Source: a virus (lineage: Duplodnaviria; Heunggongvirae; Uroviricota; Caudoviricetes). From it: a stretch of DNA of 40,193 bases. Numbering within the stretch: the stretch's first letter is position 1; each line of letters opens with the position of its first letter. The stretch lies in the IMG/VR virus record IMGVR_UViG_2671180415_000005. The stretch is one strand, 5' to 3'. The notes under the pieces were generated by a model. That model searched no databases. It worked only from the letters and a program-made list of their open reading frames with translations, and was not told the origin of the DNA. A program made the translations under genes and the position numbers. Below are positions 1 through 40,193 of the stretch, piece by piece.

Positions 1-61
1 GAACCGTTCTGACAGCTTCGGCTTTGAACTCTTTAGAGTAACGTTGGGTTTTTCTGCTCAT
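1..61 (-). CDS. IS3-family transposase OrfA, N-terminal fragment (continues beyond window start)
   Basis: Hand translation of minus strand from ATG at 61..59: MSRKTQRYSKEFKAEAVRTV; HTH-type OrfA N-terminus. Confidence 0.65.
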   Translation of the reverse strand, partial: MSRKTQRYSKEFKAEAVRTV

Positions 62-125
62 TATTAGCTCCTTCTGATGCCATTCTATTTCAGGAAGGAG
101 TGTCCGTTAAACTCAGGCTACCTCA
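1..125 (-). mobile_element. IS3-family insertion sequence, partial (terminal inverted repeat and 5' part of orfA; IS600-like by memory), runs off window
   Basis: Minus strand of 59..61 starts an ORF MSRKTQRYSKEFKAEAVRTV... typical of IS3-family OrfA, with AAGGAG Shine-Dalgarno upstream; element end reads 5'-TGAGGTAGCCTGAG on minus strand (TG terminus at 124..125); torZ reading frame stops exactly at this junction. Confidence 0.7.
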
Positions 126-190
126 CTTCTCTTCTGCCCATGCGGGGAGCGGTGCTGCCGATGTCACCACCTGCGCTCCAGCGGCAATAC
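126..190 (-). pseudogene. torZ: torZ internal fragment (about codons 13-34, Tat signal region), cut by prophage on one side and IS on the other
   Basis: Minus-strand translation SIAAGAQVVTSAAPLPAWAEEK followed immediately by IS terminus; joins in frame with the torZ start fragment at 38813..38854 once the prophage is removed. Confidence 0.7.
186..190. repeat. 5-bp target-site duplication AATAC (copy at prophage right-end junction in window left)
   Basis: AATAC at 186..190 and 38813..38817; removing 191..38812 plus one copy restores MTLTRREFIKHSGIAAGAQVV... in frame. Confidence 0.6.
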
Positions 191-207
191 TATAGCGCGG
201 CGATTTT

Positions 208-273
208 TTTGATACCGATTTGCATTTCATTTGATACCGCTGAAAAACGCCGATACGCAACTTATTTGATACT
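208..273. repeat. Three TTTGATAC(C/T) transposase-binding-like repeats at the mom-proximal (right) prophage end
   Basis: TTTGATACC at 208..216 and 230..238 (22 bp apart), TTTGATACT at 265..273; inverted copies GGTATCAAA occur at the other end. Confidence 0.6.
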
Positions 274-318
274 AAATCGGCGCTTTTCTTTTGAGTTTTA
301 GAATGAGTTTTTAAGCGT

Positions 319-1056
319 TCATTCACTCTCTTTCAAACCAGTTTTAACTGTTTGTGGTTTTGGGTAAGGCTGGACTTTGAATAGCTTTGTGTTAAGGCGT
401 TTTCTGGCTCTCTTGTCCAGAAACCGGATGTAACGAAACTGACGGAATTTATGAACACTGGCTCTGTCGATATTAGCCCGCAGATGTTCACCTCGCTGTC
501 CTCCTCGTTTGATTGCATTCTTGCAAATCTCGTGATACCACTCGCCATCAAGTTCATAGAATGTTGTTTCATGACTGCCTACATAATCAAAATTGCTTGC
601 CTGGTACACGACACCAAGACAGCCACAACGCTCATCTGCAAACGACTGAACCCACTGCACCTGCGGATAAAGTTGTCTGATTAGTTTGAGCGCGTAACTG
701 ATTGCCCTTGATTCGGAGTTTCTCGGCATACAGTCATGCAGCCATAACCGGTTAAGCTCCATATATTCGCGGTTCTGCGTGCCAGTTACGACGCGTGCAC
801 CATTGTTTGGATTAAGGGCATAACCCCATTGCATTACGCCAACCAGCTCCCGTTCTGAAAATATGCCCAGATGAAGGTAGGAATTATTTACGAAACGATG
901 GCTGTAATGTTTATTGACGACGACCAGCCGGGCCAGCCAGCAACTTATTGTCTCAACCCGTAACTCACGGGAGCCATAACCGACGATATTGTCGTTATAG
1001 TGAATAAGTTCAGGCGTGCTGATGATACGGGATGTAACTTGCTTTCTGTTCCCCAC
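319..1056 (-). CDS. mom: Mom-like DNA modification protein (start uncertain; candidate GTG at 1056, ORF is open up to 1251)
   Basis: Last gene before the prophage end, directly downstream of and overlapping a Com-like zinc-finger gene, as in Mu; AAGGAA 8 nt upstream of GTG; no direct sequence motif verified. Confidence 0.6.
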
Positions 1057-1210
1057 GACAGGATTTCCTTGTGTATGTGGGGTGCTCTGTGGCGCTCTGA
1101 GATGTGATTTGATTGAGGGTTTTACAGCGCGGACATTTAACTTCCAGATAACTGAAGCTGGCTCGTGCCAGTAGCTTGTTACAATGTCGGCACCGTATGT
1201 TTCGATACAT
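1010..1210 (-). CDS. com: Com-like zinc-finger translational activator of mom
   Basis: [34 protein letters not shown]... has the C-x2-C ... C-x2-C Com pattern (IRC.HCNKLL ... KCPRCK); overlaps mom 5' end; alternative upstream start at 1255. Confidence 0.8.
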
Positions 1211-1254
1211 GGCCGCATAACCTCCTGCTTTGTTGTTGATATCTTTATCACTCA

Positions 1255-1350
1255 ATCGATCGACAAAAACGATCGATTTGATTTATTTAATTGATACAAC
1301 AAATAACACGAAATGTCATTAGCGAAAATTTATGAGTTTGATCACTAATT
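1255..1350 (-). promoter_or_regulatory. Candidate Pmom-like regulatory region with clustered Dam GATC sites
   Basis: AT-rich; GATC at 1258, 1271 and 1340 immediately upstream of com on the minus strand; Mu Pmom is regulated by a Dam-methylated GATC cluster. Confidence 0.4.
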
Positions 1351-1466
1351 TTAAACGGTGCTGTAACGCATAAGTGCTGAATGATTGTACATTTGAATAC
1401 CGCAAAGCAAACAAATCAACTAATTTATAGAAGTCAATTGGTTAATTGCCAGCGTAAGAGGCTGCT

Positions 1467-1760
1467 ATGGACAATCATGTAACGACGAGAAATCGAAAAA
1501 TGATTGAAAATGCGGAAATCTATAATGATTATTTTTCCGATTATTCAGATGCCTGCAAATACAGTTCGAGTGCGGGAGAGTTCATATGCTTCAACTTTTT
1601 TATTAAATCTTATGTTTTTCCTCCACAGCAAGAAGATGGAGGTGTGCCACCTCCTGAAATCACTTTGCACCGTATAGCCTCCGTCTCAATGATGGAGCAA
1701 CAGGCTAATGAGCTGTATAGCATTCTGGGAACGATTCTACAAAAGCGTGAATCGGACTAA
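1467..1760 (+). CDS. Hypothetical protein (AT-rich cargo ORF, opposite strand to neighbours)
   Basis: 97-aa ORF with TAAGAGG Shine-Dalgarno before ATG at 1467; no recognisable motif. Confidence 0.4.
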   Translation: MDNHVTTRNRKMIENAEIYNDYFSDYSDACKYSSSAGEFICFNFFIKSYVFPPQQEDGGVPPPEITLHRIASVSMMEQQANELYSILGTILQKRESD

Positions 1761-1927
1761 TGATACCGGTTCATTTGCCTGCCCGGATGGGGAAGCAGGA
1801 TTGACTGCTCCATAAGCAGCTATATTTCTGAATACGAAATACTATCCAGCGATTACATATGGCTGGATAGCGGCAAAGATGTTTTCATTAGTGTCAAACC
1901 GGCAGAGGACACCACCGGTTTGTATTG

Positions 1928-2182
1928 TTACATCATGGTACTGTCAGTTCCGGGCTGAGCCGGGTCTGGTTGCTCTGGCTGCGCGTCGGTTTTCGGCTCA
2001 TTATCAGCATCACTGGCCGCAACTGCTGGCCCAATAAGTTTTGCCAGCACTTCATCAACGTAAGTGTCGATTTGTGCCTCAAAATCCTTGCGGACCTGCG
2101 CTTTCAGCAACTTATTTACTTCACCGGAATACAGTGCCTGTTTTACCAGGTCTTCAGTGACGGTGCCTTTAATTTCTGGCAT
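1928..2182 (-). CDS. Hypothetical acidic protein (cargo)
   Basis: 84-aa ORF co-directional with and downstream of the esterase gene; stem-loop AACCGG/CCGGTT at 1897..1920 just after its stop. Confidence 0.45.
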   Translation of the reverse strand: MPEIKGTVTEDLVKQALYSGEVNKLLKAQVRKDFEAQIDTYVDEVLAKLIGPAVAASDADNEPKTDAQPEQPDPAQPGTDSTMM

Positions 2183-2217
2183 GTATATCCTCCTTATGCG
2201 GGAATAAAGCCCTGCAA

Positions 2218-2412
2218 TCAGGGCTGGGTCGGGTCTTTTGGGAGCGGAGTTACCTGCGCTGTTTTACTGAGTTTTTCAGCTGCTGCGTCCTCAATTTTGC
2301 GGCGAACATAATTTCTGATGGCCTTATAACCACCACTCACCAGATATAACGCACATACTGCCGTGCAGAAATACAATAAAATAAGCTGTAAAAATGTCAT
2401 TATCCCTCCCAA
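2218..2412 (-). CDS. Small single-pass membrane protein (cargo)
   Basis: 64 aa; N-terminal hydrophobic stretch FLQLILLYFCTAVCALYLV then charged tail; GGGA Shine-Dalgarno-like sequence upstream. Confidence 0.5.
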   Translation of the reverse strand: MGGIMTFLQLILLYFCTAVCALYLVSGGYKAIRNYVRRKIEDAAAEKLSKTAQVTPLPKDPTQP

Positions 2413-2496
2413 TTATTGACATGGTGTTGACACCGGTAATATCTGTTAGGTAAAAAGGTGCACTGCATTTTTTGCTTTGGATATAACGATCTTTTT

Positions 2497-2539
2497 GCCG
2501 CCGGTTTCTTGTTTTCCCTTACCGGCGGCATTTTTTTAT
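2497..2539 (+). terminator. Intrinsic-terminator-like hairpin (plus-strand sense) between esterase and small membrane protein genes
   Basis: GCCGCCGGT (2497..2505) / ACCGGCGGC (2521..2529) stem followed by ATTTTTTTAT; two TTGACA hexamers at 2416 and 2427 lie upstream on the same strand. Confidence 0.45.
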
Positions 2540-2544
2540 CCTGC

Positions 2545-4599
2545 TTACGCGTTATTCACTTCCACCACGATACTGTCAATCAGTACCGGGTAAGTCGCAT
2601 TTTTAGTGATATCGGTCACGCGCAACTTGTCTGCCGTAAACGTGCCGACCGGAGACTGCGACAGCATGAATGGTGTCCCGTCCTTACCATCAATGACCGG
2701 CGTCACCTCAATACTGTTGTTACCGGCAAAACGGAAGCCCAGCGTATGCCATTCGTTATTAAATGCGCCGAATGACCCCAGCTTCGTGTTCTGCGCCGTG
2801 TTTCCTTTGTGATACATCACGTTAAGGTCTGTGGCATCGCTCTGTACGTAGAACGATGCCAGCAGGTTATGACCGGCATTTCCTTCCAGAGTAACCCCTT
2901 GCGGCAGGGCAGAAACCGGCCAGTACAGCGCCAGTGCGTACTGATTAGCCGTAAGCGCGCCATCGAGTTTAAAACGACAACTGACAAGACCACCTTTACC
3001 CAGCAGGTCCGCACCATTACCAGCATCATGCTCAAGGTACCAGGGGGCTCTTCCTGTTTCCTTGGTCAGTTTCATTGCCTTACCCCCGCTGGCTCCGGCA
3101 TCATCCACGATTTGAGCCTTGCCACCTCCGGCAGCCCAACCCTGTGGTGTCAACCGTCCTTCAGACTCAGATGCCCGGTAAGCAAATAGCGTACTCATCG
3201 TCGTGGTGTCTGCGGGTGGCGTGGACGGTTTTGATGGTGTATCAGGTGACGGCTTCTCATCCGGTGGTGTCACGGTCTGCCCGCGCATCAGTTCAGCCGT
3301 GCGCCCTGCATGGAGCATAATAGCTGAGGCCAGACGGTCTGAAATGACGCCCCTGCGTGCCCATGAGCTGAAATGGCTGTCACGCTGTGTCGAAACAAAA
3401 CTGCCCTGGGTTCGGGATGCTGCACCGTAATACCCGACAGCCACAATATCCGGGTCTTCCGCCGGAGCATTCGTTGGCGTGCTCTGTCCATTCTCATCCG
3501 TCAGGAACGGTACAAAGAAAATTTTCTGTGCTTCCTTGCCTTTGTAGCCACCGTATACTGCCTCATATTTATCGGTGCCAGCGTTTTTCCAGTAATACGT
3601 GGTATCACCGCAAATCCACGGCACCGTGGTGGCATTTCCACTCACGCACTGCGCAGCAAGCGGAGCCAGGTCAGTTCTGAACTGCTGAACCATGGCCGTG
3701 AATAAACTATTATGCTGCTGGCTTCCTGAGGCAAGGTCTGCCTCTCCCTGCATCCAGACCACAGCCAGAAGTTTGTTTTTCGGGTTTTTCGCCAGCGCGA
3801 CTTTGGTGCGGCTTACCAGGTCCTGATACAGAGGTTTACCGGCCCCCCAGCGTGAAGAATCAGCGGAAGCACCGCTGGCCTCACTGAATGAGCCGTCGGC
3901 TCCAGTGGTGAATGCTGACCCGCCACGACAACAGGGCACCAGAAGTATCCCGGCATTCTGTGGGATATAGGGAAGCAGTTTTTTGGCAATATGCAACCCC
4001 TGACCGACAGTCCCGTACTGGCCTTTTGCCAGATCAGCTTTCGGGTGGTTTATCCCGCTCATATCCTGAACATCATGCAGGCAGTGGTCTGCCGGAATGA
4101 TGTCGTTGTATGTACACGACGTACCGTTGGGCGTTACCGTACTGCGGCGTGCCAGTTGCTTAATGCGTGGGTCCGGGCGGTCAAACGAATCCGGTAACGG
4201 CAGCCCCTCGCCGTAGGCCATGCCATTTGACTGACCCGCGAGAATGACAACAAAGTAATATTCCGGCTCTGAACTGCTGCCATTCGTGCTACCGGAAGGC
4301 CCGGCGTTATCCGGTGCATTCCAGTCGGAGGGCGTGAGCGTTCCGGCCACGTCAGATGTGATTGGAATGATGCCAGTCACGCCTGAACTGGTGATTTCTG
4401 CACTGGGATTACCGGATACCGGCATTACCCATAATGGCTCTTTCGTGCTGAAGCGGATCACGCAGTCTGCGAAGGTGATCCCCCCTTTATTACCCGAAGG
4501 GCGGAAAGGGCTTTCAATAAATGCCACCGTGCCACCGGCAACCTTGACTGAAAACTCTCCGGGCATGGCGGAGAGCATTTTCCACTTGGAGTCTGACAT
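2545..4599 (-). CDS. SGNH/SASA-family carbohydrate esterase (sialate-O-acetylesterase-like) with Pro/Thr-rich linker and C-terminal beta-rich putative carbohydrate-binding domain; cargo gene
   Basis: 684 aa; motifs ILAGQSNGMAYGEG (GQSN serine motif), VVWMQGEAD and RDSHF (Asp/His) in SASA-like order; linker PPDEKPSPDTPSKPSTPPADTT; no signal peptide; Mu has no gene at this position between gin and com. Confidence 0.7.
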   Translation of the reverse strand: MSDSKWKMLSAMPGEFSVKVAGGTVAFIESPFRPSGNKGGITFADCVIRFSTKEPLWVMPVSGNPSAEITSSGVTGIIPITSDVAGTLTPSDWNAPDNAGPSGSTNGSSSEPEYYFVVILAGQSNGMAYGEGLPLPDSFDRPDPRIKQLARRSTVTPNGTSCTYNDIIPADHCLHDVQDMSGINHPKADLAKGQYGTVGQGLHIAKKLLPYIPQNAGILLVPCCRGGSAFTTGADGSFSEASGASADSSRWGAGKPLYQDLVSRTKVALAKNPKNKLLAVVWMQGEADLASGSQQHNSLFTAMVQQFRTDLAPLAAQCVSGNATTVPWICGDTTYYWKNAGTDKYEAVYGGYKGKEAQKIFFVPFLTDENGQSTPTNAPAEDPDIVAVGYYGAASRTQGSFVSTQRDSHFSSWARRGVISDRLASAIMLHAGRTAELMRGQTVTPPDEKPSPDTPSKPSTPPADTTTMSTLFAYRASESEGRLTPQGWAAGGGKAQIVDDAGASGGKAMKLTKETGRAPWYLEHDAGNGADLLGKGGLVSCRFKLDGALTANQYALALYWPVSALPQGVTLEGNAGHNLLASFYVQSDATDLNVMYHKGNTAQNTKLGSFGAFNNEWHTLGFRFAGNNSIEVTPVIDGKDGTPFMLSQSPVGTFTADKLRVTDITKNATYPVLIDSIVVEVNNA

Positions 4600-4674
4600 C
4601 GTCTTTTCTGCCTGTTTCTGAATTAAACAGAGTCAGAATAGCGACCGCTGAAAAATATGTGTTTTGCGGAAATT

Positions 4675-4704
4675 CAAAAAAGCGTCACGGTACTTTTGGT
4701 GACG
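4675..4704 (-). terminator. Intrinsic terminator after gin (minus-strand sense)
   Basis: Stem CGTCAC (4683..4688) / GTGACG (4699..4704) followed on the minus-strand RNA by CUUUUUUG; overlaps gin stop codon. Confidence 0.5.
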
Positions 4705-5257
4705 GAGCTGGTGAGGCAGGAAAATAACGATAAAGGGTGGAAAGGCCAATATCAAATATCAGTGCGATTTGTTTACGGGACTCGCCATTAGCCAGCAAAC
4801 GGGCGATTTGCTCCCGCTCTTTCTCTGTCAGTTTCTGAGGTCTGCCGCCATGACGCCCCTGAGCACGGGCAGCAGCAAGACCCGCGCGTGTACGTTCAAT
4901 AATGAGTTCCCGCTCCATTTCCGCCAGCGCGCCCATTATATGGAAAAAGAAACGTCCCATGGGAGTGGATGTATCAATATTGTCCGTAATGCTGCGGAAG
5001 TTAACGCCGCGTTGCCGGAGTTCTTCTGTTAAAAGGACAAGGTGCTGCATACTGCGTCCAAGGCGATCCAGTTTCCAGACCAGCAGGGTATCCCCTGGCC
5101 GGAGTCGCTTTAATGCGCGTTTAAGTCCGGGACGCTCCCTTGTCTTACCGCTTATTCTGTCTTCGAAAAACAGCTCACATCCTGCACATTCCAGCGCATT
5201 TCTTTGTAGCGCCGTATTCTGGTCATTTGTTGACACCCTGATATACCCAATCAGCAT
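4685..5257 (-). CDS. gin: Gin-family serine DNA invertase
   Basis: MLIGYIRVSTNDQNTALQRNA...DTLLVWKLDRLGRSMQHL...MGRFFFHIMGALAEMERELIIERT is near-identical in pattern to Mu Gin/Hin/Pin/Cin; adjacent to invertible tail-fiber segment. Confidence 0.95.
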   Translation of the reverse strand: MLIGYIRVSTNDQNTALQRNALECAGCELFFEDRISGKTRERPGLKRALKRLRPGDTLLVWKLDRLGRSMQHLVLLTEELRQRGVNFRSITDNIDTSTPMGRFFFHIMGALAEMERELIIERTRAGLAAARAQGRHGGRPQKLTEKEREQIARLLANGESRKQIALIFDIGLSTLYRYFPASPAPSPKVP

Positions 5258-5322
5258 ACGATTTCCTTATTATAAAAAGCCGGAATTGTCGCATGAGGAA
5301 TAAAACAGAGTTAATCCTGGCT

Positions 5323-5348
5323 TTCCTGAAAACCTCGGTTTACGGGAA
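5323..5348. other. gix-like recombination site (gin-proximal)
   Basis: TTCCTGAAAACC-TC-GGTTTACGGGAA, an imperfect 12-2-12 palindrome closely resembling Mu gix/hix sites. Confidence 0.7.
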
Positions 5349-5687
5349 ACGGTAAACAGGGCGGCGAATGCTCTGCCATCGGACGGCACCGCCGTTGCCG
5401 CGAACAGGCTGGCAAATGCCCACACAATTAATGGTGTTCCCTTTGACGGGACGCAGGATATCACTATCTCATCAGGAACAGTAACCGCCATAAGACTGGG
5501 GGCGGTGACCGCACATATGCCCGGAACATGGGAAAGCTGGGATCTGAATCTGGGGGGCGGCAATGTTCTTACCGGAATTAAAGTACAGGATGTCGGTAAG
5601 AATACGGCAGATAACGTCGGCGGCGTGTATTACCGGCCGTTGCAGTATCTGTTAAATGGAGCATGGGTGACGGCTGCAAGTATATAA
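5337..5687 (+). CDS. Alternative tail-fiber C-terminal cassette (S'v-like), currently in non-expressed orientation
   Basis: Plus-strand frame encodes [26 protein letters not shown] (identical to tail-fiber S at the inverted repeat) then a divergent C-terminus ...[16 protein letters not shown]...LNGAWVTAASI; no start codon of its own at the 5' end. Confidence 0.65.
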   Translation, partial: GLRETVNRAANALPSDGTAVAANRLANAHTINGVPFDGTQDITISSGTVTAIRLGAVTAHMPGTWESWDLNLGGGNVLTGIKVQDVGKNTADNVGGVYYRPLQYLLNGAWVTAASI

Positions 5688-5696
5688 TGATATTCA

Positions 5697-5720
5697 GAAG
5701 GCCTTCCGGCCTTCTTTATT
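5697..5720. terminator. Hairpin with T-tract at the centre of the invertible segment (putative bidirectional terminator)
   Basis: GAAGGCC-TTCC-GGCCTTC followed by TTTATT; lies between convergent S'v cassette and tail-fiber assembly gene. Confidence 0.55.
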
Positions 5721-6240
5721 ACTGTGGCTGCTCAGGCCATTTAATGGCGTTAAATTCAGCTTCTGTTTTAATGGCGGGTAGTTCCATTTTCTTCACCTGA
5801 CTGATGTATGCCATCCATTGGGTAAGTGCTGCTCTGTCTTCATCGCTGATGGTGCCCAGTTGTAGCTCCGTTCTCCAGTCATTAATTTTTTCATATGCCT
5901 GATTAAGATATGACTGGCGCATTGCTTCCAGTTTTCTTGCGTAGTTAACCGGAATACGGGAGATTATGCCATTATCAAACTTCCAGTTTCCTGAAATATC
6001 CGTGCCTTCAGGGAGTTCATCGACCTCAACCACAGAAAACCCCGCAGGATACAGCGCCGAGGCGTCCTGTGATATTGAGCAGATAACGCCGCTGTCAGGT
6101 GTTATGCAAAGTTTATATTTTTTGGTGAATAATGGCAGGGATTCGTAGAAATCCTTACCATCTTCACTCTGGAAATACTGAACATTATTACCATATGGCA
6201 TATTTTCAGGATAATAACGGGTTATATTTTTTAGTTCCAT
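5719..6240 (-). CDS. Tail fiber assembly protein (U-like chaperone)
   Basis: 173 aa immediately downstream of tail fiber gene inside invertible segment; Mu U position; typical Tfa size. Confidence 0.75.
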   Translation of the reverse strand: MELKNITRYYPENMPYGNNVQYFQSEDGKDFYESLPLFTKKYKLCITPDSGVICSISQDASALYPAGFSVVEVDELPEGTDISGNWKFDNGIISRIPVNYARKLEAMRQSYLNQAYEKINDWRTELQLGTISDEDRAALTQWMAYISQVKKMELPAIKTEAEFNAIKWPEQPQ

Positions 6241-6291
6241 AAAATCCTCCTGGAAATAAATCTGTTTTAAAATATATTATTTACTGACTAT

Positions 6292-7182
6292 TTATAACTG
6301 AGATACCGTAATCCATGTACCTCCGACTAATTTTTGCAGGGGTCTGAATGCTATAAAATCGTTTGAAGCATCAACTTTACTGTCAATCTGCAGGCCTGCC
6401 ATAACATTACCGTACGCAGAGTAATATGCCCCACCGTACATTACCTGCCTGTTCTCTGCTCCCAGCCTGATATCCTGGATATATCGGGAATCCGCATCCT
6501 GCTGTGTTATACCAGAAGTGATGTTTATGTCCTGCGTCCCGTCAAAGGGAACCCCATTAATATTTCTTGGGGTGGCGAGTCTATTCGCGGCAACGGCGGT
6601 GCCGTCCGATGGCAGAGCATTCGCCGCCCTGTTTACCGTTTCCCGTAAACCGACGTTATCGATAAAAGCCCCTTTATCCGGAATGTCTGCGCCGTTCTGC
6701 TCCCTGCGCAGGTAACGGTTATCACCTTCGCTTTTGCTGTAAACATCCAGATTATTACGGGCGGTTCCCTTATTCTCCAGGTCGGCGAGATTCTGATCCT
6801 TCGCCAGGGCATTAACGTCAGCGGGACCAAGACTGTTTTTTGTGGCAAGCGTCCCCAGACCAAGATAACCACGGGCCAGACGCTGGGCCTCCGCACCGGC
6901 ATCAGCAATTTCTTTCAGGTTATTTTTCCGGGAAAAGGCATTCGCAGCGATAATGGCTTTAATGGACAGCGTAAGCTGGTTTAACTGCGCCTTATCCGGC
7001 TGAATACTGGCTTCAGCCAGAATATTCAGCAGTTCGGCCTGGAGAATATTCAGCCAGTCCTGACCAATCCAGCTGATACCTTTTTGTCCGTCACCTTCGG
7101 TAAACCAGGTGGTGGTATTACTCTGCGCCGGTGCCAGCGCAGGCATATTCGCCACGCCGGAATTATTATCAACATGAAACAT
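6292..7182 (-). CDS. Tail fiber protein (S-like; constant N-terminal part outside, variable C-terminal part inside invertible segment)
   Basis: 296 aa; spans gix site at 6640..6665; C-terminal region paralogous to S'v cassette. Confidence 0.8.
6640..6665. other. gix-like recombination site (tail-fiber-proximal)
   Basis: TTCCCGTAAACC-GA-CGTTATCGATAA, same architecture as the site at 5323..5348 in inverted orientation. Confidence 0.7.
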
Positions 7183-7742
7183 TAAATAGTCTCCTCTTCA
7201 TGGCTGTTTGCATAAACGTAAATAAACGTCTGCCATGCAGGCTTATAACGGTTCAGAATACATTCCAGCGCACCGCCTTCATAAATACGCAGCGGCGTGA
7301 GAATATCATCCAGCACATTCATATTCCGGTAGCCGGTTTCACTGTTAATCGTGACAATACTGACCCACTGCGAATCCGGTGAGGGCTGAATGTCAATCTG
7401 ATAACCAAACTCCGCCGCAAACCGGATATAAAATTCACGGTTCAGCGAGGGCTTCATCCGGTATTTATTTCCGGCATAACGCTGTCGCTCCGTGAGGGTG
7501 GCTCCGGCCATATCACACTCGGGAAGCCCGAGATAACGCTCCCAGTCTTCCAGCAGCAGGCGCGACGTGTCAGGGAAACGCTCGGCAAGCAGCTGTTTAC
7601 CCGTCCAGGATACACGCGCTGTCGAATGACTGAGGCCCAGACATAATGATGCCAGTACGGATGACGGACGCTTGTCCCATGCCAGCCCGTCAGGCAGTAA
7701 CTGCAACAGGGCGCGCTGATGCGGGGTCAGGGTTACAGCCAT
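7182..7742 (-). CDS. Tail/baseplate protein (Mu gp48 / YmfQ-like)
   Basis: 186 aa between baseplate J-like gene and tail fiber, Mu gp48 position; stop/start overlap with S. Confidence 0.6.
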
Positions 7743-8815
7743 GTGATTTCTCCTACCGTCAGCAGCTCACTGTCTCCCGCCTGAACTGACGTCAGCGGAC
7801 TGCGCACTTCAAAATCCTCCAGATTTTTCACCCCTGCCACCGCCCGCCAGAAAGACGACGGCAGAACCAGACCGCCGGGCCGGGATTCGTTATACAACAG
7901 GTCGGTCAGCGCCTGTTTTACGGCCGCCTGATTCTCCGGTGTTTTCGGGATGATCCTGATGCTGAAGGGCACCGGCTTATTGGTCAGTTTAAACACGGTC
8001 ACCGTCGGCCCCAGAGGCTGTCCGACAGGCTGGCCGGTCGCCGGATCATCATGACTGCGGATATAATCCGCCACCCGCTGAACATCACCGTCACCGGGGA
8101 AAATATCCGGGTTATTATCCTGAACAAACGTTACCCCCACGCTGCCCGCCTGCGGCCATTCCGGGCGGCACCATGCCCGCGTCACGCCCGGCACTTCACG
8201 CGCCCAGCGTTCAAAATCATACTGCGTGCCGCCGGACGGTGGATTCTGCACCCGGAAAACCAGACGGGAAAGCAGCTCCGGCACGGTTTCCACATCCGCA
8301 CCACCGGTGATCCCCGTTCCGGTCACCGTGGCCGTCTGGTTGATCCCCGCCTGCGGTGTGATAAATGTCAGTTTTGTCCCTGCCGGGGCATTCCCCGCAC
8401 GACCGGCACTTTCGGCTTCCACACTGACATTCAGCGTACCGGCCTTACCGGTCAGGGAGGTGGTGATACGGTAAACCACGCCATCACTTCGCTGGAGAAG
8501 CACACCTTCCTTGATCCCCGCATCCGTGGTCAGCATCAGCTGAACCGGCCCGTCCCCCCGAGAGGCAGGCTTACGCATGACGCCCCAGAATGCACAGTGT
8601 TTCAGCAGTTCGGCTTCATCGGCTTCGGTCGGGATGATCTGACGCGCAATCCAGGCCAGATGCTCATGCTCCTGAGCAGATAACCCTGCCTGAGCGTAAG
8701 CAATGGCATTCAGGGTGGTTTCATTCACACCCGGCTGCGAGCCGGGCAGGCGCTGGCTGATATCCTGCTGTGTCTGCGTGATTAACTGTGCCAGCGGTAA
8801 AGGCTGATAAGGCAT
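7733..8815 (-). CDS. Baseplate J-like protein (Mu gp47 / W-like)
   Basis: 360 aa, position and size as Mu gp47; translationally coupled neighbours. Confidence 0.7.
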   Translation of the reverse strand: MPYQPLPLAQLITQTQQDISQRLPGSQPGVNETTLNAIAYAQAGLSAQEHEHLAWIARQIIPTEADEAELLKHCAFWGVMRKPASRGDGPVQLMLTTDAGIKEGVLLQRSDGVVYRITTSLTGKAGTLNVSVEAESAGRAGNAPAGTKLTFITPQAGINQTATVTGTGITGGADVETVPELLSRLVFRVQNPPSGGTQYDFERWAREVPGVTRAWCRPEWPQAGSVGVTFVQDNNPDIFPGDGDVQRVADYIRSHDDPATGQPVGQPLGPTVTVFKLTNKPVPFSIRIIPKTPENQAAVKQALTDLLYNESRPGGLVLPSSFWRAVAGVKNLEDFEVRSPLTSVQAGDSELLTVGEITWL

Positions 8816-9252
8816 TACTCCCCCTTAAGATCAGCATAAAAAATCATGGGCCTCACTGAACCATCAGGCAGGGTTATGCGCACCGAAAGCGCCAGCCGCG
8901 CGTGTCCCACACGTTCTGCATGACAGACCACGGATGACGCCACGCCATCCTGACTGAGCCAGCCCAGCGCCTCATCCGCGTAAGCACGGGCACGGCTTAT
9001 CACCGAGGCCAGCGTTTTTTCCCGGCTGAGAAGCCACAGACGGGAGCCAATGGGGCGCGGGCGAAAACTGTCTCCCCACCATCCCCGGCGGTCGCGCGTA
9101 CCGTCAGGGATTTCATCCGATGCCAGCGCCCGGCGGTCAGTAAACAGCGAAATCAGAACGGCCGTCAGCAGACTGTCATCCGTCAGCAAGTCGGCACCGT
9201 TCAGTTGCAGCGAACCGCACCCCTGATCCCATACAATTGCAATATCAGCCAT
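8815..9252 (-). CDS. Baseplate protein (Mu gp46-like); start taken at internal Met
   Basis: ORF frame open to 9396 but internal MADIAIVWD start at 9252 overlaps upstream gene end by 8 bp, typical coupling. Confidence 0.6.
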   Translation of the reverse strand: MADIAIVWDQGCGSLQLNGADLLTDDSLLTAVLISLFTDRRALASDEIPDGTRDRRGWWGDSFRPRPIGSRLWLLSREKTLASVISRARAYADEALGWLSQDGVASSVVCHAERVGHARLALSVRITLPDGSVRPMIFYADLKGE

Positions 9253-9859
9253 TCTCCGGCGCTCCTGTCTTACTGCCTTTGCCGTTATCCTGATGCACAT
9301 GGCCGGAATAGGTGATCCCGGCAATAACGGCATCAGACATCGTGAACAGCCCGTCTGATTTACCTGTACCATCAAGCACGAAATTACCCTTAACATGCAG
9401 GTTTTTATCCACCGTCACATTGCCCGTAAAGGTGGCCTCCGGCGTATCCACCCGCATCCCCTCATCGGCGTAAATCTCCAGCATTTTGCATGTCACAATA
9501 ATGCGACCATCCTTTGTTAACCGTATCCGGTGCCCCTCATGGTGATACACCCCCGTATCTCCGGCTGTGAGTCCGGTCGGGCGGCTGCGCCGGTCTTCCA
9601 CCACAAGCACCACAGTCTGATCCCGCTGTCCGCCCAGACAGGCAAAAAAGGTTTCCGCACCCGGCAGGGGAACGCTGATCTGCCCGTACTGCTGGGGACG
9701 CTCCACATCATCAAAGGTTTCGCCGTCCATGCCGGTGAGCTGCACATTCTGCATTTTCAGTTCGTCATGTGTGCCGGTCAGAACGCCCCGGCCAAACAAC
9801 AGGCGAATACCGCGCGTTACCGGGGCAATCAGGCGGCTGAACACTTCATCATTCATCAA
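9245..9859 (-). CDS. Baseplate assembly / spike protein (Mu gp45-like, gpV-like)
   Basis: 204 aa, synteny between P-like and gp46-like genes. Confidence 0.65.
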   Translation of the reverse strand: MMNDEVFSRLIAPVTRGIRLLFGRGVLTGTHDELKMQNVQLTGMDGETFDDVERPQQYGQISVPLPGAETFFACLGGQRDQTVVLVVEDRRSRPTGLTAGDTGVYHHEGHRIRLTKDGRIIVTCKMLEIYADEGMRVDTPEATFTGNVTVDKNLHVKGNFVLDGTGKSDGLFTMSDAVIAGITYSGHVHQDNGKGSKTGAPENG

Positions 9860-10973
9860 AGCTGATCCCCTGTTTTTTCATCTGCTGGCGAATAAAGGCA
9901 TCAACATCGTCACCGGAACCACCCCGGCCCTTACTGTCCGGCTCTGCCGGAACGATAAAGCCGTCACGCGGTGCCAGTACCAGCCGGGTGACTTCCCCGT
10001 TATGTTCATCAAGTAAAAACTCCACCTGACAGACCAGCAGTTCAGTCTGTTCTATACCGAAACGCAGGGCTGAAACACCGGTCAGCAGATTGACATCCCA
10101 TAACCGGCCATCATCCCGGAACCAGCCACGCACGGTGGCAGAAAACCGTTCTGAACGGGCAATCGCACGGCGCATTTCACGCAGGGCACGCTGCCGTGCA
10201 CCGGTGGTGTCTGTCTGTTGATCGGCGAGGATGATTTTCGACCGGTAGCGGCCGATCTGCTCATCACTGATGACGCCCACAGGTGCTGCCAGACGGGCGG
10301 CGGATTCGCTGTCTCCCCGTTTGCCACCACCGCGCCCGTGTCCCCGGACACGGTATTCGCTGTATCGTCCTCGCCAGTCCGTGTTGTAATCGGCATCAAG
10401 CAGGTTATCTCCCAGCACCAGTCTGTCCGTCTGCTGGCTTCCTGCCTGGGTGAACACCAGATCGCCGTCAGCATTACTGGTCACCAGCACCCCGCGATGC
10501 CGGGCAGCACGGGTCAGCGCATCCGCCACGGTTTCTGAGTTTTCCAGCGTAAAAGAGCTGAAGGGGCGTGCAGCCGTGTCGTCGTTAACCTGCCAGCGCA
10601 CGGCTATCCCGAAGGGCGCACATAAATCTGCGGCAATCTGTGCCAGCGTCCGGTTGCGCCACTGGCTGCCGGGATGGATGGCGGCACAGTCCACCAGGTC
10701 GCCGGTTTTATCCCGACCGCTGATGCTGATCTGATGACGGGTTGCACTGATCCGCTGACTGACCTGATCCAGCCAGCCACTGATGACCGTCTGCCCGTTA
10801 ATTCTGAGCGTCAGGGACTGACCGGTTCGCAGGGCTGAGGGGATGCGCTCACCGGGCAGCATCAGCCCCAGTTCAAACGACCCGGCCAGATGCTCCAGCG
10901 AGCGACGGACGCTGACCGTCAGCCAGCCGGAAAAAATACTGCCACCGATATACAGTTCAATCCTGCTGCTCAC
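9849..10973 (-). CDS. Tail protein P-like (Mu gp44 / late control D family)
   Basis: 374 aa, synteny after N-like gene. Confidence 0.65.
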   Translation of the reverse strand: MSSRIELYIGGSIFSGWLTVSVRRSLEHLAGSFELGLMLPGERIPSALRTGQSLTLRINGQTVISGWLDQVSQRISATRHQISISGRDKTGDLVDCAAIHPGSQWRNRTLAQIAADLCAPFGIAVRWQVNDDTAARPFSSFTLENSETVADALTRAARHRGVLVTSNADGDLVFTQAGSQQTDRLVLGDNLLDADYNTDWRGRYSEYRVRGHGRGGGKRGDSESAARLAAPVGVISDEQIGRYRSKIILADQQTDTTGARQRALREMRRAIARSERFSATVRGWFRDDGRLWDVNLLTGVSALRFGIEQTELLVCQVEFLLDEHNGEVTRLVLAPRDGFIVPAEPDSKGRGGSGDDVDAFIRQQMKKQGISFDE

Positions 10974-12315
10974 TGATCACCTCCACGCTGCGGCCACCCG
11001 GAACAAAAACCGGATCGGGGATATTGTTTCTGCGGACAAAATACTGCCAGCGACTGCTGTTGCCGGTGGCACGGTACAGCGTGACCAGTGCCGGTTCGGT
11101 GGTGCGAACCATGACCTGAAAAGCACCGGGAAGATGCACGCTCCGTGTGGTTAAATCTTCTGTCAGCGCAAGCCCTGCATCACGTAATGCAAGGGCAGTC
11201 CCGGTATAGCCCTGTGCGGACAGATCCAGCACCTGTTGTTCCATGGCATCGCTCAAATCCCGGTTGATACGCTGCACATCAGCAGAACTTTCCAGCCAGG
11301 CCAGTCCGCCCGAACGGTCAGTATCCTGAACGTGCGTCGTATTCTGCCGGATGACCTGATCCAGCAGTTTTCCGAGCGTCTGTGCCTGCGACACCAGGGT
11401 TGCACTCTGCATCACGCTCCGCAGCAGACGGATATTTTTCTGTGCCGCAGGCGTCAGGCCAATCAGGCGCTGTGGATCATCCTGTTCGCTGAGGGTGTAA
11501 CGCAGGGAGGAAAGTGTGCGGTACAGCTGCGGCATGGCCTGCTCTGCCATGCTGTCACGGTTTGTGGTCAGGCTGCCGGACGGCGTTCCGGCTTTTCCGG
11601 TCAGAGACAGGGAAGGATCGCCGGGCAGCCCGGTCAGCACGGCAAACATTCCGGCCAGCGATTCAGCCATGCGACGGGGCGCATTAATCAGGGCGGCGGC
11701 ATTGCCTTTCAGGGCAGTAAAACTGGCCGTAAAGGCACTGATATCCTGCACAATCCCCATCCCCGAAACGGCATTCTCCAGTGCATCAATCTTATCGCTG
11801 ATGGTGTCGGTCATGGCCTGTACATCATGCAGACCGTCTGAAATCACCGTCCAGCCGTCTGAAAGCGTGTTAAACAGCTGATTCATTGCTGAGCCGCTTT
11901 TCTGCTCCAGCGCAGCTGCCGTATCTTCTGCCACCGCAGGGGCGGTATCGTCACTGGCGGGGATCACGTTGATCGTGAACTCAACCGTTCCCTGCTCGCT
12001 GGCGTTATAACGGCTTTCAAAGCTGTTTATCAGCACGTTTAACGTGCCGTAATCCGGGTGCATCAGTTCACCGGCACCGGGTGCACGCAGCGCATCACGC
12101 AGGCGGCTTCGCTGTGTCTGAAGATCGTCTCCGGTCACCAGAACCGTGAATGTGAACTCCGGGAGTTTTGGCCCCAGATCATCCGCACCGCCGCTTTCAC
12201 GCAGTGGGTATTCACGGCGCACAATGTTACGTCCGCCCCGTTCCCGCTGCTCCTGATAAACCAGGAACGGTACGCCACGAAAGGAGCCACGCCCCGGCGT
12301 GTCAGTAGAGGCCAT
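10957..12315 (-). CDS. DNA circularisation protein N-like (Mu gp43)
   Basis: 452 aa directly downstream of tape measure gene, Mu N position. Confidence 0.65.
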   Translation of the reverse strand: MASTDTPGRGSFRGVPFLVYQEQRERGGRNIVRREYPLRESGGADDLGPKLPEFTFTVLVTGDDLQTQRSRLRDALRAPGAGELMHPDYGTLNVLINSFESRYNASEQGTVEFTINVIPASDDTAPAVAEDTAAALEQKSGSAMNQLFNTLSDGWTVISDGLHDVQAMTDTISDKIDALENAVSGMGIVQDISAFTASFTALKGNAAALINAPRRMAESLAGMFAVLTGLPGDPSLSLTGKAGTPSGSLTTNRDSMAEQAMPQLYRTLSSLRYTLSEQDDPQRLIGLTPAAQKNIRLLRSVMQSATLVSQAQTLGKLLDQVIRQNTTHVQDTDRSGGLAWLESSADVQRINRDLSDAMEQQVLDLSAQGYTGTALALRDAGLALTEDLTTRSVHLPGAFQVMVRTTEPALVTLYRATGNSSRWQYFVRRNNIPDPVFVPGGRSVEVISEQQD

Positions 12316-14359
12316 AGTTCCCTCCGTTCCAGACGTTCACATCCAGGCCATGCTGTGCGGTATCATCCACATCAATACTGCGCGCCCGCCAGCCTTCAGG
12401 GGCAACAAGCTCCACCCGTGCGGCGGTTTTCGCGGTGGCCTGTCCGCCGTTTTCGTCACTGCCGCCACGCAGTTTCTGCCAGGCCTGCGTCAGCCAGCCC
12501 CCCAGATAATCACCGAGATAGCTGCCCACCGTGGAACCAATGGCAACCCCGACCGGACCGGCAGCCGCCCCCAGCGCGCCACCGGCGATACTTCCGGCAA
12601 GGGAACCCACGGCACCGGCTTTATCGGCTGCACTGGCGCTGCTGTCCAGCAGTACAGGAGCCGCCATGGCACCGGCCCACAGGGCACCACCACCCAGCCG
12701 ACCGGCACCACGGAACAGCCCGGCAAAACGCCCCAGCCCCATGCGGTTTCCGGCCGCCGTTAGCAGACCACCGGCACGGCTCATCATACGACCGAAGAAG
12801 CCCTGTTTACCGGCACTCTCCGCCAGTTGCTCACCGGCAGTCACGACGGTCGTGACACCCCGTCCACGTCCGGGGCCGCGTTTTTTACGGCCGCGCACGG
12901 TTTTGCCGTCACCGCTGACCACCACATCCCCGCCACCTGAGGCCAGGCCACCCGCAGGCCAATTGGTGACCAGCACGGGCTGAACGGCAGCCGGATTTAC
13001 CCCGGTAAGGAAATTCAGGAACCGGCCAGCGCGTCCGGGCTGCGTTCCCGGTACAGTGGTCTGCGGTTTGCGGAAGGGCGACGTCAGCACGGAGGTCATC
13101 GCCATGCCATAGCGTAAGGGGGTTGCGCCGAGACGTAATGCCCCCGTCCCCGCAAACCTGAGCACCTTCAGCGCACGGGAGGCGAGATACATATACATCA
13201 GGTACTTTGCGGCGGTCTGCGCACCCTGACCAATGCGATCCAGCGCATCGCCATAACCGGCGTCGCGCAGTGCCTGAAGCGTTTCCCTGACTTTCTGAAT
13301 GACCCGGTAAAAGCCGGTCGCAGCGTCTCTGGCATACTCAAATCCCTGATTCAGGGCTGAGGCCGTCTGTGTGGCCAGCTTATCCTGTAAGCCGCTTTTC
13401 TGTGCCGCATCAGCATAATCCAGAAAGCCTTTCAGGCTCTTTTTCAGGCTGTCAAACGGTCCCTTTGCCATCACCTCGCGGGCAAATCCGTCCCAGACAT
13501 CGCCCATCATGGACGTCATTCCCGTCCAGGAATTCATGGCGTTTTTCTGGGCACCTTTTGCCTGTTCGGCCATCACCTGAAATAACAGGCGAATGCTGTC
13601 CGGTCCCAGTTTTCCTTTCTCGCCTTTCTCACGGATGATCTTCTGGTTTACACCCAGCTTATCGGCCAGCAACTGGTAAACGTTAATCCCGTATCCGGTC
13701 AGAATATTGGCGTCCGCTGCCTGGATACTCTGGCGGGCAAACATCTGTTTGAGTTGCAGGGACGCACCCTGTGCATCTGACAGTGACCAGCCGTGATAGC
13801 CGCCCTGATCCTGAAGCATGGTAATAAAGCGACGGGCTTCCCTGTCACTCATACCGAACCCGCGACTGGAGGCGTATTCCTGCATAACCCCCGCCAGCCC
13901 CCAGGTGGTGTCTTTGGCGTTCTGTACCGCCCAGGCTTTCACTGCTTCCGTTTTTGCCGTATCGCCATGATTAATGGCGTTGAGACGCAGAATATAGTTC
14001 TCCATCTCTGCGGCCGGGCGGATAAAGGCTTTATTAAACCCGTAGACCGCAGCCCCTCCCGCCAGCATCCCGTAAAGGTTGCTTATCCGCCCGATGGTGC
14101 CGGTAATGCTGCCCTGAAGGCGGTCAAAATCTGACGTCACCGTGCGGATACTGCCACGAACACCGGCAAGCGTTCGCTGCATACGGGAGCCGACAAGTTC
14201 TGTCTCCTGACCGGCACGACGTGCTGCATTTCCAAGACCACCCAGCCCCGTCCTGCCGGAACGGGAGAATGCCCCCAGCTCCTGTGACCACTGGCGGGAT
14301 TTGGCAGAAATATTGCCGAGTAAATCGACAATCAGGGAGGCTTTCAGGTTTTTTGCCAT
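12302..14359 (-). CDS. Tail tape measure protein
   Basis: 685 aa, Gly/Ala-rich repetitive C-terminal half, located after tail tube and chaperone genes. Confidence 0.85.
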   Translation of the reverse strand: MAKNLKASLIVDLLGNISAKSRQWSQELGAFSRSGRTGLGGLGNAARRAGQETELVGSRMQRTLAGVRGSIRTVTSDFDRLQGSITGTIGRISNLYGMLAGGAAVYGFNKAFIRPAAEMENYILRLNAINHGDTAKTEAVKAWAVQNAKDTTWGLAGVMQEYASSRGFGMSDREARRFITMLQDQGGYHGWSLSDAQGASLQLKQMFARQSIQAADANILTGYGINVYQLLADKLGVNQKIIREKGEKGKLGPDSIRLLFQVMAEQAKGAQKNAMNSWTGMTSMMGDVWDGFAREVMAKGPFDSLKKSLKGFLDYADAAQKSGLQDKLATQTASALNQGFEYARDAATGFYRVIQKVRETLQALRDAGYGDALDRIGQGAQTAAKYLMYMYLASRALKVLRFAGTGALRLGATPLRYGMAMTSVLTSPFRKPQTTVPGTQPGRAGRFLNFLTGVNPAAVQPVLVTNWPAGGLASGGGDVVVSGDGKTVRGRKKRGPGRGRGVTTVVTAGEQLAESAGKQGFFGRMMSRAGGLLTAAGNRMGLGRFAGLFRGAGRLGGGALWAGAMAAPVLLDSSASAADKAGAVGSLAGSIAGGALGAAAGPVGVAIGSTVGSYLGDYLGGWLTQAWQKLRGGSDENGGQATAKTAARVELVAPEGWRARSIDVDDTAQHGLDVNVWNGGNYGLY

Positions 14360-14362
14360 GGG

Positions 14363-14557
14363 TTACTGCTTCGTTCTGAGAATTTTTTCGGTCTGTCGGC
14401 AGTGCCGGTAAAGCTGCGATAAGGGGAGGTTAAGCGCCCACTCCGGGCCGCTTTTTGTCACCATCCCCAGCACAATTGCGGCTTCTTCAATCTGATCCCG
14501 GCACTGCATCTGGTCGCCCCCGTTCAGCGACCAGCTTTCCGGCCATCGCGGAATCAA
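14363..14557 (-). CDS. Overlapping ORF downstream of tail assembly chaperone (possible frameshift extension or separate small gene)
   Basis: Overlaps 14487..14557 of chaperone ORF in a different frame, position analogous to G/GT-type chaperone pairs. Confidence 0.35.
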   Translation of the reverse strand: MIPRWPESWSLNGGDQMQCRDQIEEAAIVLGMVTKSGPEWALNLPLSQLYRHCRQTEKILRTKQ

Positions 14558-14963
14558 GCAGGCTTACTGCCGCCATCAGTCGGGAGAGATCGCGCTCGCT
14601 GAGCTGTCCTATCTGACGCGGAGACAATGGCCCCTCAATCTGGCCGACAGCGGCAATCTGACGGCGCAGCAGCGCAATGCCGCGCAGTGCCGGTGAGGCC
14701 ACAAGAACCGGACCGTTTCGGGTTTCCATAAGACGCTCGGCCTCGCTCTCCGCATCAATGCTGTCTTTTGCCGTCAGTTCGCGGAAGGTGACGCGGTATT
14801 CACGGGATTCCCCGAACGGCAGACCGTCGAGCAGATCCACATAGCCGTTCGCCAGTTGTTCAGCCAGCCCGGCGGTGCGGGGATCGCCGTCTTCAAGTGC
14901 ATCCCGGATAGCCTCCATCACGGCCTCGTCAGAAACCGCCGTTTTTTTCTTACGTGTGCTCAT
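14487..14963 (-). CDS. Tail assembly chaperone (Mu gp41-like)
   Basis: 158 aa between tail tube and tape measure genes. Confidence 0.6.
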   Translation of the reverse strand: MSTRKKKTAVSDEAVMEAIRDALEDGDPRTAGLAEQLANGYVDLLDGLPFGESREYRVTFRELTAKDSIDAESEAERLMETRNGPVLVASPALRGIALLRRQIAAVGQIEGPLSPRQIGQLSERDLSRLMAAVSLLDSAMAGKLVAERGRPDAVPGSD

Positions 14964-14977
14964 TACATTTTTCCTGA

Positions 14978-15343
14978 TTACTGGACACGGGTACTGGTGG
15001 CGCTGGCGAACTTCGCGGAGATATCACCACCACCGTCAAGCGAGGCCGGTTCACTGCTCCAGGCCTTCGTCATCATGTGGACTTCACCGGTATCGGCCAC
15101 GAACTCAATCGTGACCGCAGTCCAGGTGTTGATTTCATCGGCAGCCGGTGAACCTTCTCCGCCCGCCGGGAATTTACAGTCCAGCGTCGCCTCACGGGGT
15201 TTCTCGCGATAGCCGTAAACTTTCGCGCCTTTCACCACTTCACGCTCAAAGCCGGACGGGGAGAACGTGGCCCCCTCAAGGGTGTCGTACTCCTGCCCGT
15301 TCACACGGATGGTGGCCGTGCCCTGATACTGTTTTCCGCTCAT
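14978..15343 (-). CDS. Tail tube protein (Mu M-like)
   Basis: 121 aa directly after sheath gene. Confidence 0.75.
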   Translation of the reverse strand: MSGKQYQGTATIRVNGQEYDTLEGATFSPSGFEREVVKGAKVYGYREKPREATLDCKFPAGGEGSPAADEINTWTAVTIEFVADTGEVHMMTKAWSSEPASLDGGGDISAKFASATSTRVQ

Positions 15344-15351
15344 GCCTTACC

Positions 15352-16854
15352 TCACAAAATGAAACGGATCTGCGCGGCCATGAAGCGGAACTGGTTAACC
15401 AGATCCGGTGTACACATCACATCCAGACGGTTACGGTCTTTTGTGTTGCGCTCCACGAGCAGATTCTTTTTAAAGGTGTCCAGATTTTCGACCAGTCCCA
15501 GATCCACCCATTCTTCCCCCAGCGAAATTAACTGAAGTTTCATGATCTCCGGTGTCACGATATTCTGACCGGCACGAACGGGCGTCCCGTCATCAGCCAG
15601 TTTATGGCGCGGAAAACGCTGCGTGATAAAGGTGCGCAGGGAATAACGCAGATATGACAGGGTGTAGATGGTTTCCACATCCAGATAGCTGGGATCGATT
15701 TCGCCGTATGCATTCTGACGGTACATCGTCACCTGACGTTCAATCTGCACCACATCCGCGGCCGCGACGGTCACCGTGGACATGCCGGTATAAAGCAGGC
15801 TGTTTCGCTCTTCCCGCGTCAGACGATCCGGTGCTTCAGGTGCCATACGGGCAGGCAGCGCCAGTGTCTGTAATGGTCGGGCCGGATCCGTTGACAGGGA
15901 GGGCGCACAGACCGCACAAATGGAGGCAGCCCAGACATAATCCGGCTCTGGTGCTTTAGGAATAGAAGTGCAGGTAAACAGGAAGTCATTACGGGATTCA
16001 CCAAAACTGGTTGCCGTACCGAAGGTGCCGGTATGCGCCATCCAGACCATACCGTCCGACATTTTTACCGGTCCCCAGCGTTTCAGCAGTTCATCCGCCA
16101 GAATTTTGAGATTTGCCGCATCCTTATAGGGCATGACGATGTAGTTGTACTGACGATTCCCCATCCCTGAGACGCTACGGGTGATATCGGGGTTTGTTGC
16201 CTTCTGTGTTGGCGCGACGAGCTCCAGCGTAAGACCGGCCGGTGTAGTTTCACCGTCATAATAGTTCACCCGTAAATCATGAGCTGAGCATTCACCGATA
16301 AAGCGGGCGTTAACCCCCATGCTGCCTTTAAGTCCTTCAGCATTATCACCACTGACTTCAGCTGCGATAGCAGTGAATGGCGCATCAGTGTCAGCGTTAA
16401 TGACCTTAGCCAGCTCTGCCACAAGCTCTTTACCTTTTTTCCCCTTACTGACGGGCAGGAGGTAACGGCGACCGCCGATGTAAACACTTAACACCCCGTC
16501 TGCCAATGCTGTTCCAATGATATTCATCACGCATGCCCTGGACTGACCTGTTCCAGCCCCCTGTGCAATGGCATATAACTCTGTGTCAGGGTTAATGGCG
16601 ATAAATTCCTCTACCATCAGTGCAATCATGGAACCTCGCCCCCAGAGTTCTCTTGCTTGTGAAGCTCGGGTAATACGTACTGGTACATCAAGCTGACCGC
16701 GCCCCTGAATGGTAGTGTCTTTCATTGCAGCCTGACCAAACAACAGTACCGCCTGACGCTGTGGTGGAGTGCCGGTCACGGCCATTGAATTATTGATTTC
16801 AATCTGTACCAGCGGAATGCGATTGTTATCGCCGATATAATCAAAGTTAATCAT
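15352..16854 (-). CDS. Contractile tail sheath protein (Mu L-like)
   Basis: 500 aa, position and size of Mu L. Confidence 0.85.
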   Translation of the reverse strand: MINFDYIGDNNRIPLVQIEINNSMAVTGTPPQRQAVLLFGQAAMKDTTIQGRGQLDVPVRITRASQARELWGRGSMIALMVEEFIAINPDTELYAIAQGAGTGQSRACVMNIIGTALADGVLSVYIGGRRYLLPVSKGKKGKELVAELAKVINADTDAPFTAIAAEVSGDNAEGLKGSMGVNARFIGECSAHDLRVNYYDGETTPAGLTLELVAPTQKATNPDITRSVSGMGNRQYNYIVMPYKDAANLKILADELLKRWGPVKMSDGMVWMAHTGTFGTATSFGESRNDFLFTCTSIPKAPEPDYVWAASICAVCAPSLSTDPARPLQTLALPARMAPEAPDRLTREERNSLLYTGMSTVTVAAADVVQIERQVTMYRQNAYGEIDPSYLDVETIYTLSYLRYSLRTFITQRFPRHKLADDGTPVRAGQNIVTPEIMKLQLISLGEEWVDLGLVENLDTFKKNLLVERNTKDRNRLDVMCTPDLVNQFRFMAAQIRFIL

Positions 16855-17132
16855 CAGGACGTCCCCTTATCTGATGCTGCGGTTTTTTCAGCCACCGCCG
16901 CAGTTTTTTCTGCTACCGCTCCCGCTGGTTTTGCCGCCGCGCCGGTATTAGCAGTTGTGGCAGCCGGGGCAGGCTCCGCCGTTTTATCCACCACAATGAC
17001 GTCGCCATCATTAAGACGGCGGCACCAGAACGGAGTGAAGGGTTTCTCTTCCCCGTCCTGAGAGAGCGGAGTCATCGTGTCGGGATCGCGGATCAGGCAT
17101 CCCGGCGCAGGTTTAATAAAAATGGTTGTCAT
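16854..17132 (-). CDS. Hypothetical virion protein (Mu gp38-like), Ala/Pro-rich C-terminus
   Basis: 92 aa, synteny. Confidence 0.5.
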   Translation of the reverse strand: MTTIFIKPAPGCLIRDPDTMTPLSQDGEEKPFTPFWCRRLNDGDVIVVDKTAEPAPAATTANTGAAAKPAGAVAEKTAAVAEKTAASDKGTS

Positions 17133-17135
17133 CTG

Positions 17136-17699
17136 TTATTCCTCTGACAGTCCGGCGTTTTCACCGGCGGCAGTTGCACCAGGCAGACGGATGTGTGCCT
17201 TAAATTCCGGCGTGCCTTCCGGTTCGGTAAAGGTTTCGTAATGGCGCAGGAAATCATCCAGCGAGCTGATATCCGTCAGCGGGTCGATCATTTCCTCGCA
17301 TGAGAAATACAGGGCGTACATCACGGCACCGCTGCCTGCCTGCGTTTCGGTGTAACCGTTGACCGCCTTTTCAAAGTAAAGCGGTGAGGTTTTTTCTGCT
17401 CTGAAGCCGTCCAGCACGGTAATCAGGCGGGCCACAATCTGATAAAGCCCGGGACGGCTGACCTCACGGCCATTGAGCATGTCGCCGATGACGTAGAACA
17501 CCCAGTGACTGACCAGACGCCCACGGGTACGCCCTTCACCGGCACCCAGCCAGGCAACATAGATAGCCGGGGCGTTAATCAGCATGGTGCGCAGTACGCT
17601 GTCGCTCCAGTCGCCGGGATGTGTGTCAACAGACACCAGTTCATTCCCGAAATACTCACGGATACGGGCGATGTACGCCTGCTCGGTTTCCGTAATCAT
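17136..17699 (-). CDS. Head-tail connector region protein (Mu gp37-like)
   Basis: 187 aa, synteny. Confidence 0.5.
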   Translation of the reverse strand: MITETEQAYIARIREYFGNELVSVDTHPGDWSDSVLRTMLINAPAIYVAWLGAGEGRTRGRLVSHWVFYVIGDMLNGREVSRPGLYQIVARLITVLDGFRAEKTSPLYFEKAVNGYTETQAGSGAVMYALYFSCEEMIDPLTDISSLDDFLRHYETFTEPEGTPEFKAHIRLPGATAAGENAGLSEE

Positions 17700-18115
17700 A
17701 TAAAGCCCTTCTGGTTGCGCCCGAACACCGCCGCATCAGACTGCACCTGCGGTAAATCCCCGGATTCAGGGGCCGCACCGTCTGTATCCACGCCGACCGG
17801 CACGTTACCGTTCATGACATCTTTCAGCCAGGCCAGCGCCTCACGGTAACGGTCACGCGCCTGATCGGATGCCCGCTGATCGCACAGGTAATAAAAGGCA
17901 ATCGTGCAGCAATGCTGAACAAGGACCGCCGGAACCACCGCCAGCGGCAGCGTGTAACGGGAAGACAGATAGCTGTCGATAAGGGCAGACGCGTCCGTCA
18001 GTGCCCGGTTCAGCTTGCGCGTGTCCGGTTCATCCGAACGGGGCACGGCCAGTAATGGCCTGAGCAAATCCTCGCGGTAACGTGCCCGCATATCGGTTTC
18101 GGTGGCGTAATTCAT
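17696..18115 (-). CDS. Head completion protein (Mu gp36-like)
   Basis: 139 aa, synteny, overlapping stop/start. Confidence 0.5.
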   Translation of the reverse strand: MNYATETDMRARYREDLLRPLLAVPRSDEPDTRKLNRALTDASALIDSYLSSRYTLPLAVVPAVLVQHCCTIAFYYLCDQRASDQARDRYREALAWLKDVMNGNVPVGVDTDGAAPESGDLPQVQSDAAVFGRNQKGFI

Positions 18116-18471
18116 GCGCGCGCCTTTTTCGCCTGTCTGGCGTTATTGCCGGTCTTTTTCCGGGGAGCATCCTGTACGGTTTCGGCTTCGGCTAAATCTG
18201 CACCGGTCTCTGCATGAACCACACCCGCCACGGCTCCCGCATCATCACCAGGCGTCTGTAGTATTCGTACAGTGAGGCATGGCTCCGCTTCCAGTCGGGC
18301 AAGCTGCTCCGGGGTGACGTCAACCTGCTGGCGTCCCCGCATGAACAGGAACCCCGCACGACGAAAATGCGTACGACTGCAACGCACTTCTGCCAGTACC
18401 GTGACAGGACTGTCACCACTGACCTGAAGGCCTGAATCATCTGTTGCTGCCACAGTGTGATGTTCATTCAT
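18112..18471 (-). CDS. Hypothetical head protein
   Basis: 119 aa immediately after major head gene. Confidence 0.45.
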   Translation of the reverse strand: MNEHHTVAATDDSGLQVSGDSPVTVLAEVRCSRTHFRRAGFLFMRGRQQVDVTPEQLARLEAEPCLTVRILQTPGDDAGAVAGVVHAETGADLAEAETVQDAPRKKTGNNARQAKKARA

Positions 18472-18514
18472 ATTTGCCCTCCGCAGGGGCCGGGCCGTAA
18501 GCCCGGCTCACCGT

Positions 18515-19462
18515 TTACAGATAATCCGCGACAACCAGCTCCAGCTTGCCCTTCATCTCGTTAGAGACTGTGGCGTTACCGTCTGCGAACAGCTCGCGCT
18601 CCAGCAGCTGCACCGCCTGTTTTTCCAGCGAGGTGGGGACAACAATATGGGTGGGTTTGATGCCGAGTTTGCGGCCACCGTCAGCCTTAAAGTCACGCAT
18701 GGCTGACCAGCCGTGCCACAGCGCATCCAGCGTCAGCGGTGACTGCATCATGTAGGCCATCTGCCAGAAGCCGTAGCCCACATTGCGACGGGCGGAAGCA
18801 CCGAACACAAACTCGTTATCAGTAAACGCACGGCCTTCATCGACTTTTGTCTGGGCAACCAGTTCGGCTTTGCGGCGATCCTGATAAATCAGCGGTTTTA
18901 CCGCGCGGGAGCAGTCAAGCAGATACCAGGCCGGGCCGCTGTAATCCGCCTGTGCACCGACAGAGCCGGTTTTTGCCACAAACATATTGCTGACCATCTG
19001 TGCATCACCGGAGCCATCCACTTTGGGGTAAACAGGGTGTTCGGTATCAAAGAAGTTCTGGCCGTCATAGCAGGCCGCATTCAGACCATCACGCAGTGCA
19101 GCAAAGACCAGTTCATCCGGTTGTGCCGCAGCGGCACGACCCATTTCCTGGAATAACGGGGAGTAGATGCCGAGATTGTCGTCTTCAAAGTCATCGCGGC
19201 TAATGGCAACGGTGCCTTCAAAGGTTTTGTTCACGATGGCGTAGCCATAGGCTTTCATCTTCTCGATGACGCGGGAGCCGATCCACTCACGGAACTGCGG
19301 GAACTGCCCCAGCCAGCCGTAGGTGTTGGATTTCGAGGTGGACGGCACGGTCATCGCAATTTTCTGGTACTGCGACGGAGCCATGGACATCCCGGCCTGA
19401 AAATCAGAACGGTAGCCCGTCATCAGGGCGGTGATCATCGCCGGTGTAATCGGGGTAGGCAT
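18515..19462 (-). CDS. Major head subunit (Mu T-like)
   Basis: 315 aa following protease/scaffold gene; Mu T position. Confidence 0.85.
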   Translation of the reverse strand: MPTPITPAMITALMTGYRSDFQAGMSMAPSQYQKIAMTVPSTSKSNTYGWLGQFPQFREWIGSRVIEKMKAYGYAIVNKTFEGTVAISRDDFEDDNLGIYSPLFQEMGRAAAAQPDELVFAALRDGLNAACYDGQNFFDTEHPVYPKVDGSGDAQMVSNMFVAKTGSVGAQADYSGPAWYLLDCSRAVKPLIYQDRRKAELVAQTKVDEGRAFTDNEFVFGASARRNVGYGFWQMAYMMQSPLTLDALWHGWSAMRDFKADGGRKLGIKPTHIVVPTSLEKQAVQLLERELFADGNATVSNEMKGKLELVVADYL

Positions 19463-20595
19463 TATTGCATTTCCTCTTTCATTTTCAGGAACTCGGCTTC
19501 GGTTTTACCCAACAGACGTGCGGCGGCGATATCTTCAGCCGACAGCACAGCGGTGGCGGTCTTTTTATCCGGCACGGTTACGGTGTCGGTCTGAAGAGTG
19601 GTCAGAGCCGCAACCGGCTGGCGGGCGTCAAGCTGTGCAGAAAGTGCCGCGACGCCAATCTGTTGTCCGAGTCCTTCCATGTATCCGCGTTCGCTTTTGA
19701 AAATGCGTCCTTCGGACTCGGCCTTATCCAGCAACTGCTCCAGCGTGGTGCTGCCGTGTTGTGCCGACAGCGCGGCATATTCGGTACGCAGGGCGTTATA
19801 CGTCTCAACGGGCACATATTTCGTCAGATCAATAGTGCCGCCAGTTGGTGTGCCTTTTGCGGTTTCCAGTTCTGCCGACAGGCTGGCAACCTGCGTTTTC
19901 AGGGTGTCGTGCGCATCCGCACGGGTTTTGATCCCGGTAAGGGCAGACAGCGCCGCCGTGCCCAGTTCCGGTGTAAATTCGTCACCGTCAGCCACGGTCA
20001 GACCGAGCGCCGTCAGCAACTGGCGTAATTGCTCATTCATGGGGGATTGCTCCTGAGAAGGGGAAACGACATAGAGATCATCAGCACTGAGTGCCGCGAC
20101 AGGGTTCATACCCGTAATACCCGGATCATTCGTCAGGGAAGCCATGCGCAACAGGTAGGGTTCCCCGGTGTCAGCGAAATAATGCATATATGCAGACAGA
20201 TAGGCATATTCACGGTCATCAATATGTTTTTGTGCCTGTGGTGTCCATTCAGGTTTAATGAAAATCCCCTGCCCCTCACGCCATTCGATGTTTTCCGGCT
20301 TAACCCATCCTGCAGCAATAGCCTTGAATCCGTTTTTCTGCGCATTCACGGAGTGATGGTCATAATCAATCAGTAACGGCTGATGCAGGGCGGAAAGCCC
20401 GGCTTTCATCCGGTTACAGGCGGATTCGTTAATCAGCCAGCCTTCAGTCGGTTTTTCCGGGCGACCGTCACGGGCCTTTACCCGACCGGCTGGCAGTAAC
20501 TGACACCATCCGTCGCCGGATGCAGTCAGCGAAGCTGAAAGCACGGCTAAACCGGAGGGGCGATTTGCGTCTTTTGGGTGATTTTCTGTCTTCAT
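19462..20595 (-). CDS. Head maturation protease / scaffold (Mu I-like)
   Basis: 377 aa, Ala-rich coiled-coil C-terminal half typical of Mu I scaffold domain. Confidence 0.8.
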   Translation of the reverse strand: MKTENHPKDANRPSGLAVLSASLTASGDGWCQLLPAGRVKARDGRPEKPTEGWLINESACNRMKAGLSALHQPLLIDYDHHSVNAQKNGFKAIAAGWVKPENIEWREGQGIFIKPEWTPQAQKHIDDREYAYLSAYMHYFADTGEPYLLRMASLTNDPGITGMNPVAALSADDLYVVSPSQEQSPMNEQLRQLLTALGLTVADGDEFTPELGTAALSALTGIKTRADAHDTLKTQVASLSAELETAKGTPTGGTIDLTKYVPVETYNALRTEYAALSAQHGSTTLEQLLDKAESEGRIFKSERGYMEGLGQQIGVAALSAQLDARQPVAALTTLQTDTVTVPDKKTATAVLSAEDIAAARLLGKTEAEFLKMKEEMQ

Positions 20596-20772
20596 ACCGG
20601 CAGCATAAGCCGGGTATTTTTGGGGCTGGTTTTGCGGGACTTCAGAAAGTGCTGACAGGGGGGGAATGAGAAAGGCGCTTCACGCAGATTTTAAAGCCCG
20701 TTAAATACAGGTTAGAAAATCACGACACGCGCCTGAAGGGGGTAAGGTAATACGTTTGCATACCTTAAACCA

Positions 20773-21246
20773 TTACGGCGTTTCTGTGGCCTTTTTAAAG
20801 CGTTTTCTGATTTCGTCCATGATCTCCTGTTCTGCCACCTGATCAAAGCCCATATACGGACGTGCGCCAATGGCCGCCGGTCCCGGTGGCATACCAGGCA
20901 GGCCACCCCACTGATGAATGGCTGCATAAGGTTCATTTGATCCAATCAGCGCCCAGGTATCGCCATAATCCGTGGTCAGGCGGCGGGCCAGATCGCCGTT
21001 CAGCGTCAGGATTTTGCCGGGCGTGTATCCCTTACGGGTACGCCACTCACGGTAAGGATCTGACCAGTCATGCCAGCGTTCACCATCCGGCTCTTTTTCC
21101 TGCTCAAACGCCATTTCTGACGATGACAGAAGACTCGCCGCCACACTGCGGGCCAGGTCTTTTCCGCCGCCCACAAACTGAAGCCGGGCAAACACTCGCT
21201 GGAGACGCGTAACGTCAACAACGACAGCTGCATCAATGGATGACAT
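20773..21246 (-). CDS. Virion morphogenesis protein (Mu G-like)
   Basis: 157 aa between F-like and I-like genes. Confidence 0.7.
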   Translation of the reverse strand: MSSIDAAVVVDVTRLQRVFARLQFVGGGKDLARSVAASLLSSSEMAFEQEKEPDGERWHDWSDPYREWRTRKGYTPGKILTLNGDLARRLTTDYGDTWALIGSNEPYAAIHQWGGLPGMPPGPAAIGARPYMGFDQVAEQEIMDEIRKRFKKATETP

Positions 21247-21367
21247 ATTGCCTCCGCATAAAGGATGAATATAAAATAAACAGGCGGTCAGTGTACGCTT
21301 AACTGGTAAAGTCGGTGCCTGCCTCCGGGTGGATCATGTATGCGGGTTCGACCCCCGCCACTGACCG

Positions 21368-22699
21368 TTAATCAATTTGTCCTTCCAGCACCTCAAGCAT
21401 TCCGCCCCGGATATCCGATTTCAGCTTATCCATATTGATAACCCGGTAAGCATTCACAATCACATCCAGTTTGTCGGGCTGACGTTTCAGACTGTACGGT
21501 GCATTAACGGCAATCTGCACACTGCCATCCTGATTTTCCACGATATACATCAGATTGTTGTGCCGTTTGTCCCACAGTACCGCTTTTGGCCTTGCCAGCA
21601 TTGCCGGTAAGCGCCCGAAGTCCTCCGGCGTCAGAGCGATGCCGTCATTCTGATGTTTCACACTGTCCGCATGGAGCACATTTTTACCGCTCATCGCCAG
21701 CAGGCGGGCCGGTGGCGTTCCCGTCCGGCTTTCCACTGCCTGCGCAATGCTTTCAGTCATAAAGCCCAGCGTGCGGATATCGTTACCACCTCGCCGGGTC
21801 TGCATGATGTTTTTTGCCCAGATGCGGAACGCCAGCTGCCGCTCCGGGCTGTTGTTCATCTCCTGAACCACCATTTCCCGTAACGCCGGGCTTTTCACCT
21901 CGATCAGTTTGCGGATCAGCGCCTGGTCTGTGCCGAACGCTGCCGAGCCGGGGTTATATGACCAGCCCACATCCGGTGTCATGGTTCTGGCGCCATCTGA
22001 ATATGTGGTCACCGGCATTTCTCTGACTTCTCCGGTCTGTTTATCCACGCCAGCCTCAACATTGCGGGTGGAGAGATGATCCTCACCGGATGAAACGGAT
22101 AACCCCATTGCATCCAGACGGGCCTGAGACAATGGCCGCACACGGCAGCGGCAGTTCCAGCCATTGGGCGGGTAGTGTGTTTTCCAGAACGGATCGTCAT
22201 AGCGGAATACCAGACCGTTAAGGGCGGAATGCGACGGGCGGGTACGGCTGTCCATGACCGCCACATACTGCCAGAACGGATGCGTGTCCGTGTTGTTCAT
22301 CATCTGCGTGTAACGCCCGGCATTGTAAGCCACACGGGTGTTCACGTTGTAAATCAGCGCCAGACGACGGGGACTGCCCTGCTGCACTTCTTCCGCGTTA
22401 CCGTCGCTGTCCACCACAATCTGCTTTCCCCACCATCCCAGCTTTTGCAGGCGTGGCGTCAGTGTGCGGATAAATTCTTTCTGTGAAATCCCCTCATCAA
22501 TGGCCCGCTGCACTTCGGCCTGTAATGTGGTTACCACATCCAGCCGTGCCGTTTTTGCTGCCGTGAATGAGCGGGCATGAACATCCGCGTCTGTTTCGAA
22601 CCAGTTCCAGCTGATATGCGCCCCTTTGGCGCGGAAGTATGCCACCGTCTCTTTTGAGGGAAGCGTGGCGGCATAACCTAAATCAATCCCCTGAGCCAT
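21368..22699 (-). CDS. Head morphogenesis protein (Mu F-like / SPP1 gp7 family)
   Basis: 443 aa directly downstream of portal gene. Confidence 0.8.
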   Translation of the reverse strand: MAQGIDLGYAATLPSKETVAYFRAKGAHISWNWFETDADVHARSFTAAKTARLDVVTTLQAEVQRAIDEGISQKEFIRTLTPRLQKLGWWGKQIVVDSDGNAEEVQQGSPRRLALIYNVNTRVAYNAGRYTQMMNNTDTHPFWQYVAVMDSRTRPSHSALNGLVFRYDDPFWKTHYPPNGWNCRCRVRPLSQARLDAMGLSVSSGEDHLSTRNVEAGVDKQTGEVREMPVTTYSDGARTMTPDVGWSYNPGSAAFGTDQALIRKLIEVKSPALREMVVQEMNNSPERQLAFRIWAKNIMQTRRGGNDIRTLGFMTESIAQAVESRTGTPPARLLAMSGKNVLHADSVKHQNDGIALTPEDFGRLPAMLARPKAVLWDKRHNNLMYIVENQDGSVQIAVNAPYSLKRQPDKLDVIVNAYRVINMDKLKSDIRGGMLEVLEGQID

Positions 22700-24281
22700 C
22701 CAGCATCCCCTTCATTTCCGCAGCAAACATGGCATCACTGAGCAGCGTCATCAGGCGGGAATCATCCATTTCACGGTAAAGGGCAGGCAGGTCTGCCAGT
22801 GCCTCCGCCAGCCCCCGCGTTCTGATGACATCAATGACCGGCTCCAGCACCGGATCGATGGCCTCCTGTAAGCGGCGGGCAGGCACCGCGTCCCCCATGT
22901 CGTCCAGTTCATCACGCGGCGTGTTTTTCGCTTCCGGCAGTCGGGCTGAAAGCGCCGTCTGTTCTGTCTTTTCCTGTTTTTCCGGTAGCGTTTCCCTGTC
23001 AGGCATGGCCGGTTCATTACTGCTCTGACGGACACGGAATATGGCTTCACCGGGCGTGGGCTGTGGAATACCGGTCTGATCCCGTACCCAGGGATCAGGA
23101 ATATCCATCCCCGCACTGAGTTGCATCACCGCACTGGCTATTTTGGTGATATCCCCCGGTTCTTTGGTCTGGAAACAGATACGCGGCAGGCGACGGATAT
23201 CAATGGCGTGGGCGGTGTTCAGGGCATACAGCGGATACACCAGATCGCGGTTCAGGGTTGCAGCCAGCTGGCGTAAATCAGAATCCCTGATTTCCCGGCG
23301 CACCTCGTTATGCACCTCACCCAGCGAGCGCGCGCCTTTGTCTCCGGCTTCTGTGGTCAGCGTGCCGCCGAGTATTGCTTTGGAGATGGAACGCTCACCC
23401 CACGAAATCATGGTTTCAAACGGATCGGCCTGACCGTTCGCTGCCGCCTGAAACTCCAGCGACATCCCGGCCGGGATGATCCCGCCTGTACGTCGCCCGA
23501 TATCCATCACCGCCCGCATCAGGGCACTTTTCTGCTCCGGTGTTGCCCCGGACGGGTATTTCCCGACCTTCATTGGCAGGCCGTACACCTCCAGAAATTC
23601 CGCCAGATCGCGCACGGAATAGTTTTTGAAAATGAACGGCCAGATAAGCGTTCTGACAAGCCCCGTCGCACCACCGTAGCCGGTGCGTGAACGCGACTGA
23701 TGCACTATCCAGCCAAAGGGCTGAAACGCCACCCCGGCATGGCTGCCGTCACGCAGCCGCAGTTCGCTCAAATCATCCGGGTTAAGGCAGAAATGCCCGC
23801 TGTCACGCCATCGGATGGCGCGGATGATGTGCATCTTACCGAGCATCCCGTGCTCAATCTCCATGCAGGAATAGCCCTTCAGGATGGCATCGGTGGCATC
23901 AAATAACATGGCATCAAACCAGTCGGCGGAATGCAGATATTCGTCGAGCATTTCCGCGTCCTTTTTCTCATTCGCGCTGGCGTTCGGTGGCGGCTCAATG
24001 CTCCATGGCACCCCCTGAATGGCAAGACGTCGCTTGCCCAGCTCCGCAAAAAGGTGGGTGTCCTTTTCTTCAATGTCAGCCGCCAGATCGGACTGGGCAA
24101 TCAGATCGCCACGTTCAGCCCCGCGAAGGCACTGCGCCGCCCGGTTCGGGGTGATACCCGAGGCGGGATGCTCAACATAACGGCTGGCAATCTGCGGAAT
24201 ATCCAGCGCGGTACTTTGCATCTCCGGGTCAAAGGAGAAAGGTTTTCCGTCAAGATCAATTATGCGTCCCACTACCAGCAC
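22683..24281 (-). CDS. Portal protein (Mu gp29 / H-like)
   Basis: 532 aa directly downstream of large terminase. Confidence 0.85.
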   Translation of the reverse strand: MLVVGRIIDLDGKPFSFDPEMQSTALDIPQIASRYVEHPASGITPNRAAQCLRGAERGDLIAQSDLAADIEEKDTHLFAELGKRRLAIQGVPWSIEPPPNASANEKKDAEMLDEYLHSADWFDAMLFDATDAILKGYSCMEIEHGMLGKMHIIRAIRWRDSGHFCLNPDDLSELRLRDGSHAGVAFQPFGWIVHQSRSRTGYGGATGLVRTLIWPFIFKNYSVRDLAEFLEVYGLPMKVGKYPSGATPEQKSALMRAVMDIGRRTGGIIPAGMSLEFQAAANGQADPFETMISWGERSISKAILGGTLTTEAGDKGARSLGEVHNEVRREIRDSDLRQLAATLNRDLVYPLYALNTAHAIDIRRLPRICFQTKEPGDITKIASAVMQLSAGMDIPDPWVRDQTGIPQPTPGEAIFRVRQSSNEPAMPDRETLPEKQEKTEQTALSARLPEAKNTPRDELDDMGDAVPARRLQEAIDPVLEPVIDVIRTRGLAEALADLPALYREMDDSRLMTLLSDAMFAAEMKGMLDGSGD

Positions 24282-25936
24282 CCCCGATCAAATTCATGAT
24301 ATGCCTCATCGTCATCACGATAACCGCCCTCCATTGCCCGCGACCGCTCCGGCAGCGCCTGACAGGCTGATTCATCCAGGATGAAACCCTCCATGTATGA
24401 CGCCCGGTTTGCCATACAGAGTGCCACGGCAAAATCACCATGGCGGCGGGCGTTCGCAGCCGTTGCGTTCTGGTCCTTCGTGCGCCCCTTGTCGATTTGC
24501 GGGATACCATTCACCACCTTCACATGGCGCAAATCATCAAGCGTGGTCTGATGGCGGGCGACGAGGATATTCTGATCTTCAAACTCGGCTTTCAGTTTTG
24601 GCATCCACTCGCCGTACCACTTCGGCGACAACATCACGCAGTCGATGATGTCCGGGCCAAAGGCCAGCAGTGCGGCCTCTGCCAGATAGCCGCCGTTACC
24701 GGTGGCGTCGAACGCCGCACCGACCAGCGCCGGAACGCGGGTCAGGATGTACATCATCACCTGTTCCTGCTGGGCATACGGCAGGTTGCGCAGCTCCACG
24801 CGAAACACCTCGCGCTTTGCCAGGAGTTCGGTGATTTCCAGCAGCACAAAGCAGGACAGGTCACCGGTGCGGGCAAAGTCTTCCCCGAAGCTGAAGCGGG
24901 AACGGGGATTTAATTTCTCTGTAAGCGGTTTTAAATGTTCTTCACACCAGGTTAAAACTTCCGATTCACGCAGCCATGCGGCACGGCTGATGAAGTCGTC
25001 CGGGGCTTCAAACGTCAGAATCGGGATGTCACGAATCATCGCCATTTCAATAAGCGCGTGAGGAATATAGGCACCGCCGGATTTTTTCGGGATACAGCCG
25101 TATTCCTCGTCGGCATCCTCACGGGTCGGGGCGTTTTTGTAGAGATCATCACGCCATTTCTGCTCGCTTTCCGGTGACCATTCCTGATCGGTGACGTAAC
25201 AGATACGACGGTACAGCCCGTCCGCAATGGCATCATCCAGGGTTATGCGGTGGACGCTGTAATCCTTGCGCCCCTCGCGGGCTTCCTGAATGTACTGATT
25301 AAACAGATTATCGACGCCGTTATGCGTGGAAATAATGCGCACGCGTGCGCCCCACATGGTAAGCGCCATTGCCGCCTTGAGAAGCTCATCCAGTGACTCG
25401 TGGAACGCGGCTTCATCAATCACCACATCCCCCTGAAGACCGCGCAGGTTTGACGGACGGGAAGACAATGCCTGAATTTTGAATCCACTGTTCGGAAAGC
25501 GGATCATGTAGGTCAGAATTTCTTCTTTTTTATCCCGATCCCAGAATGTCTGCTCATACACATCAGCATCTGCCAGCTGGTTAAAGGCACGGGAGAACAG
25601 CGCGCAGGCAGAAATATATTCCAGCGCCATCTCCTGTTTTGACCCCACATAAAACACATTACGGCCACCACGACGCTTAGGCTTTGCGGCGGTAATGACG
25701 TTACGCCCGGCTTCCGCCCAGGTAAGCCCGGTGCGTCGGGATTTCTCCGCGATGCAGACCTGACTTTCATCTGCAAACCAGCGGGCCTGATAATCCAGAA
25801 ACACCGGCATATCACCGGGCAAATCAAGGCTGTCCGGCACATCCACGCCCAGCAGGGCTTTTTCACCGGACAGATCAATTTTGCGGGGAGGTGTCATTTG
25901 TATCAGTGAAGGAGACTTTTCTTTGGCTTTGTTCAT
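24272..25936 (-). CDS. Terminase large subunit (Mu gp28-like)
   Basis: 554 aa; first gene of head module; acidic nuclease-type C-terminal region. Confidence 0.85.
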   Translation of the reverse strand: MNKAKEKSPSLIQMTPPRKIDLSGEKALLGVDVPDSLDLPGDMPVFLDYQARWFADESQVCIAEKSRRTGLTWAEAGRNVITAAKPKRRGGRNVFYVGSKQEMALEYISACALFSRAFNQLADADVYEQTFWDRDKKEEILTYMIRFPNSGFKIQALSSRPSNLRGLQGDVVIDEAAFHESLDELLKAAMALTMWGARVRIISTHNGVDNLFNQYIQEAREGRKDYSVHRITLDDAIADGLYRRICYVTDQEWSPESEQKWRDDLYKNAPTREDADEEYGCIPKKSGGAYIPHALIEMAMIRDIPILTFEAPDDFISRAAWLRESEVLTWCEEHLKPLTEKLNPRSRFSFGEDFARTGDLSCFVLLEITELLAKREVFRVELRNLPYAQQEQVMMYILTRVPALVGAAFDATGNGGYLAEAALLAFGPDIIDCVMLSPKWYGEWMPKLKAEFEDQNILVARHQTTLDDLRHVKVVNGIPQIDKGRTKDQNATAANARRHGDFAVALCMANRASYMEGFILDESACQALPERSRAMEGGYRDDDEAYHEFDRGCW

Positions 25937-26184
25937 CAGGCTTTACCTGTCAGAATGCTTTTGATTCGGAACTCAAGCTCTTCAGTCATCACGTCCACGC
26001 CACTCAACTCATCAGTGACAGCCCCTGCCAGCAGCGAATGCAGTTGTTCCAGGGATATTTCCCCGGCAATGCTGAGTTCAGTCAACTCACGACACGCTTT
26101 TATGGTTTCAGGAGGTAACTGTGTTGCAAGACTGAATGCCTTCTGATGAGCACTGCTCATCAGTGAGCGGTTATCTGTTACCAC
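25936..26184 (-). CDS. Small protein paralogous to the C-terminus of the upstream gp27-like protein
   Basis: LAGAVTDELSGVDVMTEELEFRIKSILTGKA versus gp27-like ...MANAVTDELRGVDGMSEQIEFRIRQMLLGKA. Confidence 0.5.
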   Translation of the reverse strand: MVTDNRSLMSSAHQKAFSLATQLPPETIKACRELTELSIAGEISLEQLHSLLAGAVTDELSGVDVMTEELEFRIKSILTGKA

Positions 26185-26194
26185 GATTCACCTC

Positions 26195-26776
26195 CTACGC
26201 CTTACCAAGCAGCATCTGCCTGATACGGAATTCTATCTGCTCGCTCATGCCATCCACGCCGCGCAACTCGTCGGTGACGGCGTTCGCCATCTCTTCAGCA
26301 AATGCGGCCCGGATTTCTTTTTCACGCTTAATGCTGCGCTCGGCGGCACTTTCCGCACGCTGTGCCGACAGGAGGATGTCCTTAATAAGGCGCATATCCA
26401 CATCGCTGTCGCTGTTCAGGGATTCGGTGGCGGCACGCAGACGGCGGTACATCAGGGCACGGGACATCTCCAGAATCAGTGCCGTGGTTTCACCGGTCGG
26501 CTTATCCCCCAGTTCGGCCATCATGGCTTTTGTCTGCTCGCGTAAATCACGCAGATTACGGGCAATCAGCTCATTACGGGAGGCTTCCCGGCTGATGGCC
26601 GCCGGTGAAAGCTGCTGCTCTTCCGGCAGGCCTGCCTCACGGATCAGACGGTTGATTTCCTCGCGGATCTGGACCTGCGTCAGGCGTTTTTCACGCAGCA
26701 TTTCCAGCAGCGGCTTACGGATGCTGTCGGGGAGCAAATCCACCTTGCGTACACGGCCACGCGTCGGCTTATCCAT
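26195..26776 (-). CDS. Mu gp27-like protein (candidate terminase small subunit / DNA-binding)
   Basis: 193 aa, N-terminus RVRKVDLLPDSIRKPLLEML matches the conserved gp27-family start; precedes terminase large subunit. Confidence 0.65.
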   Translation of the reverse strand: MDKPTRGRVRKVDLLPDSIRKPLLEMLREKRLTQVQIREEINRLIREAGLPEEQQLSPAAISREASRNELIARNLRDLREQTKAMMAELGDKPTGETTALILEMSRALMYRRLRAATESLNSDSDVDMRLIKDILLSAQRAESAAERSIKREKEIRAAFAEEMANAVTDELRGVDGMSEQIEFRIRQMLLGKA

Positions 26777-26778
26777 CG

Positions 26779-27069
26779 TTACCCCCTTGCGCGTGGTTTC
26801 TTCACACCCGGAACGGTGGCACGACCTTCCGCCACATCCTGACCCCGGCCGGTCAGTTCAGCGATGAAATAACCGTTAACAAGCGTGCGCTTACGCACCA
26901 GTCCCTGCTCAGCAAGCCAGGCAATGTGGGTGTGAACGGTGTCGCGGGACACGCGGTGGCCGTAATCATCCAGGCAGTCCTGAAGCACGGATTCGCCCAG
27001 TTCGCCGTTGTAATCCGCCAGCGACCGCAGAATGACAAGACGCTGATCTTCAGTAATGAAATCACTCAT
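26779..27069 (-). CDS. Hypothetical protein (possible winged-helix DNA-binding)
   Basis: 96 aa, synteny. Confidence 0.45.
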   Translation of the reverse strand: MSDFITEDQRLVILRSLADYNGELGESVLQDCLDDYGHRVSRDTVHTHIAWLAEQGLVRKRTLVNGYFIAELTGRGQDVAEGRATVPGVKKPRARG

Positions 27070-27373
27070 TGTGTTTTTTCCTTACAGCCTGCTCCAGCAG
27101 CAGTTCGTTCTGATGGGAGACGGATTTCAGGGTGGCATTGGTGGCCTTAAGCTCACCGCGCAGGGTGGTGATTTCGATATTGAGTCTGTTCACCTCCTGC
27201 TGCGTGGGCAGGCCGGAAATCCGGCTCTCCACCCGCTCAACCCGGTCGGAGAGTTTTTCAAAGGCCTCGCGGGGGACAAAGGTTTTGCGCATCAGCGCCA
27301 TAAAGATCCCCCCGGCTGTGGCCGTTGCCGACAGGATCGGCACGACATAATCTTTAACGATGCTGACCCACAT
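27062..27373 (-). CDS. Membrane protein with coiled-coil (holin/releasin- or spanin-like)
   Basis: 103 aa; N-terminal hydrophobic segment VVPILSATATAGGIFMALM then charged coiled-coil region; within lysis neighbourhood. Confidence 0.45.
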   Translation of the reverse strand: MWVSIVKDYVVPILSATATAGGIFMALMRKTFVPREAFEKLSDRVERVESRISGLPTQQEVNRLNIEITTLRGELKATNATLKSVSHQNELLLEQAVRKKHNE

Positions 27374-27581
27374 GACCGGCCTCCATGATGTTCTGGCAGT
27401 TCACACAACGGATGGCATCCGGCACGGCAACCAGACGGGCAGCCGGAATGTCACCCCCGCAGTCCGCGCATACACGCCTGCCCGGTGTCTCCGCCACCCG
27501 GCGCTTACGTGTCAGCCGGTCACAAAGGGCGCGTTCTGTTGCACGCTCCATGACTGCCTGAGCACAATCTGAATCATCCAT
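27354..27581 (-). CDS. TraR/DksA-family C4 zinc-finger protein
   Basis: CADCGGDIPAARL...AIRCVNCQ four-Cys motif at C-terminus; start taken at internal Met (MDDSDCAQAVMER). Confidence 0.7.
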   Translation of the reverse strand: MDDSDCAQAVMERATERALCDRLTRKRRVAETPGRRVCADCGGDIPAARLVAVPDAIRCVNCQNIMEAGHVGQHR

Positions 27582-27591
27582 ACCTTTTTCC

Positions 27592-27963
27592 TTACTTCGT
27601 CTTTCCTGCCGGAACAGCAGTCGTTCCGGCCATATCAGTAAATTCATGCTGTCGCTGTGTCTCCAGACGGCGGATGCTGGCCTTGTCCACGTTGCAGTTT
27701 TTAATCACCGCCAGCAGTTGCAGGTTGTAAGTGACCGATGCACCAAACGTGAACGGCTGCGGCGCGGGAGGGACCAGGCAGTCAGCCAGCCATTCAGCGG
27801 GGATCGGCACCGGCTTCACCGGCACGTATTTCACAGACGGCCCGCCGCACCCGGTCAGCCACATCATCAGGCACAGGCACAGCGGCAGCAGGCACCGTTG
27901 CCAGTGACCGGCGGACAATGCTCTGCTGTTCCTCGCTGTGCTGCATGTTCTGCTGTTTTTCAT
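27592..27963 (-). CDS. Candidate o-spanin (outer-membrane lipoprotein), overlapping i-spanin frame; start uncertain
   Basis: Hydrophobic stretch LLPLCLCLMMWLTGC with lipobox LTGC followed by Pro-rich sequence VKYVPVKPVPIP; alternative frame of the adjacent ORF. Confidence 0.4.
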   Translation of the reverse strand: MKNSRTCSTARNSRALSAGHWQRCLLPLCLCLMMWLTGCGGPSVKYVPVKPVPIPAEWLADCLVPPAPQPFTFGASVTYNLQLLAVIKNCNVDKASIRRLETQRQHEFTDMAGTTAVPAGKTK

Positions 27964-28144
27964 TCGTGGCCGCCTTGCTGATTTGTGAAATGAGTTGCAG
28001 GGTGCGTTGCTGGTTTGCCAGCACCAGACGGGCTTCGTCCCGTTCACGCACAAGCACATGATTATTGTCCTCAAGGCGCTGCGTCTTCTGGTGCATTCCC
28101 CATACCACGGCAGCCAGCACGCTCATCACCCCCAGCGCCGCCAT
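27794..28144 (-). CDS. Candidate i-spanin (N-terminal TM plus coiled coil); start uncertain (ORF open to 28315)
   Basis: MAALGVMSVLAAVVWGM TM segment then Gln/Arg-rich coiled-coil region; directly downstream of endolysin. Confidence 0.45.
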   Translation of the reverse strand: MAALGVMSVLAAVVWGMHQKTQRLEDNNHVLVRERDEARLVLANQQRTLQLISQISKAATNEKQQNMQHSEEQQSIVRRSLATVPAAAVPVPDDVADRVRRAVCEIRAGEAGADPR

Positions 28145-28256
28145 ACAGCCTCCGGCAATCAGGGCCGGTAAGGGATTGTTCACCGCAGACACAGCACACC
28201 CCGCAGCAGCACAACGGCACACAGCAGCGCAATCATGAGCGGTCGCCAGAAGCGGT

Positions 28257-28757
28257 TCAGACTTTCGGCAAATCGTAACGACATAACCATTCATCCGCCG
28301 AACGGCGGGCCTCAAGACCGGGGAGTTTTACCCCCTTTGAATAAATCCAGCGGATATACTGCTTACAGGACGCGGGCATCTGCCCGGCATTGATAAGGCG
28401 CAGGAGCGTGGAGTTGCGAAAGTTCGTTTCACCGGCCCAGAAAATCCAGGAGGCCAGCGCCACCGTCTGACCACGGGTAAGCGGCACCTGAACATGACGA
28501 TCGATAGCCGCAAAGGCCCATTTCATGTCCTTTTCCAGCAGCTCCAGACACTCTTCATCAGTTTTTGTCATCCCCGGTTTCACATCCGGGCCGGTATGGC
28601 CGTAACAGATGGTGGGGGTGCCGGTGGGATCAATGTACGTGGTGTTTTCTTTCCCTTCCCAGTAGCCGGTGTAGTGCGTGGCAATGGTGAACGTCCCGGC
28701 TCCGGCCAGAACAAGGGCAATCAGCTTTTTACGCAGGGGTGCGGGGAGTTTTGGCAT
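28257..28757 (-). CDS. lys: Endolysin, lysozyme (GH24-like) with N-terminal signal-anchor-release (SAR) type hydrophobic segment
   Basis: N-terminal LIALVLAGAGTFTIATHY then YWEGKENTTYIDPTGTPTICYGHTG (E...D...T lysozyme catalytic motif). Confidence 0.8.
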   Translation of the reverse strand: MPKLPAPLRKKLIALVLAGAGTFTIATHYTGYWEGKENTTYIDPTGTPTICYGHTGPDVKPGMTKTDEECLELLEKDMKWAFAAIDRHVQVPLTRGQTVALASWIFWAGETNFRNSTLLRLINAGQMPASCKQYIRWIYSKGVKLPGLEARRSADEWLCRYDLPKV

Positions 28758-28828
28758 TGTTACGCTGTCTCATGGTGTTCTCTGAGTCAGCGTAACCGTG
28801 GGAAAAAGTGGGCAGGATTTGCGGAATA

Positions 28829-29251
28829 TCAGAAAAGCCGTGGCTGCGTGCGTTCCTGATGCAGGCGACGCTGGTTGCGGATAACGGAGTAAATCTGCGT
28901 CTCTGACATCTGGTAGTGGCGGCGCAGGGTTTCAATTTTTTCGCCCTGGCTCCAGCGGGAAAAAATTTCATTATTGCGCAGTTCGGTGAAAAGGGATTCA
29001 CCGACCGGGAGATAATAACCACGCCCGCCCATGTACCCGGCCTGTGCGGCTGCAACCTTACGGGCAAGCATTCCCGCCTGAGCAGGTTCAATCCCCTGAC
29101 GGTGCAGTTCAGCACTGATCACATCAACCAGGTCCCGCAGCGTGCCGGGCCAGTTCTTTTTCAGCTCATCATCAGGAATATCATCCAGACGGTCAATCAG
29201 CGCGTGCAGCTGTTCGCTGTCACCAAACATGCTCATCTGTGTTTCAGCCAT
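28829..29251 (-). CDS. Mor/C-family transcriptional activator (middle/late gene activator)
   Basis: 140 aa; C-terminal ...GGRGYYLPVGESLFTELRNNEIFSRW...MSETQIYSVIRNQRR matches Mor/C family pattern; sits immediately upstream of lys. Confidence 0.75.
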   Translation of the reverse strand: MAETQMSMFGDSEQLHALIDRLDDIPDDELKKNWPGTLRDLVDVISAELHRQGIEPAQAGMLARKVAAAQAGYMGGRGYYLPVGESLFTELRNNEIFSRWSQGEKIETLRRHYQMSETQIYSVIRNQRRLHQERTQPRLF

Positions 29252-29321
29252 ACCCGCCTCCGGTCATCATTACACAGGGCAAGTTTAAAATAAAAATCCC
29301 GCGCTGTGGCGGGATTTGGGG

Positions 29322-29834
29322 TTAACGGGGGAATGATTTTTCATACAGCCTGCAAACACGCTCATAACTCATCACTGCACGTTCCGACATATCCAGGGCT
29401 GCCAGCATTTTGCGGCGGTGCCAGCGTTTGAGACGCTCCAGCACATCAGAGGCCAGCGCGGGTTGTTGCTCCAGCCACTGCCAGTTAGCCACACCTTCGC
29501 CGTCGTTCTGCGCGGCCGTCTGCGATTTCACCCAGCGGTTAAGGGCCGTTTCCCCGCCATCAGAGATAAATCCCTGCCGGTGCATCACTTTCCAGATGGC
29601 GCGAATTTTGGCGGTCACCGTACCCGGTTTTAAGGCCCGGTTAACCGGCTTCTGACGCACTTTAAAACCGCGTTTTTTGAAAACATCCAGCACGCGGGAT
29701 AACTCACCGGGTGACATATCACGGCAACTGGATTTGCCGGTGGCTGCCAGCAGCGCGGATGTATAGGTATCATGGTCAAGCTGTAGATCGCGTTTTGCGA
29801 CATGTATTAAGGTAATCAGGGAAGCGCGATTCAT
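29322..29834 (-). CDS. GemA-like protein (Mu gp16 family)
   Basis: 170 aa; N-terminus MNRASLITLIHVAKRDLQLDHDTYTSALLAATGKSS resembles gp16/GemA family start; position just before Mor-like gene as in Mu. Confidence 0.55.
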   Translation of the reverse strand: MNRASLITLIHVAKRDLQLDHDTYTSALLAATGKSSCRDMSPGELSRVLDVFKKRGFKVRQKPVNRALKPGTVTAKIRAIWKVMHRQGFISDGGETALNRWVKSQTAAQNDGEGVANWQWLEQQPALASDVLERLKRWHRRKMLAALDMSERAVMSYERVCRLYEKSFPR

Positions 29835-29856
29835 TATCGTGGCTCCATAAAAAATG

Positions 29857-29876
29857 GGCGGTGTTACCGCACCGCC
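29857..29876 (-). terminator. Intrinsic terminator-like hairpin 20 nt upstream of gemA-like start (minus-strand sense)
   Basis: GGCGGTG-TTACCG-CACCGCC; on the minus-strand RNA the stem is followed by CAUUUUUUAUGG. Confidence 0.5.
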
Positions 29877-29904
29877 ATGTCAATTAACATAAAAGGAAAA
29901 ATCT

Positions 29905-30144
29905 ATGTCAGATATAAAAAATGCACTTGATGTTGCCGCATTCACAATGGCTGGAAATCTTATGGTAACCCTGTTCGATAAGGGGCTGATTTCCCGTGAG
30001 GAGGCAATACATATTATCAATCTCGCTCAAAAAAACTCTACCCCGGAAAATGCAGAAGATATCCAGGATGGCTCATATATTAATACCGACTGGCATTTCG
30101 ACAATCTCCGGGCCTGTATGGGGATTACCGCTGAAAAAGATTAA
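29905..30144 (+). CDS. Hypothetical small protein encoded antisense to the early operon (AT-rich)
   Basis: 79 aa with AAGGA Shine-Dalgarno 8 nt upstream of ATG; convergent with and overlapping by 20 bp the 3' end of the neighbouring minus-strand gene. Confidence 0.45.
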   Translation: MSDIKNALDVAAFTMAGNLMVTLFDKGLISREEAIHIINLAQKNSTPENAEDIQDGSYINTDWHFDNLRACMGITAEKD

Positions 30145-30412
30145 AAATTTTTGCATAATGTTCAGATGTAAGAATTGCTGAACCATCAACACCGAGCCTA
30201 CGGCGAACGTATTCCTCGCGGGCTATTTTATTATCCAGAGATACAGCATCCTTAATCAGGTTAATCTCCCGCTCCATTATCAAAAGGGCTTCTCTGGCTG
30301 CAAGATTTTCTTTTATCGCATATTCGATAATGTCCCGCATACGTTCAAGCATGCCGATTTTAGCCAGTTCTTCGTCGATAGATTTAGGCGCAAATTTGAT
30401 TTCTTTTTCCAT
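30125..30412 (-). CDS. Hypothetical helical protein (AT-rich early-region gene)
   Basis: 95 aa from MEKEIKF (internal Met of ORF 30125..30427), start 2 nt after the stop of the upstream zinc-ribbon ORF. Confidence 0.5.
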   Translation of the reverse strand: MEKEIKFAPKSIDEELAKIGMLERMRDIIEYAIKENLAAREALLIMEREINLIKDAVSLDNKIAREEYVRRRLGVDGSAILTSEHYAKIFNLFQR

Positions 30413-30413
30413 A

Positions 30414-30557
30414 TTATTCATCCTCACAATTTATACATGCAGTGTCGTCGCCCATATCGCAGTGGTTACATTTTATCTCACCACAATGTGGGCACTCTTT
30501 CAGATACTCCGGGTCCTCATTTCCACAGGTGGGACATTCAACAATTTGCTCATCCAT
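30414..30557 (-). CDS. Small zinc-ribbon protein (47 aa), not in supplied ORF track
   Basis: Hand translation MDEQIVECPTCGNEDPEYLKECPHCGEIKCNHCDMGDDTACINCEDE; CPxCG ... CPHCG ... C-x2-C motifs; tightly packed between flanking genes. Confidence 0.5.
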   Translation of the reverse strand: MDEQIVECPTCGNEDPEYLKECPHCGEIKCNHCDMGDDTACINCEDE

Positions 30558-30882
30558 TATGTATCCCCTGTAATTCCGGCAAGGCCGAAAGATGGCACCA
30601 GTGCGTCACCTGTCCGTCCTCATCTTCAAGGCAGGCTCCGGTTTCTTCATCAATAAAAAAGCCTTCATACCCCATATGGCCGATGCGCAGTTCCTGTTGG
30701 TCACCATACTGAACAATCAGCACGACAGCCTCCATATCAGGCGGAAATGCGTCATCCAGTGAATGCCAGGGATAACCGCGCAAATCCCCGAAATAAACGC
30801 CGGTCAGCGTTCCGCCACAGAGCGGCATTCCGGCGGCACACACAAGAGGTTCATCTGATTCAACAAATAAGGTCGTTATCAT
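30550..30882 (-). CDS. Hypothetical early protein
   Basis: 110 aa, coupled to neighbours. Confidence 0.45.
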   Translation of the reverse strand: MITTLFVESDEPLVCAAGMPLCGGTLTGVYFGDLRGYPWHSLDDAFPPDMEAVVLIVQYGDQQELRIGHMGYEGFFIDEETGACLEDEDGQVTHWCHLSALPELQGIHNG

Positions 30883-31430
30883 GGCGTTAACTCCCGTAAT
30901 ACAGCGTCCTCGGCAGTCCGGCGACGGTAATAAACTGCGTGAGCAGAATGTTCAGATATTCCAAACTTTTCGCCAATTTCCCGGAATGACAGACGGCGTG
31001 GGTAATCGGAATCACGCAGCTCACGTATAAGACGTACATCATCATCAGATATGCGCGTGCCGGGGCGTAACTCTCCGCACTTTGTTAATCCAGCACCAAT
31101 CATTCCTGCCCGACATCTGACAGAATCTTTATTACGTCCGAGATATTCTCCCATTTGCTGGCAGGTCATTGTTCTGGCATTTTTTCGAATAAACTTATCT
31201 TCATCAGGTGTAAATCTTGGGTGTTTATATTTCAGTAACTCCGGGTATGAACTGCGCAATACACCAGTCCGGTTATATACAGCCCAGACAGTTCTTTTTA
31301 TTCTGGCAGCAATATCCTTAACCGGGGTGGATGAATAAAGCGCAATCAGCAGCGCATCTTCTTCAGGTGTCCACGGACGGACATGAGCGGGGGCGCGACC
31401 TTTTAGTCCCATGGGTTGTAATTTCATCAT
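30879..31430 (-). CDS. Hypothetical early protein with helix-turn-helix-like segments
   Basis: 183 aa; C-terminal LSFREIGEKFGISEHSAHAVYYRRR resembles an HTH. Confidence 0.45.
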   Translation of the reverse strand: MMKLQPMGLKGRAPAHVRPWTPEEDALLIALYSSTPVKDIAARIKRTVWAVYNRTGVLRSSYPELLKYKHPRFTPDEDKFIRKNARTMTCQQMGEYLGRNKDSVRCRAGMIGAGLTKCGELRPGTRISDDDVRLIRELRDSDYPRRLSFREIGEKFGISEHSAHAVYYRRRTAEDAVLRELTP

Positions 31431-31433
31431 GCA

Positions 31434-31949
31434 TCACCCCCTGACTCGCTTTTCAGCAGCATAAAACTCATCAGACAGTATTTCGGTCATTTTCTGTTTT
31501 GCGGGTTTTACGCCGCACTGAAGGTAAATCACATCGTCAACGCAGAACCACTTCACAGGGCCAAACAGGATTGCCGAGAAATCAATACCCAACCAGAACA
31601 ACAGCGCATCGGTTCTGGCATACGTGACGGGCGAATATTCACGCCACAGACTGTTCAGTTCATCAGAGGCAACACGCAGGGTTTTAGGGATACGTGATGT
31701 GCGCGGTGTGCAGCTCCAGCCATTCGACGCAGTCGGTTTTCGCCATAAGTCGCGATGAAAAGGATATTTGTCCTCCGTAAAACGCAGTCCCTTAAAGTAA
31801 AATCCACTGATACCGGATACAAATACCGACCGGCACGCAACATTCAGCACGGCCTCAAGGCGTTTTGCCTCATCCTTAACTTTCTGGCAGTCCTGCTGGT
31901 ATTTTTGCCACGCAGCCAGCGCGGAAGGGTTTGATGTTTTAAAGAACAT
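31434..31949 (-). CDS. Hypothetical early protein
   Basis: 171 aa ORF in operon context. Confidence 0.45.
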   Translation of the reverse strand: MFFKTSNPSALAAWQKYQQDCQKVKDEAKRLEAVLNVACRSVFVSGISGFYFKGLRFTEDKYPFHRDLWRKPTASNGWSCTPRTSRIPKTLRVASDELNSLWREYSPVTYARTDALLFWLGIDFSAILFGPVKWFCVDDVIYLQCGVKPAKQKMTEILSDEFYAAEKRVRG

Positions 31950-32482
31950 TACGCCACCTCCGCAGATATCCCGGCAGGCGCTGCTGTCCGGTCAACAATC
32001 AGGTAGCGCAGAACATGTTCAGTGATATTCCAGCCGCTTAAACCGCAGATAATGACGCCCAGGCGTATGTCGATATACGCCATCACAAACTGGGGCACGC
32101 CTTCTTTCATGGCCTGCTCATCAACTTCAGCCACCACATAAACGGTTTCACAGGTCAGAACGCCCTGAGCAAATTCCCACGCCATCGACGGAATATCATG
32201 CCCCTCAATCCATGGCAGGGATTTTCTGAAGCCGCACCACTGAACATCATCAGCCGCAGATTCCTGGCTGCATTTGCGACGAACCGGCTGCACCGGGCGG
32301 GGGCGCGGAATATCATAAAAACCGTTACATTCCGTCAGCACGCCTGCATCAACCGCATCACGCAAAAAATAAACCATGGAGGATGGCGGCATATTCATTT
32401 TTTCAGCCAGTACACCGCAGGTCAGGCGGCCATAAATACACAGCCAGTTTTTAACCCCTTCAAGCACTTTTGCATCAATCAT
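31949..32482 (-). CDS. Hypothetical early protein
   Basis: 177 aa ORF in operon context. Confidence 0.45.
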   Translation of the reverse strand: MIDAKVLEGVKNWLCIYGRLTCGVLAEKMNMPPSSMVYFLRDAVDAGVLTECNGFYDIPRPRPVQPVRRKCSQESAADDVQWCGFRKSLPWIEGHDIPSMAWEFAQGVLTCETVYVVAEVDEQAMKEGVPQFVMAYIDIRLGVIICGLSGWNITEHVLRYLIVDRTAAPAGISAEVA

Positions 32483-32627
32483 GATTTATTTCCCCACCAC
32501 ATTATTAATGACGATATAAACGTATTTCATATTTCTTAACCCTTATTTTCTGTTTTCAGGCGCAAGCAGTCCCCTGACGCGAGCGCCATAATTAAAATGA
32601 AGTGATATTTAATTGATTAATGTGGTG

Positions 32628-33158
32628 TTATTTATTCAGTCCGGCGTCCTGTTCAAAAGGCTCGACATAAAAACTTTCAGCGCCTTTATTCACCTTGATA
32701 CCGGCAATGCCTTTCACAGCATCCGGCTCCGCCAGGACGGCTTCCTTGTTCACTTCCTCTTTCGTGCGGATGAAACGCTCAAGCCCCATACGGCGCAGCA
32801 TTTCAATCACACCTTCCACATCACGGCTGACGCTGCATGATGGCGTTCCCAGCCGCCATGACACCGTTCCGGTGGTCAGATTGGCTGTTTTGGTTTTGCC
32901 GCCGTTCGTCAGCTCATCACGGTTGGTTTTGCACCAGTCCTGAATCCCTTTAAAAAGCACTTTGATTTGCTTTTTAAGATTTTCAATCTGCGGCGTATAA
33001 CGGGCGGTGATTTCTGCCACTTCGTCATTCATCGCCGTTTCCAGGCGCAGCGCCTCTCGCTGAATATCTCCCAGGGTGCGGATATCACGGCTGACTTCTT
33101 CCCGGGTCTGCGGTGCCGCCTCGGCTGCGGCCTTTAATTTTGTAACGCGTTTAGCCAT
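32628..33158 (-). CDS. gam: Gam-like host-nuclease inhibitor (Ku-like DNA end-binding protein)
   Basis: 176 aa; ...GDIQREALRLETAMNDEVAEITARY...WCKTNRDELTNGGKTKTANLTTGTVSWR...RFIRTKEEVNKEA matches Mu Gam pattern. Confidence 0.85.
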   Translation of the reverse strand: MAKRVTKLKAAAEAAPQTREEVSRDIRTLGDIQREALRLETAMNDEVAEITARYTPQIENLKKQIKVLFKGIQDWCKTNRDELTNGGKTKTANLTTGTVSWRLGTPSCSVSRDVEGVIEMLRRMGLERFIRTKEEVNKEAVLAEPDAVKGIAGIKVNKGAESFYVEPFEQDAGLNK

Positions 33159-33169
33159 TTTGTTTTTCC

Positions 33170-33463
33170 TTATTGCAGTGTGCCTGATGCTTTATGCACG
33201 CGGTGGCGTTTAATGATGGCATCCGCTCCAAAAGACTGTGCAGATGCCTGAAATTCCGCTGAGAGAAACTGAATAATTGCAGGACTGTGATACTGGAGAA
33301 TACTTGCATAAACGTCACAGAGTGACGTCGGCCTGTTATCCGTATCACGTTCTGTTTTCACATCCACTCCAATCTTTTCATGCACTTCAACACAGTCATT
33401 GCCTGCCAACTTTTCGTCATGCGAAACATGATTAAATTCAAAAATAACGCGTACTTTGCTCAT
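33170..33463 (-). CDS. Hypothetical early protein, tandem paralogue 2
   Basis: Starts MSKVRVIFEFNHV (internal Met), paralogous to upstream gene start MSKVVRIIFEYKE. Confidence 0.45.
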   Translation of the reverse strand: MSKVRVIFEFNHVSHDEKLAGNDCVEVHEKIGVDVKTERDTDNRPTSLCDVYASILQYHSPAIIQFLSAEFQASAQSFGADAIIKRHRVHKASGTLQ

Positions 33464-33467
33464 GGAA

Positions 33468-33740
33468 TTACCCCTGTTGATTAAATTCATTACCGTTAAT
33501 AACCCCGGAAGCCATGCCTCTGTCTTTCATGAATGCACTGGCTTTCATTGCCACAAACTCTGCGAAGTTTCTGCTTTCTGCCAGCATAACCACCCCAAAA
33601 ATCATGGCGGGTCCATTATCTTTCTTCTTTATTCCGGTTGAACGTATATCCAGACTTACCCCTCTGTGCGTGCTGCCATCAGAGTTTTTGCAGATAACAT
33701 CTTCCTTGTATTCGAAAATAATGCGTACGACTTTACTCAT
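33468..33740 (-). CDS. Hypothetical early protein, tandem paralogue 1
   Basis: 90 aa, MSKVVRIIFEYKEDV... Confidence 0.45.
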   Translation of the reverse strand: MSKVVRIIFEYKEDVICKNSDGSTHRGVSLDIRSTGIKKKDNGPAMIFGVVMLAESRNFAEFVAMKASAFMKDRGMASGVINGNEFNQQG

Positions 33741-33943
33741 CCTCTGGTCCTCGTTCTGTTTGGATAACTGACCCGGCGTCTAACCTCACGGCAGAACCGA
33801 ATCATGGCATTAAAGGCTTCTTCCTCCGTCACCGCTTCCGGTATCCCCGGAACCAGTAACTGCTCCTGTTCATCACGTCCATGACGCGCCATAACCTCAA
33901 TCACATGCCGTACCGTGGCAGGCTTTCCGGCAACTATCGGCAA
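33737..33943 (-). CDS. Hypothetical early protein
   Basis: 68 aa, overlapping stop/start with downstream gene. Confidence 0.4.
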   Translation of the reverse strand: MPIVAGKPATVRHVIEVMARHGRDEQEQLLVPGIPEAVTEEEAFNAMIRFCREVRRRVSYPNRTRTRG

Positions 33944-34018
33944 TGCACCTTCCGGCAGGACGTAACCAAACTCAATAAGACCACTCGACCACGCCCATGC
34001 AATGAGATTTTTTTCACC

Positions 34019-34285
34019 TCACACCTCCCAGTAAACCGTGCAGCCGCTGATGCGGGTGGCCTTCACACGGCGGCGCAGGCCGTTGGTCTGTATGGTGATT
34101 TCAATTTCACCGGTTCCCTGCACGTTGCCTACCGGCGGCGTGGTTTTCAGTGCAAAACGTTGCGGATAGCGCTTACTGCGTTCCAGTACCGCACCGGCAA
34201 GTTCGGTCAGACGGCGCGCGCTGTTCAGGGAGTCGAATAAATTCATTTTGTTACCGCAGGATTGCATATTCATATAACACCTCAT
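34019..34285 (-). CDS. Hypothetical early protein downstream of B (start uncertain, adjacent to assembly gap)
   Basis: 88-aa ORF; several in-frame Met candidates. Confidence 0.35.
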   Translation of the reverse strand: MRCYMNMQSCGNKMNLFDSLNSARRLTELAGAVLERSKRYPQRFALKTTPPVGNVQGTGEIEITIQTNGLRRRVKATRISGCTVYWEV

Positions 34286-34381
34286 TTAGCTGACTTGTTT
34301 CGCACCAACAGAACGGCATATTCCGCTGTAAACTTCTGTCGCACCTTCGCGATCAAGTCCGGCAGATATCACCATTCGTGT

Positions 34382-34640
34382 NNNNNNNNNNNNNNNNNNN
34401 NNNNNNNNNNNNNNNNNNNNNNNNNNNNNNNNNNNNNNNNNNNNNNNNNNNNNNNNNNNNNNNNNNNNNNNNNNNNNNNNNNNNNNNNNNNNNNNNNNNN
34501 NNNNNNNNNNNNNNNNNNNNNNNNNNNNNNNNNNNNNNNNNNNNNNNNNNNNNNNNNNNNNNNNNNNNNNNNNNNNNNNNNNNNNNNNNNNNNNNNNNNN
34601 NNNNNNNNNNNNNNNNNNNNNNNNNNNNNNNNNNNNNNNN
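34382..34640. other. Assembly gap (259 N)
   Basis: Run of N in the sequence; interrupts the 3' end of the B-like gene. Confidence 1.
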
Positions 34641-35442
34641 CCGGCTTTTCAGCGATAGCCTGCATGACGGCCAGCTCGGCCTCACCACTGATCCCCCACG
34701 CCATGGCAATGGCCAGCACATCCGCCTTTTTGGCCTTGCGAAGTTGTTTTGTACGGGCAAGACGGCTGAACAGGCGCGATAAATCATCAAAGGCGCGGCG
34801 TCCACCTTTAAACAATCCGCGCGGGTTACCAATAAGCACCATCCCGATCCCCGTGGCGTCCTGAATTGCCCGGAGTTGCTCCAGACCGTCAATACCAAGA
34901 TGATCCGCCTCATCCACAATCACCAGTCCACGCGTTCCCATCAGGCGACGGCGGATGGCGCGGGATAATGCCCCTTTGTTCGCGCGGGTGTAATCAATCC
35001 CCAGCGCATCGGCCAGCTCCAGCAGACACTCCGTGACGCTGGAGTGCGCGGGTGACAGGGTGATCATCCAGGTGTTTGGTTGCTCCTGGCAGTAATTACG
35101 GGCAGTGGCCGTTTTACCCACACCCGGTACGCCCACAATAACGTTAATACAGCCCATCAGGCGAACCGCCTGAAACAGTGCGCGCAGCTCCTGGACTGTC
35201 TGAGTTTCCACAAACTGCGGCGGTTCCGGCAGTGCGCTTTGTTTATTCCAGTTCTCATACCAGGAGCGCAGGGAAGCAGCCACAGCAGCGTTATCGCCTT
35301 TATATTTTCCCTTACGGAAAGCCGATAATGTGCCGTCGGAAATTCCCGCCTCTCTGGCGATGGCATACTGCGTCAGTACGCCGCCATCAATAAGTTCATC
35401 AATGGTCTTGATTACATCGTTAATATCGGTCATATTATTCAC
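34641..35442 (-). CDS. B: Mu B-like transposition ATPase (AAA+), C-terminal ~45 codons lost in gap
   Basis: N-terminal HTH then Walker A GVPGVGKT, ...LVIVDEADHLG (Walker B), ...KKADVLAIAMAWGISGEAEL; pattern matches Mu B throughout. Confidence 0.85.
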
Positions 35443-35515
35443 CTCGCTTGAGACAGCATTCTCCGAGACTGAAACCTCAAATAACCTGAGTCACCCCTCG
35501 GGTTATTTTTTTATT

Positions 35516-37603
35516 TCAGGCCAGCGGATCACTTTCTTTTAATTTCGCTTCGAGCAGTTGCAATCCCCGCTGGAAATTACGCTCGTATTCTTCATCAGGT
35601 TCATCGTCAGCGACCGGTTGCTGAACGGTCACCGTATTACCCACAGGGCGGTATATGTTTTCCAGCCAGGGCTCCTGCGGCTTGTGCTCCAGCACGTTGA
35701 CAACCTCATCCTCGGCATCACGGATTTTTTCCTCTGCGCGTTTACGCATGCCTTTAAGGCGCTGCTGCTGTTTGTAGTATTCCGCGCTGACAGGGAAGGC
35801 TTCGCGTTTATTGCCGTCCCATACCGCCTCGCAAATCACGCTGCCATCCGGGCGGCGCACGGTAATTCGTTCGGCATCATGAATGTCATAGCTGATAAGT
35901 ACCTTACGGCCATGCTCGTCACGCAGCTCGGGCGCGTAGTAAATATTATTCAGCCAGCGTATTTCACAGCGTCTTACAGGGCGCTCCACCATCGGCCGGA
36001 ACATATCCCGCAGTTCAACATCGGACAGCCATTCAATTTCCGTGTCCTCTTCCGCCAGGCGTTTTTTTCTGAACTCCGCCGGGCTGTAATGTTTACCGTT
36101 CGGCTTCATGGGTAATTCATCGTGCGGCCGGTTGTTGTACCACTCAACACCGTCACGAATGGCATCAATCAGTTCAGACCAGGACGGTAAATCACGCATC
36201 GCTGACTGCTGCCGGGCGTTCAGCCGTTTGCCCTGTTGCAGGGCACTGAATGCCGAGCGTAAATCGCGGTTGGTTTTACGTAACGTCTCGCGATCTGCTC
36301 CTTTCCCGAAATAGGTGCGGTATTTACGGGCTATGCGCATCGGTAATGTGCGGTTAAGCCGTTCGATAATGCCCCGTCCCTGCGGATTACCGGCAATCCC
36401 TGTCGGGTGATTAATCCCCAGTCGTGGCAGTATCCCCACAATCTCCTTATCCAGGACGTCGGCGGTTTCCCCGGAGCCATTATCCGAGTAATACAGAAAC
36501 GGTTTGCCATGATGGCGAATACCGTGCTGTATGGCACCGGCTACGGCGAAAACATTTTCAGCCAGGTCAAGGCTCCAGCCCACCACAAAGCGCGTGCCAC
36601 CGTCGATAACAAAGGTCACTTCCGGTGCGAATGGCCGCCCGTGAACCGGGTGCGCGCATTTCAGCTTCATGCCGTGACCGTCACCAATCCAGACATAATT
36701 CACCGGCATTCTGGACCAGTCGCGGCGCGTGAATCCCTCAAGCTGACGGTATTCACTGCCAGTTACCCGGCCTTTTTGTTTCACCACTTCCGGCAGTTTC
36801 TTCATTGCGCGGCGAATGGTGTCATAAGAGGGCATGATATCGAGCATATAAGGCTCATCAGCGTGCCGGTGCTGCCATTCAGCAACAAAATCCTCGTAAG
36901 CCTCGGTCATTGGTCGGCCGTTTGACTGGCGATACTGCGCCAGAAATTCGGGCAGCCAGTTAATATCTTCGGCTTTTATTTCCTGGCGTTTACCCGGTGC
37001 CAGTAAAAGCAGGCGTTCAGCGGCGTTCTGTGCCTTGTTAAAGGCCGCAATCCAGCGTTTCAGCGTGATTTCACTCAACGCGCGGCTGTTTCCCTTTTTG
37101 GCGTTCGCCGTCTCAACCATTGCCACAATGCGCTCGTCCAGTTGTGATCGTGCCAGGCTGTTAACGAGGAACCGGATAGCTTTAGCGCAGCTGAAACCGG
37201 GTTGTTGCGTGAATTTCAGCACCTCACTGACGATCGCAATGCGTGCGTCTGCCACCTGGCGCTGGTTTTCAGTCAGGGCATTGAGGCGTTCGACCATCAG
37301 TTGTGGTGATCCGCGATATGCCTCCACCGCATCAACCACGGCAGACGAGCGTCTGGCCTTTGTCACCACCGGAGCCGGTGATTCATCGGCTTTTTGCGTC
37401 ATCAGTTGCAGGGCATAACGTTCGCGTAATGCCTGCTGTGTCACTTCAGGTAAACAGTCAATGCTGTATTCAAAACCTTTAGCGCCTTTCTTGCGGCGTC
37501 TGCTGGTTTCGCTGGTTGCATACTTCCTGATTGAATAGCGAACGCCTTGCTCCGTTCCCGGCATCCCCGGTAATCCAACCAGTTCTTTAACTGAAGCAAA
37601 CAT
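35516..37603 (-). CDS. A: Mu A-like DDE transposase
   Basis: 695 aa directly after ner-like gene; size and position of MuA; large central catalytic region. Confidence 0.9.
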   Translation of the reverse strand: MFASVKELVGLPGMPGTEQGVRYSIRKYATSETSRRRKKGAKGFEYSIDCLPEVTQQALRERYALQLMTQKADESPAPVVTKARRSSAVVDAVEAYRGSPQLMVERLNALTENQRQVADARIAIVSEVLKFTQQPGFSCAKAIRFLVNSLARSQLDERIVAMVETANAKKGNSRALSEITLKRWIAAFNKAQNAAERLLLLAPGKRQEIKAEDINWLPEFLAQYRQSNGRPMTEAYEDFVAEWQHRHADEPYMLDIMPSYDTIRRAMKKLPEVVKQKGRVTGSEYRQLEGFTRRDWSRMPVNYVWIGDGHGMKLKCAHPVHGRPFAPEVTFVIDGGTRFVVGWSLDLAENVFAVAGAIQHGIRHHGKPFLYYSDNGSGETADVLDKEIVGILPRLGINHPTGIAGNPQGRGIIERLNRTLPMRIARKYRTYFGKGADRETLRKTNRDLRSAFSALQQGKRLNARQQSAMRDLPSWSELIDAIRDGVEWYNNRPHDELPMKPNGKHYSPAEFRKKRLAEEDTEIEWLSDVELRDMFRPMVERPVRRCEIRWLNNIYYAPELRDEHGRKVLISYDIHDAERITVRRPDGSVICEAVWDGNKREAFPVSAEYYKQQQRLKGMRKRAEEKIRDAEDEVVNVLEHKPQEPWLENIYRPVGNTVTVQQPVADDEPDEEYERNFQRGLQLLEAKLKESDPLA

Positions 37604-37605
37604 AA

Positions 37606-37836
37606 TTACGCGACCTTACGAATGTAGCGGCTGGGCCAAATCTCCTCGGGCGGCACCCCCAGGCATTCCGCGATAATCCCCTCATACTTGGGAACATGGC
37701 GGTATACCGCGTTGTACAGATTGTTCTGACCCACGCCAGCTTTACGGGCCAGCGCCCTCATGCTTCCTTCTCTGGCTCTGACTTCCCCCAAAATTCTTTG
37801 AGGATGCCAATCAGGCTTAACTTCATTTCTCGCCAT
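37606..37836 (-). CDS. ner: Ner-like DNA-binding regulator
   Basis: 76 aa; ...DWHPQRILGEVRAREGSMRALARKAGVGQNNLYNAV...EIWPSRY matches Ner/Nlp family. Confidence 0.8.
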   Translation of the reverse strand: MARNEVKPDWHPQRILGEVRAREGSMRALARKAGVGQNNLYNAVYRHVPKYEGIIAECLGVPPEEIWPSRYIRKVA

Positions 37837-38021
37837 GATTCATCTATCCTAAAAAGTTACGAAATTTGATAACTAAACTTAGTTATCAAGTTTGATATAA
37901 GTATTGATCCACTTCTGCTTCATGTAAAGCAAAAAAAACATCTTTCTTTTGTCTATTGTGGATCAATGGTTGCTGACAACACTAAAAGTTAATAATTTCA
38001 AATTGATAGGAAGAAAAGAAA
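37837..38021. promoter_or_regulatory. Divergent immunity control region (operators/promoters between ner and repressor)
   Basis: Perfect palindrome TGATAACTAA-AC-TTAGTTATCA at 37867..37888; inverted 10-mers ATTGATCCAC (37903..37912) and GTGGATCAAT (37959..37968); AT-rich. Confidence 0.6.
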
Positions 38022-38567
38022 ATGAACAAGCAAACAACAACATCTCTTTCTTTTCCTGGTGGTAGAAAAGAAAGCATTGCTGAGCGTCTGAAAAGGCTGA
38101 TTGGCTCCCGCAGCGTCAGAGCTGCAGCAAGAGATTGGGGGCTTTCATTTTCAACACTAAACAATTATCTGTCTCGTGGCACTGAGCCATCCTTAAGTGT
38201 CGCCCTTCAGATTGCGTCTATCGAAGGAGTAAGTGTTGAGTGGCTATGTGGATTCAGTGATGCATCACAAGTGAATCGGTGTGAGATCAAGGAAAATCAA
38301 GATGAAAGCAAGAAGATAATTATGACGATTATCAGCGCACTTGATGAAAAAGACTTAGAGCAGCTATCGAAAAATTTGGTTCTGAATGGAGCCAAGTACT
38401 TAGCTCGGTTGTTAGAGCCTGAAAATCAAGATCTAATCCGCTTAGAAGGAAGGAAAAGAATAGCTGCATTACAGCTTGAAGGTATGTCTGACGAACGCGT
38501 CAGAGAGATTTTGGAAGAAACTGAGAGAAGTCGCAAATCTAACGCGGTAGAACCAAAAGCGGGTTAA
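38022..38567 (+). CDS. Prophage repressor, XRE/Cro-C1-type HTH (functional equivalent of Mu c)
   Basis: 181 aa, divergent from ner/A/B; HTH-like ...SVRAAARDWGLSFSTLNNYLSRGTEPSLSVALQIASIEGVSVEWL; unlike Mu c itself. Confidence 0.65.
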   Translation: MNKQTTTSLSFPGGRKESIAERLKRLIGSRSVRAAARDWGLSFSTLNNYLSRGTEPSLSVALQIASIEGVSVEWLCGFSDASQVNRCEIKENQDESKKIIMTIISALDEKDLEQLSKNLVLNGAKYLARLLEPENQDLIRLEGRKRIAALQLEGMSDERVREILEETERSRKSNAVEPKAG

Positions 38568-38640
38568 TAGCATTAGCCCGCATTTTGCACTATATCGAGT
38601 ATTTCGCATTGTTTGGAACGCCTTAAAAGACTAAAACCAC

Positions 38641-38796
38641 AGTATCAAATGAGTTGCCGATTTTATAATAAATGACTAATTATTGCACAATCGGTATCAA
38701 ATAGACCTTATCCGCACATCTAGCCATCACCTGTTTTATTTCAGTATCTTACAGGTGATTTCACCTCCTTTCACTAAACCCCTTGTCGGTATCAAA
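38641..38796. repeat. Three GGTATCAAA / AGTATCAAA transposase-binding-like repeats at the repressor-proximal (left) prophage end
   Basis: Sites at 38641..38649, 38693..38701, 38788..38796, i.e. about 17, 112 and 164 bp from the inferred end, matching Mu L1/L2/L3 spacing. Confidence 0.6.
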
Positions 38797-38812
38797 TGAT
38801 TCACCTGGTTAT

Positions 38813-38817
38813 AATAC
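38813..38817. repeat. 5-bp target-site duplication AATAC (copy at prophage left-end junction)
   Basis: See 186..190. Confidence 0.6.
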
Positions 38818-38854
38818 CGCTGTGTTTAATAAATTCACGTCTTGTTAATGTCAT
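38813..38854 (-). pseudogene. torZ: torZ 5' fragment (codons 1-14 with Tat motif), separated from the rest of the gene by the prophage
   Basis: Minus strand ATG at 38854 with GGAGG upstream: MTLTRREFIKHSGI, then prophage sequence. Confidence 0.7.
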
Positions 38855-38878
38855 AACTTCCTCCCTGATCAACGAGGA

Positions 38879-39979
38879 TCACTGTTTCTCGGTAATATCT
38901 TTGGCGTTGTACTGGAAATACCGCGTTAAAATGTCCAGTTCGTTTTCGCTCATGCTGGTTCGTGCCCCCATTCCTTTGGCAATGGACGGCCACGCATTGA
39001 CGGTGTAATGGTCGGCGGCAATAGGGGCATGACAACCAGCGCAATAGGTATCGTCAAGTTTTTCAGCGTATTGCCATAGCGGTTTACGGTCCGCTAATCC
39101 GGGATCGGTAAGCGCACCCTGTAAAGACGCCTGACGCCATTGATTGCCGTATTCGTCAGCCTGCCATTCCCCGTTTACCGTGAGCGCCTTGATACCTTCT
39201 TCACTTAATGTGGCTAGCGCCAGCCGTTGACCTGCCGCCAGGTAGAGCGTGTTTTCACTGCCCTGCATTTGATAACCCTGCAACAGAACGATCGGCTGTT
39301 TGCCACTGGCATCAACGACGGTGAGATCGGTACCAGGATTCACGGTAGCCAGCTCGCCTATGCGAGAAGTTTTGAAAGGATAAATATGTGCGCCATTAGT
39401 CACTGAAGTAGCGGCCTGACTTTCCAGCTCATGCGCCGCGTTGTCATCCATTTTTATTTCTGGCGGAAAATGGGCAATGCCTTTATGACAATCGATACAG
39501 GTTTCGCCGCCCTTTTGTGCTTTGTTATGCATTTTCTGCGCAGATTCACTTTGCGAGGCAATATCCATGGCATCAAAAGAATGGCAACTACGGCACGTTG
39601 CAGAGTCAGTTGCTTTTAATTCTTTCCATACTGTTTCGGCCATTTCCTGGCGATGAGTTTCGAACTTATCGTCACTGTCTATTTTGCCGCTAACAAATTC
39701 ATGATAAATATCTTTAGATGCTTTTAATTTAGCAAATAAATAATCCATCCCTGACTTTGGAATATGGCAATCTGCACATTCCGCACGTATCCCTTTCTGG
39801 TTCGAAAAGTGGACAGTTCCCTGATATTCCTCAAAAGATTTACTCATCGAGTGGCAGGAAAGGCAAAATGCTGTATCCGACGTTTTATGTAAGGCTTTTT
39901 GCGCCAGCAATAACCCGCCGCCACCAACCACAACCGCTATCAGCAAAAACAATAACCCAATGCGTTTTTTCCCTCGCAT
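38879..39979 (-). CDS. torY: TorY-like pentaheme c-type cytochrome (NapC/NirT family, membrane-anchored)
   Basis: 366 aa; N-terminal [20 protein letters not shown]; five CXXCH motifs (CLSCH, CADCH, CRSCH, CIDCH, CAGCH); immediately upstream of torZ start. Confidence 0.85.
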
Positions 39980-40193
39980 AGATTCCTCTAAATAAATTCC
40001 AGAACACCGGAATCATTGTATAATTAAATACACAACGAATTAACCGCTTGCATAACTCGGCACAACACTGCCTGAAATAATCGATAAAGAATATGATTTA
40101 TTACAATGTAATCATTAATTGCTAAGGAATAACCCAGTTGCTATTTAGAATATATATTTATCAGTTTTAGCAATTTAAATCCCATAATCAATG

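Follow-up and report, generated by a model that had tools for sequence, protein, structure and literature searches.

The torYZ operon of Shigella sonnei carries a torZ gene split by IS600 and by an Sp18-type Mu-like prophage

The window, meaning the whole 40,193-nucleotide stretch of DNA analysed here (IMG/VR record IMGVR_UViG_2671180415_000005), holds a complete transposable prophage together with torY, two pieces of torZ and one end of an insertion sequence. The features are as follows, with coordinates counted from the first letter of the window.

1..125, minus strand: left end of IS600 (IS3 family), cut by the window edge; its terminal inverted repeat starts at 125, TGAGGTAGCC...
123..125, minus strand: TGA stop made by the first three bases of IS600, ending the torZ frame after codon 34
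126..128, minus strand: AAG, torZ nt 100-102, one copy of the 3-bp target duplication of IS600; the other copy lies outside the window, past the IS
126..190, minus strand: torZ nt 38-102, from part of codon 13 through codon 34, carrying L19Q
187..190, minus strand: GTAT, direct repeat beside the right (mom) end of the prophage
191..38813, minus strand: complete Mu-like (Sp18-type) transposable prophage of 38,623 bp, termini TATA...TATA
319..1251, minus strand: com-mom region, one mechanical ORF over both genes (PF25680 Mom, 1.6e-77)
4685..5257, minus strand: Gin-type serine invertase (Resolvase and HTH_7)
5319..6670, no strand: invertible tail-fibre (G-like) segment, bounded by imperfect inverted repeats of ~140 bp
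34369..35442, minus strand: MuB-type AAA+ transposition protein (AAA_22 and PF09077), annotated as 310 aa in relatives
35516..37603, minus strand: MuA-type transposase, 695 aa (PF02316 and PF09299)
37606..37836, minus strand: Ner-like early regulator (HTH_35)
38022..38567, plus strand: gene in the repressor position, 181 aa, annotated as 'transcriptional regulator' in relatives
38814..38817, minus strand: GTAT, direct repeat beside the left end of the prophage
38814..38854, minus strand: torZ nt 1-41, with the start codon and the twin-arginine motif TRREFIK, placed by alignment to an intact locus (L001)
38879..39979, minus strand: torY, NapC/NirT family, 366 aa, intact (PF03264 at 2.3e-69; P48S relative to the E. 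coli alleles)

The middle piece of torZ, read from 190 to 126, is GTATTGCCGCTGGAGCGCAGGTGGTGACATCGGCAGCACCGCTCCCCGCATGGGCAGAAGAGAAG. It matches E. coli torZ over 65 nt with one substitution (CTG>CAG, L19Q), and the piece bearing the start codon matches in 41 of 41 nt. As both agree nearly perfectly with a named gene, chance is no consideration. The middle piece covers the Tat signal peptide from its h-region through its c-region and continues for three residues into the mature protein; it is the Tat-signal region that the initial annotation had recognised on this strand. The minus strand of 191..123 translates to SIAAGAQVVTSAAPLPAWAEEK and then stops. Its leading 'S' codon is chimeric, with the A supplied by the phage (position 191) and the GT by torZ, while the stop is the TGA at 125..123 that had been attributed to the terminus of the insertion sequence. 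At the far side of the prophage, 38854..38813 translates to MTLTRREFIKHSGI. The first 14 codons of torZ had been placed here, which is the right position; the boundary is one base off, as 38813, read as the end of codon 14, is the terminal base of the prophage and torZ proper spans 38854..38814. All of the elements first described are present, and their boundaries shift by one base only.

The motif TRREFIK and the signal-peptidase site between AWA and EEK are what we take to be the features of a Tat signal. Their positions put both breaks in or just after the Tat signal peptide. Alignment to the uninterrupted E. coli locus (L001), a comparison that the initial annotation had proposed, places the breaks after nt 41 and nt 102, 61 bp apart, in agreement with its claim of a double disruption within ~60 bp. 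The gene is the orthologue of torZ by its place in a cutC-torY-torZ-cmoB locus and by its N-terminal twin-arginine signal, and its frame is split at these two points instead of running uninterrupted.

In E. coli, torYZ is the third, weakly expressed periplasmic TMAO/N-oxide reductase. The cutC-torY-torZ-cmoB locus is carried by every E. coli genome searched and matches the torY side of the window at 99.8% identity. The torY gene is full length, with an N-terminal anchor and five CXXCH haem motifs (CLSCH, CADCH, CRSCH, CIDCH and CAGCH). It is separated from torZ by a 24-nt spacer, identical in length to that of E. coli; an intact torY directly before the torZ start was thus read correctly from the outset. 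The likeness to the E. coli torYZ operon (Gon et al. 2000, cited in PMC7759655), which occupies the same place between cutC and cmoB, extends to 99.8% identity for torY at the DNA level and ~99.8% for the torZ pieces. The difference is that torZ is here in three pieces, a structure from which no exported enzyme should be makeable.

The element at the left edge of the window was first described as the end of an IS3-family element, and this holds: it is the exact left end of IS600. The sequence from 125 down to 1 on the minus strand begins TGAGGTAGCCTGAGTTTAACGG..., and copies 100% identical to this 125-bp fragment occur in ~3,000 of the 5,426 complete E. coli genomes; PGAP labels several of these copies 'IS3-like element IS600 family transposase'. 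The ATG of orfA lies at 61..59, so that the window contains the first 20 orfA codons only. The minus strand of 1..61 translates to MSRKTQRYSKEFKAEAVRTV, which is the OrfA start that had been noticed in the fragment.

The remainder of the element was read in other genomes. CP180015 (L002) is a complete, hybrid-assembled chromosome of strain 590907, genotype 3.4.1, NCTC15124 (PMC12795559, Table S1). It shares a 10.3-kb stretch with the window, with 0 mismatches in 5,318 and 3,656 nt outside the invertible segment, which is flipped in CP180015 relative to the window. Seven further chromosome-scale assemblies (L013-L019), found by an exact TorY look-up, carry torY, a 34-codon torZ stub and IS600 at the same nucleotide. 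The full element at the torZ site measures 1,264 bp in CP180015 and in these seven chromosomes. It has imperfect terminal inverted repeats ending 5'-TG...CA-3', with only the left repeat lying within the window: IRL is TGAGGTAGCCTGAG...GCGGACAC and the reverse complement of IRR is TGAGGTGTACTGGC...GCGGACAC. The coding content in CP180015 is likewise that of IS600, with a 100-aa OrfA and a 272-aa OrfB, and a 385-aa OrfA-OrfB fusion product has HTH_Tnp_1 and rve domains, which fits an IS3-family element whose orfA (HTH) and orfB (DDE) overlap and are joined by frameshifting.

Extension to the left of the window, suggested at the outset as a check, gave the result predicted. In CP180015, the sequence right after IS600 is AAGGACGGTAAAATC..., with torZ resuming at nt 100, and the joint ...GAGAAG/IS600/AAGGACGG... 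is read both there and in the seven other chromosomes, AAG being present on both sides of the element in each, a duplication typical of the IS3 family. The torZ remainder in CP180015 is an open frame of 776 codons, 99.75% identical to E. coli without gaps, that runs to the normal stop beside cmoB/cmoA. The window itself ends inside IS600, and the resumption of torZ is thus seen in other assemblies of the lineage and not in the window contig.

The claim that a Mu-like prophage separates the torZ pieces is well founded, as Pfam matches to MuA, MuB, a Ner-type HTH, Mom, Gin and the Mu gpT head protein lie between them. The immunity and transposase end of the prophage is at 38813 and the com-mom end is at 191. 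The last 136 bp, window 326..191 on the minus strand, end in ...CGCCGCGCTATA. The homology of more than 10 independent E. coli insertions stops exactly at 191 and 38813, and the structural genes are equal in length to those of annotated intact relatives. The layout is Mu-like: genes for MuA and MuB lie beside a repressor/ner module, com-mom is at the right end, Gin accompanies an invertible tail-fibre segment, and copies occupy many unrelated sites with a short duplication. The com-mom region is called as Com (66 aa) and Mom (245 aa) in CP180015. The gene in the repressor position is transcribed toward the left end of the prophage, and a Pfam search with its 181-aa product returned no match.

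The G-like segment is bounded by inverted repeats at 5319-5458 and 6527-6670. It lies one way round in L002, L003, L004 and L008 and the other way in the window, L006 and L007. The presence of both orientations among otherwise identical S. sonnei assemblies indicates that Gin is expressed and active in the lysogen.

Two further elements of the prophage were noted. Between gin and com-mom, at 2545-4599 on the minus strand, lies the gene for a 684-aa protein with a SASA carbohydrate-esterase domain and DUF6645. It is outside the invertible segment, is conserved in all relatives examined and could be a receptor-modifying or tail-associated esterase. The second is a tRNA-like element at 21287-21366 on the plus strand, between the virion-morphogenesis and head-morphogenesis genes and antisense to the late genes. 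Under permissive filters only, its score against the Rfam tRNA model is 31 bits (gathering score 29), and it has good acceptor, D and T arms with an oversized anticodon region. It is called 'tRNA-OTHER' by PGAP in relatives and is conserved in L009, L010 and L024. Neither ARAGORN nor Rfam at its gathering threshold called an RNA gene in the window.

In type and gene order the prophage resembles Sp18 of E. coli O157:H7 Sakai (Asadulghani et al. 2009, PMC2669165), including an invertible host-range region with genes that differ from those of Mu. Mu-like prophages of O157 genomes match the mom end of the window at ~97.5% identity and are presumably Sp18 itself, whereas the sequence of the immunity end is ~90% identical. 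The copies closest to the window come from E. coli, both commensal and clinical, and from further S. sonnei genotypes, and in some of these copies MuA is identical. The phage collection held no close full-length relative of the prophage; the best match there was a Mu-like insert carried by two Stx phages, which aligned with 55% of the query at 90.8% identity.

With Mu and with SfMu of Shigella flexneri (PMC4406740), the prophage shares the transposable way of life, MuA and MuB, ner, gam, mor, com-mom, gin, an invertible segment and lysogeny at essentially random sites. A megablast search with the prophage gave no DNA-level match to any Mu or SfMu record. Because the proteins of SfMu are more than 90% Mu-like and SfMu gave no such match, identity with it was rejected. 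The prophage also departs from Mu in its termini, TA...TA in place of TG...CA, and in a flanking repeat of 4 bp in place of 5 bp. These departures lower the case that it is Mu, not the case that it works like Mu.

The 4-bp repeat is formed by torZ nt 38-41 (GTAT), present on both sides of the prophage, whose termini read TATAACCAGG.../...GCGCTATA, with TGTA(ACC) at the left end in relatives L011 and L024. Repeats of 4 bp were found in six of the six independent insertions for which both flanks could be read (the window with L009, L010, L011, L012 and L024), namely GTAT, GACG, CGCA, TACA, TAGA and GTAA. The five insertions other than that in torZ lie in bcsA, flgL, a D-cysteine desulfhydrase gene, the elyC/ydcF region and a lambdoid lysis gene. 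A 5-bp duplication, GTATT, was dropped as a candidate in the light of these five, in which the fifth base matches only if the terminal T of the phage is counted. It is conceivable, though on balance doubtful, that phages of the Sp18 type make a 4-bp staggered cut in the target and not the canonical 5-bp cut of Mu. If true, the two active sites of the transpososome would be spaced differently than in Mu. A shallow literature search for 4-bp duplications in Mu-like phages returned nothing relevant.

The host is Shigella sonnei. A chimeric 67-aa ORF, which leads from the phage end across the torZ stub and terminates at the TGA of IS600, was found on 69 contigs, all of them from S. sonnei sources. 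The 34-aa product of torZ truncated by IS600 was found on 853 contigs named Shigella sonnei or Shigella. The seven chromosomes with IS600 in torZ have the AAG duplication, L19Q and G35D, and at their phage site GTAT is present once, with no prophage. Among them are CP179971 (genotype 3.6.2) and GCA_965230885.1 (genotype 3.7.29.1.4). Among the genomes seen, the prophage is at torZ only in the 3.4.1 group, while IS600 is there across the lineage-3 genotypes examined. Neither of the composite joints, nor torZ::IS600, occurs in the 5,426 complete E. coli genomes. An exact-pattern scan of a species-representative genome collection, in which Shigella is presumably represented by an E. coli genome, was also negative for the torZ/IS600 joint.

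The 695-aa MuA of the prophage is indexed, in identical form, in 1,066 blocks of the collection. It was located at nine chromosomal sites (L025-L033), with nine different sequences outside TATAACCAGG..., as is expected of lysogeny by random transposition. Three of the nine are in S. sonnei reference chromosomes: L029 (CP180280, genotype 1), L030 (the torZ site, genotype 3.4.1) and L032 (CP176614, genotype 3.7.30.4.1). The prophage is therefore a circulating, active transposable phage that has lysogenised S. sonnei lineages repeatedly.

In three draft contigs (L003-L005), what follows the IS600 on the torZ side is unrelated to torZ: a truncated nadB-like gene accompanied by srmB and ung, the region of a sigA-like autotransporter, or phage tail genes in inverted orientation. 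They have no AAG on the far side, show 1-3 differences within the IS, and in one case the junction contains an N. It is possible that an IS600-mediated rearrangement moved the torZ remainder in some isolates. These contigs are probably repeat-collapse chimeras, which is the likelier explanation, and they were rejected as evidence for rearrangement.

Taken together, the S. sonnei torYZ operon has very probably been knocked out by two separate transpositions, the older by IS600 and the later by an Sp18-type Mu-like phage. The first event, an IS600 insertion behind nt 102 of torZ with duplication of AAG, would go back at least to the common ancestor of the lineage-3 genotypes examined. The terminal TGA of IS600 would stop translation after residue 34, so that the Tat signal and the start codon are severed from the catalytic body. 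In the second, the phage would have transposed in after torZ nt 41, duplicating GTAT, in a sub-lineage that includes genotype 3.4.1. It would thus have landed inside a signal-peptide stub that was already dead, and an insertion at such a point should be selectively neutral. The genomes with IS600 and an empty phage site are what put IS600 first and the phage later. The two hits had been called independent, and the separate target duplications and the seven chromosomes that carry only IS600 bear this out. The order is a matter of parsimony over a handful of genotyped genomes, all of lineage 3 at this locus.

As for function, the structure supports the initial claim that the operon is inactivated with torY intact and torZ broken, as no periplasmic molybdoenzyme would be expected from pieces divided in this way. 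The intact torY does not show continued usefulness, and its partner enzyme would be gone. Splitting of the gene has also left its mark on annotation. In the genomes free of the Mu-like phage (L013 8440-10821; L014-L016 and L018 ~8530-10822) the torZ remainder is called as a 'molybdopterin' protein of 763 or 793 aa, the latter beginning inside the right end of IS600, and the 34-aa stub is named 'Transcriptional initiation protein Tat' in UniProt. Both entries are artefacts of annotating a gene that is split.

With both inserts removed in silico (window 38814-38854 and 126-186 joined to the remainder from L002 or L019), torZ is an open frame of 809 codons with no stops. It differs from the nearest E. 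coli allele (ABWA45) by five substitutions, four of them nonsynonymous (L19Q, G35D, G42E and G713S) and one synonymous. Three of the four nonsynonymous changes fall within 25 codons of the two insertion sites. A frame that is still open and has changed so little suggests a young pseudogene, and the counts, though small, are consistent with relaxed constraint.

It is unlikely that the loss of torZ was itself selected as an antivirulence or pathoadaptive change. Metabolic functions have been lost convergently through insertion sequences across Shigella lineages (PMC7373316), and all the lineage-3 genotypes examined seem to be fixed for the IS600 allele, both of which speak for selection. On the other hand, nothing here shows convergence on torZ in other Shigella species. 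A review describes E. coli TorZ as an S-/N-oxide reductase of broad range whose physiological role is uncertain, and reports normal colonisation of the mouse gut by a torZ mutant (PMC7759655, citing Gon 2000 and Jones 2011). In addition, torY is intact and the rest of torZ is little decayed, as would be expected of a recent neutral hit fixed by drift. The loss fits neutral drift in a clonal pathogen laden with insertion sequences (PMC7373316, PMC12795559).

The reverse order, in which the prophage precedes IS600, is very unlikely, as is one compound event that brought in both, for example with IS600 carried beside the phage end. The elements are only 61 bp apart and the window alone cannot order them. 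Against this, the genomes with IS600 and a single GTAT are the majority, with seven chromosomes and 853 contigs as opposed to 69, and genotypes 3.6.2 and 3.7.29.1.4 are both represented among them. That each of them should have lost a Mu-type prophage precisely would be far less parsimonious. In this small sample, every genome with the phage junction also has the IS600 junction, while the state with IS600 alone is basal and widespread. A compound event is further opposed by the separate duplications, AAG and GTAT, and by the 65 bp of genuine torZ between the elements. An IS600 insertion followed by the phage is hence the order retained.

The close spacing raises the question of whether one element was drawn to the other. 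For the phage to land at random within 65 bp of one of ~230-350 IS copies on a 4.9-Mb chromosome has a chance of ~0.6-0.9%, by our own arithmetic on the counts in PMC7373316. A second copy of the phage, in CP176614 (L032), lies inside IS66 tnpB in an IS-rich patch, ~550 bp from an IS600. Targeting by the Mu-like phage or by IS600, for example to a DNA structure at the IS end or to a hotspot, is nevertheless highly improbable. The closeness was singled out in hindsight, and the insertions that survive are biased toward dead DNA, most of which is associated with IS copies in S. sonnei; PGAP calls ~660-710 pseudogene fragments in this species (PMC12795559). Seven of the nine sites with an identical MuA lie beside ordinary genes with no IS called nearby, the exceptions being the torZ site (L030) and L032, and a transposase is adjacent to only one of the 25 right-end matches listed in E. 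coli. At the sites examined, no evidence of targeting was seen. That the arrangement is an artefact, a contig assembled chimerically across repeats, can be dismissed with near certainty: the window does end in an IS and, past IS600, some draft contigs of this locus are plainly chimeras, but the same joints recur in the hybrid long-read chromosome CP180015 and in 69 contigs from many samples, and both have proper target duplications.

The initial annotation had suspected a lineage undergoing IS-mediated decay, and S. sonnei fits this description, being a textbook case of IS expansion and pseudogene accumulation (PMC7373316). Pseudogenisation in Shigella by IS1, IS2, IS4, IS600 and IS911 has been documented (Hawkey et al. 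2020, PMC7373316), and the present case resembles it in that IS600 breaks a metabolic gene of the E. coli backbone, with a 3-bp duplication, and the allele appears fixed in a clonal, human-adapted lineage. It differs in that a prophage then landed in the same torZ stub. Neither the literature search nor the supplements of Hawkey et al. 2020 (PMC7373316) yielded a statement on torZ or torYZ in Shigella.

The double break of torZ is ordinary gene decay, an event of an already known kind. It documents one more S. sonnei pseudogene made by IS600 and is of little importance beyond annotation. Within these limits, the locus illustrates nested decay cleanly, in an order that can be dated, and the prophage/torZ joint could serve as a lineage marker. 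In metabolic models of S. sonnei, the TorYZ route for TMAO and N-oxides would have to be switched off, despite torY being called intact. The only wider reach of the result lies in the 4-bp target repeats of a widespread family of Mu-like prophages.

Follow-up and report, generated by a model that had tools for sequence, protein, structure and literature searches.

A com-mom operon in a Mu-like Escherichia coli prophage with a predicted Com-responsive hairpin and a conserved pair of GATC sites

The com and mom genes of Mu, their overlap and their control are textbook knowledge. In the Mu genome (AF083977), com lies at 35768..35956 and mom at 35907..36602, with a GUG start at 35907. Mom transfers glycine from Gly-tRNA(Gly) to the N6 of adenine in double-stranded DNA, yielding 6-NcmdA (PMC13219725). 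Residues of importance in Mom are R111, S124 and R151, together with D149, H58, Y59, Y159, W48 and W181, and the protein carries a helix-turn-helix (HTH)-like insertion at about residues 175-209 (PMC13219725). Com recognizes 5'-CC(N)2-3GAG-3' in the loop of a hairpin that adjoins a translation-inhibition hairpin holding the GUG in its stem (PMC6483171). The Mu mom promoter, Pmom, has been described as having weak-promoter features and as depending on C (PMC3378877), and the Mu counterparts of the GATC pair discussed below lie in the region of OxyR action (PMC3378877, PMC2909390). In the P22 gtr system, pairs of GATCs 13 bp apart are located inside OxyR half-sites, and their methylation abrogates OxyR binding (PMC2909390). 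Cassettes in which com accompanies a non-Mom methyltransferase have been reported for FluMu hin1523, Pnme1 nma1821 and Hia5, with Com-type control proposed, and SP18-type Mu-like phages have already been noted to encode Mom and its regulators (PMC3299994).

The window analyzed here, the whole stretch of 40,193 nucleotides, holds a Mu-like transposable prophage of E. coli with a com-mom operon at its right end. The 39 kb around the operon form this Mu-like prophage, with genes for a transposase, Gam, a Mor/C activator, Mu-type heads and tails, and a Gin-like invertase. An identical prophage is present in RefSeq, where com and mom are annotated at the same coordinates, and the com-mom variant was found at an identity of at least 90% (90-100%) in 233 of 5426 complete E. 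coli genomes. The cassette is an ordinary, previously annotated DNA-modification module. About 3.4 kb separates the invertase from com, a segment occupied by DUF6645, DUF1378 and DUF826 genes and a small opposite-strand ORF. The 40-kb window includes a masked stretch, and the completeness of the prophage is judged within that limit. Our overall model, to which we assign a probability of about 0.8, comprises a com-mom pair identified by homology, a hairpin switch with Mu-like activation by Com and, at lower certainty, an OxyR-type operator with two GATC sites. The coding features are as follows.

1010..1210, minus strand: com, encoding a zinc-ribbon translational activator of 66 aa with cysteines C7, C10, C27 and C30
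1221..1226, minus strand: com Shine-Dalgarno AGGAGG, read from the sequence
319..1056, minus strand: mom, with a GTG start, encoding the 245-aa Mom, a tRNA(Gly)-dependent adenine aminoacyltransferase with a GNAT fold

The initial annotation had described a Com-type zinc-finger ORF overlapping the 5' region of the last gene, and this is what the window contains. The com gene runs from its ATG at 1210 to a TGA stop at 1012..1010 and shares 47 nt (1056..1010) with mom. Its product, which includes the motif KCPRCK, matches the Pfam family PF10122 (Zn_ribbon_Com) at 7.5e-13 (48.2 bits, as compared to a cutoff of 22.9) and phrog_13819 'gpCom' at 2.9e-13. The product shares 45% identity with Mu Com, aligns with it at each of the four cysteines of the CCCC finger, and is listed in RefSeq as WP_014334043.1, 'Com family'. 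The com Shine-Dalgarno is invariant in the window's sequence family, the sole exception being one relative (L023) that reads AGAAGG. The 66-aa product is thereby shown by homology to be Com, a small zinc-ribbon protein that is predicted to activate the translation of mom.

A profile search with the 245-aa product returned the Mom family, PF25680, at 7.8e-78 (261.2 bits, cutoff 27.1) over profile positions 1-202 of 202, and phrog_1384 was matched at 2.8e-83. The protein is 78% identical to Mu Mom and aligns with the Mu Mom chain of PDB 8bv8 at 2.4e-123, gap-free over residues 5-233, a span that includes the HTH-like insertion (about residues 175-209). The RefSeq product is WP_000528246.1, 'tRNA(Gly)-dependent adenine aminoacyltransferase Mom'. 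Residue numbers here follow PMC13219725, which corresponds to the 231-aa numbering plus 10, counted from an ATG ten codons before the GUG. In a pairwise alignment with Mu Mom, the equivalents of W48, H58, Y59, R111, S124, D149, R151, Y159 and W181 are all identical, as are the motifs that carry the key residues (ELNRLW, NSESRA, FADER, GVVYQ, KHYS, CWLA and GEWYHE). Above-threshold matches to NCBIfam models were obtained for neither Mom nor Com. By homology, the mom product is shown to be the Mom enzyme, which would make 6-NcmdA, a modification that blocks many restriction enzymes.

The start of mom had been placed at a GTG at 1056, inside com and after an AAGGAA, and the same codon emerges here. 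The GTG (1056..1054) follows AAGGAA (1070..1065) at a spacing of 8 nt, is the homologue of the Mu GUG start and is also the start used by RefSeq; the frame runs to a stop at 319. The mom frame stays open upstream of this GTG over 65 codons in the window, 27 in the O157 type and 10 in Mu. A longer Mom beginning at an in-frame ATG at 1218 was considered and rejected because this open frame is not conserved and the ATG lies only 2 nt after the com Shine-Dalgarno.

Two RNA elements precede and enclose the mom start.

1084..1095, minus strand: Com target, a short hairpin with the loop CC-ACA-GAG (1092..1085), which matches the published Com motif
1051..1082, minus strand: translation-inhibition hairpin, in which CCCCAC (1082..1077) pairs with GUGGGG (1056..1051) across N20

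The target has the CC(N)3GAG form and lies directly 5' of the inhibitory hairpin, which encloses the mom Shine-Dalgarno AAGGAA and holds the GUG start within its stem; the GG of the Shine-Dalgarno is itself paired in an inner stem. Structure prediction around the start, which the initial annotation had proposed as a check for a sequestering hairpin, yields such a hairpin at 1082..1051, with a minimum free energy of -12.6 kcal/mol (z -2.26; 8 of 200 shuffles as good) and with conservation in 10 homologues. The Mu equivalent folds alike (-9.5 kcal/mol, z -3.0). It is the local hairpin alone that stands out, as folding of the whole region (∼100 nt) was not significant for either the window (z -0.25) or Mu (z -0.66), and a scan of 1..2500 against Rfam gave zero family matches.

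Pairing was counted on an alignment of 10 distinct homologues. The six-pair inhibitory stem is 100% paired in all of them and closes with C-G in six and with U-A in four; these variants are synonymous at the third positions of both reading frames, with com CAC/CAU and mom GGG/GGA. Pairing in the Com-target helix is 86.7%, all three of its pairs show compensatory changes, and a shift of the 3' partners by 1 to 3 columns lowers pairing from 95.6% to 32-61%. Since the covariation may reflect a single or a few evolutionary events, it is supportive of the hairpins as opposed to proof of them. A further line of evidence comes from E. coli SW070917, where the same regulatory region as in the window, com, the hairpin and the codons GTG GGG AAC are fused to a C5-cytosine methyltransferase (PF00145 at 1.6e-42) that replaces mom, with the fusion point ∼5 codons in. 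This fusion shows that com and the hairpin cassette up to the GUG form a portable functional unit with the GUG as start codon. The Com-dependent translational switch thus appears to be kept intact in the window. By analogy with Mu, Com made from the same transcript would bind the CC-ACA-GAG loop, and its binding would open the inhibitory hairpin at 1082..1051 and allow Mom to be translated. The identity of com and mom, their overlap, the GUG start and the sequestering hairpin are therefore confirmed, and all were already known and annotated.

Could the cassette nevertheless be a relic that has fallen silent? The upstream region offers no confidently assignable promoter, and the masked stretch limits how well the completeness of the prophage can be judged. 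However, both ORFs are intact with all catalytic and zinc-binding residues kept, the RNA elements are conserved, and the variant recurs, with 90-100% identity, across 233 complete E. coli genomes, so that we consider a relic extremely improbable.

The spacer upstream of com (1211..1466) has a GC content of 34%, as compared to 53% for the window, and contains the following candidate control elements.

1254..1278, strand not assigned: inverted repeat AATCGATCG-N7-CGATCGATT, containing the two conserved Dam sites (1258-1261 and 1271-1274)
1259..1295, minus strand: candidate full OxyR site of two half-sites, 37 bp, scoring 13/20 against ATAGnTnnnAnCTAT-N7-ATAGnTnnnAnCTAT
1340..1343, strand not assigned: third GATC, not conserved

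The initial annotation had pointed to three GATC sites, at 1258, 1271 and 1340, in an AT-rich upstream region and had likened them to the Mu cluster. The positions and the base composition are as it described, and no other GATC occurs between 1 and 2487, but the likeness to the Mu cluster does not hold, as 1340 is unconserved and homology to Mu sites is limited to 1271 and 1258. The statistical significance of a 'three-GATC cluster' was likewise rejected. The three sites fall within 82 bp, and with 120 sites placed at random 3.4 triples spanning no more than 86 bp are expected in the window, where 2 occur; pairs no more than 14 bp apart number 5, with 5.1 expected. Because these counts do not exceed those of random placement, the number of GATCs alone carries no significance. 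What does exceed chance is the arrangement of the 1258/1271 pair, which sits in a perfect 9-bp inverted repeat with conserved spacing. GATC 1271 and 1258 are the homologues of Mu sites II and III and share their flanks (aatcGATC-N9-GATCgatt); the counterpart repeat in Mu, at sites II and III, is AATCGATC-N9-GATCGATT. In Mu and ∼8 other Enterobacterales com-mom lineages, the GATC-N9-GATC spacing is invariant while the letters of the N9 vary freely. The pair is absent from the com-mom loci of Neptunomonas, Endobugula, Parathalassolituus, Maridesulfovibrio and alphaproteobacteria. The conserved Dam element across Enterobacterales com-mom loci is a GATC-N9-GATC pair as opposed to a triplet.

The remaining sites do not align between the two phages. 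Mu site I has no counterpart in the window, which reads GTATC there, beside the shared ATCAATTAAAT. GATC 1340 lies 69 bp from the pair, is absent in sister sequences (L012-L025) and is present only in L020 and in identical copies. It also falls outside the homology with ∼200 O157-type copies, which ends at 1305, and the sequence upstream of 1305 being unrelated in the Sp18 type, this GATC is specific to the window's subtype. It is probably incidental. These observations bear on the reading under which com-mom is regulated exactly as in Mu, with a C-activated promoter preceded by a single OxyR operator made up of the three Dam sites. Such a reading can draw on the three GATCs in the AT-rich spacer, on the homology of the two proximal sites and their flanks to Mu II and III and on the C homologue encoded in the prophage. 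Against it, GATC 1340 is 69 bp away, outside the conserved segment and missing from sister copies, Mu site I is replaced by GTATC, and a GATC triple of such a span is expected by chance. On the promoter side, the spacer to com has 26 nt fewer than that of Mu, and both the TTAT-N6-ATAA element and a clear CCGCAAA are missing. We therefore regard regulation exactly as in Mu as quite unlikely.

The conserved pair may nonetheless contribute to an operator of the OxyR type. The palindrome at 1254..1278 is similar to a single OxyR half-site, and no other part of the spacer is as well conserved between the window type and the O157 type as the block 1305..1254. The candidate full site at 1295..1259 has a score of 13/20, equal to that of the Mu region with the GATC cluster, on which OxyR is known to act; this is a crude consensus count in AT-rich DNA, by which only 3 positions in the 40-kb window reach a score of 13. 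In the proposed mechanism, the GATC-N9-GATC repeat (1254..1278) would, with lower certainty, form part of an OxyR-type operator (1295..1259), and Dam methylation would prevent occupancy of the operator, as in Mu, at two methylation sites as opposed to three.

It is also conceivable that the reader of the GATC pair is not OxyR, and that the pair acts either through a direct effect of methylation on RNA polymerase at the -35 or spacer or through sequestration by SeqA of the hemimethylated pair after replication. Two GATCs 13 bp apart would fit the requirement of SeqA, the pair would lie at about -40 and -27 in the favored promoter model (see below), and half-site A of the OxyR-like site matches at only 6/10 positions. 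Mu's homologous pair, however, is located in the region of OxyR action, and the window site scores as high against the OxyR consensus as that Mu region does, so that a reader other than OxyR is unlikely. A reading of the palindrome as an intrinsic terminator was discarded. The terminator flagged on the plus strand would be antisense to com, where no gene ends, and in the com sense no U-run follows the palindrome.

If an OxyR-type operator is present, its placement relative to the promoter would differ from that in Mu. The features considered were the following.

1241..1250, minus strand: candidate -10 region TGATAAAGAT, with +1 near 1234 and the GATCs at ∼-27 and ∼-40
1291..1325, minus strand: alternative promoter TCGCTAA (1325..1319)-N22-TATCAA (1296..1291), with a degenerate late box
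28829..29251, minus strand: C homologue (Mor/C family, 140 aa), matching phrog_532 'late transcriptional activator' at 1.4e-44

For Mu, the promoter coordinates follow the sequence and its GenBank annotation. The Mu segment 3' of the proximal GATC comprises the C site TTAT-N6-ATAA, then the poor -35 hexamer ACCACA and finally the -10 TAAGAT, which is separated from the -35 by 19 bp that include a T6 run. Upstream of com in the window, no equivalent of the Mu-type C site TTAT-N6-ATAA, the Mu -35 or the 19-bp spacer was found. A sigma-70 consensus scan of the com strand upstream of the gene also found nothing, a result that is uninformative because the scan likewise misses the known Pmom of Mu. 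The distance from the -10 to the com ATG is 30 nt in the window, when measured from the candidate -10, and 28 nt in Mu. At the same offset, three relatives (L028-L030) read TATACT or TATAGT and two others (L089 and L091) read ATAAAG. A -10 within 1250..1241 followed by a Mu-like 5' UTR is weakly preferred over a promoter located farther upstream, the assignment of the -10 being weak because the patch 1250..1241 varies among close relatives.

The upstream alternative would place TCGCTAA-N22-TATCAA as the promoter, with +1 near 1284; the palindrome, at about +11 to +24, would then belong to the 5' UTR or the initially transcribed region, and the GATC repeat would serve either as an operator or roadblock downstream of the promoter or as a hairpin in the RNA. 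This arrangement resembles the late promoters of the prophage, since CCGCAAA-N22/23-TAYKCT is common to three leftward operons, upstream of the lysozyme, protease and DUF6645 genes, with a spacing of 23 nt at the lysozyme and protease sites. In addition, TATCAA lies inside an invariant 20-mer of the window's sequence family, and the palindrome folds well as RNA (-11.7 kcal/mol, z -2.9). There is, however, no clear CCGCAAA box upstream of com: the only candidate, TCGCTAA, matches at 5/7 positions, is without the extended TTTCTGA/TTTGAAT flank and falls in a non-conserved stretch, which reads TTGTTGA in the O157-type copies. The invariant 20-mer, whose Mu homologue lies upstream of Pmom, could just as well be the other OxyR half-site, and the good -10 hexamers of L028-L030 are located downstream of the GATC pair. 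A promoter at this upstream position is accordingly rather unlikely, and the downstream promoter, with its -10 in 1250..1241, is retained as the weak preference.

In both promoter models, a protein bound to the operator through the unmethylated repeat would occupy the core promoter or the segment immediately after it. The operator would be ∼26-29 bp closer to com than in Mu and, under the preferred model, would overlap the core promoter as opposed to lying upstream of a C site. With a shorter spacer to com and a missing Mu-type C site, Dam/OxyR control of com-mom is thus plausible but would be rearranged relative to Mu. The prophage does encode a C homologue that is 40% identical to Mu C; this gene is the sole sequence support for a possible C dependence.

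The initial annotation had concluded that the anti-restriction module and its epigenetic control are retained. Com, Mom and a two-GATC OxyR-like operator agree with that conclusion, while the third GATC, the layout and the C site do not. Retention of the epigenetic and C-dependent transcriptional control of Mu is therefore partly supported by the sequence, and the statement that the same epigenetic control and C activation are retained was too strong, as the window has two homologous GATCs, a shorter spacer, no C site and a degenerate box only. A more far-reaching proposal is that the operator has shifted onto the core promoter with loss of the C site, such that methylation of two GATCs and OxyR mainly govern com-mom in the manner of P22 gtr and agn43. 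We hold this to be very unlikely, but if true, a heritable on/off (phase-variable) anti-restriction hypermodification would be possible in lysogens, as opposed to strictly late C-dependent expression. What the analysis adds to the known picture is modest, namely a portable cassette of Com target, inhibitory hairpin and GUG, a conserved GATC pair in place of a triplet, and a promoter layout unlike that of Mu. These additions are relevant only to the regulation of mom or to the timing of Mom toxicity in lysogens.

Compared with Mu, the locus holds the same right-end position in a Mu-like genome, and com precedes an overlapping mom, with an overlap of 50 nt in Mu and 47 nt in the window. In both, the start GUG GG(A/G) lies in a CCCAC/GUGGG hairpin with the CC(N)3GAG target just 5' of it. 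Unlike in Mu, the proximal GATC is 47 nt from the com ATG, as compared to 73 nt, and the window is without site I, the TTAT-N6-ATAA C site, the T6 run and the ACCACA -35. The window Mom has a 12-aa C-terminal extension relative to Mu, and gin is not beside com. The Sp18-type prophage of E. coli O157:H7 and relatives, whose products are Mom and Com in RefSeq, is 94-95% identical across com-mom from 1305 to the end of mom; the two are unrelated upstream of 1305, and a 16-nt patch at 1253..1238 differs.

In P22 gtr, a half-site overlaps the promoter region, with GATC3 at -46 and GATC4 at -33 (PMC2909390). P22 gtr and agn43 are surface genes of a host or prophage that undergo phase variation, and they have three half-sites and two alternative positions for OxyR, whereas the window has only one candidate full OxyR site. 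Finally, the locus is like hin1523, nma1821 and Hia5 in that com overlaps a downstream DNA-modification gene; unlike in those cassettes, the enzyme in the window is a true Mom and not a methyltransferase.

In the com locus of E. coli SW070917 (NZ_CM129862.1; L085 among the relatives compared with the window), the regulatory region, com, the Com-target hairpin, the inhibitory hairpin and the GTG GGG AAC start are those of the window. A different enzyme is joined ∼5 codons after that start:

L085, 2501-3802: window-type com cassette with a C5-cytosine DNA methyltransferase (PF00145) occupying the place of mom

This fusion makes the Com switch on translation look, from sequence comparison, like a portable cassette serving different DNA-modification enzymes. 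The RefSeq product name of the window's Com (WP_014334043.1; 1010..1210), "Com family DNA-binding transcriptional regulator", is misleading, because in the experimental literature Com is an RNA-binding translational activator.

Homologues of mom were also found without com. In the Symbiopectobacterium loci L089 and L091, mom is present, com is absent, and a GATC-N27-GATC-N9-GATC trio lies 20-85 nt upstream of mom, followed by ATAAAG and ending only ∼20 nt before the mom ATG. The Dam-site pair thus accompanies mom also at loci that lack the Com layer. In IMG/VR contigs, L049, L052 and other loci among L049-L082 carry mom homologues without either com or GATC clusters. These com-less loci have a different leader hairpin ∼60 nt upstream of mom, which seems to sequester the Shine-Dalgarno sequence. 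Its arms are GUACACCAA...UUGGAGUAC in L049 and GCACACC...GGAGUGC in L052, and these look compensatory. In L075, a tRNA 3' end is located ∼25 nt upstream of mom.

At the mom end of the prophage, window bases 1..129 match an IS-like sequence present in many Stx phages. Compared with other sites where this prophage is inserted, the window becomes identical from ∼191 (TATAGCGCGG...; region 1..216). Three TTTGATAC(C/T) repeats follow (208..216, 230..238 and 265..273) and are plausibly transposase end-binding sites. At the opposite end, the left-end and flanking sequence beyond ∼38900 has no match to the otherwise near-identical prophage in NZ_OZ547136.1, and when the window was sampled from 38901 onward with one 30-mer per 50 bases, none had an exact match in that record. 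The two therefore differ in their early end or in where they are inserted. Within the early region, about 34382..34640 consists of consecutive Ns, which stand for masked or unknown bases.

Copies of a common box were found upstream of three leftward operons, those of the lysozyme, head protease and DUF6645 tail-fibre-like genes:

28824..28818, minus strand: CCGCAAA box
20637..20631, minus strand: CCGCAAA box
4669..4663, minus strand: CCGCAAA box

All three share CCGCAAA-N22/23-TA(C/T)(G/T)CT, accompanied by a TTTCTGA/TTTGAAT-like flank. The C homologue of the prophage probably recognises this box as its late-promoter element. Another good copy, TTTGAATACCGCAAA (1392..1406), lies ∼60 nt upstream of a small ORF (region 1385..1760):

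ATG 1467 (RefSeq: 1500) to 1760, plus strand: small ORF divergent from com

This ORF had no match in Pfam, PHROG or NCBIfam. Given the box upstream, its late expression may depend on C. About 3.4 kb (region 1467..5257) separates com from the invertase gene:

about 4685..5257: Gin-like invertase

The interval holds a 684-aa DUF6645 protein, DUF1378, DUF826 and a small opposite-strand ORF. Mu lacks this interval, its gin directly adjoining the mom promoter, and its late-promoter sequences differ from the CCGCAAA-N22/23-TA(C/T)(G/T)CT pattern of this prophage.

Follow-up and report, generated by a model that had tools for sequence, protein, structure and literature searches.

In phage Mu, the DNA invertase gene gin is followed directly by com and mom, and the gap of 94 bp between the end of gin (35673) and the start of com (35768) holds only Pmom. 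The stretch of DNA analysed here (the window, 40,193 nucleotides from the virus IMGVR_UViG_2671180415_000005) shares with this beta region of Mu the flanking genes, their order and their orientation, and it keeps a GATC-rich, Mu-like Pmom upstream element 5' of com (at about 1254-1290, by alignment to Mu Pmom); in contrast, about 3.4 kb lies between gin (4685) and com (1210). What does this additional DNA encode, and to what use might it be put? The initial annotation described it as an insertion of ~3.3 kb at a moron position, carrying an esterase gene and three small orphan genes. It is indeed extra DNA with respect to Mu, but it is not variable cargo: the block is a nanS-p cassette of three genes with a terminal hairpin, fixed in one E. 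coli Mu-like prophage lineage and varying by allele, and a hypervariable slot accounts for the remainder. The features concerned, in positions of the window, are the following:

4685..5257, (-) strand: gin, G-segment DNA invertase (Resolvase and HTH_7 domains; phrog_125, DNA invertase), the upstream flank
4600..4684, (-) strand: intergenic leader between gin and the esterase gene, with two blocks kept across allele types
2545..4599, (-) strand: nanS-p-type sialate O-acetylesterase gene, an ORF of 684 aa
4321..4599, (-) strand: N-terminal domain, residues 1-93 (folded core about 1-80), standing where Stx-phage NanS-p has DUF1737
4264..4320, (-) strand: linker 1, residues 94-112, low-complexity Ser/Gly/Pro (variable and gapped in alignments, low pLDDT)
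3304..4263, (-) strand: catalytic SASA/SGNH domain, residues 113-432 (3PT5 match; GQSN, CCRGGS, WMQGE and RDSH blocks)
3196..3303, (-) strand: linker 2, residues 433-468, Pro/Thr/Ser-rich (sequence and alignment)
2548..3195, (-) strand: C-terminal lectin-like jelly-roll domain, residues 469-684, Pfam DUF6645 (6YP6 match)
2218..2400 (60 aa, ATG) or 2218..2412 (64 aa, TTG), (-) strand: DUF1378 gene (PF07125), small basic single-pass membrane protein
1928..2182, (-) strand: DUF826 gene (PF05696), small acidic protein of 84 aa
1895..1922, (-) strand: stable hairpin directly after the DUF826 stop codon, the 3' boundary of the cassette
1211..1894, no strand: AT-rich hypervariable slot between the cassette and com, with alternative contents across 43 loci
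1467..1760, (+) strand: 97-aa ORF (orf97) within the slot, called by RefSeq as 86 aa from 1500
319..1210, (-) strand: com-mom (com 1010-1210, mom 319-1056; Pfam Zn_ribbon_Com and Mom, RefSeq), the downstream flank

The 684-aa protein is listed in RefSeq as WP_001284083.1, with the sole label "DUF6645 domain-containing protein". In Pfam searches it matches SASA (PF03629; 1.5e-13, above the cutoff) and DUF6645 (7e-68), phrog_143 matches it at 1.7e-296, and it shows about 65% identity to L0105 of phage 933W and to homologues in 349 phage records, mostly from Stx phages. Judged by these matches, it clearly belongs to the NanS-p family, which has been studied both biochemically and structurally, and a practical outcome is that WP_001284083.1 can be renamed NanS-p-type sialate O-acetylesterase. 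The earlier reading of a SASA/SGNH-type carbohydrate esterase with an extra C-terminal beta-sandwich domain is thus borne out by the profile searches (SASA, DUF6645, 3PT5 and 6YP6), and, given the matches to 3PT5, 6YP6 and 933W L0105, the enzyme is not an uncharacterised one. The absence of a signal peptide was likewise correctly predicted, the N-terminus having no hydrophobic signal-like core in the hydropathy profile (maximum KD12 1.44).

Of its domains, the catalytic one aligns end to end with chromosomal NanS of E. coli (YjhS; PDB 3PT5, matching residues 110-428 with E=1.8e-117), sharing the same variant SGNH blocks, and is 70.6% identical to the corresponding domain of 933W NanS-p. NanS in 3PT5 is a single-domain chain of 337 residues, whereas the window protein has extra N- and C-terminal domains, is phage-encoded and lacks a signal peptide; E. 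coli NanS is a member of the nan regulon and carries a signal for export. The catalytic blocks published for the NanS-p family are all kept, namely GQSN at residues 122-125 (with Ser124), CCRGGS at 223-228, WMQGE at 282-286 and RDSH at 406-409 (with His409), and the motifs pointed out in the initial annotation are present as GQSN, WMQGEAD (282-288) and DSHF (407-410). The Ser/Asp/His triad assumed on that occasion is nevertheless doubtful, as Arg, three residues before the His, occupies the position of the Asp in the canonical DxxH of block V. In the NanS-p family the His block follows the pattern RxSH instead of DxxH, with RSSH or RASH as described forms (PMC10462455), and here it reads R-D-S-H; since the family block is RxSH, the Asp of "DSHF" is not a conserved residue, its place being taken by Ser or Ala both in NanS and in the other NanS-p proteins.

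The Pro/Thr-rich linker and the C-terminal domain that had been recognised from the sequence could be located at residues 433-468 and 469-684, respectively. Linker 2 is the fastest-evolving segment of the esterase (dN/dS 0.30), and the domain that follows matches the NanS-p C-terminal domain of PDB 6YP6 over residues 469-683 (E=7e-98). It is about 69% identical to the jelly-roll of Stx-phage NanS-p, with which it shares four of the four aromatic residues proposed for the sugar site (Y554, Y559, Y584 and F654), and on this basis it is a putative carbohydrate-binding module. Among alleles it is the most variable domain, with identity down to 40%.

The N-terminal domain, on the other hand, sets the window protein apart from its relatives in Stx and other lambdoid prophages (933W L0105 / z1466; phi24B vb_24B_21 = gp84). 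These resemble it in their SASA/SGNH domain (~70% identical), Pro-rich linkers, prophage carriage and lack of a signal peptide, and in both cases DUF1378, DUF826 and a hairpin then follow. However, the Stx-phage proteins measure 636-657 aa, are carried by lambdoid phages between stx/Q and the lysis genes (as seen for 933W) and begin with DUF1737, whereas the carrier here is a Mu-like transposable myovirus with the gene between gin and com, and the N-terminus is an unrelated all-beta domain of ~85 aa with a conserved core. The Pfam search found no match to PF08410 (DUF1737) in the esterase, identity to the N-terminus of 933W NanS-p is 16%, and DUF1737-bearing relatives align only from about residue 100 on. 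The domain occurs only fused to this esterase type, its context being Mu-like in every locus for which context is available (E. coli prophages and viral contigs), and searches of fold libraries returned no significant match and no informative fold relative. It is a domain not described before, standing in place of DUF1737. For phi24B NanS-p, a preprint reports that DUF1737 binds the capsid hexons of this podovirus (T=9 capsid) and that the enzyme is processed, with the catalytic part cleaved off; the "SSP" processing motifs proposed there are not clearly present in the linkers of the window esterase. By analogy, the N-terminal domain may serve as a virion- or partner-binding adaptor. Because it shows no recognisable similarity to decoration or tail-attachment domains, nor to other proteins of the same phage, a role as an anchor is suggested purely by position, and the likeliest single reading, though with a probability somewhat short of even, is that it is the equivalent of DUF1737 matched to the Mu-like virion.

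Two of the three supposed orphans turn out to belong to known families. The 64-aa single-pass membrane protein and the 84-aa acidic protein noted at the outset do have the features ascribed to them (at 2218..2412 and 1928..2182). The former, which RefSeq starts at the ATG at 2400 (60 aa), matches PF07125 (1.2e-31, 109.1 bits against a gathering cutoff of 25) and phrog_494 (1.6e-32), has one strong transmembrane segment (residues 7-25, KD19 2.27) and a pI of 9.3, and counts homologues in 309 phage records. The latter, with a pI of 4.24, matches PF05696 (6.4e-16, 58.7 bits against a gathering cutoff of 25) and phrog_311 (4.9e-28), and is 39% identical (E=5e-15) to a 933W counterpart hidden in "L0106". 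The DUF1378 gene lies directly 3' of nanS-p in 933W and in the Mu-like loci examined, and the order esterase-DUF1378-DUF826 is common to 933W and to all Mu-like loci that extend far enough. In Stx phages both genes stand between nanS-p and the lysis genes, which leaves their affiliation ambiguous there; the Mu-like cassette has no holin or endolysin homologue beside them, an argument for assigning both to the esterase.

Only the 97-aa ORF is truly an orphan. It was found, as described, on the opposite strand in AT-rich surroundings (GC 0.34-0.43), and no family was assigned to it by Pfam and PHROG searches; its relatives come only from E. coli and Shigella (79-100% identical), and its dN/dS is 0.36 against the L024 copy. 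The slot in which it resides shows at least five alternative contents of 463-933 bp and about 40% GC among 43 loci, and lies outside the esterase module.

The limits of the cassette are marked unequally. The hairpin reported after the cluster (1897..1920) is real: it spans 1895-1922, with a stability of -16.7 kcal/mol (z = -4.05, with 0 of 200 shuffles as stable), and the other Mu-like alleles have a counterpart of it in this position (z -2.9 to -4.6). The window copy has no U-tract, whereas one follows the hairpin in L008 and in 933W, the 933W fold not being significant against shuffles (z -1.4). In contrast, the terminator-like hairpin proposed after gin (4675-4704), with a 6-bp stem and U6, is no stabler than shuffled sequence (z = -0.87), is missing from the output of the terminator scan and is not conserved in other allele types. 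Neither a convincing promoter nor a C-protein box was found upstream of the cassette, and the leader between gin and the esterase gene contains no Pmom-like sequence. With a weak post-gin terminator and no convincing promoter, the notion of an independently transcribed block finds no support. The leader does carry an inverted repeat, CTGTTTAATTCAGAAACAG, at 4612-4630, just 5' of the esterase start codon and within the conserved blocks, and an alignment of seven loci reveals that loci from which gin has been deleted also keep the leader. The window Gin itself is 74% identical to Mu Gin.

Comparison with Mu-like relatives, as the initial annotation had suggested, reveals that presence of the block does not vary within the lineage: the cassette occurs in every viral contig that has a Mom at least 95% identical and reaches far enough upstream, and it is absent from all Mu-type contigs examined. 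All three ORFs are intact, and dN/dS values of 0.11 for the esterase (against the L003 allele), 0.30 for DUF1378 and 0.16 for DUF826, with dS near saturation, show that the cassette is under purifying selection. Junctions of recombinant Mu-like/lambdoid prophages fall within it. In a heavily decayed prophage remnant the cassette is still intact, an observation that fits a host-benefit role needing no virion.

Taken as a whole, the locus is probably, and with good confidence, a nanS-p cassette whose sialate O-acetylesterase acts on host sialoglycans rather than on bacterial O-antigen. As substrates, 9-O-acetylated sialic acids of the host and O-glycans of mucin have been documented for the family: recombinant NanS-p homologues cleave Neu5,9Ac2 and the O-acetyl groups of mucin and permit growth on Neu5,9Ac2, and mitomycin C induces nanS-p homologues by 1-2.4 log, together with late genes. 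The 72-kDa enzyme, with Ser124 of GQSN as nucleophile and His409 of RDSH, would de-O-acetylate 9-O-acetylated sialic acids, whether free as Neu5,9Ac2 or, as with the homologues, carried on mucin O-glycans, and the lectin-like C-terminal domain may keep it on the glycan. Since it has no signal peptide, it would meet its substrate only upon lysis of the cell of an induced prophage, or on the released particle, to which the ~85-aa N-terminal beta domain, as the counterpart of DUF1737, might attach it in a Mu-like virion. De-O-acetylation would open host sialic acid to sialidases and to the Nan catabolic pathway of E. coli, and may aid the interaction of the particle with mucus or its passage through it. 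Both the substrate and the route of release given for the window allele are inferences, and its catalytic domain is 30% diverged from the tested enzymes.

Other uses of the enzyme have to be weighed against this reading. De-O-acetylation of a surface glycan was the function initially suggested; a sialylated structure figured among its options and stands, whereas O-antigen and capsule do not agree with host sialic acids as the family substrates. A virion-borne enzyme that modifies the receptor, de-O-acetylating an O-acetylated O-antigen or the K1 capsule of O-acetylated polysialic acid for adsorption in the manner of the esterase tailspikes of G7C and Vi phages, has in its favour that the phi24B homologue is physically associated with the virion, that a review leaves action on O-acetylated LPS as a possibility, and that the gene directly follows the tail-fibre/gin region; moreover, the C-terminal lectin-like domain varies (to 40% identity) as expected of a specificity determinant, and a weak, partial PHROG "tail protein" match (1.2e-6) covers residues 211-312 only. 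However, the catalytic domain shares about 65-70% identity with NanS/NanS-p enzymes that have been shown to act on sialic acids, docking in phi24B is to the capsid, not the tail, and leaves the catalytic part cleaved off, and in Mu-type phages it is the invertible S/U fibres, also encoded here, that determine host range. Nor is the architecture that of a tailspike: Pfam, PHROG and fold searches detected no tail-attachment or trimerisation module, and the N-terminal domain is unlike tail-attachment domains. G7C gp63.1, the Vi-phage acetyl esterases and influenza C HEF, the last of which acts on 9-O-acetyl sialic acid, have in common with the window protein that they are virus-carried O-acetyl esterases of SGNH type, with no kinship in sequence or architecture beyond that general fold class. 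While virion association as such retains its precedent in phi24B, receptor modification is therefore disfavoured and altogether unlikely.

Still less probable is that the enzyme, expressed in the lysogen together with the small membrane protein, alters the envelope glycans of its own cell and blocks other phages. Mu gin is constitutively expressed, and the position next to gin, followed by a weak hairpin, could give read-through in the lysogen; a small membrane protein is co-encoded, and the cassette stays intact in a decayed prophage. Yet nothing supports lysogenic conversion or superinfection exclusion, as put forward in the initial annotation, for a cytoplasmic enzyme with neither signal peptide nor membrane anchor. 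Its homologues are induced with late genes and not expressed in the lysogen, none of the four proteins gave a significant match to PADLOC defence models, and the documented family substrates are sialic acids, which most E. coli are not known to display on their surface. A comparably slim chance attaches to a neutral passenger, of no use to phage or host and persisting only because it is a hotspot of recombination that lambdoid prophages have as well: the recombinant junctions inside the cassette and its absence from Mu itself would suit such a passenger, whereas its presence in every lineage member examined, three intact ORFs with dN/dS of 0.11-0.30 at near-saturated synonymous divergence, and the retention of catalytic and sugar-binding residues speak against it.

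In Shiga-toxin phages, NanS-p enzymes have been discussed as accessories for fitness and virulence, and nearly all studies of them concern this lambdoid setting. A cassette fixed in a Mu-like lineage means that the trait does not depend on Stx phages and that esterase, DUF1378 and DUF826 behave as one transferable module. The locus also offers a natural domain swap, in which the N-terminal domain is exchanged exactly where the capsid anchor of phi24B has been reported; if this domain binds Mu-like particles, this would support virion-borne action in mucus. Through the shared cassette, furthermore, Mu-like and lambdoid prophages have demonstrably recombined, a finding of relevance for the rearrangement of E. 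coli genomes by prophages. More tentatively, and with the balance of probability against it, NanS-p esterases may form a modular class of virion-decorating enzymes whose anchors can be exchanged, the N-terminal domain docking on Mu-like particles as DUF1737 does on phi24B capsids, and DUF1378 and DUF826, which accompany the enzyme from one unrelated phage type to another, acting as dedicated accessories in membrane-associated handling, processing or loading. If this were true, virion-borne editing of mucus glycans would be a trait that passes, as a single cassette, among E. coli podo-, sipho- and myoviruses.

The window is a Mu-like E. coli prophage whose right end lies at the window start, and all the ORFs that the initial annotation had placed between gin and com are present.

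Genes of the gin-com interval and its flanks in the window
319-1056, minus strand: mom, right-end flank
1010-1210, minus strand: com, right-end flank
1467-1760, plus strand: 97-aa ORF (orf97), on the opposite strand to the cassette
1928-2182, minus strand: 84-aa ORF (DUF826), between gin and com
2218-2412, minus strand: 64-aa ORF (DUF1378), 60 aa when counted from the RefSeq ATG
2545-4599, minus strand: 684-aa ORF (esterase), between gin and com
4685-5257, minus strand: gin, upstream flank of the cassette

In phage Mu, the end of gin (35673) and the start of com (35768) are separated by the late promoter Pmom alone; thus, approximately 3.4 kb of the window are extra DNA at the gin-com junction, as initially proposed. 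The insertion lies between gin and the mom control region, since a Mu-like GATC-rich element is kept upstream of com and not beside gin. This element is a palindrome (AATCGATCGACAAAAACGATCGATT, 1254-1290; hairpin z about -3.2 to -3.7) some 45 nt ahead of com, and its counterpart in the alignment with Mu is the cluster of Dam sites in the mom regulatory region. Its distance from com is much shorter than in Mu, and no C-box of the form TTAT-N6-ATAA is found downstream of it. On the basis of the same alignment, a Pmom at the gin-esterase junction was rejected. Among complete E. coli genomes, a dozen match the block at 100% identity and 22 at 99% or more; at least 80% of the block query is covered in 27 of 5426 genomes, and carriers include HH35, JE86-ST05 and TOE17. 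One of the compared loci, L001 of E. coli DLI.5a (NZ_CP103972, 1239265-1249721), is a Mu-like prophage inserted in ypdB that has decayed to about 10 kb, with a frameshifted gin and most structural genes truncated or missing; its mom-com-orf97-DUF826-DUF1378-esterase stretch is intact and still 100% identical, which could reflect either recent decay or retention at the host level.

The 684-aa protein belongs to the known NanS-p family and is not an uncharacterised esterase. The motifs noticed in it, GQSN (residues 122-125), WMQGEAD (282-288) and DSHF (407-410), are all borne out, as are the Pro/Thr linker (433-468), the C-terminal domain of about 215 residues that follows it and the lack of a signal peptide, no signal-peptide-like hydrophobic core being found at the N-terminus. 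Over residues 110-428 the protein aligns end to end with NanS/YjhS of E. coli, a 9-O-acetyl-N-acetylneuraminate esterase (PDB 3PT5, E = 1.8e-117), and over residues 469-683 with the crystallised C-terminal domain of a phage NanS-p (PDB 6YP6, E = 7e-98), while family searches assign the protein to Pfam SASA and DUF6645 and to PHROGs phrog_143 (1.7e-296). Homologues with about 65% identity were found by tblastn in 349 phage records, overwhelmingly of Stx-converting phages, including L0105, the NanS-p gene of 933W. The variant SGNH blocks of the family (GQSN, CCRGGS, WMQGE and RDSH) are kept. The Ser/Asp/His triad that had been read into the motifs is unsupported by the sequence, because the His block of NanS-p is RxSH, with Arg at the position of the canonical DxxH Asp; the Asp of DSHF is Ser or Ala in other members. 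This point on the catalytic dyad is based on the block comparison in PMC10462455.

The two small proteins encoded next to the enzyme, formerly regarded as orphans, are its usual partners. The 64-aa protein, with one strong transmembrane segment, belongs to Pfam DUF1378 (1.2e-31), and the 84-aa protein, with a pI of 4.2, to DUF826 (6.4e-16). Both follow L0105 in 933W in the same order as in the window, ahead of the holin gene S, where DUF826 is concealed in the former 'L0106' annotation and shares 39% identity with its window counterpart (E = 5e-15). DUF1378 homologues occur in 309 phage records, roughly the same phages as NanS-p; tblastn with DUF826 reached Mu-like copies only, its lambdoid homology coming from Pfam and pairwise comparison. 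No holin or endolysin homologue is found beside the cassette in Mu-like phages, and lys of Mu itself is located mid-genome. Both genes moved with the enzyme into Mu-like phages lacking adjacent lysis genes, which speaks for a functional tie to the esterase and against one to the lysis cassette. One may speculate that a small basic membrane protein and an acidic soluble partner take part in the handling, processing or release of an enzyme devoid of a signal peptide. A survey from 2023 mentions DUF1378 and DUF826 between nanS-p and S with no function assigned, and a literature search retrieved no paper going beyond it.

In the Mu-like alleles examined, a hairpin stands directly 3' of the DUF826 stop codon, followed by a U-tract in L008, another of the compared loci, so the unit is defined as esterase-DUF1378-DUF826-hairpin. 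In the window, this post-cluster hairpin (1895-1922, -16.7 kcal/mol, z = -4.05) is stable and non-random, in agreement with the earlier reading; 933W shows a similar U-tract hairpin after DUF826, whose fold is not significant against shuffles. The terminator initially placed after gin did not hold up: it consists of a 6-bp stem and U6 that fold no better than shuffled sequence (z = -0.87), was missed by the terminator scan and is not conserved in other alleles. No convincing promoter was found upstream of the esterase by promoter scan or C-box search, and in the sigma-70 promoter and terminator scans matches were no commoner than in shuffled sequence. The sole promoter-like site there (4755-4727) was discarded, as it is not conserved in loci with gin deleted. 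Similarly, the sole TTAT-N6-ATAA site of the 40-kb window, a candidate box for the Mu late-promoter protein C at 2194-2207 (TTATGCGGGAATAA; counterpart in Mu Pmom, TTATGCCCCAATAA) between DUF1378 and DUF826, was dismissed as a chance match because other alleles and 933W have it disrupted or lack it altogether. What is conserved across allele types are two blocks of the esterase leader upstream of the start codon, and this leader is kept even in loci where gin is deleted down to a 3' remnant. These blocks include an inverted repeat immediately upstream of the ribosome-binding region (4612-4630, CTGTTTAATTCAGAAACAG), which is kept, reading CTGTTTATTCAGGAACAG, in allele types with only 62% identity in the coding sequence. 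It could serve as an operator, or it could form an RNA hairpin that controls translation; a LexA box was rejected by inspection, given the spacing CTG-N13-CAG instead of N10. A further hairpin with a 7-bp stem (2208-2225, AGCCCTGATTGCAGGGCT) spans the DUF1378 stop codon, and in the type-2 allele a different sequence at the same place is also able to pair (CCCCG...CGGGG); it may be involved in coupling DUF1378 to DUF826 or in processing between the two.

The distribution of the cassette was determined by scanning IMG/VR with the N-domain, that is, the first 85-93 residues or so of the esterase (34 loci), and separately with Mom (80 loci), gene content being tabulated by tblastn. All N-domain loci are Mu-like and, where the contig is long enough, show the order tail fibre, tfa, (gin), esterase, DUF1378, DUF826, variable slot, com and mom. 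When Mom is at least 95% identical to that of the window, the cassette is found in every contig with upstream sequence available, whereas it is found in no contig with a Mom 77-82% identical (78% in Mu itself); where gin is present in these cassette-free contigs, it lies roughly 130 bp from com, which is the Mu arrangement. The cassette is therefore not a presence/absence moron, but is fixed in its Mu-like lineage, where it varies by allele. While com and mom are 94-100% identical across the lineage, identity between esterase alleles is only 62-70%, that of the C-terminal domain falling to 40% in some loci, and the window catalytic domain is about as close to 933W (70.6%) as to the second Mu-like allele (69.4%). 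This pattern suggests that the alleles split long ago, that they were repeatedly exchanged with lambdoid ones, or both. All three cassette genes are under purifying selection, with dN/dS values of 0.11 (esterase), 0.30 (DUF1378) and 0.16 (DUF826) between alleles with near-saturated synonymous sites.

The genes flanking the cassette also vary. In L010, L011, L013, L015, L018, L023, L024, L025, L049 and L052, gin is deleted between tfa and the esterase, and alignment of two of these loci (L018 and L024) shows it reduced to a 3' remnant of about 90 bp; in such relatives the invertible tail-fibre segment would be frozen, with the esterase leader and cassette intact. At the other end, in some members of the lineage a 350-aa ORF, a candidate C5 DNA cytosine methyltransferase, takes the place of mom after com (L003, 9420-10472; also L028, L033 and L022, in which com but not mom was found). 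If this assignment is correct, the DNA-modification gene under Com control has been replaced by one for another kind of modification enzyme.

The 97-aa ORF next to DUF826 matches no family in Pfam, PHROGs, NCBIfam or PADLOC, and in this respect the description as an orphan stands; however, it belongs to a separate slot and not to the cassette. Across 43 loci, the DUF826-com interval has at least five alternative contents (463-933 bp, about 40% GC), mostly small opposite-strand ORFs, including a 64-aa zinc-ribbon-like ORF and the orf97 type, so that orf97 occupies a hypervariable moron slot of its own. Its relatives are only E. coli and Shigella proteins (79-100% identical), and it is probably a real gene: its reading frame is unbroken in another copy that shares 87% nucleotide identity, with a dN/dS of 0.36.

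Several contigs join Mu-like and lambdoid sequence at the cassette. In L006 (1-5200) and L011 (1700-12700), a Mu-like gin/tfa-esterase segment is joined to a lambdoid block in which DUF1378, 85-88% identical to that of 933W, is followed by DUF826, holin S and endolysin R. The reciprocal product is L042 (4500-8740), which comes from the IMG genome that also holds L011: here a DUF1737-type N-terminus is joined inside the esterase gene to the Mu-like esterase C-terminus and the DUF1378-DUF826-orf97-com-mom stretch after it. These junctions fall inside or just after the esterase gene (window counterpart 1928-4599), and it appears that Mu-like and lambdoid prophages recombine, or undergo inversion, through the cassette they share, though such joins could also be artefacts of draft assembly. 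Besides, two P2-like (Peduoviridae) records, ON470599 (32434-33684) and PV468777 (1-1464), hold a DUF1737-type nanS-p homologue just past the lysis genes and both end inside the esterase gene: either P2-like prophages carry nanS-p, or their boundaries were mis-called beside a lambdoid remnant.

NanS-p of Stx phages starts with DUF1737, which the window protein lacks according to Pfam. Over its first 93 residues or so, identity is 16% with the N-terminus of the 933W protein and 62% with the second Mu-like allele. A word-indexed search with the N-domain returned fragments of the same protein only, and an exhaustive HMMER search of 1.84 billion representatives added one 29%-identical protein, itself an esterase N-terminus in which the domain is followed by a Pro/Thr linker and then YYFVIPVAGQSN. 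A Salmonella variant shows 47% identity, and a scan of one-genome-per-species contigs gave no match. Five variants share a core (W6, G14, GG22-23, F27, P34, LW56-57, V61, G63, P65, G73, I78) followed by a variable low-complexity linker, and AlphaFold2, run on a six-sequence alignment, predicts a compact all-beta domain (pLDDT 75-84 for residues 1-72). On account of this core and model, the N-domain is considered a real, selectively maintained domain (dN 0.27, dS saturated). Judging from sequence searches, it has no known relatives, is fused to this esterase only and occurs in a Mu-like phage wherever the context is examinable.

As for function, NanS-p enzymes de-O-acetylate Neu5,9Ac2 and mucin O-glycans according to the literature, and lysogens can then grow on Neu5,9Ac2; nanS-p is co-induced with stx and late genes, and its C-terminal domain is a lectin-like jelly roll. 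At the family level, the window protein is most probably a sialate O-acetylesterase whose substrates are 9-O-acetylated sialic acids of the host. The lectin-like domain would position the esterase on glycans, and the enzyme, which would be made inside the cell without an export signal, would meet its substrate via phage-induced lysis or on the particle. A virion enzyme that modifies a receptor by acting on bacterial O-acetylated glycans would agree with the variable C-terminal domain, but is rather improbable given the close identity to sialate esterases and the lack of a tailspike-like module. Lysogenic conversion or superinfection exclusion is likewise unlikely for an esterase that has no signal peptide and no match among PADLOC defence models, and a neutral passenger is contradicted both by fixation of the cassette in the lineage and by purifying selection on its genes. 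The initial annotation was thus right in recognising a SASA esterase, an insertion relative to Mu and a possible association with the virion, but it missed the known NanS-p cassette with its usual partners, and its guesses at substrate class (a surface glycan, with O-antigen and capsule named beside a sialylated structure) and biological role are judged wrong.

The novelty lies in a Mu-like lineage that carries a fixed NanS-p cassette whose enzyme begins with a hitherto undescribed domain instead of DUF1737, the capsid-binding one. A 2026 preprint on the Stx phage phi24B, a podovirus with a T=9 capsid, reports DUF1737 as a hexamer bound to the central hexons, with subsequent cleavage that removes the catalytic and lectin domains. 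By analogy of position with DUF1737, the likeliest reading of the N-domain, at somewhat less than even chances, is that of an adaptor that would dock the sialate esterase on the Mu-like virion.

What the first reader, a model, noticed from the sequence alone, without database searches (positions are those of the whole stretch)
5323..6665. Compact Gin-invertible tail-fiber switch with only one tail-fiber assembly gene and a central bidirectional terminator
Seen in sequence: two gix-like 12-2-12 sites (5323..5348, 6640..6665) bound perfect 70-bp inverted repeats. The segment holds the variable C-terminus of the tail fiber (Sv), one assembly chaperone (U) and a promoterless alternative C-terminal cassette (S'v) on the other strand, with a hairpin plus T-tract (5697..5720) between the convergent units. 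Established knowledge: Mu's G segment is ~3 kb and carries two complete Sv-U / S'v-U' pairs. Here inversion would fuse the constant tail-fiber part to S'v but put the only chaperone gene on the antisense strand, so the alternative fiber would have to fold without a dedicated chaperone or use a trans-acting one. The current orientation expresses Sv plus U.
Basis: partly seen in the sequence, partly recalled or inferred. Interest (0 to 1): 0.5.

Follow-up and report, generated by a model that had tools for sequence, protein, structure and literature searches.

The report
Mini tail-fibre switch, one chaperone gene
A Mu-like prophage of E. coli carries a working 1.3-kb DNA flip-switch that swaps the tip of its tail fibre but, unlike phage Mu, holds only one fibre-assembly chaperone gene, which ends up on the wrong strand in the orientation most genomes show.

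Summary
Two gix-like 26-bp sites (5323-5348, 6640-6665) bound a perfect 70-bp inverted repeat. Between them lie Sv, one tfa gene (U), a hairpin, and a promoterless S'v cassette. A Gin homologue (74% identical to Mu Gin) sits next to the segment.

In-silico inversion gives an in-frame 293-aa Sc-S'v fibre. Inversion happens in nature: strains NCCP 13983 and FORC_029 are identical over 42.7 kb except that this segment is exactly reverse-complemented.

The single-tfa layout is not an assembly artefact. It recurs in about 235 complete E. coli genomes in two lineages, one typified by an O157:H7/O111 element. The S'v-fused, U-antisense state predominates (21 v 6 and 182 v 26).

S'v is under purifying selection (dN/dS about 0.1). 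Both tips are short versions of the Mu S tip. In every other phage I checked, S'v-type tips are followed directly by a tfa gene.

A sister variant of the same prophage has two unrelated cassettes, each with its own tfa. The window holds no second tfa.

How the S'v fibre gets a chaperone is unresolved. My best guess is that U is a shared, generalist chaperone expressed independently of orientation. This is a new variant of the Mu G / P1 C kind, of moderate interest.

The parts
4685..5257 (-). Gin-family serine DNA invertase, 190 aa
   Evidence: Pfam Resolvase E=1.6e-51 and HTH_7 E=4.9e-15; PHROG 125 'DNA invertase'. 73.9% identical to Mu Gin over 184 aa. The same protein accession (WP_000904914.1) is annotated in genomes of both orientations.
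5258..5322 (.). Spacer between the gin start and the left crossover site; presumably holds the gin promoter
   Evidence: Conserved among the single-tfa and two-tfa relatives. No consensus sigma-70 site was called here.
5323..5348 (.). Left gix-like crossover site, TTCCTGAAAACC TC GGTTTACGGGAA (core 5335-5336)
   Evidence: compared with Mu gix. The same site is found in L001-L007.
5335..5404 (.). Left arm of the perfect 70-bp inverted repeat (extended arm 5328-5413; further similarity 5427-5476)
5337..5687 (+). S'v: promoterless alternative C-terminal cassette (116 codons plus stop) of tip type 'GIxVQDxGxNxADNxGGVYYRPxQ'
   Evidence: Open frame with no start codon. In frame with Sc after in-silico inversion. 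PHROG 1833 tail fibre E=9e-33. dN/dS 0.09-0.13 among relatives' S'v cassettes and about 0.31-0.37 for the window's own against them. A profile of this tip type hits Mu S residues 415-503 in PDB 5YVQ, E=2.4e-16.
5696..5715 (.). GC-rich hairpin between the convergent S'v and U units; U-tract only on the plus (S'v-sense) strand
   Evidence: A hairpin at the same position but with different sequence occurs in L005, L006, L007, Mu and SfMu.
5719..6240 (-). U: the only tail fibre assembly (Tfa) gene, 173 aa, with a strong AGGAGG ribosome-binding site
   Evidence: Pfam Caudo_TAP E=4.8e-19; PHROG 136 E=4.7e-56. Matches Mu U in PDB 5YVQ chain B, E=4e-16. No other tfa homologue in the window.
6241..6291 (-). 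51-bp AT-rich spacer between the Sv stop and the U start
   Evidence: Spacers are 51-120 bp in single-tfa elements against 0-20 bp in ordinary fibre-tfa pairs. The spacer sequence is not conserved between lineages. No consensus promoter was called.
6292..6651 (-). Sv: the variable C-terminal part of the tail fibre that is expressed in the window's orientation
   Evidence: The tip matches Mu S residues 435-502 (5YVQ), domain E=1e-4.
6584..6653 (.). Right arm of the perfect 70-bp inverted repeat
6640..6665 (.). Right gix-like crossover site, TTCCCGTAAACC GA CGTTATCGATAA (core 6652-6653), inside the S coding sequence (codons I-D-N-V-G-L-R-E)
   Evidence: It falls at the same place in the protein as Mu gixL (FI.N.GL.ETVN).
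6654..7182 (-). Sc: constant N-terminal part of the tail fibre, about 177 aa, outside the invertible segment
   Evidence: Residues 1-198 align to Mu S 1-191 at 47% identity, E=2e-44.
7182..7742 (-). Mu gp48-like baseplate wedge protein, the fibre docking partner; gives the context of the late operon
   Evidence: Pfam Phage_Mu_Gp48 E=7.5e-22. gp48 docks the fibre N-terminus in Mu (PMC11915804).

Best explanation
This is an active Gin/gix-type site-specific inversion switch that changes the receptor-binding tip of the tail fibre of a Mu-like prophage. It is a 1.3-kb 'mini-G segment'.

Shown:
- The constant part of the fibre gene (Sc) lies outside the segment. The right crossover site lies inside the fibre reading frame.
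- Gin-mediated exchange at the TC/GA core dinucleotides joins Sc to either Sv (296-aa fibre, followed by the chaperone gene U) or S'v (293-aa fibre, followed by the hairpin, with U and Sv now antisense).
- Both tips are shortened versions of the Mu S tip domain.
- Both orientations occur in nature, and both cassettes are kept by selection.

Inferred:
- The system works as a two-state host-range switch, like Mu G(+)/G(-).
- The single U is a generalist chaperone that can serve both tips. The second tfa was dispensable because the two tips share one fold.
- In the S'v state, U must be made from transcription that does not depend on the late operon. The most likely sources are the unusually long AT-rich spacer just upstream of U, or read-in from the gin side.

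I put about 0.4 on this last step. The main alternative is that the S'v tip assembles without any phage Tfa (about 0.3).
For: Anatomy and frame.

Homology to Mu:
- Gin is 74% identical to Mu Gin.
- Sc aligns to Mu S 1-191, and the crossover falls at the same residues.
- U matches Mu U in PDB 5YVQ.
- The gene order gp44-gp48, S, segment, gin, com, mom matches Mu.

Inversion in nature:
- The in-silico inverted sequence matches 17 genomes at 99.6% or better over its full length; the native orientation matches 4.
- NCCP 13983 and FORC_029 have 0 mismatches over 42,701 bp outside a 1,281-bp stretch, and 0 mismatches inside it after reverse-complementing.

Conservation:
- The same layout is found in relatives at 80-90% identity.
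- In the lineage typified by L007 (an O157:H7/O111 element), 26 genomes are native and 182 inverted.
- Citrobacter braakii has a version with three cassettes and one tfa.

S'v is functional:
- dN/dS is 0.09-0.13 at dS 0.7-1.4 among the relatives' S'v cassettes.
- The window's own, shorter S'v gives about 0.31-0.37 against them, at near-saturated dS.

A shared chaperone is plausible:
- Both tips are homologous to the Mu S tip.
- U does not co-vary with either cassette. L006 has the same Sv, but its U is 81% (N-terminal half) and 46% (C-terminal half) identical. L005 has a different Sv and S'v, but its U is 89% and 92% identical.
- SfMu_51 is nearly the same protein as Mu U, yet their partner tips differ in type.
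- The N-terminal fibre-binding half of U is closest to Tfa proteins whose partner fibre has an S'v-type tip: 52-55% over residues 1-45 to POP15 and CR8, and 52% over residues 46-95 to a P1 variant.
- A sister variant with two structurally unrelated cassettes (Collar and Gp53-like_C) keeps two different tfa genes.

Spacer upstream of tfa: 51-120 bp here, against 0-20 bp in ordinary pairs.
Against: - No transcript data are available.
- The consensus scan finds no sigma-70 promoter for U on its own strand, either in the spacer or at the gin side.
- The spacer sequence is not conserved between lineages. It lacks the C-runs seen upstream of the late genes lys and I in this window. It could simply be a recombination scar from cassette exchange.
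- Generalist binding by U is inferred from sequence patterns only.
- Orientation counts come from assemblies of partly clonal strains, so the excess of the S'v state may reflect ancestry rather than function.
- The Fis enhancer that Gin systems need could not be identified from sequence.
Confidence: 0.8

Rival explanations
1. The S'v fibre folds and works without any phage-encoded Tfa. The switch then toggles between a Tfa-capped fibre (Sv with U, as in Mu, where Tfa stays on the virion) and a naked fibre (S'v).
For: - There is no tfa on the late strand after S'v, and none elsewhere in the window.
- The S'v state is nevertheless the commonest one, and S'v is under purifying selection.
- No promoter for U was detected.
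- The window's S'v cassette ends in a hairpin with a U-tract, like a self-contained unit.
Against: In every other context I examined, fibres ending in this tip type are directly followed by a tfa gene. These are POP15, CR8, a P1 variant, SfMu_52/51 and C. braakii cassette A. In phage 19-1-2 the next gene (p60, 17 bp downstream) is annotated only as hypothetical and resembles U weakly, at 26-30% identity. Mu-type fibres are reported to need Tfa for correct assembly and trimerisation (North et al. 2019, as summarised in PMC9608196).
Confidence: 0.3
2. The chaperone for the S'v state comes in trans, from a second copy of the prophage in the opposite orientation or from tfa genes of other resident prophages.
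For: - Several genomes carry two copies in opposite orientations: DLI.5a, TOE17 and AST46 and Z869.
- Mu-like elements transpose, so extra copies arise.
- E. coli genomes commonly hold other tfa genes, and Tfa proteins are known to cross-complement in some cases (from my own knowledge, not tested here).
Against: - The median number of matching places per genome in these searches is one to two, which suggests most carrier genomes hold a single copy; copy number was not counted directly.
- Other prophages are repressed and would not be co-induced.
- Dependence on a helper would be hard to reconcile with dN/dS of about 0.1 on S'v.
Confidence: 0.1
3. S'v is a decaying leftover of a Mu-type G segment that lost U' by deletion. 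The S'v orientation gives fibreless or non-infective particles, so the element is an ON/OFF switch or is on its way to loss.
For: - Mu, SfMu and a sister variant of this same prophage all have two tfa genes, so a one-tfa state is most simply derived by deletion.
- Only 31 bp lie between the S'v stop and the U stop.
Against: - S'v is intact in all relatives and under purifying selection (dN/dS 0.09-0.13 between relatives, with dS up to 1.4).
- The layout is conserved across lineages that have diverged to 80-90% DNA identity, and in about 235 closed genomes.
- No tfa remnant is detectable.
Confidence: 0.08
4. The layout is an assembly artefact: a second tfa, or more of the segment, was collapsed because of the inverted repeats.
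For: Inverted repeats flanking a population-heterogeneous segment are a known source of misassembly (general knowledge).
Against: - A segment of the same 1.3-kb length and gene content is present in many independently closed genomes in both orientations.
- An isogenic pair differs by an exact reverse complement with no length change.
Confidence: 0.01

Closest known systems
Invertible G segment of phage Mu (and SfMu, D108) with Gin
   Same: - Same genome position: after gp48, before gin, com and mom.
- Gin is 74% identical.
- The 26-bp gix sites share the core, and the inner half-site differs at 1 of 12 positions.
- The crossover falls at the same residues of S.
- Sc is homologous (47% identity).
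- There is a hairpin between the convergent units.
- The tip domains are homologous to the Mu S tip, and U is homologous to Mu U and U'.
   Different: - 1.3 kb instead of 3.06 kb.
- The cassettes keep only about 90-95 variable residues and lack Mu's roughly 240-aa shaft, giving fibres of 293-296 aa against 504 aa.
- One tfa instead of two, so one orientation leaves the chaperone antisense.
- The perfect inverted repeat is 70 bp, against a 34-bp repeat reported for Mu-type G segments (PMC4406740).
- A 51-bp spacer precedes tfa, against 2 bp in Mu.
- An esterase gene is inserted between gin and com.
Sp18, the Mu-like prophage of E. coli O157:H7 Sakai
   Same: [quoted passage not shown] O157:H7 and O111 genomes carry a Mu-like element, typified by L007, with the same gene order and gix sites as the window. 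I take that element to be Sp18 or a close relative; I did not compare it with the Sakai record.
   Different: - In the L007 element the cassettes and U are diverged from the window's: Sv 49%, S'v 54% and U 61% amino-acid identity.
- I found no paper that describes the single-tfa asymmetry, the orientation bias, or the cassette types.
Sister variant of the same prophage with two tfa genes (for example E. coli GCA_011836255.2, L034)
   Same: Same Sc (96-98% identical), the same gp44-gp48 genes, the same invertase, and the same SASA/DUF6645 esterase downstream.
   Different: The segment carries two structurally unrelated cassettes, a Gp53-like_C tip and a Collar tip. Each is followed within 0-20 bp by its own tfa, of 147 and 200 aa.
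Multi-cassette inversion regions (Min of plasmid p15B; the Citrobacter braakii ATCC 51113 Mu-like prophage found here)
   Same: C. braakii has gix-like sites with the same core and inner half-site, a Gin homologue, three alternative cassettes and only one tfa. In the assembled state that tfa is antisense to the fibre gene. p15B Min likewise shuffles several fibre 3' ends (from memory, not tested here).
   Different: C. braakii has three crossover sites instead of two. Its tfa sits next to the S'v-type cassette, so two of its three states put tfa downstream on the sense strand.
Carotovoricin Er tail-fibre inversion (Ein invertase) in Pectobacterium
   Same: A compact invertase-driven exchange of fibre C-termini that alters target range (cited in PMC13195805). 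From memory, the invertible fragment is about 0.8 kb.
   Different: It is a P2-like tailocin rather than a Mu-like phage. I could not read the primary paper to check where its chaperone gene lies, so the comparison on the chaperone point is untested.

Membership tests
Gin/Hin/Cin/Pin (Din) serine-invertase inversion systems | Small serine recombinase with an N-terminal catalytic domain (active-site Ser in YxRVSTxxQ) and a C-terminal HTH | tested here: met
   Pfam Resolvase E=1.6e-51 and HTH_7 E=4.9e-15. The sequence starts MLIGYIRVSTNDQ and is 73.9% identical to Mu Gin.
Gin/Hin/Cin/Pin (Din) serine-invertase inversion systems | Two 26-bp crossover sites (12-2-12) in inverted orientation with identical central dinucleotides | tested here: met
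   Sites 5323-5348 and 6640-6665 have core TC/GA and inner half-site GGTTTACGGGAA, against Mu GGTTTACAGGAA. The outer half-sites differ from Mu at 3-4 of 12 positions. The right site has G instead of C next to the core.
Gin/Hin/Cin/Pin (Din) serine-invertase inversion systems | Fis-bound recombinational enhancer in the 5' part of the invertase gene | tested here: inconclusive
   A nucleotide identity profile of gin against Mu gin shows no distinctive block; third-position identity is 0.65 in nucleotides 1-60 and 0.4 thereafter. I had no Fis-site model, and binding needs experiment.
Gin/Hin/Cin/Pin (Din) serine-invertase inversion systems | The segment actually inverts | tested here: met
   Both orientations are found in closed genomes. 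The isogenic pair NCCP 13983 and FORC_029 differs only by an exact reverse complement of the segment.
Mu-type G segment (S-U / U'-S') | Constant 5' part of the fibre gene outside the segment, with alternative 3' parts inside, both in frame | tested here: met
   fibres of 296 aa and 293 aa.
Mu-type G segment (S-U / U'-S') | Each alternative cassette is followed by its own tail fibre assembly gene (U and U') | tested here: not met
   There is one Caudo_TAP gene only. 31 bp lie between the S'v stop and the U stop, and no tfa homologue is found elsewhere in 40 kb. Mu and SfMu have two.
Mu-type G segment (S-U / U'-S') | Location between the baseplate gene gp48 and gin-com-mom at the right end of a transposable phage | tested here: met
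   Pfam hits for Gp48, Com and Mom, and the ORF order. A 2-kb esterase gene is inserted between gin and com.
Tfa (Caudo_TAP) tail fibre assembly proteins | Conserved C-terminal Caudo_TAP domain, a variable N-terminal fibre-binding domain, and a gene adjacent to the fibre gene | tested here: met
   Caudo_TAP E=4.8e-19 over residues 55-173. Matches Mu U (5YVQ_B), E=4e-16. The domain roles are taken from PMC9608196.
Intrinsic (rho-independent) bidirectional terminator | GC-rich hairpin followed by a U-tract on both strands | tested here: inconclusive
   The hairpin is stable on both strands (z = -3.2 and -4.4). The U-tract is found only on the plus strand in the window, only on the U-sense strand in L007, and only on the U'-sense strand in Mu. 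Termination itself was not tested.

The most novel reading that the evidence does not exclude
A Mu-type tail-fibre tip that is paired with a dedicated Tfa gene in the other phages examined is here produced in the majority orientation with the only tfa gene antisense. One of two things must then be true. Either this tip can assemble with no phage chaperone, so the switch toggles the presence of the Tfa cap, a host-binding component in Mu, as well as the tip. Or tfa has an orientation-independent promoter inside an invertible segment. Either result would revise the rule that each invertible fibre cassette needs its own co-oriented tfa, and would give a natural minimal system for asking what Tfa proteins are needed for.
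Probability: 0.35. Interest if true: 0.6.

Novelty: new variant of a known kind. Interest (0 to 1): 0.45.

Why it matters
Invertible fibre segments are the textbook example of phage host-range switching. Tfa chaperones are now known to stay on the Mu virion and to help bind the host.

This element is a natural minimal version: about 90-95 variable residues per cassette (116-119 codons counting the shared repeat) and one chaperone gene. It is present in about 4% of complete E. coli genomes, including O157:H7. It offers a simple system for three questions:
- whether a Tfa can serve two different tips;
- whether some Mu-type tips fold without a Tfa;
- how a gene inside an invertible segment is expressed in both orientations.

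It also matters for annotation. In the majority state, automatic pipelines label the silent cassette a truncated 'phage tail protein' pseudogene. It matters too for engineering compact switchable receptor-binding modules.

Tried and rejected
- **Second tfa or a U' remnant.** tblastn of the window's U, Mu U and Mu U' against all six frames of the window gave only noise.
- **Promoter for U.** The consensus scan found none on the U strand. The spacer does not align between lineages. Comparison with regions upstream of lys, I, com and P showed no shared late-promoter motif. The motif WAAAACAGAK occurs only twice in the window, once just outside the left site and once in the Sv-U spacer. I found it post hoc, and its first copy is also conserved in the two-tfa relative, so I do not build on it.
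- **Fis enhancer.** The identity profile of gin against Mu gin was not informative.
- **Co-variation of U with either tip.** U behaves as an independently recombining module. This argues for low specificity but gives no direct pairing signal.
- **Solved structure showing whether a Tfa sits on an S'v-type tip.** The closest entry, 9CUY/9MJN (phage phiTE short fibre), has only the N-terminus modelled.
- **Primary papers.** Those on carotovoricin inversion and on Tfa binding to host surfaces are not in the library.
- **Literature searches.** Searches for a description of the single-tfa layout found only the one-line remark on Sp18.
- **tRNA.** RefSeq annotates a 'tRNA-OTHER' inside the related prophage, but ARAGORN finds none in the window.
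- **Not run.** I ran no structure prediction; a monomer prediction would not bear on chaperone dependence.
Full report
**What is in the sequence**

The window is the right two-thirds of a Mu-like prophage whose late genes run on the minus strand.
- The gene order is gp44-gp48 (10973-7182), then a 296-aa tail fibre gene S (7182-6292), then a 173-aa tail fibre assembly gene U (6240-5719).
- On the plus strand, an open frame without a start codon runs from 5337 to the stop at 5685-5687 (S'v).
- Then, on the minus strand again, come a 190-aa serine invertase (5257-4685), a 684-aa SASA/DUF6645 esterase, com and mom.

- The longest perfect inverted repeat is 70 bp, 5335-5404 against 6584-6653. It extends to 86 nt at 94%, and a further 50-nt block matches at 84%.
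- Each arm begins at the central dinucleotide of a 26-bp 12-2-12 site: TTCCTGAAAACC TC GGTTTACGGGAA (5323-5348) and TTCCCGTAAACC GA CGTTATCGATAA (6640-6665).
- The gix site read from the Mu record is TTATCCAAAACC TC GGTTTACAGGAA.

A GC-rich hairpin (5696-5715) sits in the 31 bp between the S'v stop and the U stop. It is significantly stable on both strands, but has a U-tract only on the S'v-sense strand.

**Relation to Mu**

- The invertase is 73.9% identical to Mu Gin.
- The first 198 residues of S align to residues 1-191 of Mu S (PDB 5YVQ, E=2e-44).
- The crossover site lies at the same residues in both proteins ([12 protein letters not shown] against FIQNLGLQETVN).
- U matches Mu U in the same PDB entry.
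- Mu's G segment spans 3,059 bp and holds S-U and U'-S'.
- Here the segment is 1.3 kb. Both cassettes retain only the last 70 or so residues homologous to the Mu S tip and lack Mu's long shaft.
- There is one tfa, and tblastn with three Tfa proteins finds no other anywhere in the window.

**Does it invert?**

Exchanging the DNA between the two core dinucleotides in silico gives an in-frame 293-aa Sc-S'v fibre, with U and Sv on the opposite strand.

Among 5,426 complete E. coli genomes:
- The window's orientation is matched at 99.6% or better over 2.7 kb in 4 genomes (6 genomes at 80% coverage or more).
- The in-silico inverted form is matched at 99.6% or better in 17 genomes (21 at 80% coverage or more).
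- RefSeq annotation of two inverted examples shows tfa on the opposite strand and a 293-aa fibre.

The cleanest evidence is an isogenic pair.
- NCCP 13983 and FORC_029 carry the prophage at the same chromosomal site.
- Over 42,701 bp they have no mismatch outside a 1,281-bp stretch, and none inside it once that stretch is reverse-complemented.
- The invertase protein accession is the same in both.

So the switch is active, or was very recently, and the layout is not an assembly artefact.

**How widespread is the layout?**

- Relatives at 80-90% DNA identity have the same order: invertase, S'v, tfa, S, gp48.
- They also share the same crossover sites.
- Taking the O157:H7/O111-type element (L007) as query, 26 genomes match its native state and 182 its in-silico inverted state.
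- In both lineages, therefore, the state with U antisense is the commoner one in assemblies. Because many of these strains are clonal, this may reflect ancestry and slow flipping rather than bias.
- The right site has G where the left has C next to the core, which might slow the reaction. A similar argument was made for SfMu (PMC4406740).
- Outside E. coli, Citrobacter braakii ATCC 51113 has three gix-like sites, three cassettes and a single tfa that is antisense in the assembled state.
- A 2009 paper noted in one sentence that Sp18 of O157 Sakai has an invertible host-specificity region whose genes differ from Mu's (PMC2669165).
- I found no description of the single-tfa asymmetry.

**Is S'v a functional cassette?**

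Yes, by the usual evolutionary test.
- Excluding the shared repeat, S'v cassettes of three lineages differ with dN/dS of 0.09-0.13 at dS of 0.7-1.4. This is the same range as U (0.09-0.14).
- The window's own S'v is a shorter variant, 54% identical to the others, with dN/dS about 0.3-0.4 at near-saturated dS.
- Across lineages, the cassette on the U-less side is always the same tip type (GIxVQDxGxNSADNIGGVYYRPxQ), while the U-adjacent Sv tip is of three different types.

**Does this tip normally need a chaperone?**

- In every non-invertible or symmetric context I examined, a fibre ending in this tip type is directly followed by a tfa gene. These are Pectobacterium phage POP15, Cronobacter phage CR8, a P1 variant, SfMu_52/51 and C. 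braakii cassette A. In Escherichia phage 19-1-2 the next gene is unannotated and only weakly Tfa-like.
- Mu Tfa binds the fibre tip through its N-terminal domain, drives trimerisation through its C-terminal domain, and stays on the virion (North et al. 2019, as summarised in PMC9608196; PMC11915804).
- So a chaperone-free S'v would be unusual.

**Could U serve both tips?**

Several observations point that way.
- U does not co-vary with either cassette. L006 has the window's Sv but a U only 81% (N-terminal half) and 46% (C-terminal half) identical. L005 has different cassettes but a U 89% and 92% identical.
- SfMu_51 is nearly the same protein as Mu U, although their partner tips are of different types.
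- The N-terminal half of U is closest to Tfa proteins that partner S'v-type tips: 52-55% over residues 1-45 to POP15 and CR8, and 52% over residues 46-95 to the P1 variant.
- A sister variant of this very prophage has the same Sc, invertase and esterase. It carries two structurally unrelated cassettes (Gp53-like_C and Collar) and keeps two different tfa genes, each 0-20 bp from its fibre gene.

The simplest reading is that one tfa suffices when both tips share a fold.

**The unsolved step**

In the S'v state U lies antisense to the late operon.
- I found no consensus promoter for U and no motif shared with late-gene upstream regions.
- The one suggestive fact is spacing. U is preceded by 51-120 bp of AT-rich spacer in single-tfa elements, against 0-20 bp in ordinary pairs.
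- However, the spacer is not conserved and may be a recombination scar.

I therefore rate orientation-independent expression of a shared U at about 0.4, a Tfa-free S'v fibre at about 0.3, supply in trans at about 0.1, and a non-functional S'v state below 0.1.

**The hairpin**

A hairpin of different sequence occupies the same position between the convergent units in all four E. coli lineages, in Mu and in SfMu. It is therefore a conserved feature of G segments, not a peculiarity of this one. In each case the U-tract lies on one side only, so bidirectional termination is not established.

**Verdict**

The element is a compact, asymmetric variant of the Mu G / P1 C class. It is widespread in E. 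coli and demonstrably inverting. Its open mechanistic question, how the majority state gets or avoids its chaperone, can be tested directly.

Noticed in passing
window 2545-4599 (-): A 684-aa protein with a sialate O-acetylesterase (SASA) domain and DUF6645 is inserted between the invertase and com/mom. Mu and SfMu have nothing there. It is conserved in all E. coli relatives looked at, including the two-tfa variant.
   Followed up: partly
L034 5001-8049 (E. coli GCA_011836255.2); L032: A sister variant of the same prophage has the same Sc, invertase and esterase. It carries a symmetric segment with two unrelated cassettes (Gp53-like_C tip and Collar tip), each with its own tfa of 147 and 200 aa.
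   Followed up: partly
L033 (Logan SRR8924463 contig) 5001-10903: One invertible segment is flanked on both sides by Mu-like baseplate modules facing each other, with no invertase between them. This could be a large inversion between the gix sites of two prophage copies, or a chimeric assembly.
   Followed up: no
L010 6819-9871 (Citrobacter braakii ATCC 51113): A Mu-like prophage with three gix-like sites, three alternative fibre cassettes and one 229-aa tfa. Two of its three possible states would place tfa downstream on the sense strand; the assembled state does not.
   Followed up: partly
window 5301-5310 (+) and 6260-6269 (-): The motif WAAAACAGAK occurs only twice in 40 kb (0.28 expected). 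One copy is just outside the left crossover site and one is in the Sv-U spacer. After inversion both would lie on the same strand upstream of U. I found it post hoc, and the first copy is also conserved in the two-tfa relative.
   Followed up: partly
E. coli complete genomes: The S'v-fused orientation outnumbers the Sv-fused one by 21 to 6 and by 182 to 26 in two lineages. Several genomes (DLI.5a, TOE17, AST46, Z869) hold two copies in opposite orientations. The Sv-state copy in DLI.5a has a frameshifted invertase and a large deletion of structural genes.
   Followed up: partly
window 6640-6665: The right crossover site has G next to the core (AACG|TC) where the left site and Mu have C. The position is constrained by the Asn-Val codons of the fibre. 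It may lower the inversion rate.
   Followed up: no
window 319-1255 (-): The longest mom ORF is 310 aa from a GTG start and overlaps com. Relatives are annotated with a 245-aa Mom, so the real start is probably internal.
   Followed up: no
window about 21247-21367; L037 36687-36766: RefSeq annotates a 'tRNA-OTHER' between the virion morphogenesis and head morphogenesis genes of the related prophage. ARAGORN finds no tRNA in the window.
   Followed up: partly

Follow-up and report, generated by a model that had tools for sequence, protein, structure and literature searches.

Phage Mu is a model phage, yet no function is assigned to its gp13, gp14 and gp15 genes, and its sequence records disagree on whether gp15 exists: the gene is annotated in RefSeq Mu and has been dropped from the current GenBank Mu record in favor of the forward ORF Mu_54. 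A literature search found no discussion of Mu gp15, and a term search of the paper on the related phage SfMu found no mention of SfMu_16. In the RefSeq genome (NC_000929.1, positions 7471..8232), gp15 is antisense and overlaps gp14 at the 3' ends, a divergent spacer of ~70 bp separates it from gemA, and a hairpin with the stem GGCGGTG/CACCGCC precedes the gemA Shine-Dalgarno sequence. This block is lower in GC than its flanks (46.5%). The GenBank record places a 'semi-early promoter' at 8151..8217, spanning the spacer and the hairpin. The terminator t9.2, at the end of the Mu early operon, is an example of an intrinsic terminator or attenuator.

We compared these features with an AT-rich interval (29841..30557) of the Caudoviricetes record IMGVR_UViG_2671180415_000005, analyzed as a window of 40,193 nucleotides. 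The interval and its surroundings comprise the following features:

29294..29317, minus strand: a further intrinsic terminator, the stronger of the two, between the gemA stop and a Mor-family gene (dG -13.5 kcal/mol, z = -4.1)
29322..29834, minus strand: gemA (gp16 family), the conserved downstream flank (Pfam GemA, 1.8e-28; PGAP 'gp16 family protein')
29835..29904, no strand: divergent gemA-ORF79 intergenic region, 70 bp, positional homologue of the Mu 'semi-early promoter' region
29849..29876, minus strand (early, gemA-sense): intrinsic-terminator-like element, with a 7-bp GC stem GGCGGTG/CACCGCC, a 6-nt loop CGGTAA, then CA and T6
29905..30144, plus strand: ORF79, acidic, helical, 79 aa, opposite to the early operon; predicted gp15 family
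30125..30412, minus strand: ORF95, all-helical, 95 aa; predicted ortholog of Mu gp14 (old name E15)
30414..30557, minus strand: ORF47, 47 aa, with 8 Cys as four CxxC pairs and a predicted double zinc ribbon; predicted ortholog of Mu gp13 (old name E14)
30550..30882, minus strand: 110-aa gene, the conserved upstream flank, where homology resumes (PHROG 6925, 2e-51)

The initial annotation of this DNA had described a 79-aa plus-strand ORF that has its own Shine-Dalgarno sequence and overlaps a 95-aa minus-strand gene by 20 bp, a Cys-rich 47-aa ORF absent from the ORF track, a minus-strand stem-loop followed by T6 just before gemA, and low GC. All were recovered where it had placed them, the stem-loop lying 22 nt before the gemA ATG at 29834 (20 nt in that annotation). 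Its description of the early operon as otherwise minus-strand also holds, with all other annotated early-region genes on that strand.

Gene order, orientations, the 3' overlap of gp14 with an antisense gene, the ~70-bp spacer, the stem sequence and the GC deficit are as in Mu. We consider it very probable that the interval is an Escherichia coli Mu-like prophage's allele of the Mu gp13-gp14-gp15 block, located at the distal end of the early 'semi-essential' operon and directly before gemA. The two loci differ in that the loop of the hairpin reads CGGTAA in this prophage but TTGCAG in Mu, and the tract that follows is T6 here and a weak CCCTTTCC in Mu. Upstream, Mu carries gp12, whereas this prophage has no gp12 and instead a Myb/SANT-like gene and the 110-aa gene; downstream there is one Mor/C-family gene compared with two in Mu.

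ORF47 and ORF95 match Mu gp13 and gp14

ORF47 has a GGGGA Shine-Dalgarno sequence 6-7 nt upstream, and its start overlaps the stop of the 110-aa gene (ATGGATGA), to which it is predicted to be translationally coupled. Its stop lies 1 nt ahead of the ORF95 ATG, a layout also found in Mu. In a tblastn comparison, ORF47 was 88% identical to Mu gp13 across residues 7-47; it matched PHROG 5584 at 3e-26, and the gp13 HMM aligned all eight cysteines (8/8). The protein is acidic (pI 4.05), and its variable sites by codon position number 2/1/6 among six loci. Pfam zinc-ribbon matches were all sub-threshold (best E 0.005). By sequence comparison, ORF47 is an ortholog of Mu gp13 with a shortened N-terminus and a predicted zinc ribbon; it lacks 13 N-terminal residues of Mu gp13 because a recombination joint lies at its 5' end. 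PGAP repeatedly omits this gp13-like zinc-ribbon gene, which was unannotated in every RefSeq locus that we fetched.

ORF95 shares 49% identity with Mu gp14 over 94 aa (tblastn, E 5e-21) and 56% with D108 gp14, and matches PHROG 6075 at 5e-44. Its AF2 model (pLDDT 88) comprises four helices and returned no significant Foldseek match in the PDB. The gp14 HMM matched the convergent partner of every gp15-family gene examined, and ORF95 is a predicted ortholog of Mu gp14.

ORF79 is a predicted member of the gp15 family

ORF79 begins with ATG, 8 nt downstream of AAGGA, and was annotated by PGAP in identical RefSeq loci. It is convergent with ORF95, overlapping it by 20 bp (30125..30144), and divergent from gemA. 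The protein matches PHROG 32893 at 1e-45 and belongs to a small family, with nine clusters at 50% identity among 1.8 billion proteins. A pairwise BLASTP comparison with Mu gp15 gave nothing significant, so a family profile was needed to make the link. The ORF79 family HMM matched the 119-aa antisense ORF of D108 at 7.6e-10 and, weakly and over the N-terminal half, Mu gp15 and SfMu_16 (7e-5 to 4e-4, ~19-21 bits, with Mu gp15 itself at 1e-4 to 4e-4 and ~19-20 bits); the next best ORF had E > 1. A search of viral folds with the ORF79 model ranked the Mu ORF Q38493 fourth (TM 0.59, E 1.8). In all contexts, gp15-family genes share position and orientation. ORF79 converges on the gp14-like ORF95 and lies ~70 bp from the gemA start, as these genes do where gemA is the neighbor. 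The profile matches and synteny place ORF79 in one predicted family with Mu gp15, SfMu_16 and the D108 ORF, although its match to Mu gp15 is distant and weak; ORF79 is nearer to a subfamily with the motif WHLDNL.

A small protein with few family members and no known domain might also be an ORF that is open by chance, its strand yielding at most an antisense RNA, and the replacement of gp15 by Mu_54 in the current GenBank Mu record fits such a reading. We regard it as most improbable. Neither this DNA nor D108 contains a counterpart of Mu_54, and family members that have diverged to 31-49% identity retain the length, the locus and the motifs DxAAFTxAGN, KG..S..EA and WHLDNL. ORF79 also has a Shine-Dalgarno sequence and an ATG, and its AF2 model, built from a shallow alignment, is confident (pLDDT 80), with four helices and no significant Foldseek match in the PDB or BFVD. 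The frame is open in four alleles, with 8/5/14 variable sites by codon position, and opposite ORF79 the early strand holds no ORF longer than 46 aa. ORF79 is thus best described as a putatively genuine protein-coding gene of the gp15 family that would be transcribed in the direction of the repressor gene. Because it is read opposite to the early operon, its expression would be independent of the early promoter.

The plaque-forming Yersinia phage vB_YpM_3 carries a clean deletion of gp15 and retains the hairpin. Since this phage forms plaques despite the deletion, gp15 appears to be dispensable for lytic growth. We also considered ORF79 as a membrane protein and rejected this, its highest 19-residue hydropathy (1.27) being below threshold and no membrane helix being predicted.

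Low-GC cassettes are exchanged upstream of gemA

The interval has 41.8% GC, compared with 53.4% in the whole window, and falls within the lowest 1.3% of 717-bp windows of the early region, in agreement with the AT-richness noted at the outset. A run of ~13% apparent GC at 34250-34700 is masked N and has no biological meaning. In comparisons with other E. coli Mu-like prophages, homology is lost at 29807 or 29853 at one edge and resumes at 30544 or 30567 at the other, and the interval coincides nearly exactly with this mosaic, exchangeable slot. Relatives fill the slot with at least four other cassettes, all with 42-43% GC between flanks of 51-57%; E. coli Mu-like prophages thus have an exchange slot of low GC upstream of gemA. 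The cassette described here occurs in 14 of 5426 complete E. coli genomes, and the flanking gemA region in 232. Among 31 close relatives that we scored, seven carry a gp15-like gene, seven a DUF2513 gene or its remnant, and 17 neither. The DUF2513 cassette (NZ_CP147059.1) consists of an antisense DUF2513 gene, a 102-aa gene and a hairpin. It shares the slot and flanks with the interval, and resembles it in the convergent antisense gene, the GC hairpin before the gemA Shine-Dalgarno sequence and ~42% GC. It differs in encoding unrelated proteins, which the gp13, gp14 and gp15 HMMs did not match, and in its stem sequence.

These properties bear on a proposal of the initial annotation, namely that the interval is a horizontally acquired accessory module with an anti-defence, toxin-antitoxin or antisense-regulatory role. 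Several observations are in keeping with such a moron: sharp homology breakpoints around alternative cassettes that are all AT-rich, the presence of the cassette in only 14 of the ~232 E. coli genomes with related prophages, the very acidic gp13-like ORF47, and an ORF79 that is dispensable and oriented like a lysogeny-expressed gene. ORF79 resembles morons in its opposite-strand site within an operon, its AT-richness, its dispensability and its variable presence. It differs from them in that it is not sporadic but kept at the same position across the Mu lineage, in that no terminator follows it, and in that no clear promoter of its own was found; the terminator next to it works on the opposite strand. 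A promoter-gene-terminator unit was rejected for the same reasons, as scans detected no plus-strand terminator after 30144 and only weak, non-conserved promoter-like matches.

Functional searches with ORF79, ORF95 and ORF47 gave no support for the proposed roles. PADLOC returned no family at E up to 1, Pfam no significant match, NCBIfam nothing near a curated cut-off, and PDB sequence searches nothing significant; no toxin, antitoxin or defence protein was found by these routes or by fold comparison of ORF79 and ORF95. PHROG matches were to families of unknown function only, and homolog searches recovered only E. coli prophage proteins with no names or domains. A type II toxin-antitoxin pair was rejected, the genes being convergent rather than co-directional and no corresponding domain appearing in Pfam, NCBIfam or PADLOC. 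A type I toxin-antitoxin or antisense-RNA pair was likewise rejected, as no membrane helix of the kind found in type I toxins is predicted in ORF79 and the length shared by gp14 and gp15 is not constant, ranging from 4 to 98 bp in relatives.

The distribution of the module also weighs against a foreign moron. Mu, SfMu and D108 carry these three genes, identically ordered and oriented. The arrangement of convergent gp14 and gp15, a GC hairpin with a T tract, and a Shine-Dalgarno sequence with gemA is common to Mu, SfMu and D108/Mu_3F6, and recurs in a Klebsiella plasmid and a Photobacterium prophage. It was also found in 7/7 divergent family representatives looked up (37-49% identity), except that in two of their loci (L027 and L028) a gene other than gemA adjoins the gp15-like gene. 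In several distant prophages with the gp14/gp15/hairpin arrangement the gp13 profile had no match. Sharing by Mu, SfMu and D108, together with recurrence in distant prophages, indicates that the module is of ancestral Mu type and not foreign to the lineage, and that ancestral Mu-type architecture includes both the antisense gene and the terminator-like hairpin. Thus, the AT-richness noted at the outset stands and the mosaic slot partly supports the original proposal, whereas the cassette itself is the canonical Mu gp13-gp14-gp15 set. We consider a moron origin improbable; the interval is a standard, little-studied Mu-type component and not a new foreign insert.

A conserved hairpin precedes gemA on the early strand

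A terminator scan of the minus strand identified the hairpin GGCGGTG-CGGTAA-CACCGCC followed by CATTTTTTAT (29876..29857). Six of the seven stem pairs are G-C, fold prediction agrees, and the element ends 8 nt ahead of the gemA Shine-Dalgarno sequence (GGAG). A repeat search detected nothing except this hairpin, and an Rfam search of 29200..30700 matched no family. Four terminator-like sites were found in the region, compared with 2.4 +/- 1.7 in shuffled sequences, so that a single site is not above chance; the significance of the hairpin comes from its conservation in relatives. Across 12 homologous intergenic regions, 100% of the cells are paired, with two compensatory pairs and four G.U cells. 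As the G.U cells would be C.A mismatches on the opposite strand, these pairs can form in early-strand RNA only. Behind the stem there is invariably a T-rich tract (T6 here, T8 in Photobacterium).

The hairpin was present in 14/14 close relatives with an antisense gene and in 0/17 without one, and was missing wherever gemA is translationally coupled to the upstream gene (0/17). In a survey of 80 GemA loci from Proteobacteria, gemA was mostly coupled to a co-directional gene, and the data were too noisy to assess co-occurrence of hairpin and antisense gene outside the enterobacterial and Vibrio group. The gemA-antisense spacer has a near-constant length in relatives (64-74 bp) and is invariant (29835..29904) among six cassette-bearing loci. 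Promoter scans of both strands gave weak, inconsistently placed matches and no convincing sigma-70 promoter.

We tentatively propose, at slightly less than even chances, that the conserved hairpin and U tract form a leaky intrinsic terminator or attenuator in the early-strand RNA, limiting read-through into gemA and the Mor-family gene. ORF47 and ORF95 would be carried on the early, minus-strand transcript, part of which would stop at the hairpin, 8 nt short of the gemA ribosome-binding site. The hairpin and the strong terminator behind gemA would jointly restrict how much early-promoter transcription continues into gemA and the single Mor-family activator gene, which may insulate the middle/late switch from leaky early transcription. 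Expression of gemA would then rely on read-through, on a promoter in the 70-bp divergent spacer, or on both; the 'semi-early promoter' annotated in the matching spacer of Mu speaks for independent gem expression in that phage. Like the operon-boundary terminators of temperate phages, the element combines a GC-rich stem with a short loop and a U tract and lies between units of a temporal cascade; unlike them, it is found inside what is customarily drawn as a single early operon, right before the ribosome-binding site of a coding gene. The weak CCCTTTCC tract of Mu means that the element cannot be a strong terminator everywhere. Early transcripts of Mu reach mor, which counts against the proposal. 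A strong terminator 8 nt ahead of the gemA Shine-Dalgarno sequence would require another way to express gemA.

Alternatively, the hairpin may be a stabilizing stem-loop at the 5' end of a gemA mRNA that starts in the spacer or, in a variant, inside the 5' arm, so that only transcripts from upstream would be terminated. The Mu 'semi-early promoter' covers the hairpin as well as the spacer. The window, D108 and three further loci (L017, L020 and L025) share weak -35/-10-like matches whose -10 lies at -46..-61 relative to the gemA ATG, which implies a start at the hairpin or slightly ahead of it; persistence of the hairpin after the gp15 deletion in vB_YpM_3 is also compatible with this role. However, these matches are weak (4.8-9.5) and variable in spacing, AT-rich sequence yields such matches by chance, and a 5' stabilizer would have no need of the constant T tract (T6, T8). 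On balance we find this alternative rather unlikely.

The inverted repeat could instead be a DNA operator, its 7-bp half-sites separated by 6 bp, for a dimeric regulator (possibly the gp15-family or DUF2513 product) that controls divergent gemA and gp15 promoters. Its position in a divergent intergenic region and its geometry would suit an operator, the palindrome differs between gp15-type and DUF2513-type cassettes, and a stem and loop that remain nearly identical in otherwise diverged spacers could also mean a site for a sequence-specific protein. Yet the G.U positions leave the DNA repeat imperfect in L002/L032, L025 and L028, and the same palindrome stands beside Mu gp15, the D108 119-aa protein and ORF79, with no co-variation between site and protein. 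No DNA-binding fold was detected in ORF79, and an operator explains neither the conserved T tract nor the persistence of the hairpin in vB_YpM_3, which lacks gp15. We judge an operator very unlikely, and the partial terminator is the reading that we retain.

The initial annotation had also placed the interval at the early/middle boundary. The interval is indeed near the distal end of the early operon, but it precedes gemA, and the stronger terminator at 29317..29294 follows gemA; the true early/middle boundary is probably there.

Implications for Mu-type phages

As a whole, identity with the Mu block combined with a leaky terminator before gemA is our best explanation of the locus, and we hold it with reasonable though not strong confidence. 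The finding is largely ordinary. It nevertheless pinpoints a testable element where the early and gem/mor units meet, and the comparisons made here portray gp15 as a putative conserved protein family whose genes invariably converge on gp14, with a conserved terminator-like hairpin next, before gemA. This supports the RefSeq reading of the Mu genome.

More speculatively, and with little probability in our estimation, the convergent gp14/gp15 pair and the hairpin might constitute a previously unrecognized Mu-type checkpoint, in which gp15 transcription in the lysogen, or pairing of gp15 RNA with the early transcript, sets how much early-promoter read-through gets past the hairpin into gemA and the Mor-family gene, or gp15-family proteins might be effectors made in the lysogen that act, for instance, in exclusion or host modulation. 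If the former were true, the early-to-middle switch would be gated and lysogeny shielded from leaky early transcription. If the latter were true, Mu-like prophages would have a general cargo site in this slot, and the presence of DUF2513 there instead of gp15 would be accounted for. Should the hairpin gate read-through into the Mor-family activator gene, it would bear on the timing of the lytic cascade in Mu-type phages.

Three small ORFs in an AT-rich patch ahead of gemA

The window spans a complete E. coli Mu-like prophage whose lytic genes are read from the minus strand, and several complete E. coli chromosomes carry identical DNA. At these chromosomal loci, PGAP places all genes of the region on a single strand, with one 79-aa ORF (ORF79) as the sole exception. 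Together with ORF95 and ORF47, it occupies a patch between the 110-aa gene and gemA (29841..30557), where every feature listed in the initial annotation was found in the sequence. The patch is AT-rich, as had been claimed, with 41.8% GC against 53.4% for the window, placing it in the lowest 1.3% of same-size early-region windows. An apparent 13–20% GC dip elsewhere in the composition profiles was an artefact of a run of N (masked) at 34382..34640, inside the MuB-like gene.

Features of the early region (window coordinates, strand, description)
35516..37603, minus, MuA-like gene
minus, MuB-like gene, between the MuA-like gene and Gam in map order
32628..33158, minus, Gam
31949..32482, minus, gp11-like gene
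minus, 171-aa gene, between the gp11-like and Myb/SANT-like genes in map order
minus, Myb/SANT-like gene, 183 aa, between the 171-aa and 110-aa genes in map order
30550..30882, minus, 110-aa gene, adjoining the patch
30414..30557, minus, ORF47, four CxxC pairs, GGGGA Shine-Dalgarno
30125..30412, minus, ORF95, 20-bp overlap with ORF79
29905..30144, plus, ORF79, AAGGA 8 nt 5' of the ATG
29876..29857, minus, hairpin GGCGGTG-CGGTAA-CACCGCC then CATTTTTTAT, 22 nt ahead of the gemA ATG
29322..29834, minus, gemA
29317..29294, minus, second, stronger terminator after gemA (dG -13.5 kcal/mol, z = -4.1)
28829..29251, minus, Mor-family gene
28257..28757, minus, lysozyme gene

At its start, ORF47 overlaps the stop of the 110-aa gene, and it ends one base ahead of the ORF95 start. 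Such packing is typical of real genes under translational coupling. PGAP annotated ORF47 in none of the RefSeq E. coli loci retrieved (L001 4114..4250; equivalents in L005-L008 and L010), even though its phage Mu counterpart gp13 is annotated and the match to PHROG 5584 reaches 3e-26. With 14 acidic against 2 basic residues, the ORF47 product is strongly acidic; that of ORF79 is acidic, and no membrane helix was predicted in either. Allele variation in ORF79 is concentrated in a short linker (window 30035..30062; KNSTPENAEDIQ vs KSAAPQSAEGHQ), which looks like a small patch of intragenic recombination.

Correspondence to gp13, gp14 and gp15 of phage Mu

ORF47, ORF95 and ORF79 match PHROGs 5584, 6075 and 32893, families without an assigned function, with E-values from 3e-26 to 1e-45. 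In a translated search of phage genomes, ORF47 shared 88% identity with the zinc-ribbon part of Mu gp13 (formerly E14), and ORF95 shared 49% with Mu gp14 (formerly E15); Mu gp13 and gp14 lie at 7471..7957, immediately upstream of gemA. RefSeq Mu (NC_000929.1) has an 88-aa gp15 on the opposite strand (7896..8162), overlapping the 3' end of gp14 and 70 bp from gemA. SfMu_16 is the SfMu annotation of this gene; Mu_3F6 has an annotated 119-aa antisense gene at its place, and the D108 annotation a gap.

Relatives of ORF79 are few: a search of 1.8 billion proteins gave 9 clusters at 50% identity. A profile of these relatives matched the D108/Mu_3F6 antisense ORF at 7.6e-10. Against 4,220 to about 8,500 six-frame ORFs, its E-values for Mu gp15 and SfMu_16 were 7e-5 to 4e-4, the next ORF having E > 1. 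Because the match to Mu gp15 was confined to its N-terminal half and pairwise BLASTP between ORF79 and Mu gp15 found no match, we assign ORF79 on profile and synteny, and treat it as a putative gp15-family member whose link to Mu gp15 itself is weak.

Public Mu records conflict at this position: RefSeq gives the antisense gp15 (L029 497..763), whereas the later annotation of GenBank AF083977.1 gives a forward 55-aa Mu_54 and lacks gp15 (L011 2097..2363). Mu_54 has no counterpart in the window or D108, and family conservation and synteny lead us to favour gp15 as the likely gene. In another related locus (L026 3510..4205), a 231-aa protein carries the gp13 zinc ribbon at its C-terminal end (PHROG 6418 type); in the near-identical L025, gp12 and gp13 are separate genes at this place, and the larger protein may be a gp12–gp13 fusion.

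Conservation of the convergent gp14/gp15 pair

Seven divergent relatives of ORF79 (37–49% identity) were examined in their genomic contexts. All seven lie on the strand opposite to their neighbours and converge with an 89–121-aa gene, assigned to the gp14 family by profile in 7/7 contexts, with 3' overlaps of 4–98 bp. The gemA start is 64–74 bp away in most of them; the exceptions have a DUF2786 gene followed by gemA in one case and a neighbour other than gemA in the other. Outside Escherichia, the pair followed by a hairpin before gemA occurs on a Klebsiella sp. WOUb02 plasmid (L064 609..1200) and in a Photobacterium frigidiphilum prophage (L087 587..1195). No gp15-family gene without gp14 was found among the loci examined. 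Yersinia phage vB_YpM_3 (L015 1195..1255) has gp14, with gp15 cleanly deleted between short CTGAT repeats, and retains the hairpin and the gemA ribosome-binding site despite this loss. The isolation of vB_YpM_3 from plaques shows that neither lytic growth nor plaque formation requires gp15.

A terminator-like hairpin before gemA

A single terminator-like match in this region is no excess over chance, and the hairpin gains its significance from comparison with relatives. A GC-rich stem-loop in the gemA sense is present in the spacers of Mu, SfMu, D108, the window, a DUF2513-type prophage and L017, L020, L023, L024, L025 and L028, ending 8–12 nt ahead of the gemA Shine-Dalgarno, with a tract rich in T or in pyrimidines after it. 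In the alignment, standard pairs fill 84/84 pair cells, with compensatory changes at two of the seven pairs, and a shifted register abolishes pairing. Four cells hold G.U, which on the opposite strand would give C.A mismatches. In Photobacterium the stem differs, the loop is GAAA and the tract is T8; tract strength varies (T6 in the window, CCCTTTCC in Mu). Among 31 close relatives scored out of 32 loci returned (IMG/VR), seven have a gp15-like gene and hairpin, seven have DUF2513 or its remnant with a hairpin of different stem, and 17 have neither, the gemA start there overlapping a co-directional upstream gene. Conserved pairing, tract and pattern of presence together argue that the element is best read as an RNA hairpin that forms on the early transcript and has the anatomy of an intrinsic terminator.

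The early strand runs through the antisense gene, the hairpin, gemA, the strong terminator and the only Mor/C-family activator gene, which gemA and the lysozyme gene flank directly (28257..29251). Mu has mor, gp18-20 and C at the corresponding place. Only one Mor/C-family gene is present in this prophage, whose regulatory cascade may be shorter. Activation of middle/late transcription by Mor-family proteins is an established part of Mu biology, which the Mu record annotation reflects. On the simplest reading, the hairpin and the post-gemA terminator would limit early-promoter read-through into the activator gene, and gemA would be expressed by leaky read-through and/or from a spacer promoter. 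The Mu GenBank record annotates a 'semi-early promoter' across the equivalent spacer; promoter scans of both strands gave no convincing promoter. Alternatively, the hairpin may stabilise the 5' end of a transcript started in the spacer, transcription may begin within the stem, or a protein may use the palindrome as its operator.

A mosaic, low-GC exchange slot

The patch had been interpreted as a horizontally acquired accessory module. Homology to other E. coli Mu-like prophages ends at 29807 or 29853 and returns at 30544 or 30567, essentially the interval marked initially. Alternative cassettes comprise a DUF2513 antisense gene with two forward genes, or four, two or one forward genes. Every cassette has 42–43% GC, with flanks at 48–57%; the window's cassette occurs in 14/5426 complete E. 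coli genomes and its gemA flank in 232. The breakpoints, alternative cassettes, composition and rarity therefore mark the slot as a low-GC exchange site. Comparison among related prophages bears out mosaicism with sharp homology breaks, but not a foreign origin: the allele itself is the ancestral set, canonical for Mu, whose own gp13–gp15 block has 46.5% GC, below its neighbours.

In other E. coli Mu-like prophages, a DUF2513-like 136-aa gene (L002 1600..2010, plus strand; L030, L033-L036, L059) takes the same antisense position; its Pfam match (E 6.6e-5) falls short of the cut-off. These cassettes have their own GC hairpin (GGGCGGC.../...GCCGCC) ahead of gemA, and L032 keeps the hairpin with the gene reduced to a remnant. 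In E. coli STEC1587 (L003), a 694-bp, 39% GC insert with two opposite-strand genes separates gemA from the Mor-family gene and is flanked by two terminator copies (L003 274..300 and 995..1020); this junction looks like a second cargo slot.

Function searches and overall assignment

Pfam gave only zinc-ribbon matches to ORF47, all under threshold. For all three ORFs, NCBIfam and PADLOC gave no match close to cut-offs and PDB sequence searches no significant match. AF2 gave confident models of ORF79 (pLDDT 80, four helices) and ORF95 (pLDDT 88, a long helical hairpin), neither of which had a significant match in fold searches. The toxin-antitoxin and anti-defence roles proposed initially drew no supporting match from any of these searches and are unsupported guesses.

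Overall, the initial observation is confirmed and its interpretation supported in part. The patch is a diverged yet canonical Mu gp13–gp14–gp15 block that includes a conserved terminator-like hairpin and occupies a mosaic, low-GC slot. The block is of an already known, uncharacterised kind, to which the window adds a diverged allele.

Follow-up and report, generated by a model that had tools for sequence, protein, structure and literature searches.

In phage Mu, the textbook example of a transposable phage, the repressor c is commonly described as related to the enhancer-binding domain of the transposase. In a stretch of viral DNA of 40,193 nucleotides (hereafter the window, to which all coordinates refer), a repressor gene lies divergent from Mu-type genes ner, A and B. 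A previous reading of the sequence alone had described this immunity region as a mosaic, in which Mu-type genes are paired with an XRE-type repressor and palindromic operators. This raises the questions of what kind of repressor governs the early genes of the prophage, and which of the repeated elements between the two divergent genes belong to the repressor and which to Ner.

Organisation of the immunity region

The region is a c/ner-type lysis/lysogeny switch of a Mu-like transposable prophage (Table 1). Profile searches (Pfam; phrog_769, phrog_310) identified a Mu-type ner-A-B module, with HTH_35 in Ner, the Mu N-terminal domain together with Mu-transpos_C in the transposase, and a MuB-type AAA+ domain in B, the reading frame of which is masked by N from 34382 to 34640. 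Ner shares 45% identity with Mu Ner. The transposase has retained the Mu-type N-terminal DNA-binding domain; its residues 3-63 matched the Mu c family phrog_7148 (E = 8.8e-9). In Mu, this domain is common to the transposase and the repressor c. The ner and repressor genes are separated by 185 bp (37837-38021).

The prophage extends from about position 191 to 38813. At the c-gene end, which is adjoined by a TorC/TorY-family gene, similarity to other E. coli copies ends at about 38813, and the TCGGTATCAAAT-type repeats found there are probably end-binding sites of the transposase. The prophage ends are TA...TA-like, not TG...CA. As the left flank is an IS66-family element, the original target could not be reconstructed by a search for a target-site duplication.

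Table 1. Features of the immunity region and adjoining genes.
Feature	Position	Strand	Description
B, MuB-type AAA+ target-DNA activator	34369-35442	-	Phage-MuB_C (Pfam)
Mu-type DDE transposase A	35516-37603	-	695 aa; HTH_Tnp_Mu_1 (35.7 bits) and Mu-transpos_C (Pfam)
ner	37606-37836	-	76 aa; Ner/HTH_35 family; leading gene of the early operon
Two tandem dyad units, 26 bp apart	37855-37897		AGTTACGAAATTTGATA and AGTTATCAAGTTTGATA, each TTAYC-N6-GATA
Perfect 10-2-10 palindrome	37867-37888		core TGATAAC-N8-GTTATCA; proposed Ner operator
Early promoter Pe, predicted	37900-37928	-	-35 TTTACA (37928-37923), 17-bp spacer, -10 AATACT (37905-37900); start about 37893
Second inverted repeat, left arm ATTGATCCAC	37903-37912		overlaps Pe -10 and spacer, includes a GATC; candidate arm of a repressor operator
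A/T-tract inverted repeat AAAGCAAAAAAAAC / CTTTCTTTTG	37926-37951		overlaps and lies just upstream of Pe -35; candidate core operator
Second inverted repeat, right arm GTGGATCAAT	37958-37967		within the variable intergenic half that is linked to the repressor
GAAAAGAAA, further motif copy	38013-38021		at the repressor ribosome-binding site
Repressor ORF	38022-38567	+	181 aa
Repressor parts	residues of the protein		1-14 disordered; 19-75 Cro/C1 (XRE) five-helix; linker; about 87-173 all-helical, Mu-c-type; tail ...PKAG
Perfect 10-9-10 palindrome CTTTCTTTTC-N9-GAAAAGAAAG	38046-38074		repressor codons 9-18; candidate autoregulatory operator
Prophage end, c-gene side	38568-38813		three TCGGTATCAAAT-type repeats at 38639, 38691 and 38786

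The repressor combines a Cro/C1-type head with a Mu-c-type tail

The assignment of the repressor helix-turn-helix to the Cro/C1 type by the sequence-only reading was borne out by an AlphaFold model, in which the N-terminal domain consists of five helices (residues 19-27, 32-39, 43-52, 58-68 and 72-75; pLDDT 86-90). The recognition helix, 43-FSTLNNYLSR-52, is almost invariant across the repressor family. A Foldseek search with this model retrieved P22 c2 (TM 0.82-0.84, rmsd 1.6 Å) as well as 434 repressor and Cro, SinR and ImmR; TM values over P22 c2, 434, SinR and ImmR ranged from 0.73 to 0.84. The likeness to the N-terminal domains of P22 c2 and 434 repressor lies in the fold of residues 19-75 (TM 0.74-0.84, rmsd 1.6-2 Å), whereas sequence identity is only 17-25% and the C-terminal domain, the operators and the genomic context differ. 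The repressor itself reached 21.8 bits with the Pfam profile HTH_3 (cut-off 23) and matched Phage_CI_repr weakly; HTH_3 was matched by 47 of 53 members of the repressor family, with a best E-value of 2.1e-15. Neither PF02316, the winged helix of Mu c, nor Peptidase_S24 was detected by Pfam in the repressor or in any of its 53 relatives. A BLASTP comparison of the repressor with Mu c returned nothing significant, in keeping with the earlier statement that its N-terminus is unlike that of Mu c; pairwise comparison is, however, too weak in this case and profile methods were needed.

These methods revealed that the claimed absence of homology to Mu c does not hold for the C-terminal half. Alignment of the repressor family with the Mu c family by hhalign gave a probability of 91.7% (E = 7.9e-7), pairing residues 90-169 with residues 95-176 of Mu c. 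The repressor belongs to phrog_3037 ("transcriptional repressor"; E = 4.5e-60, residues 3-180 on profile positions 2-188/189), and its residues 94-178 also matched the Mu c family phrog_7148 (E = 1.2e-4); reciprocally, Mu c residues 90-185 matched phrog_3037 (E = 1.1e-4). A phmmer search with the C-terminal 94 amino acids found 24 matches among 1.84 billion representatives, four of which carry a PF02316 Mu-type head and share 37-41% identity in the tail. On this profile evidence, the repressor is a Cro/C1 head on a tail homologous to the C-terminal domain of Mu c, and only the DNA-binding head differs. The sequence-only reading had named clear homology to Mu c or D108 c on alignment as the outcome that would speak against it; the tail proved homologous, but the head is unrelated.

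Compared with Mu c and D108 c (phrog_7148), the repressor gene thus has the same position divergent from ner-A-B, and the protein has a homologous helical C-terminal domain, similar length, a tail of the K-x-A-V/G kind and no S24 domain, whereas the PF02316 winged helix that Mu c and D108 c have in common with MuA is replaced by a Cro/C1 five-helix HTH. The DNA-binding domain is therefore no longer common to repressor and transposase. As the head is unrelated to that of Mu c and D108 c, the operators cannot follow the recognition rules of Mu O1-O3, and the earlier conclusion of a different operator logic stands.

The C-terminal domain is all-helical in the AlphaFold model. The repressor ends in PKAG, the family consensus is KxAG with KQAV in some members, and the Mu c family ends in KKAV, KAS or KAG. 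A function of this tail is known for Mu only, whose repressor is controlled via a C-terminal ClpX motif (PMC10584840). As an S24 autoprotease domain is absent, induction would be expected to take the Mu route, in which ClpXP or another protease of that kind acts by way of the C-terminal tail, and not that of RecA-stimulated self-cleavage.

Cro/C1-type repressors adjoining ner have already been described in other transposable phages (PMC8541194, PMC9936078). Pseudomonas B3/Fc02 RepC, Shewanella MuM16-1 and BcepMu have Cro/C1- or CI-like HTH repressors divergent from ner together with a Mu-type transposase (PMC9936078, PMC8541194), and these repressors show weak similarity to that of the window in the N-terminal domain. 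In several members of this group, the C-terminal domain is an S24 autoprotease and induction by mitomycin occurs (PMC8541194). In contrast to such S24-bearing repressors, that of the window has a Mu-c-type tail.

The perfect palindrome most likely belongs to Ner

The perfect 10-2-10 palindrome TGATAACTAA-AC-TTAGTTATCA reported previously was confirmed; it extends to arms of 15 nt with 93% complementarity. It is the junction of the tandem units AGTTACGAAATTTGATA and AGTTATCAAGTTTGATA, and four alternating TTATC/GATAA half-sites recur in relatives. An explanation by chance, in which the repeats would be functionless features of an A+T-rich intergenic region, is practically negligible. Although the distant pair of inverted 10-mers described below is not by itself above chance in the window (five distinct pairs vs 3.8 expected) and carries weight because it is conserved in relatives, four distinct perfect palindromes (arms of at least 10, spacer of at most 10) were found in the 40-kb window, where block shuffles gave 0.71, and 37867-38074 alone contains two of them. 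GATAA-N10-TTATC occurred once in the window vs 0.03 expected, and position and geometry are conserved in more than 20 loci of different genera.

The sequence-only reading had taken the palindrome for an operator of the repressor, so that it and the second inverted pair would both be bound by dimers of the XRE-type protein in the manner of P22 c2 and 434. Proteins of this fold typically bind palindromes of 14-22 bp. The head does have the fold, the palindrome is the strongest dyad of the intergenic region, and the recognition helix is conserved within the family while the GATAA/TTATC theme is widely conserved too. The behaviour of the palindrome in related loci nevertheless argues against this assignment. 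In O157 prophage L002, Ner is identical to that of the window and A is 97% identical, but the repressor is only 43% identical. In this and other pairs with the same Ner and different repressors (window-L002, L011-L035, L013-L037, L003-L044), the ner-proximal part of the intergenic region was 88-100% identical and the repressor-proximal part 62-68%. The reverse was observed between the window and L044, which share 54% identity in Ner, 70% in the repressor head, 63% in the ner-proximal part and 77% in the repressor-proximal part. The palindrome therefore stays with Ner upon repressor exchange and changes upon Ner exchange, a pattern which recombination breakpoints alone could explain because the palindrome physically adjoins ner. 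Salmonella loci L046/47 have a different repressor helix, yet TTATC-N6-GATAA-N10-TTATC-N6-GATAA is kept. Conversely, the palindrome varies (GGATAA, TGATAAC, GGTAAG) under a constant repressor helix, and the dyad half-site varies with the class of Ner recognition helix; exceptions are L014, L019 and L025, which share the PDTLKNAL helix and carry TTACC/GGTAA-type repeats.

Position and geometry point in the same direction. The dyad is centred at 37877.5, between the predicted -10 of Pe and the ATG of ner at 37836, and the palindrome is situated some 15 bp downstream from the predicted Pe start, not over the promoter. Besides the window, about 18 relatives have a 7-N8-7 dyad located 27-31 bp from the ner ATG, as do D108 and L050, the repressors of which are Mu-c-type. 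In both D108 and Mu, the Ner operator likewise occupies the interval from the early promoter start to the ATG of ner (Mu dyad at 1033-1054), and the D108 operator CCGTGAGCTAC-N8-GTAGCTCACGG has the 7-N8-7 geometry and the offset (28-31) of the window. The half-sites differ, with TGATAAC in the window, GAGCTAC in D108 and AACTAAG in Mu, and in the window the dyad is extended to a perfect 10-2-10 palindrome flanked by two further half-sites. In the GenBank record of Mu, the stretches flanking the equivalent dyad are annotated in the Ner binding region; footprints of Mu and D108 Ner were reportedly obtained by Tolias and DuBow in 1985/1986. Judged by this covariation and geometry, Ner is most likely the protein that binds the palindrome, and use of the palindrome as a repressor operator is quite unlikely. 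Bound to this dyad, Ner would restrain Pe and prevent transcription of the repressor gene, as in Mu and D108.

The palindrome and the TTATC/GATAA repeats could also act mainly in RNA, as hairpins in the ner-A-B leader that control stability or ner translation, possibly alongside Ner binding. The palindrome region does lie within the predicted leader, which folds into a 10-bp hairpin in the window (z = -1.95); the leaders of L044, L003 and L011 reached z-values of -2.8 to -4.3, and the outer stem of L044 and L003 pairs the ner ribosome-binding region. However, alternating inverted-repeat arrays fold well by construction, the folds differ among loci without a common structure, and the equivalent dyads of Mu and D108 are known to bind protein as DNA, as the Mu annotation also indicates. 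We therefore regard a role mainly in RNA as very unlikely and retain the assignment to Ner.

Elements that follow the repressor overlap the early promoter

A consensus scan of 37780-38100 identified Pe as the only sigma-70 promoter-like site, and no promoter of the repressor gene was found within the same interval. The -35 and -10 hexamers of Pe are conserved across loci; in Mu, the identical TTTACA occurs within GTAAAGC inside the annotated early promoter. The second pair of inverted 10-mers proposed earlier, ATTGATCCAC and GTGGATCAAT, exists as a perfect repeat with 45 nt between its arms. The GTGGATCAAT arm is kept in L044, which resembles the window in the repressor head more than in Ner, and is lost in L002, which has the same Ner and a different repressor. 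The A/T-tract inverted repeat is conserved in loci with the FSTLNNY repressor helix; possibly, it is instead an UP element of Pe or a transposase enhancer site.

The motif CTTTCTTTT occurs four times in the window vs 0.3 expected, with three copies within 133 bp. TTTCTTT is present in 4-7 copies in loci with the FSTLNNY helix and in none in L041 and L046, which have other repressor helices and other repeated motifs at the same places. The perfect palindrome inside the repressor gene falls into codons for the disordered peptide LSFPGGRKES; glutamate is encoded by GAA in nearly all loci listed. Taken together, the second inverted repeat and the CTTTCTTTT motif follow the repressor type and overlap Pe, and they are the likelier candidates for repressor operators.

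We infer the following mode of action. The repressor would bind sites overlapping Pe, namely ATTGATCCAC/GTGGATCAAT flanking the -35 and the CTTTCTTTT/AAAGNAAAA motif, the latter being available also at the repressor ribosome-binding site and within codons 9-18. Oligomerisation through its C-terminal domain would link these sites in the way that Mu c links O1-O3, and the repressor so assembled would shut off ner-A-B and autoregulate its own gene. The account as a whole, with a swapped-head repressor at the Pe sites, the palindrome as Ner operator and induction by the Mu route, appears to us reasonably probable.

The CTTTCTTTT/AAAGNAAAA motif might instead be a transposition enhancer bound by the N-terminal domain of the transposase, or an UP element of Pe, with the repressor acting only at the outer inverted repeat or other variable sequence. 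The retained Mu-type N-terminal domain of the transposase would fit such a role, similar CTTTTT/GAAAAG repeats surround the same TTTACA -35 in the Mu operator region, and enhancer and operators coincide in Mu (PMC3820752). Loci lacking the motif also have a divergent transposase N-terminus (43-45% identity), so that a comparison with loci of other repressor helices, attempted as a means to separate repressor operator from transposase enhancer, is confounded. On the other hand, neither motif nor repressor helix varies among loci that share only 46-52% identity in the transposase N-terminus, other repeats take the same places, including the repressor 5' codons, where the repressor helix is a different one, and copies at the ribosome-binding site and first codons of the repressor gene suit autoregulation better than an UP element. 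An enhancer or UP element in place of an operator thus seems unlikely to us, and binding by the repressor is preferred.

Two further proposals were discarded. A variable inverted repeat, formed by the Pe spacer together with a second copy at a distance of about 55 bp, is not claimed as a general immunity determinant, as its covariation across the family is weak (permutation p about 0.05); it is clear only in some loci, namely L011, L035, L007, L023, the window and L044. An RNA structure involving the in-gene palindrome and the ribosome-binding site folded no better than shuffles (z = +0.68), and the excess of G-T over A-C mismatches in this palindrome (19 vs 8) is confounded by coding constraints. 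An IHF-like site, WATCAANNNNTTR, is found upstream of the repressor ribosome-binding site in many relatives; it is degenerate in the window.

Distribution and immunity type

About 33 of 37 genome loci, from many genera of Enterobacterales, contain a repressor of the Cro/C1-headed type divergent from ner at a distance of 160-190 bp, mostly followed by A. The description of the region as mosaic is therefore correct as to the pairing of Mu-type ner, A and B with an XRE-type repressor, but a rare local recombinant is not what it represents, as this pairing is common in Enterobacterales. Yersinia phages vB_YpM_5/6 (Muvirus) and the Mu-like prophage found in E. coli O157 and as inserts in Stx phages share the repressor family (53% and 43% identity, respectively) and the ner-A-B order with the window, whereas their repressor alleles and the repressor-proximal half of the intergenic region differ, so that they probably represent other immunity types. 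The annotation of the genes goes no further than hypothetical or HTH protein. As far as can be judged from such comparisons, the repressor forms an exchangeable immunity cassette together with the right intergenic half, and a distinct immunity type of the window, as suggested earlier, is plausible.

In classical Mu, a single operator/enhancer is contested by repressor and transposase, which bind it with homologous domains. One may speculate that the repressor of this large enterobacterial class of Mu-like phages has lost its transposase-like domain and that this competition was uncoupled or rebuilt with unrelated domains, in which case the CTTTCTTTT repeats would serve as a common operator/enhancer for the XRE head and the transposase winged helix, and the recognition helix, being nearly invariant, would not be what determines immunity specificity. 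We put this forward tentatively and rather doubt that it applies.

Nothing in this switch is categorically new, its components and logic being of known kinds, and the result is incremental. It corrects the earlier operator assignment by placing candidate Ner sites at 37855-37897 and candidate repressor sites at 37900-38075. The occurrence of the Mu-type C-terminal module on either head provides a natural domain-swap series which could address the role of this domain in oligomerisation and ClpXP control, the protection of the enhancer when repressor and transposase have no DNA-binding domain in common, and the definition of immunity groups for the Mu-like prophages of E. coli, among them those of O157 and those inside Stx phages. 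Counts of 93 vs 24 clusters, from searches that are not directly comparable, suggest that Cro/C1-headed repressors may be commoner than the Mu c type in Enterobacterales. In the Mu-like prophage ECA41, an XRE-type gene was essential in Tn-seq (PMC13566846).

Features at the regulatory end

A Mu-like prophage has its regulatory end at the right end of the window (table of features), and the Pfam domains of ner, A and B confirm a Mu-type transposition module. The sequence-only reading had described a mosaic immunity region, with an XRE-type repressor unlike Mu c and palindromic operators. The observation was confirmed, both repeats being present exactly as described; the interpretation was supported in part.

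Features of the window by position
Feature	Position	Strand	Remarks
Left flank of prophage	60-143		IS66-family match
Inverted copies of end repeats	near 210-275 (region 200-290)		TTTGATACCG twice, ATTTGATACT once
B, MuB-type	34369-35442	minus	Pfam AAA_22 and Phage-MuB_C
N run within B	34382-34640		259 masked bases
A, transposase	35516-37603	minus	Pfam HTH_Tnp_Mu_1 and Mu-transpos_C
ner	37606-37836	minus	Pfam HTH_35; 45% identity to Mu Ner
Intergenic region	37837-38021		185 bp, between ner and repressor
Predicted ner mRNA leader	37837-37895	minus	
Perfect palindrome	37867-37888		10-2-10
Predicted start of Pe	near 37893	minus	
Pe -10	37905-37900	minus	AATACT
Pe -35	37928-37923	minus	TTTACA
Second inverted pair	37903-37912, 37958-37967		10-mers
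GATC (Dam) sites	37906-37909, 37961-37964		
IHF-like site	37997-38010		TTTCAAATTGATA; two positions off consensus
Repressor ORF	38022-38567	plus	181 aa
In-gene palindrome	38046-38074		10-9-10; repressor codons 9-18
Direct end repeats	38639-38797		three, TCGGTATCAAAT type
Pentahaem cytochrome gene	38879-39979		TorC/TorY family

A head-swapped relative of Mu c

The predicted fold identifies the repressor head as Cro/C1-type, as had been proposed. Its HTH_3 score is marginally below the Pfam cut-off, and the AlphaFold model (mean pLDDT 73.6, head 86-90) contains a five-helix head matched by Foldseek to P22 c2, 434 repressor/Cro, SinR and ImmR (TM 0.73-0.84). The recognition helix FSTLNNY is near-invariant in the family; the relative loci L041 and L046 have other helices.

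The claimed lack of homology to Mu c held for the head, as BLASTP of the repressor against Mu c gave no match and the Mu DNA-binding domain PF02316 was absent from all repressor relatives, but not for the tail. The profile of the Mu c family, phrog_7148 (assigned to Mu c itself with E 6.9e-73), matches repressor residues 94-178, and conversely the repressor's own family, phrog_3037 (full-length E 4.5e-60), matches Mu c residues 90-185. Profile-profile comparison of alignments with 32 members (window family) and 11 members (Mu c) paired residues 90-169 with Mu c 95-176 at 91.7% probability (E 7.9e-7). A phmmer search of 1.84 billion representative proteins with the last 94 residues gave 24 matches, four of which carry a PF02316 Mu-type head on this tail (37-41% identity); the C-terminal ending K-x-A-G/V is common to both families. 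With a tail homologous to Mu c beneath a Cro/C1 head, the repressor therefore belongs to the Mu c lineage as a head-swapped form and is not an unrelated protein. The phrog_7148 profile also matches the first 63 residues of the transposase, and in this phage the Mu-type head persists solely on that enzyme. Two proteins carrying the same C-terminal domain, P0126 and P0127, showed weak Pfam YfeC-like (PF07037) matches across it, a hint of possible kinship between the Mu-c-type tail and E. coli YfeC/YfiE-type regulators.

Distribution of the layout

Searches with the repressor and with Mu c, which are not strictly comparable, returned 93 and 24 clusters, respectively, the former from Escherichia, Salmonella, Yersinia, Serratia, Klebsiella, Citrobacter, Photorhabdus, Xenorhabdus, Sodalis and others. 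In a scan that took a single genome from each species, a divergent ner homologue lay 160-190 bp upstream of the repressor in 33 of 37 loci, mostly with Mu-type A next after ner. Of 5426 complete E. coli genomes, 12 contain the exact window type. Among sequenced phages, this repressor type is found for example in Yersinia vB_YpM_5/6, which are classified as Muvirus, and in Mu-like inserts of Stx phages; transposable phages of Pseudomonas (B3/D3112-like), Shewanella and Vibrio have weaker kin of the head. HTH-type repressors with S24 adjoin ner in MuM16-1, BcepMu and others (PMC8541194), whereas the S24 autoprotease domain was absent from the window repressor and its relatives. Fc02/B3 has a CI-like RepC repressor beside ner (PMC9936078), and Tn-seq shows that the Mu-like prophage ECA41 has an essential XRE-type gene (PMC13566846). 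The repressor/ner architecture is common across loci and in part already catalogued.

The perfect palindrome as a probable Ner operator

Comparison of relative loci gave a conserved intergenic plan, which runs outward from ner. The leader with the ner ribosome-binding site, CCTAAAAAGTTA, comes first, then four half-sites that alternate between the TTATC and GATAA types and make up two TTATC-N6-GATAA units 26 bp apart (repeat D2). Beyond these lie AGTATTGATCC, CATGTAAAG, the A/T-tract inverted repeat AAAGNAAAA...TTTCTTTT, ~50 bp of variable sequence and, directly before the repressor ATG, GGAAAAGAAA. The sole sigma-70-like site within 37780-38100, with a 17-bp spacer, was taken as the predicted early promoter Pe of ner-A-B; its -35 and -10 are made of the two conserved blocks. 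An identical TTTACA lies in Mu inside GTAAAGC, within the annotated early promoter.

Natural recombinants served as a two-way test (table of recombinants). Pairs with the same Ner and different repressors keep the GATAA cluster; in the pair WIN-L044 it is rearranged and TGATCCAC...GTGGATCA is kept. These exchanges indicate that the immunity cassette is exchangeable.

Identity between members of recombinant pairs (WIN, window; L002, E. coli O157 prophage; other L numbers, relative loci; the ner-proximal part extends from the ner ATG as far as the Pe -10)
Pair	Ner	Repressor head	ner-proximal part	Repressor-proximal part
WIN-L002	100%	50%	95%	68%
L011-L035	100%	44%	100%	68%
L013-L037	97%	42%	89%	67%
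L003-L044	96%	46%	88%	62%
WIN-L044	54%	70%	63%	77%

In Salmonella L046/47, with the different repressor helix SEATVRNY, TTATC-N6-GATAA-N10-TTATC-N6-GATAA is still present. A systematic scan for 7-N8-7 dyads 27-31 bp from the ner ATG found TGATAAC/GTTATCA in the window and L002, CGATAAC in L005, GGATAAY/GTTATCC in the large PDTLKNAL-helix group and GGTAAG/CTTACC in Sodalis. The same geometry occurs beside Mu-c-type repressors in D108 (GAGCTAC-N8-GTAGCTC, within a perfect 11-8-11 CCGTGAGCTAC palindrome) and L050 (CAGCTAC-N8-GTAGCTG); Mu and L049 carry AACTAAG-N8-CTTAGYT at offset 44. The Mu and D108 dyads are reported to be the footprinted Ner sites (Tolias and DuBow 1985, 1986). In the Mu GenBank record, the stretches flanking the Mu dyad are annotated as belonging to the Ner binding region. 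The window palindrome arises where two tandem dyad units meet, from the inner half of each. Perfect palindromes of its class number four in the window versus 0.71 in shuffles, two of them inside 37867-38074, and GATAA-N10-TTATC occurs once versus 0.03 expected; chance is excluded because of the conservation. We conclude that the palindrome is most likely the Ner operator, lying ~15 bp downstream of the predicted start of Pe, and probably not the repressor operator first suggested.

Possibly the ner leader hairpins act as RNA. Predicted leaders of the window, L044, L003 and L011 fold above shuffles (z -1.95 to -4.26), with an outer stem in L044 and L003 that pairs the ner ribosome-binding region, itself holding a GGATAA copy; however, good folding is expected of any inverted-repeat array by construction, and the folds are not alike from locus to locus. 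RNA structure around the repressor start was unsupported (z +0.68).

Candidate repressor sites

Two kinds of element track the repressor, namely the second inverted pair and a CTTTCTTTT/AAAGNAAAA motif. The pair, which is not significant alone (five distinct pairs in the window versus 3.8 expected), flanks the Pe -35, its left arm overlapping the -10 and spacer. It was found again in L044, L007, L008 and L024, while L023 has a version in which changes in the two arms compensate each other (TATCCATAAT/ATTATGGATA); different pairs occupy the same place in other loci, among them L035 (AAATTAGGACT/AGTCCTAATTT) and L011 (ATTGAACCCA/TGGGTTCAAT). The family-wide statistic for this covariation is weak (p ~0.05).

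The motif has four copies in the window versus 0.3 expected, three within 133 bp. It overlaps the Pe -35 and extends a little upstream of it, and lies also at the repressor ribosome-binding site and in codons 9-18, where it forms a perfect palindrome. The peptide encoded there, (K)KES-x-F-[SA]-F-x4-KES, is predicted by AlphaFold to be disordered (pLDDT <50, residues 1-14), and its glutamate is GAA in nearly all loci listed, which points to selection on DNA. Loci with an FSTLNNY-helix repressor hold 4-7 copies; L041 and L046 have none, and at the same three places show other repeats, AACCTGAAAA-7-TTTTCAGGTT and AAACCGAA. In the simplest model, the conserved repressor helix would read the conserved motif, and the C-terminal domain would bridge the sites that cover Pe and the start of the repressor gene itself, by analogy with Mu c on O1-O3. 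The motif may instead, or may also, be the transposase enhancer; the transposase N-terminus likewise differs in L041 and L046 (43-45% identity), and operator and enhancer region coincide in Mu (PMC3820752). The exchangeable cassette is probably of an immunity type distinct from those of the O157 prophage, Mu and D108.

The first ~75 transposase residues are far more divergent than the rest (43-45% versus 74-75% identity overall in L041 and L046; 68% versus 80% overall in L003). The enhancer-binding head and the immunity region appear to be exchanged together, a pattern also found between Mu and D108. The in-gene palindrome and a T-rich stretch were called intrinsic-terminator-like on the minus strand, antisense to the repressor gene, probably as a by-product of the palindrome.

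The only two GATC sites of the intergenic region lie one per arm of the second inverted pair, the left one within the Pe spacer beside the -10, where most relatives keep TTGATC; by methylating these sites, Dam could influence Pe or the binding of the repressor. An IHF site is present in the Mu operator region. Many relatives (L013, L015, L012, L022, L024, L020) match the IHF consensus WATCAANNNNTTR well 10-25 bp upstream of the repressor start, adjoining the ribosome-binding site on its upstream side; the window has a counterpart.

Prophage ends and flanks

Beyond ~38813, similarity to the element's other copies in E. coli is lost. The direct repeats just within this c-side end and their inverted copies at the other are probable transposase end-binding sites. 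Both termini read TATA(G/A)C..., and the ends appear to be TA...TA; the usual ends are TG...CA. No clean 5-bp target duplication was definable at the termini. The left flank matches IS66-family elements (TnpB/transposase) in thousands of E. coli genomes, so that the neighbour of the far prophage end is an IS element and not the target on the torY side. The cytochrome gene beyond the c-side end scores under the TorC equivalog cut-off and appears intact.

Follow-up and report, generated by a model that had tools for sequence, protein, structure and literature searches.

A prophage in torZ assigned to the Sp18-type Mu-like family, with TA at both termini and a 4-bp target-site duplication

For phage Mu, cleavage is described as taking place at a conserved CA dinucleotide (PMC3562280, PMC3145075). 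Termini of the form TG...CA are not strictly defining for Mu-like phages (PMC8705779, PMC2628397). Phage B3 makes a 6-bp duplication (PMC8705779, PMC2628397), prophages of Leptospira have TA-TA ends and 6-bp repeats (PMC8705779), and KS10 is without TG...CA (PMC2628397). For Sp18 of E. coli O157:H7 Sakai, the DNA was found to be efficiently packaged and a circular form was not detected, as for Mu (PMC2669165). Six putative A-binding sites of Sp18 are already noted in a passage of PMC2628397 that cites Morgan et al. 2002.

In this study, we analysed a 40,193-nucleotide stretch of viral DNA (IMG/VR record IMGVR_UViG_2671180415_000005), called the window throughout, in which torZ sequence lies on both sides of a 38.6-kb prophage (Table 1). 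The prophage is an additional copy of the known Sakai Sp18 family, found here at a new insertion site; it shares with this family near-identical ends, termini and site positions, an A protein more than 90% identical, and the same gene order. We are highly confident that it is a member of the Sp18-type Mu-like family that was inserted in torZ by DDE transposition and that it occupies 191..38813. The phage is reversed relative to the window, with its left at the window's right and its right at the window's left, and positions 38641-38817 form the attL region, the left (c, repressor-side) attachment end.

Table 1. Features of the prophage and its flanks, in window coordinates unless another record is named
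Feature	Position	Strand	Basis or remark
IS600 copy end in torZ	1..128 (boundary about 125-129)	.	99-100% matches to IS600/IS3-family transposase ends
torZ fragment flanking the mom end	129..190	-	window 119-190 matches torZ at 95.8%; K-12 torZ alignment
Target-site duplication copy 1, ATAC	187..190	.	4-bp repeat adjoins the ends; empty site has one
Sp18-type Mu-like transposable prophage (highly probable assignment)	191..38813	-	38,623 bp; junction comparison, gene order as Sakai Sp18
Right (mom-end) terminus, 5'-TATA	191..194	+	TATA invariant in 29-30 distinct junctions
R1 core TTTGATAC	208..215	+	nt 18-25 from terminus; same position in Sp18
R2 core TTTGATAC	230..237	+	nt 40-47; 22 bp from R1, spacing as Mu
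R3 core TTTGATAC	265..272	+	nt 75-82
ORF containing mom (adenine modification)	319..1251	-	Pfam Mom, E = 1.6e-77; annotated homologues 738 nt
ORF containing MuB-like AAA+ transposition ATPase	34369..35442	-	AAA_22 and Phage-MuB_C; annotated homologues 933 nt
Transposase A, 695 aa	35516..37603	-	Mu-transpos_C, HTH_Tnp_Mu_1; integrase-type core, MuA I-alpha domain
Repressor-like HTH protein, c-gene position	38022..38567	+	HTH_3 E = 2e-4, below the Pfam cut-off; transcribed towards the end
L3 core TTTGATAC	38642..38649	-	nt 165-172 from terminus
L2 core TTTGATAC	38694..38701	-	nt 113-120
9-bp inverted repeat ATCACCTGT...ACAGGTGAT	38726..38759	.	perfect, 16-nt spacer, in the L1-L2 spacer, conserved in Sp18
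L1 core TTTGATAC	38789..38796	-	nt 18-25
Left (c-end) terminus, ...GGTTATA-3'	38810..38813	+	TA-3' here, CA-3' in Sp18
Target-site duplication copy 2, ATAC	38814..38817	.	paired junctions, empty site, GenBank sister element
First ~41 nt of torZ	38814..38854	-	start codon complement 38852-38854
torY	38879-39979	-	beyond the torZ start
RefSeq 'tRNA-OTHER'	L003 21343-21423; L004 18046-18125; L005 21385-21465; L006 18043-18123		

The genes at the c end include a Mu-like transposition module, with a DDE transposase carrying Mu-type domains and an adjacent MuB-like ATPase. Transposase A scored 63 bits against PF09299 (cut-off 21.7) and 35.7 bits against PF02316 (cut-off 23.3), and phmmer against the PDB gave matches to integrase-type cores at residues 362-424. 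At E <= 0.001 the same search returned only the MuA I-alpha domain and retroviral integrase cores, and no MuA catalytic core. The MuB-like ORF lies directly downstream of A and scored 65.7 bits for AAA_22 and 38.3 bits for Phage-MuB_C, and relatives of the ORF at 38022..38567 are annotated as transcriptional regulator. Megablast of the A-B-c region retrieved no Mu, D108 or SfMu record; judged by these comparisons, the prophage is not close kin of Mu, D108 or SfMu and would fall outside the genus Muvirus.

The A proteins of the window, which has TA at its left terminus, and of Sp18, which has CA, are 94% identical, with the differences almost confined to the first ~35 aa. These N-terminal differences probably go with the repressor/operator region and not with end recognition. 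The region has the look of an immunity-module swap, in that the first ~35 aa of A (window 37500-37603) and the c-end DNA (38022-38812) have diverged and the mom end is 96% identical to that of Sp18. Mu and D108, which differ in their immunity module, provide a parallel. In Sp18-type prophages, the RefSeq annotation places a 'tRNA-OTHER' between the genes for head morphogenesis and virion morphogenesis (Table 1); ARAGORN found no tRNA anywhere in the window.

The boundaries were read from family junctions in E. coli RefSeq genomes, IMG/VR contigs and metagenome contigs, with 43 distinct c-end and 30 distinct mom-end junctions used. The results showed that the constant sequence of the c end is ...CCTGGTTA[C/T]A-3' in the 43 junctions, followed outward by a random base, and that its last base is A in all of them, whatever the target. 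The constant sequence of the mom end begins 5'-TATAGCGCGG in 29-30 distinct junctions and is preceded by a variable base. Information content accordingly falls from 2 bits inside to about 0 directly outside the family ends. Since the A at 38813 is invariant and variation is found only beyond it, the last base of the prophage is 38813. With the edge set there, L1 and R1 both lie at nt 18-25 from the tips, and the c end aligns with the canonical Sp18 sequence 5'-TGTAACCAGG. A 17-mer scan of the metagenome contigs gave many chance matches; candidates L041, L043, L045, L049, L050 and L070, which had passed a lenient anchor, lacked the neighbouring sites and were excluded as family ends.

The original prediction had let the element end at 38812, which is contradicted by the A kept in every distinct c-end junction. 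It had also considered that the junction might be offset by a few bases, and this is correct for one base and for the c end only; the shift does not restore TG...CA. A divergent transposase or end specificity had been offered as the other explanation, and it holds in part, with tips that are truly non-canonical and a transposase that is a distant relative of MuA, next to an offset that is also present.

The sequence AATAC is found at 186-190 and at 38813-38817, and intact torZ of K-12 W3110 (...CCAGCGGCAATACCGCTGTG...) has it once, indicating that the insert and a duplication are real. To determine the length of the duplication we turned to the insertions of the family with both flanks. The direct repeat touching the family ends was exactly 4 bp in 20/20 of these insertions, which comprise 19 plus the Mu-like insert in the Stx2c phage LC727881.1 and are few for a target consensus. 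The complete pairs came from RefSeq in 14 cases, the 232 E. coli genomes with the family having about 280 copies in all, and from other sources in 6. In LC727881.1 the repeat is GATG, and the GenBank feature table labels the same 4 bp 'duplication due to insertion of Mu'. An A at the position needed for a 5-bp repeat was present in only 7 of the 20 sites, which is the level of chance; the window is among these seven, and AATAC therefore resembled a Mu-type 5-bp duplication. As the A of 38813 is a prophage base, the extra A of AATAC is not target, and the duplication is ATAC.

These data bear directly on the reading in which the element spans 191..38812, with a Mu-type 5-bp AATAC duplication and termini 5'-TA...AT-3'. 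AATAC is indeed a perfect 5-bp direct repeat in the window that occurs once in the empty site, and Mu duplications are 5 bp (PMC3562280). We nevertheless consider this reading highly improbable, because it would make target DNA of an A that is constant in 43/43 distinct junctions, leaves the fifth base mismatched in 13 of the 20 insertions, sets L1 (nt 17) and R1 (nt 18) at unequal distances from the tips, and disagrees with the 4 bp annotated in LC727881.1; it would also break the symmetry of the target preference described below. Other assignments fared no better. A 5-bp model with the A reassigned to the target fails in 13/20 sites, one with the T reassigned to the target fails in 17/20, and a 6-bp A-NNNN-T duplication also fails at the paired sites. 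End contigs from the same draft genome without a common repeat (L024/L019, L035/L021 and L038/L010) were left out as pairs; draft genomes with such non-matching end contigs probably hold several copies or rearrangements. In the literature searched, no paper gave 4 bp as the duplication length of Sp18-type phages; GenBank feature tables do record it. The predicted AATAC repeat is thus real and single in empty torZ, but the duplication proper is the 4-bp ATAC, and its supposed Mu-like length of 5 bp is not supported by the 20 insertions and the annotated sister element.

The flanks of the family carry a target preference of their own. At outward position 6 of either end, C was present in 40 of 73 distinct flanks (p = 5e-8), giving a two-fold symmetric preference G-N-[NNNN]-N-C over the 73 flanks; inside the 4-bp duplication, position 2 is poor in C and position 3 is poor in G (73 junctions). 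Such symmetry is expected from a symmetric transpososome cutting 4 bp apart and supports the 4-bp duplication.

With the prophage delimited at 191..38813, the termini of the window copy read 5'-TATA...TATA-3', compared with TATAGCGC.../...GGTTAT under the uncorrected edge. Both tips are TA, so the 5'-TG...CA-3' termini are absent, as the original prediction had pointed out. At the mom end, the transferred strand is ...GCGCTATA-3' in 30/30 distinct junctions, with TA-3' instead of CA-3'. At the c end, 31 of the 43 distinct junctions have C before the final A and 12 have T, and the window is among those with T. The TA left ends belong to 12 distinct insertion sites and to at least three c-end sequence backgrounds, and at 7 of the 12 sites the c-end region is 99-100% identical to that of the window although the targets are different. 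The occurrence of TA copies at many different sites indicates that TA-ended copies transpose.

The same counts weigh against a reading in which the left TA is a disabling CA-to-TA mutation that stranded this copy in an otherwise canonical family. CA is found at the c end of most members (31/43), and CA is the conserved cleavage dinucleotide in the Mu literature (PMC3562280, PMC3145075), from which a lower efficiency of TA ends could follow. A disabled end, however, is difficult to reconcile with 12 insertion sites in at least three c-end backgrounds, with seven near-identical copies in different targets, which imply that the variant moved after it arose, and with a right end that is TA in every copy of a clearly mobile family. 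We therefore regard a disabling mutation as very unlikely. In the preferred reading, the Sp18-type transposase appears to accept pyrimidine-A, either CA or TA, at the cleaved tip. It is likely that the Sp18-type enzyme is a natural MuA-family transposase that combines CA or TA tips, 4-bp joining and the symmetric G-N-[NNNN]-N-C preference. If this is true, the Sp18 family is a natural comparison for the determinants of stagger length and tip specificity in Mu-type transpososomes; CA and TA at one end, TA always at the other, and a 94%-identical transposase would amount to a natural experiment on the 'conserved CA' and on the stagger.

We then examined the repeats at both ends. We counted 7 copies of the core TTTGATAC in the window, where 1.0 would be expected; a count of 7 was reached in none of 100 shuffles. 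Six of the seven copies lie at the ends in inverted orientation (Table 1), at 18/113/165 nt from the tip at the c (repressor) end and at 18/40/75 nt at the mom end. The original prediction had given 17/112/164 for the left and 17/39/74 for the right, which agrees in layout if left is taken as phage left, that is, the right of the window, and needs the correction to the values above. Its Mu-like arrangement of three plus three sites was confirmed, R1 and R2 being 22 bp apart and L1 and L2 widely separated, as in NC_000929.1, and so was its statement that the repeat consensus is not the Mu A-binding consensus, the core being TTTGATAC(C) here versus CGAAA(A/G) in Mu. Sp18 has cores at the same six positions, even though identity in the c-end region around them is only about 71-80%. 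By their position, conservation and analogy with Mu, the TTTGATAC repeats are putative A-binding sites, three per end with asymmetric spacing.

The L1-L2 spacer, which in Mu is the location of HU binding, contains the perfect inverted repeat listed in Table 1. A TCACCTG(T/G)TT motif resembling this repeat recurs beside L1 (38801-38810). Promoter and terminator scans of 37500-38900 gave results no better than shuffles.

One could suppose that the repeats and the duplication arose by chance and that the element was integrated by site-specific recombination, and the short length of the repeats is the one point in its favour. This is extremely improbable in view of the excess of TTTGATAC (7 versus 1.0 expected, 0/100 shuffles), of the conservation of its positions in Sp18 despite the divergence of the c end, of insertion sites that differ among genomes, and of the presence of a DDE transposase with MuB; moreover, no circular form of Sp18 DNA was detected (PMC2669165). 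Insertion at many unrelated sites with a short duplication, seen in 20 insertions in different genes, is a feature of Mu-like transposition.

For integration by transposition, we propose the following course. The 695-aa A transposase, with the MuB-like ATPase, would assemble on the three TTTGATAC(C) sites of each end. A would then nick after the terminal pyrimidine-A, which is TA-3' in every case at the right end and CA-3' or TA-3' at the left, and the two 3'-OH ends would be joined to target phosphates 4 bp apart. Repair of the gaps would leave a 4-bp duplication, here ATAC. The point of nicking, the 4-bp stagger and the role of A as repeat-binding protein are proposed by analogy with Mu (PMC3562280, PMC3145075), the first two being read from genomic scars. 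Mobility is claimed for the Sp18-type family, and activity of the window copy itself is putative.

Outside the prophage, torZ is interrupted twice, by the prophage and by the IS600 end ~60 bp from the mom end, and would remain inactive without the prophage. Excision of 191..38812 had been predicted to restore the torZ reading frame; this holds for the local sequence, but the IS600 end still interrupts torZ ~60 bp away. In L114 and L115 the same IS600 end, ...CTCAGGCTACCTCACTTC, adjoins different flanks, and a search with the IS600-flank pattern matched other IS600 copies only. This torZ insertion was found in none of 5426 complete E. coli genomes, and the exact torZ-prophage junction had no match among 185,579 representative genomes. 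In E. coli JMF1 (L002, NZ_CM139231.1, 600-614), a mom end 99.8-100% identical to that of the window lies in a DUF6531/Rhs gene. Its flank, GCAGCAATAC|TATA, compared with GCGGCAATAC|TATA at window positions 181-194, has seven identical bases including ATAC, which may reflect chance or target preference. No c end lay at the expected distance in the JMF1 copy.

Sp18-type ends were detected in about 232 of the 5426 E. coli genomes, in many different genes. The metagenome contig QZLY01000953.1 (L080, 13.1 kb) has both family ends ~12.5 kb apart with a 4-bp repeat, CAGT, and represents a derivative with an internal deletion or replacement in which the transposition scar persists. NZ_CM128582.1 (strain 600029) and NZ_AP022815.1 (JE86-ST05) hold two or three copies each, with mom and c ends 99.4-100% identical to those of the window and hundreds of kb to Mb apart, which suggests rearrangements between copies. 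For annotation, these results mean that Sp18-type prophages should be delimited as 5'-T(G/A)TAACCAGG...GCGCTATA-3' with a 4-bp duplication. Search tools built on TG...CA and 5 bp would misplace their edges by one base or miss the prophages.

Compared with the described systems, the prophage is closest to Sakai Sp18. The two agree in gene order, in the placing of all six TTTGATAC cores and in the TATA right terminus, their mom ends are 96% identical, and the 4-bp duplication is common to Sp18 and its STEC relatives, such as the LC727881.1 insert. They differ in the c end, where the last 333 nt are about 80% identical and a stretch of 577 nt is 71% identical, in a distinct repressor/operator region, in the left terminus, which is TA in the window and TG/CA in Sp18, and in the insertion site, torZ, at which no copy was found in the 5426 complete E. 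coli genomes.

The prophage resembles Mu (NC_000929.1) in having c-ner-A-B and com-mom at opposite ends, an R1-R2 spacing of 22 bp, a long spacer between L1 and L2 (95 bp in the window, 105 bp in Mu), and insertions at many sites that are unrelated to each other; in the Sp18-type family, the left end starts with TGTA, as in Mu. The cores of Mu lie at 22/127/167 (L) and 22/44 (R). In contrast, Mu has TG at both tips (TG...CA), where this family has TA or CA, a duplication of 5 bp (PMC3562280) rather than 4 bp, and a CGAAA(A/G)-type site in place of the repeat core TTTGATAC(C).

Among isolated phages, the closest transposase is that of SuMu of Haemophilus (43% identity over 95% of the protein), and those of the D3112 group of Pseudomonas are about 30% identical; these phages have other hosts and other end repeats. 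The ends of the SuMu record are host flank DNA, and it was excluded from the comparison of termini. The general picture of Mu-type transposition is unchanged by these findings, related exceptions being already in print. As in B3, the Leptospira prophages and KS10, TA termini and duplications other than 5 bp do occur among Mu-like phages, but theirs are 6 bp or none was detected, whereas the family described here has 4 bp and, at one of its ends, a mixture of CA and TA.
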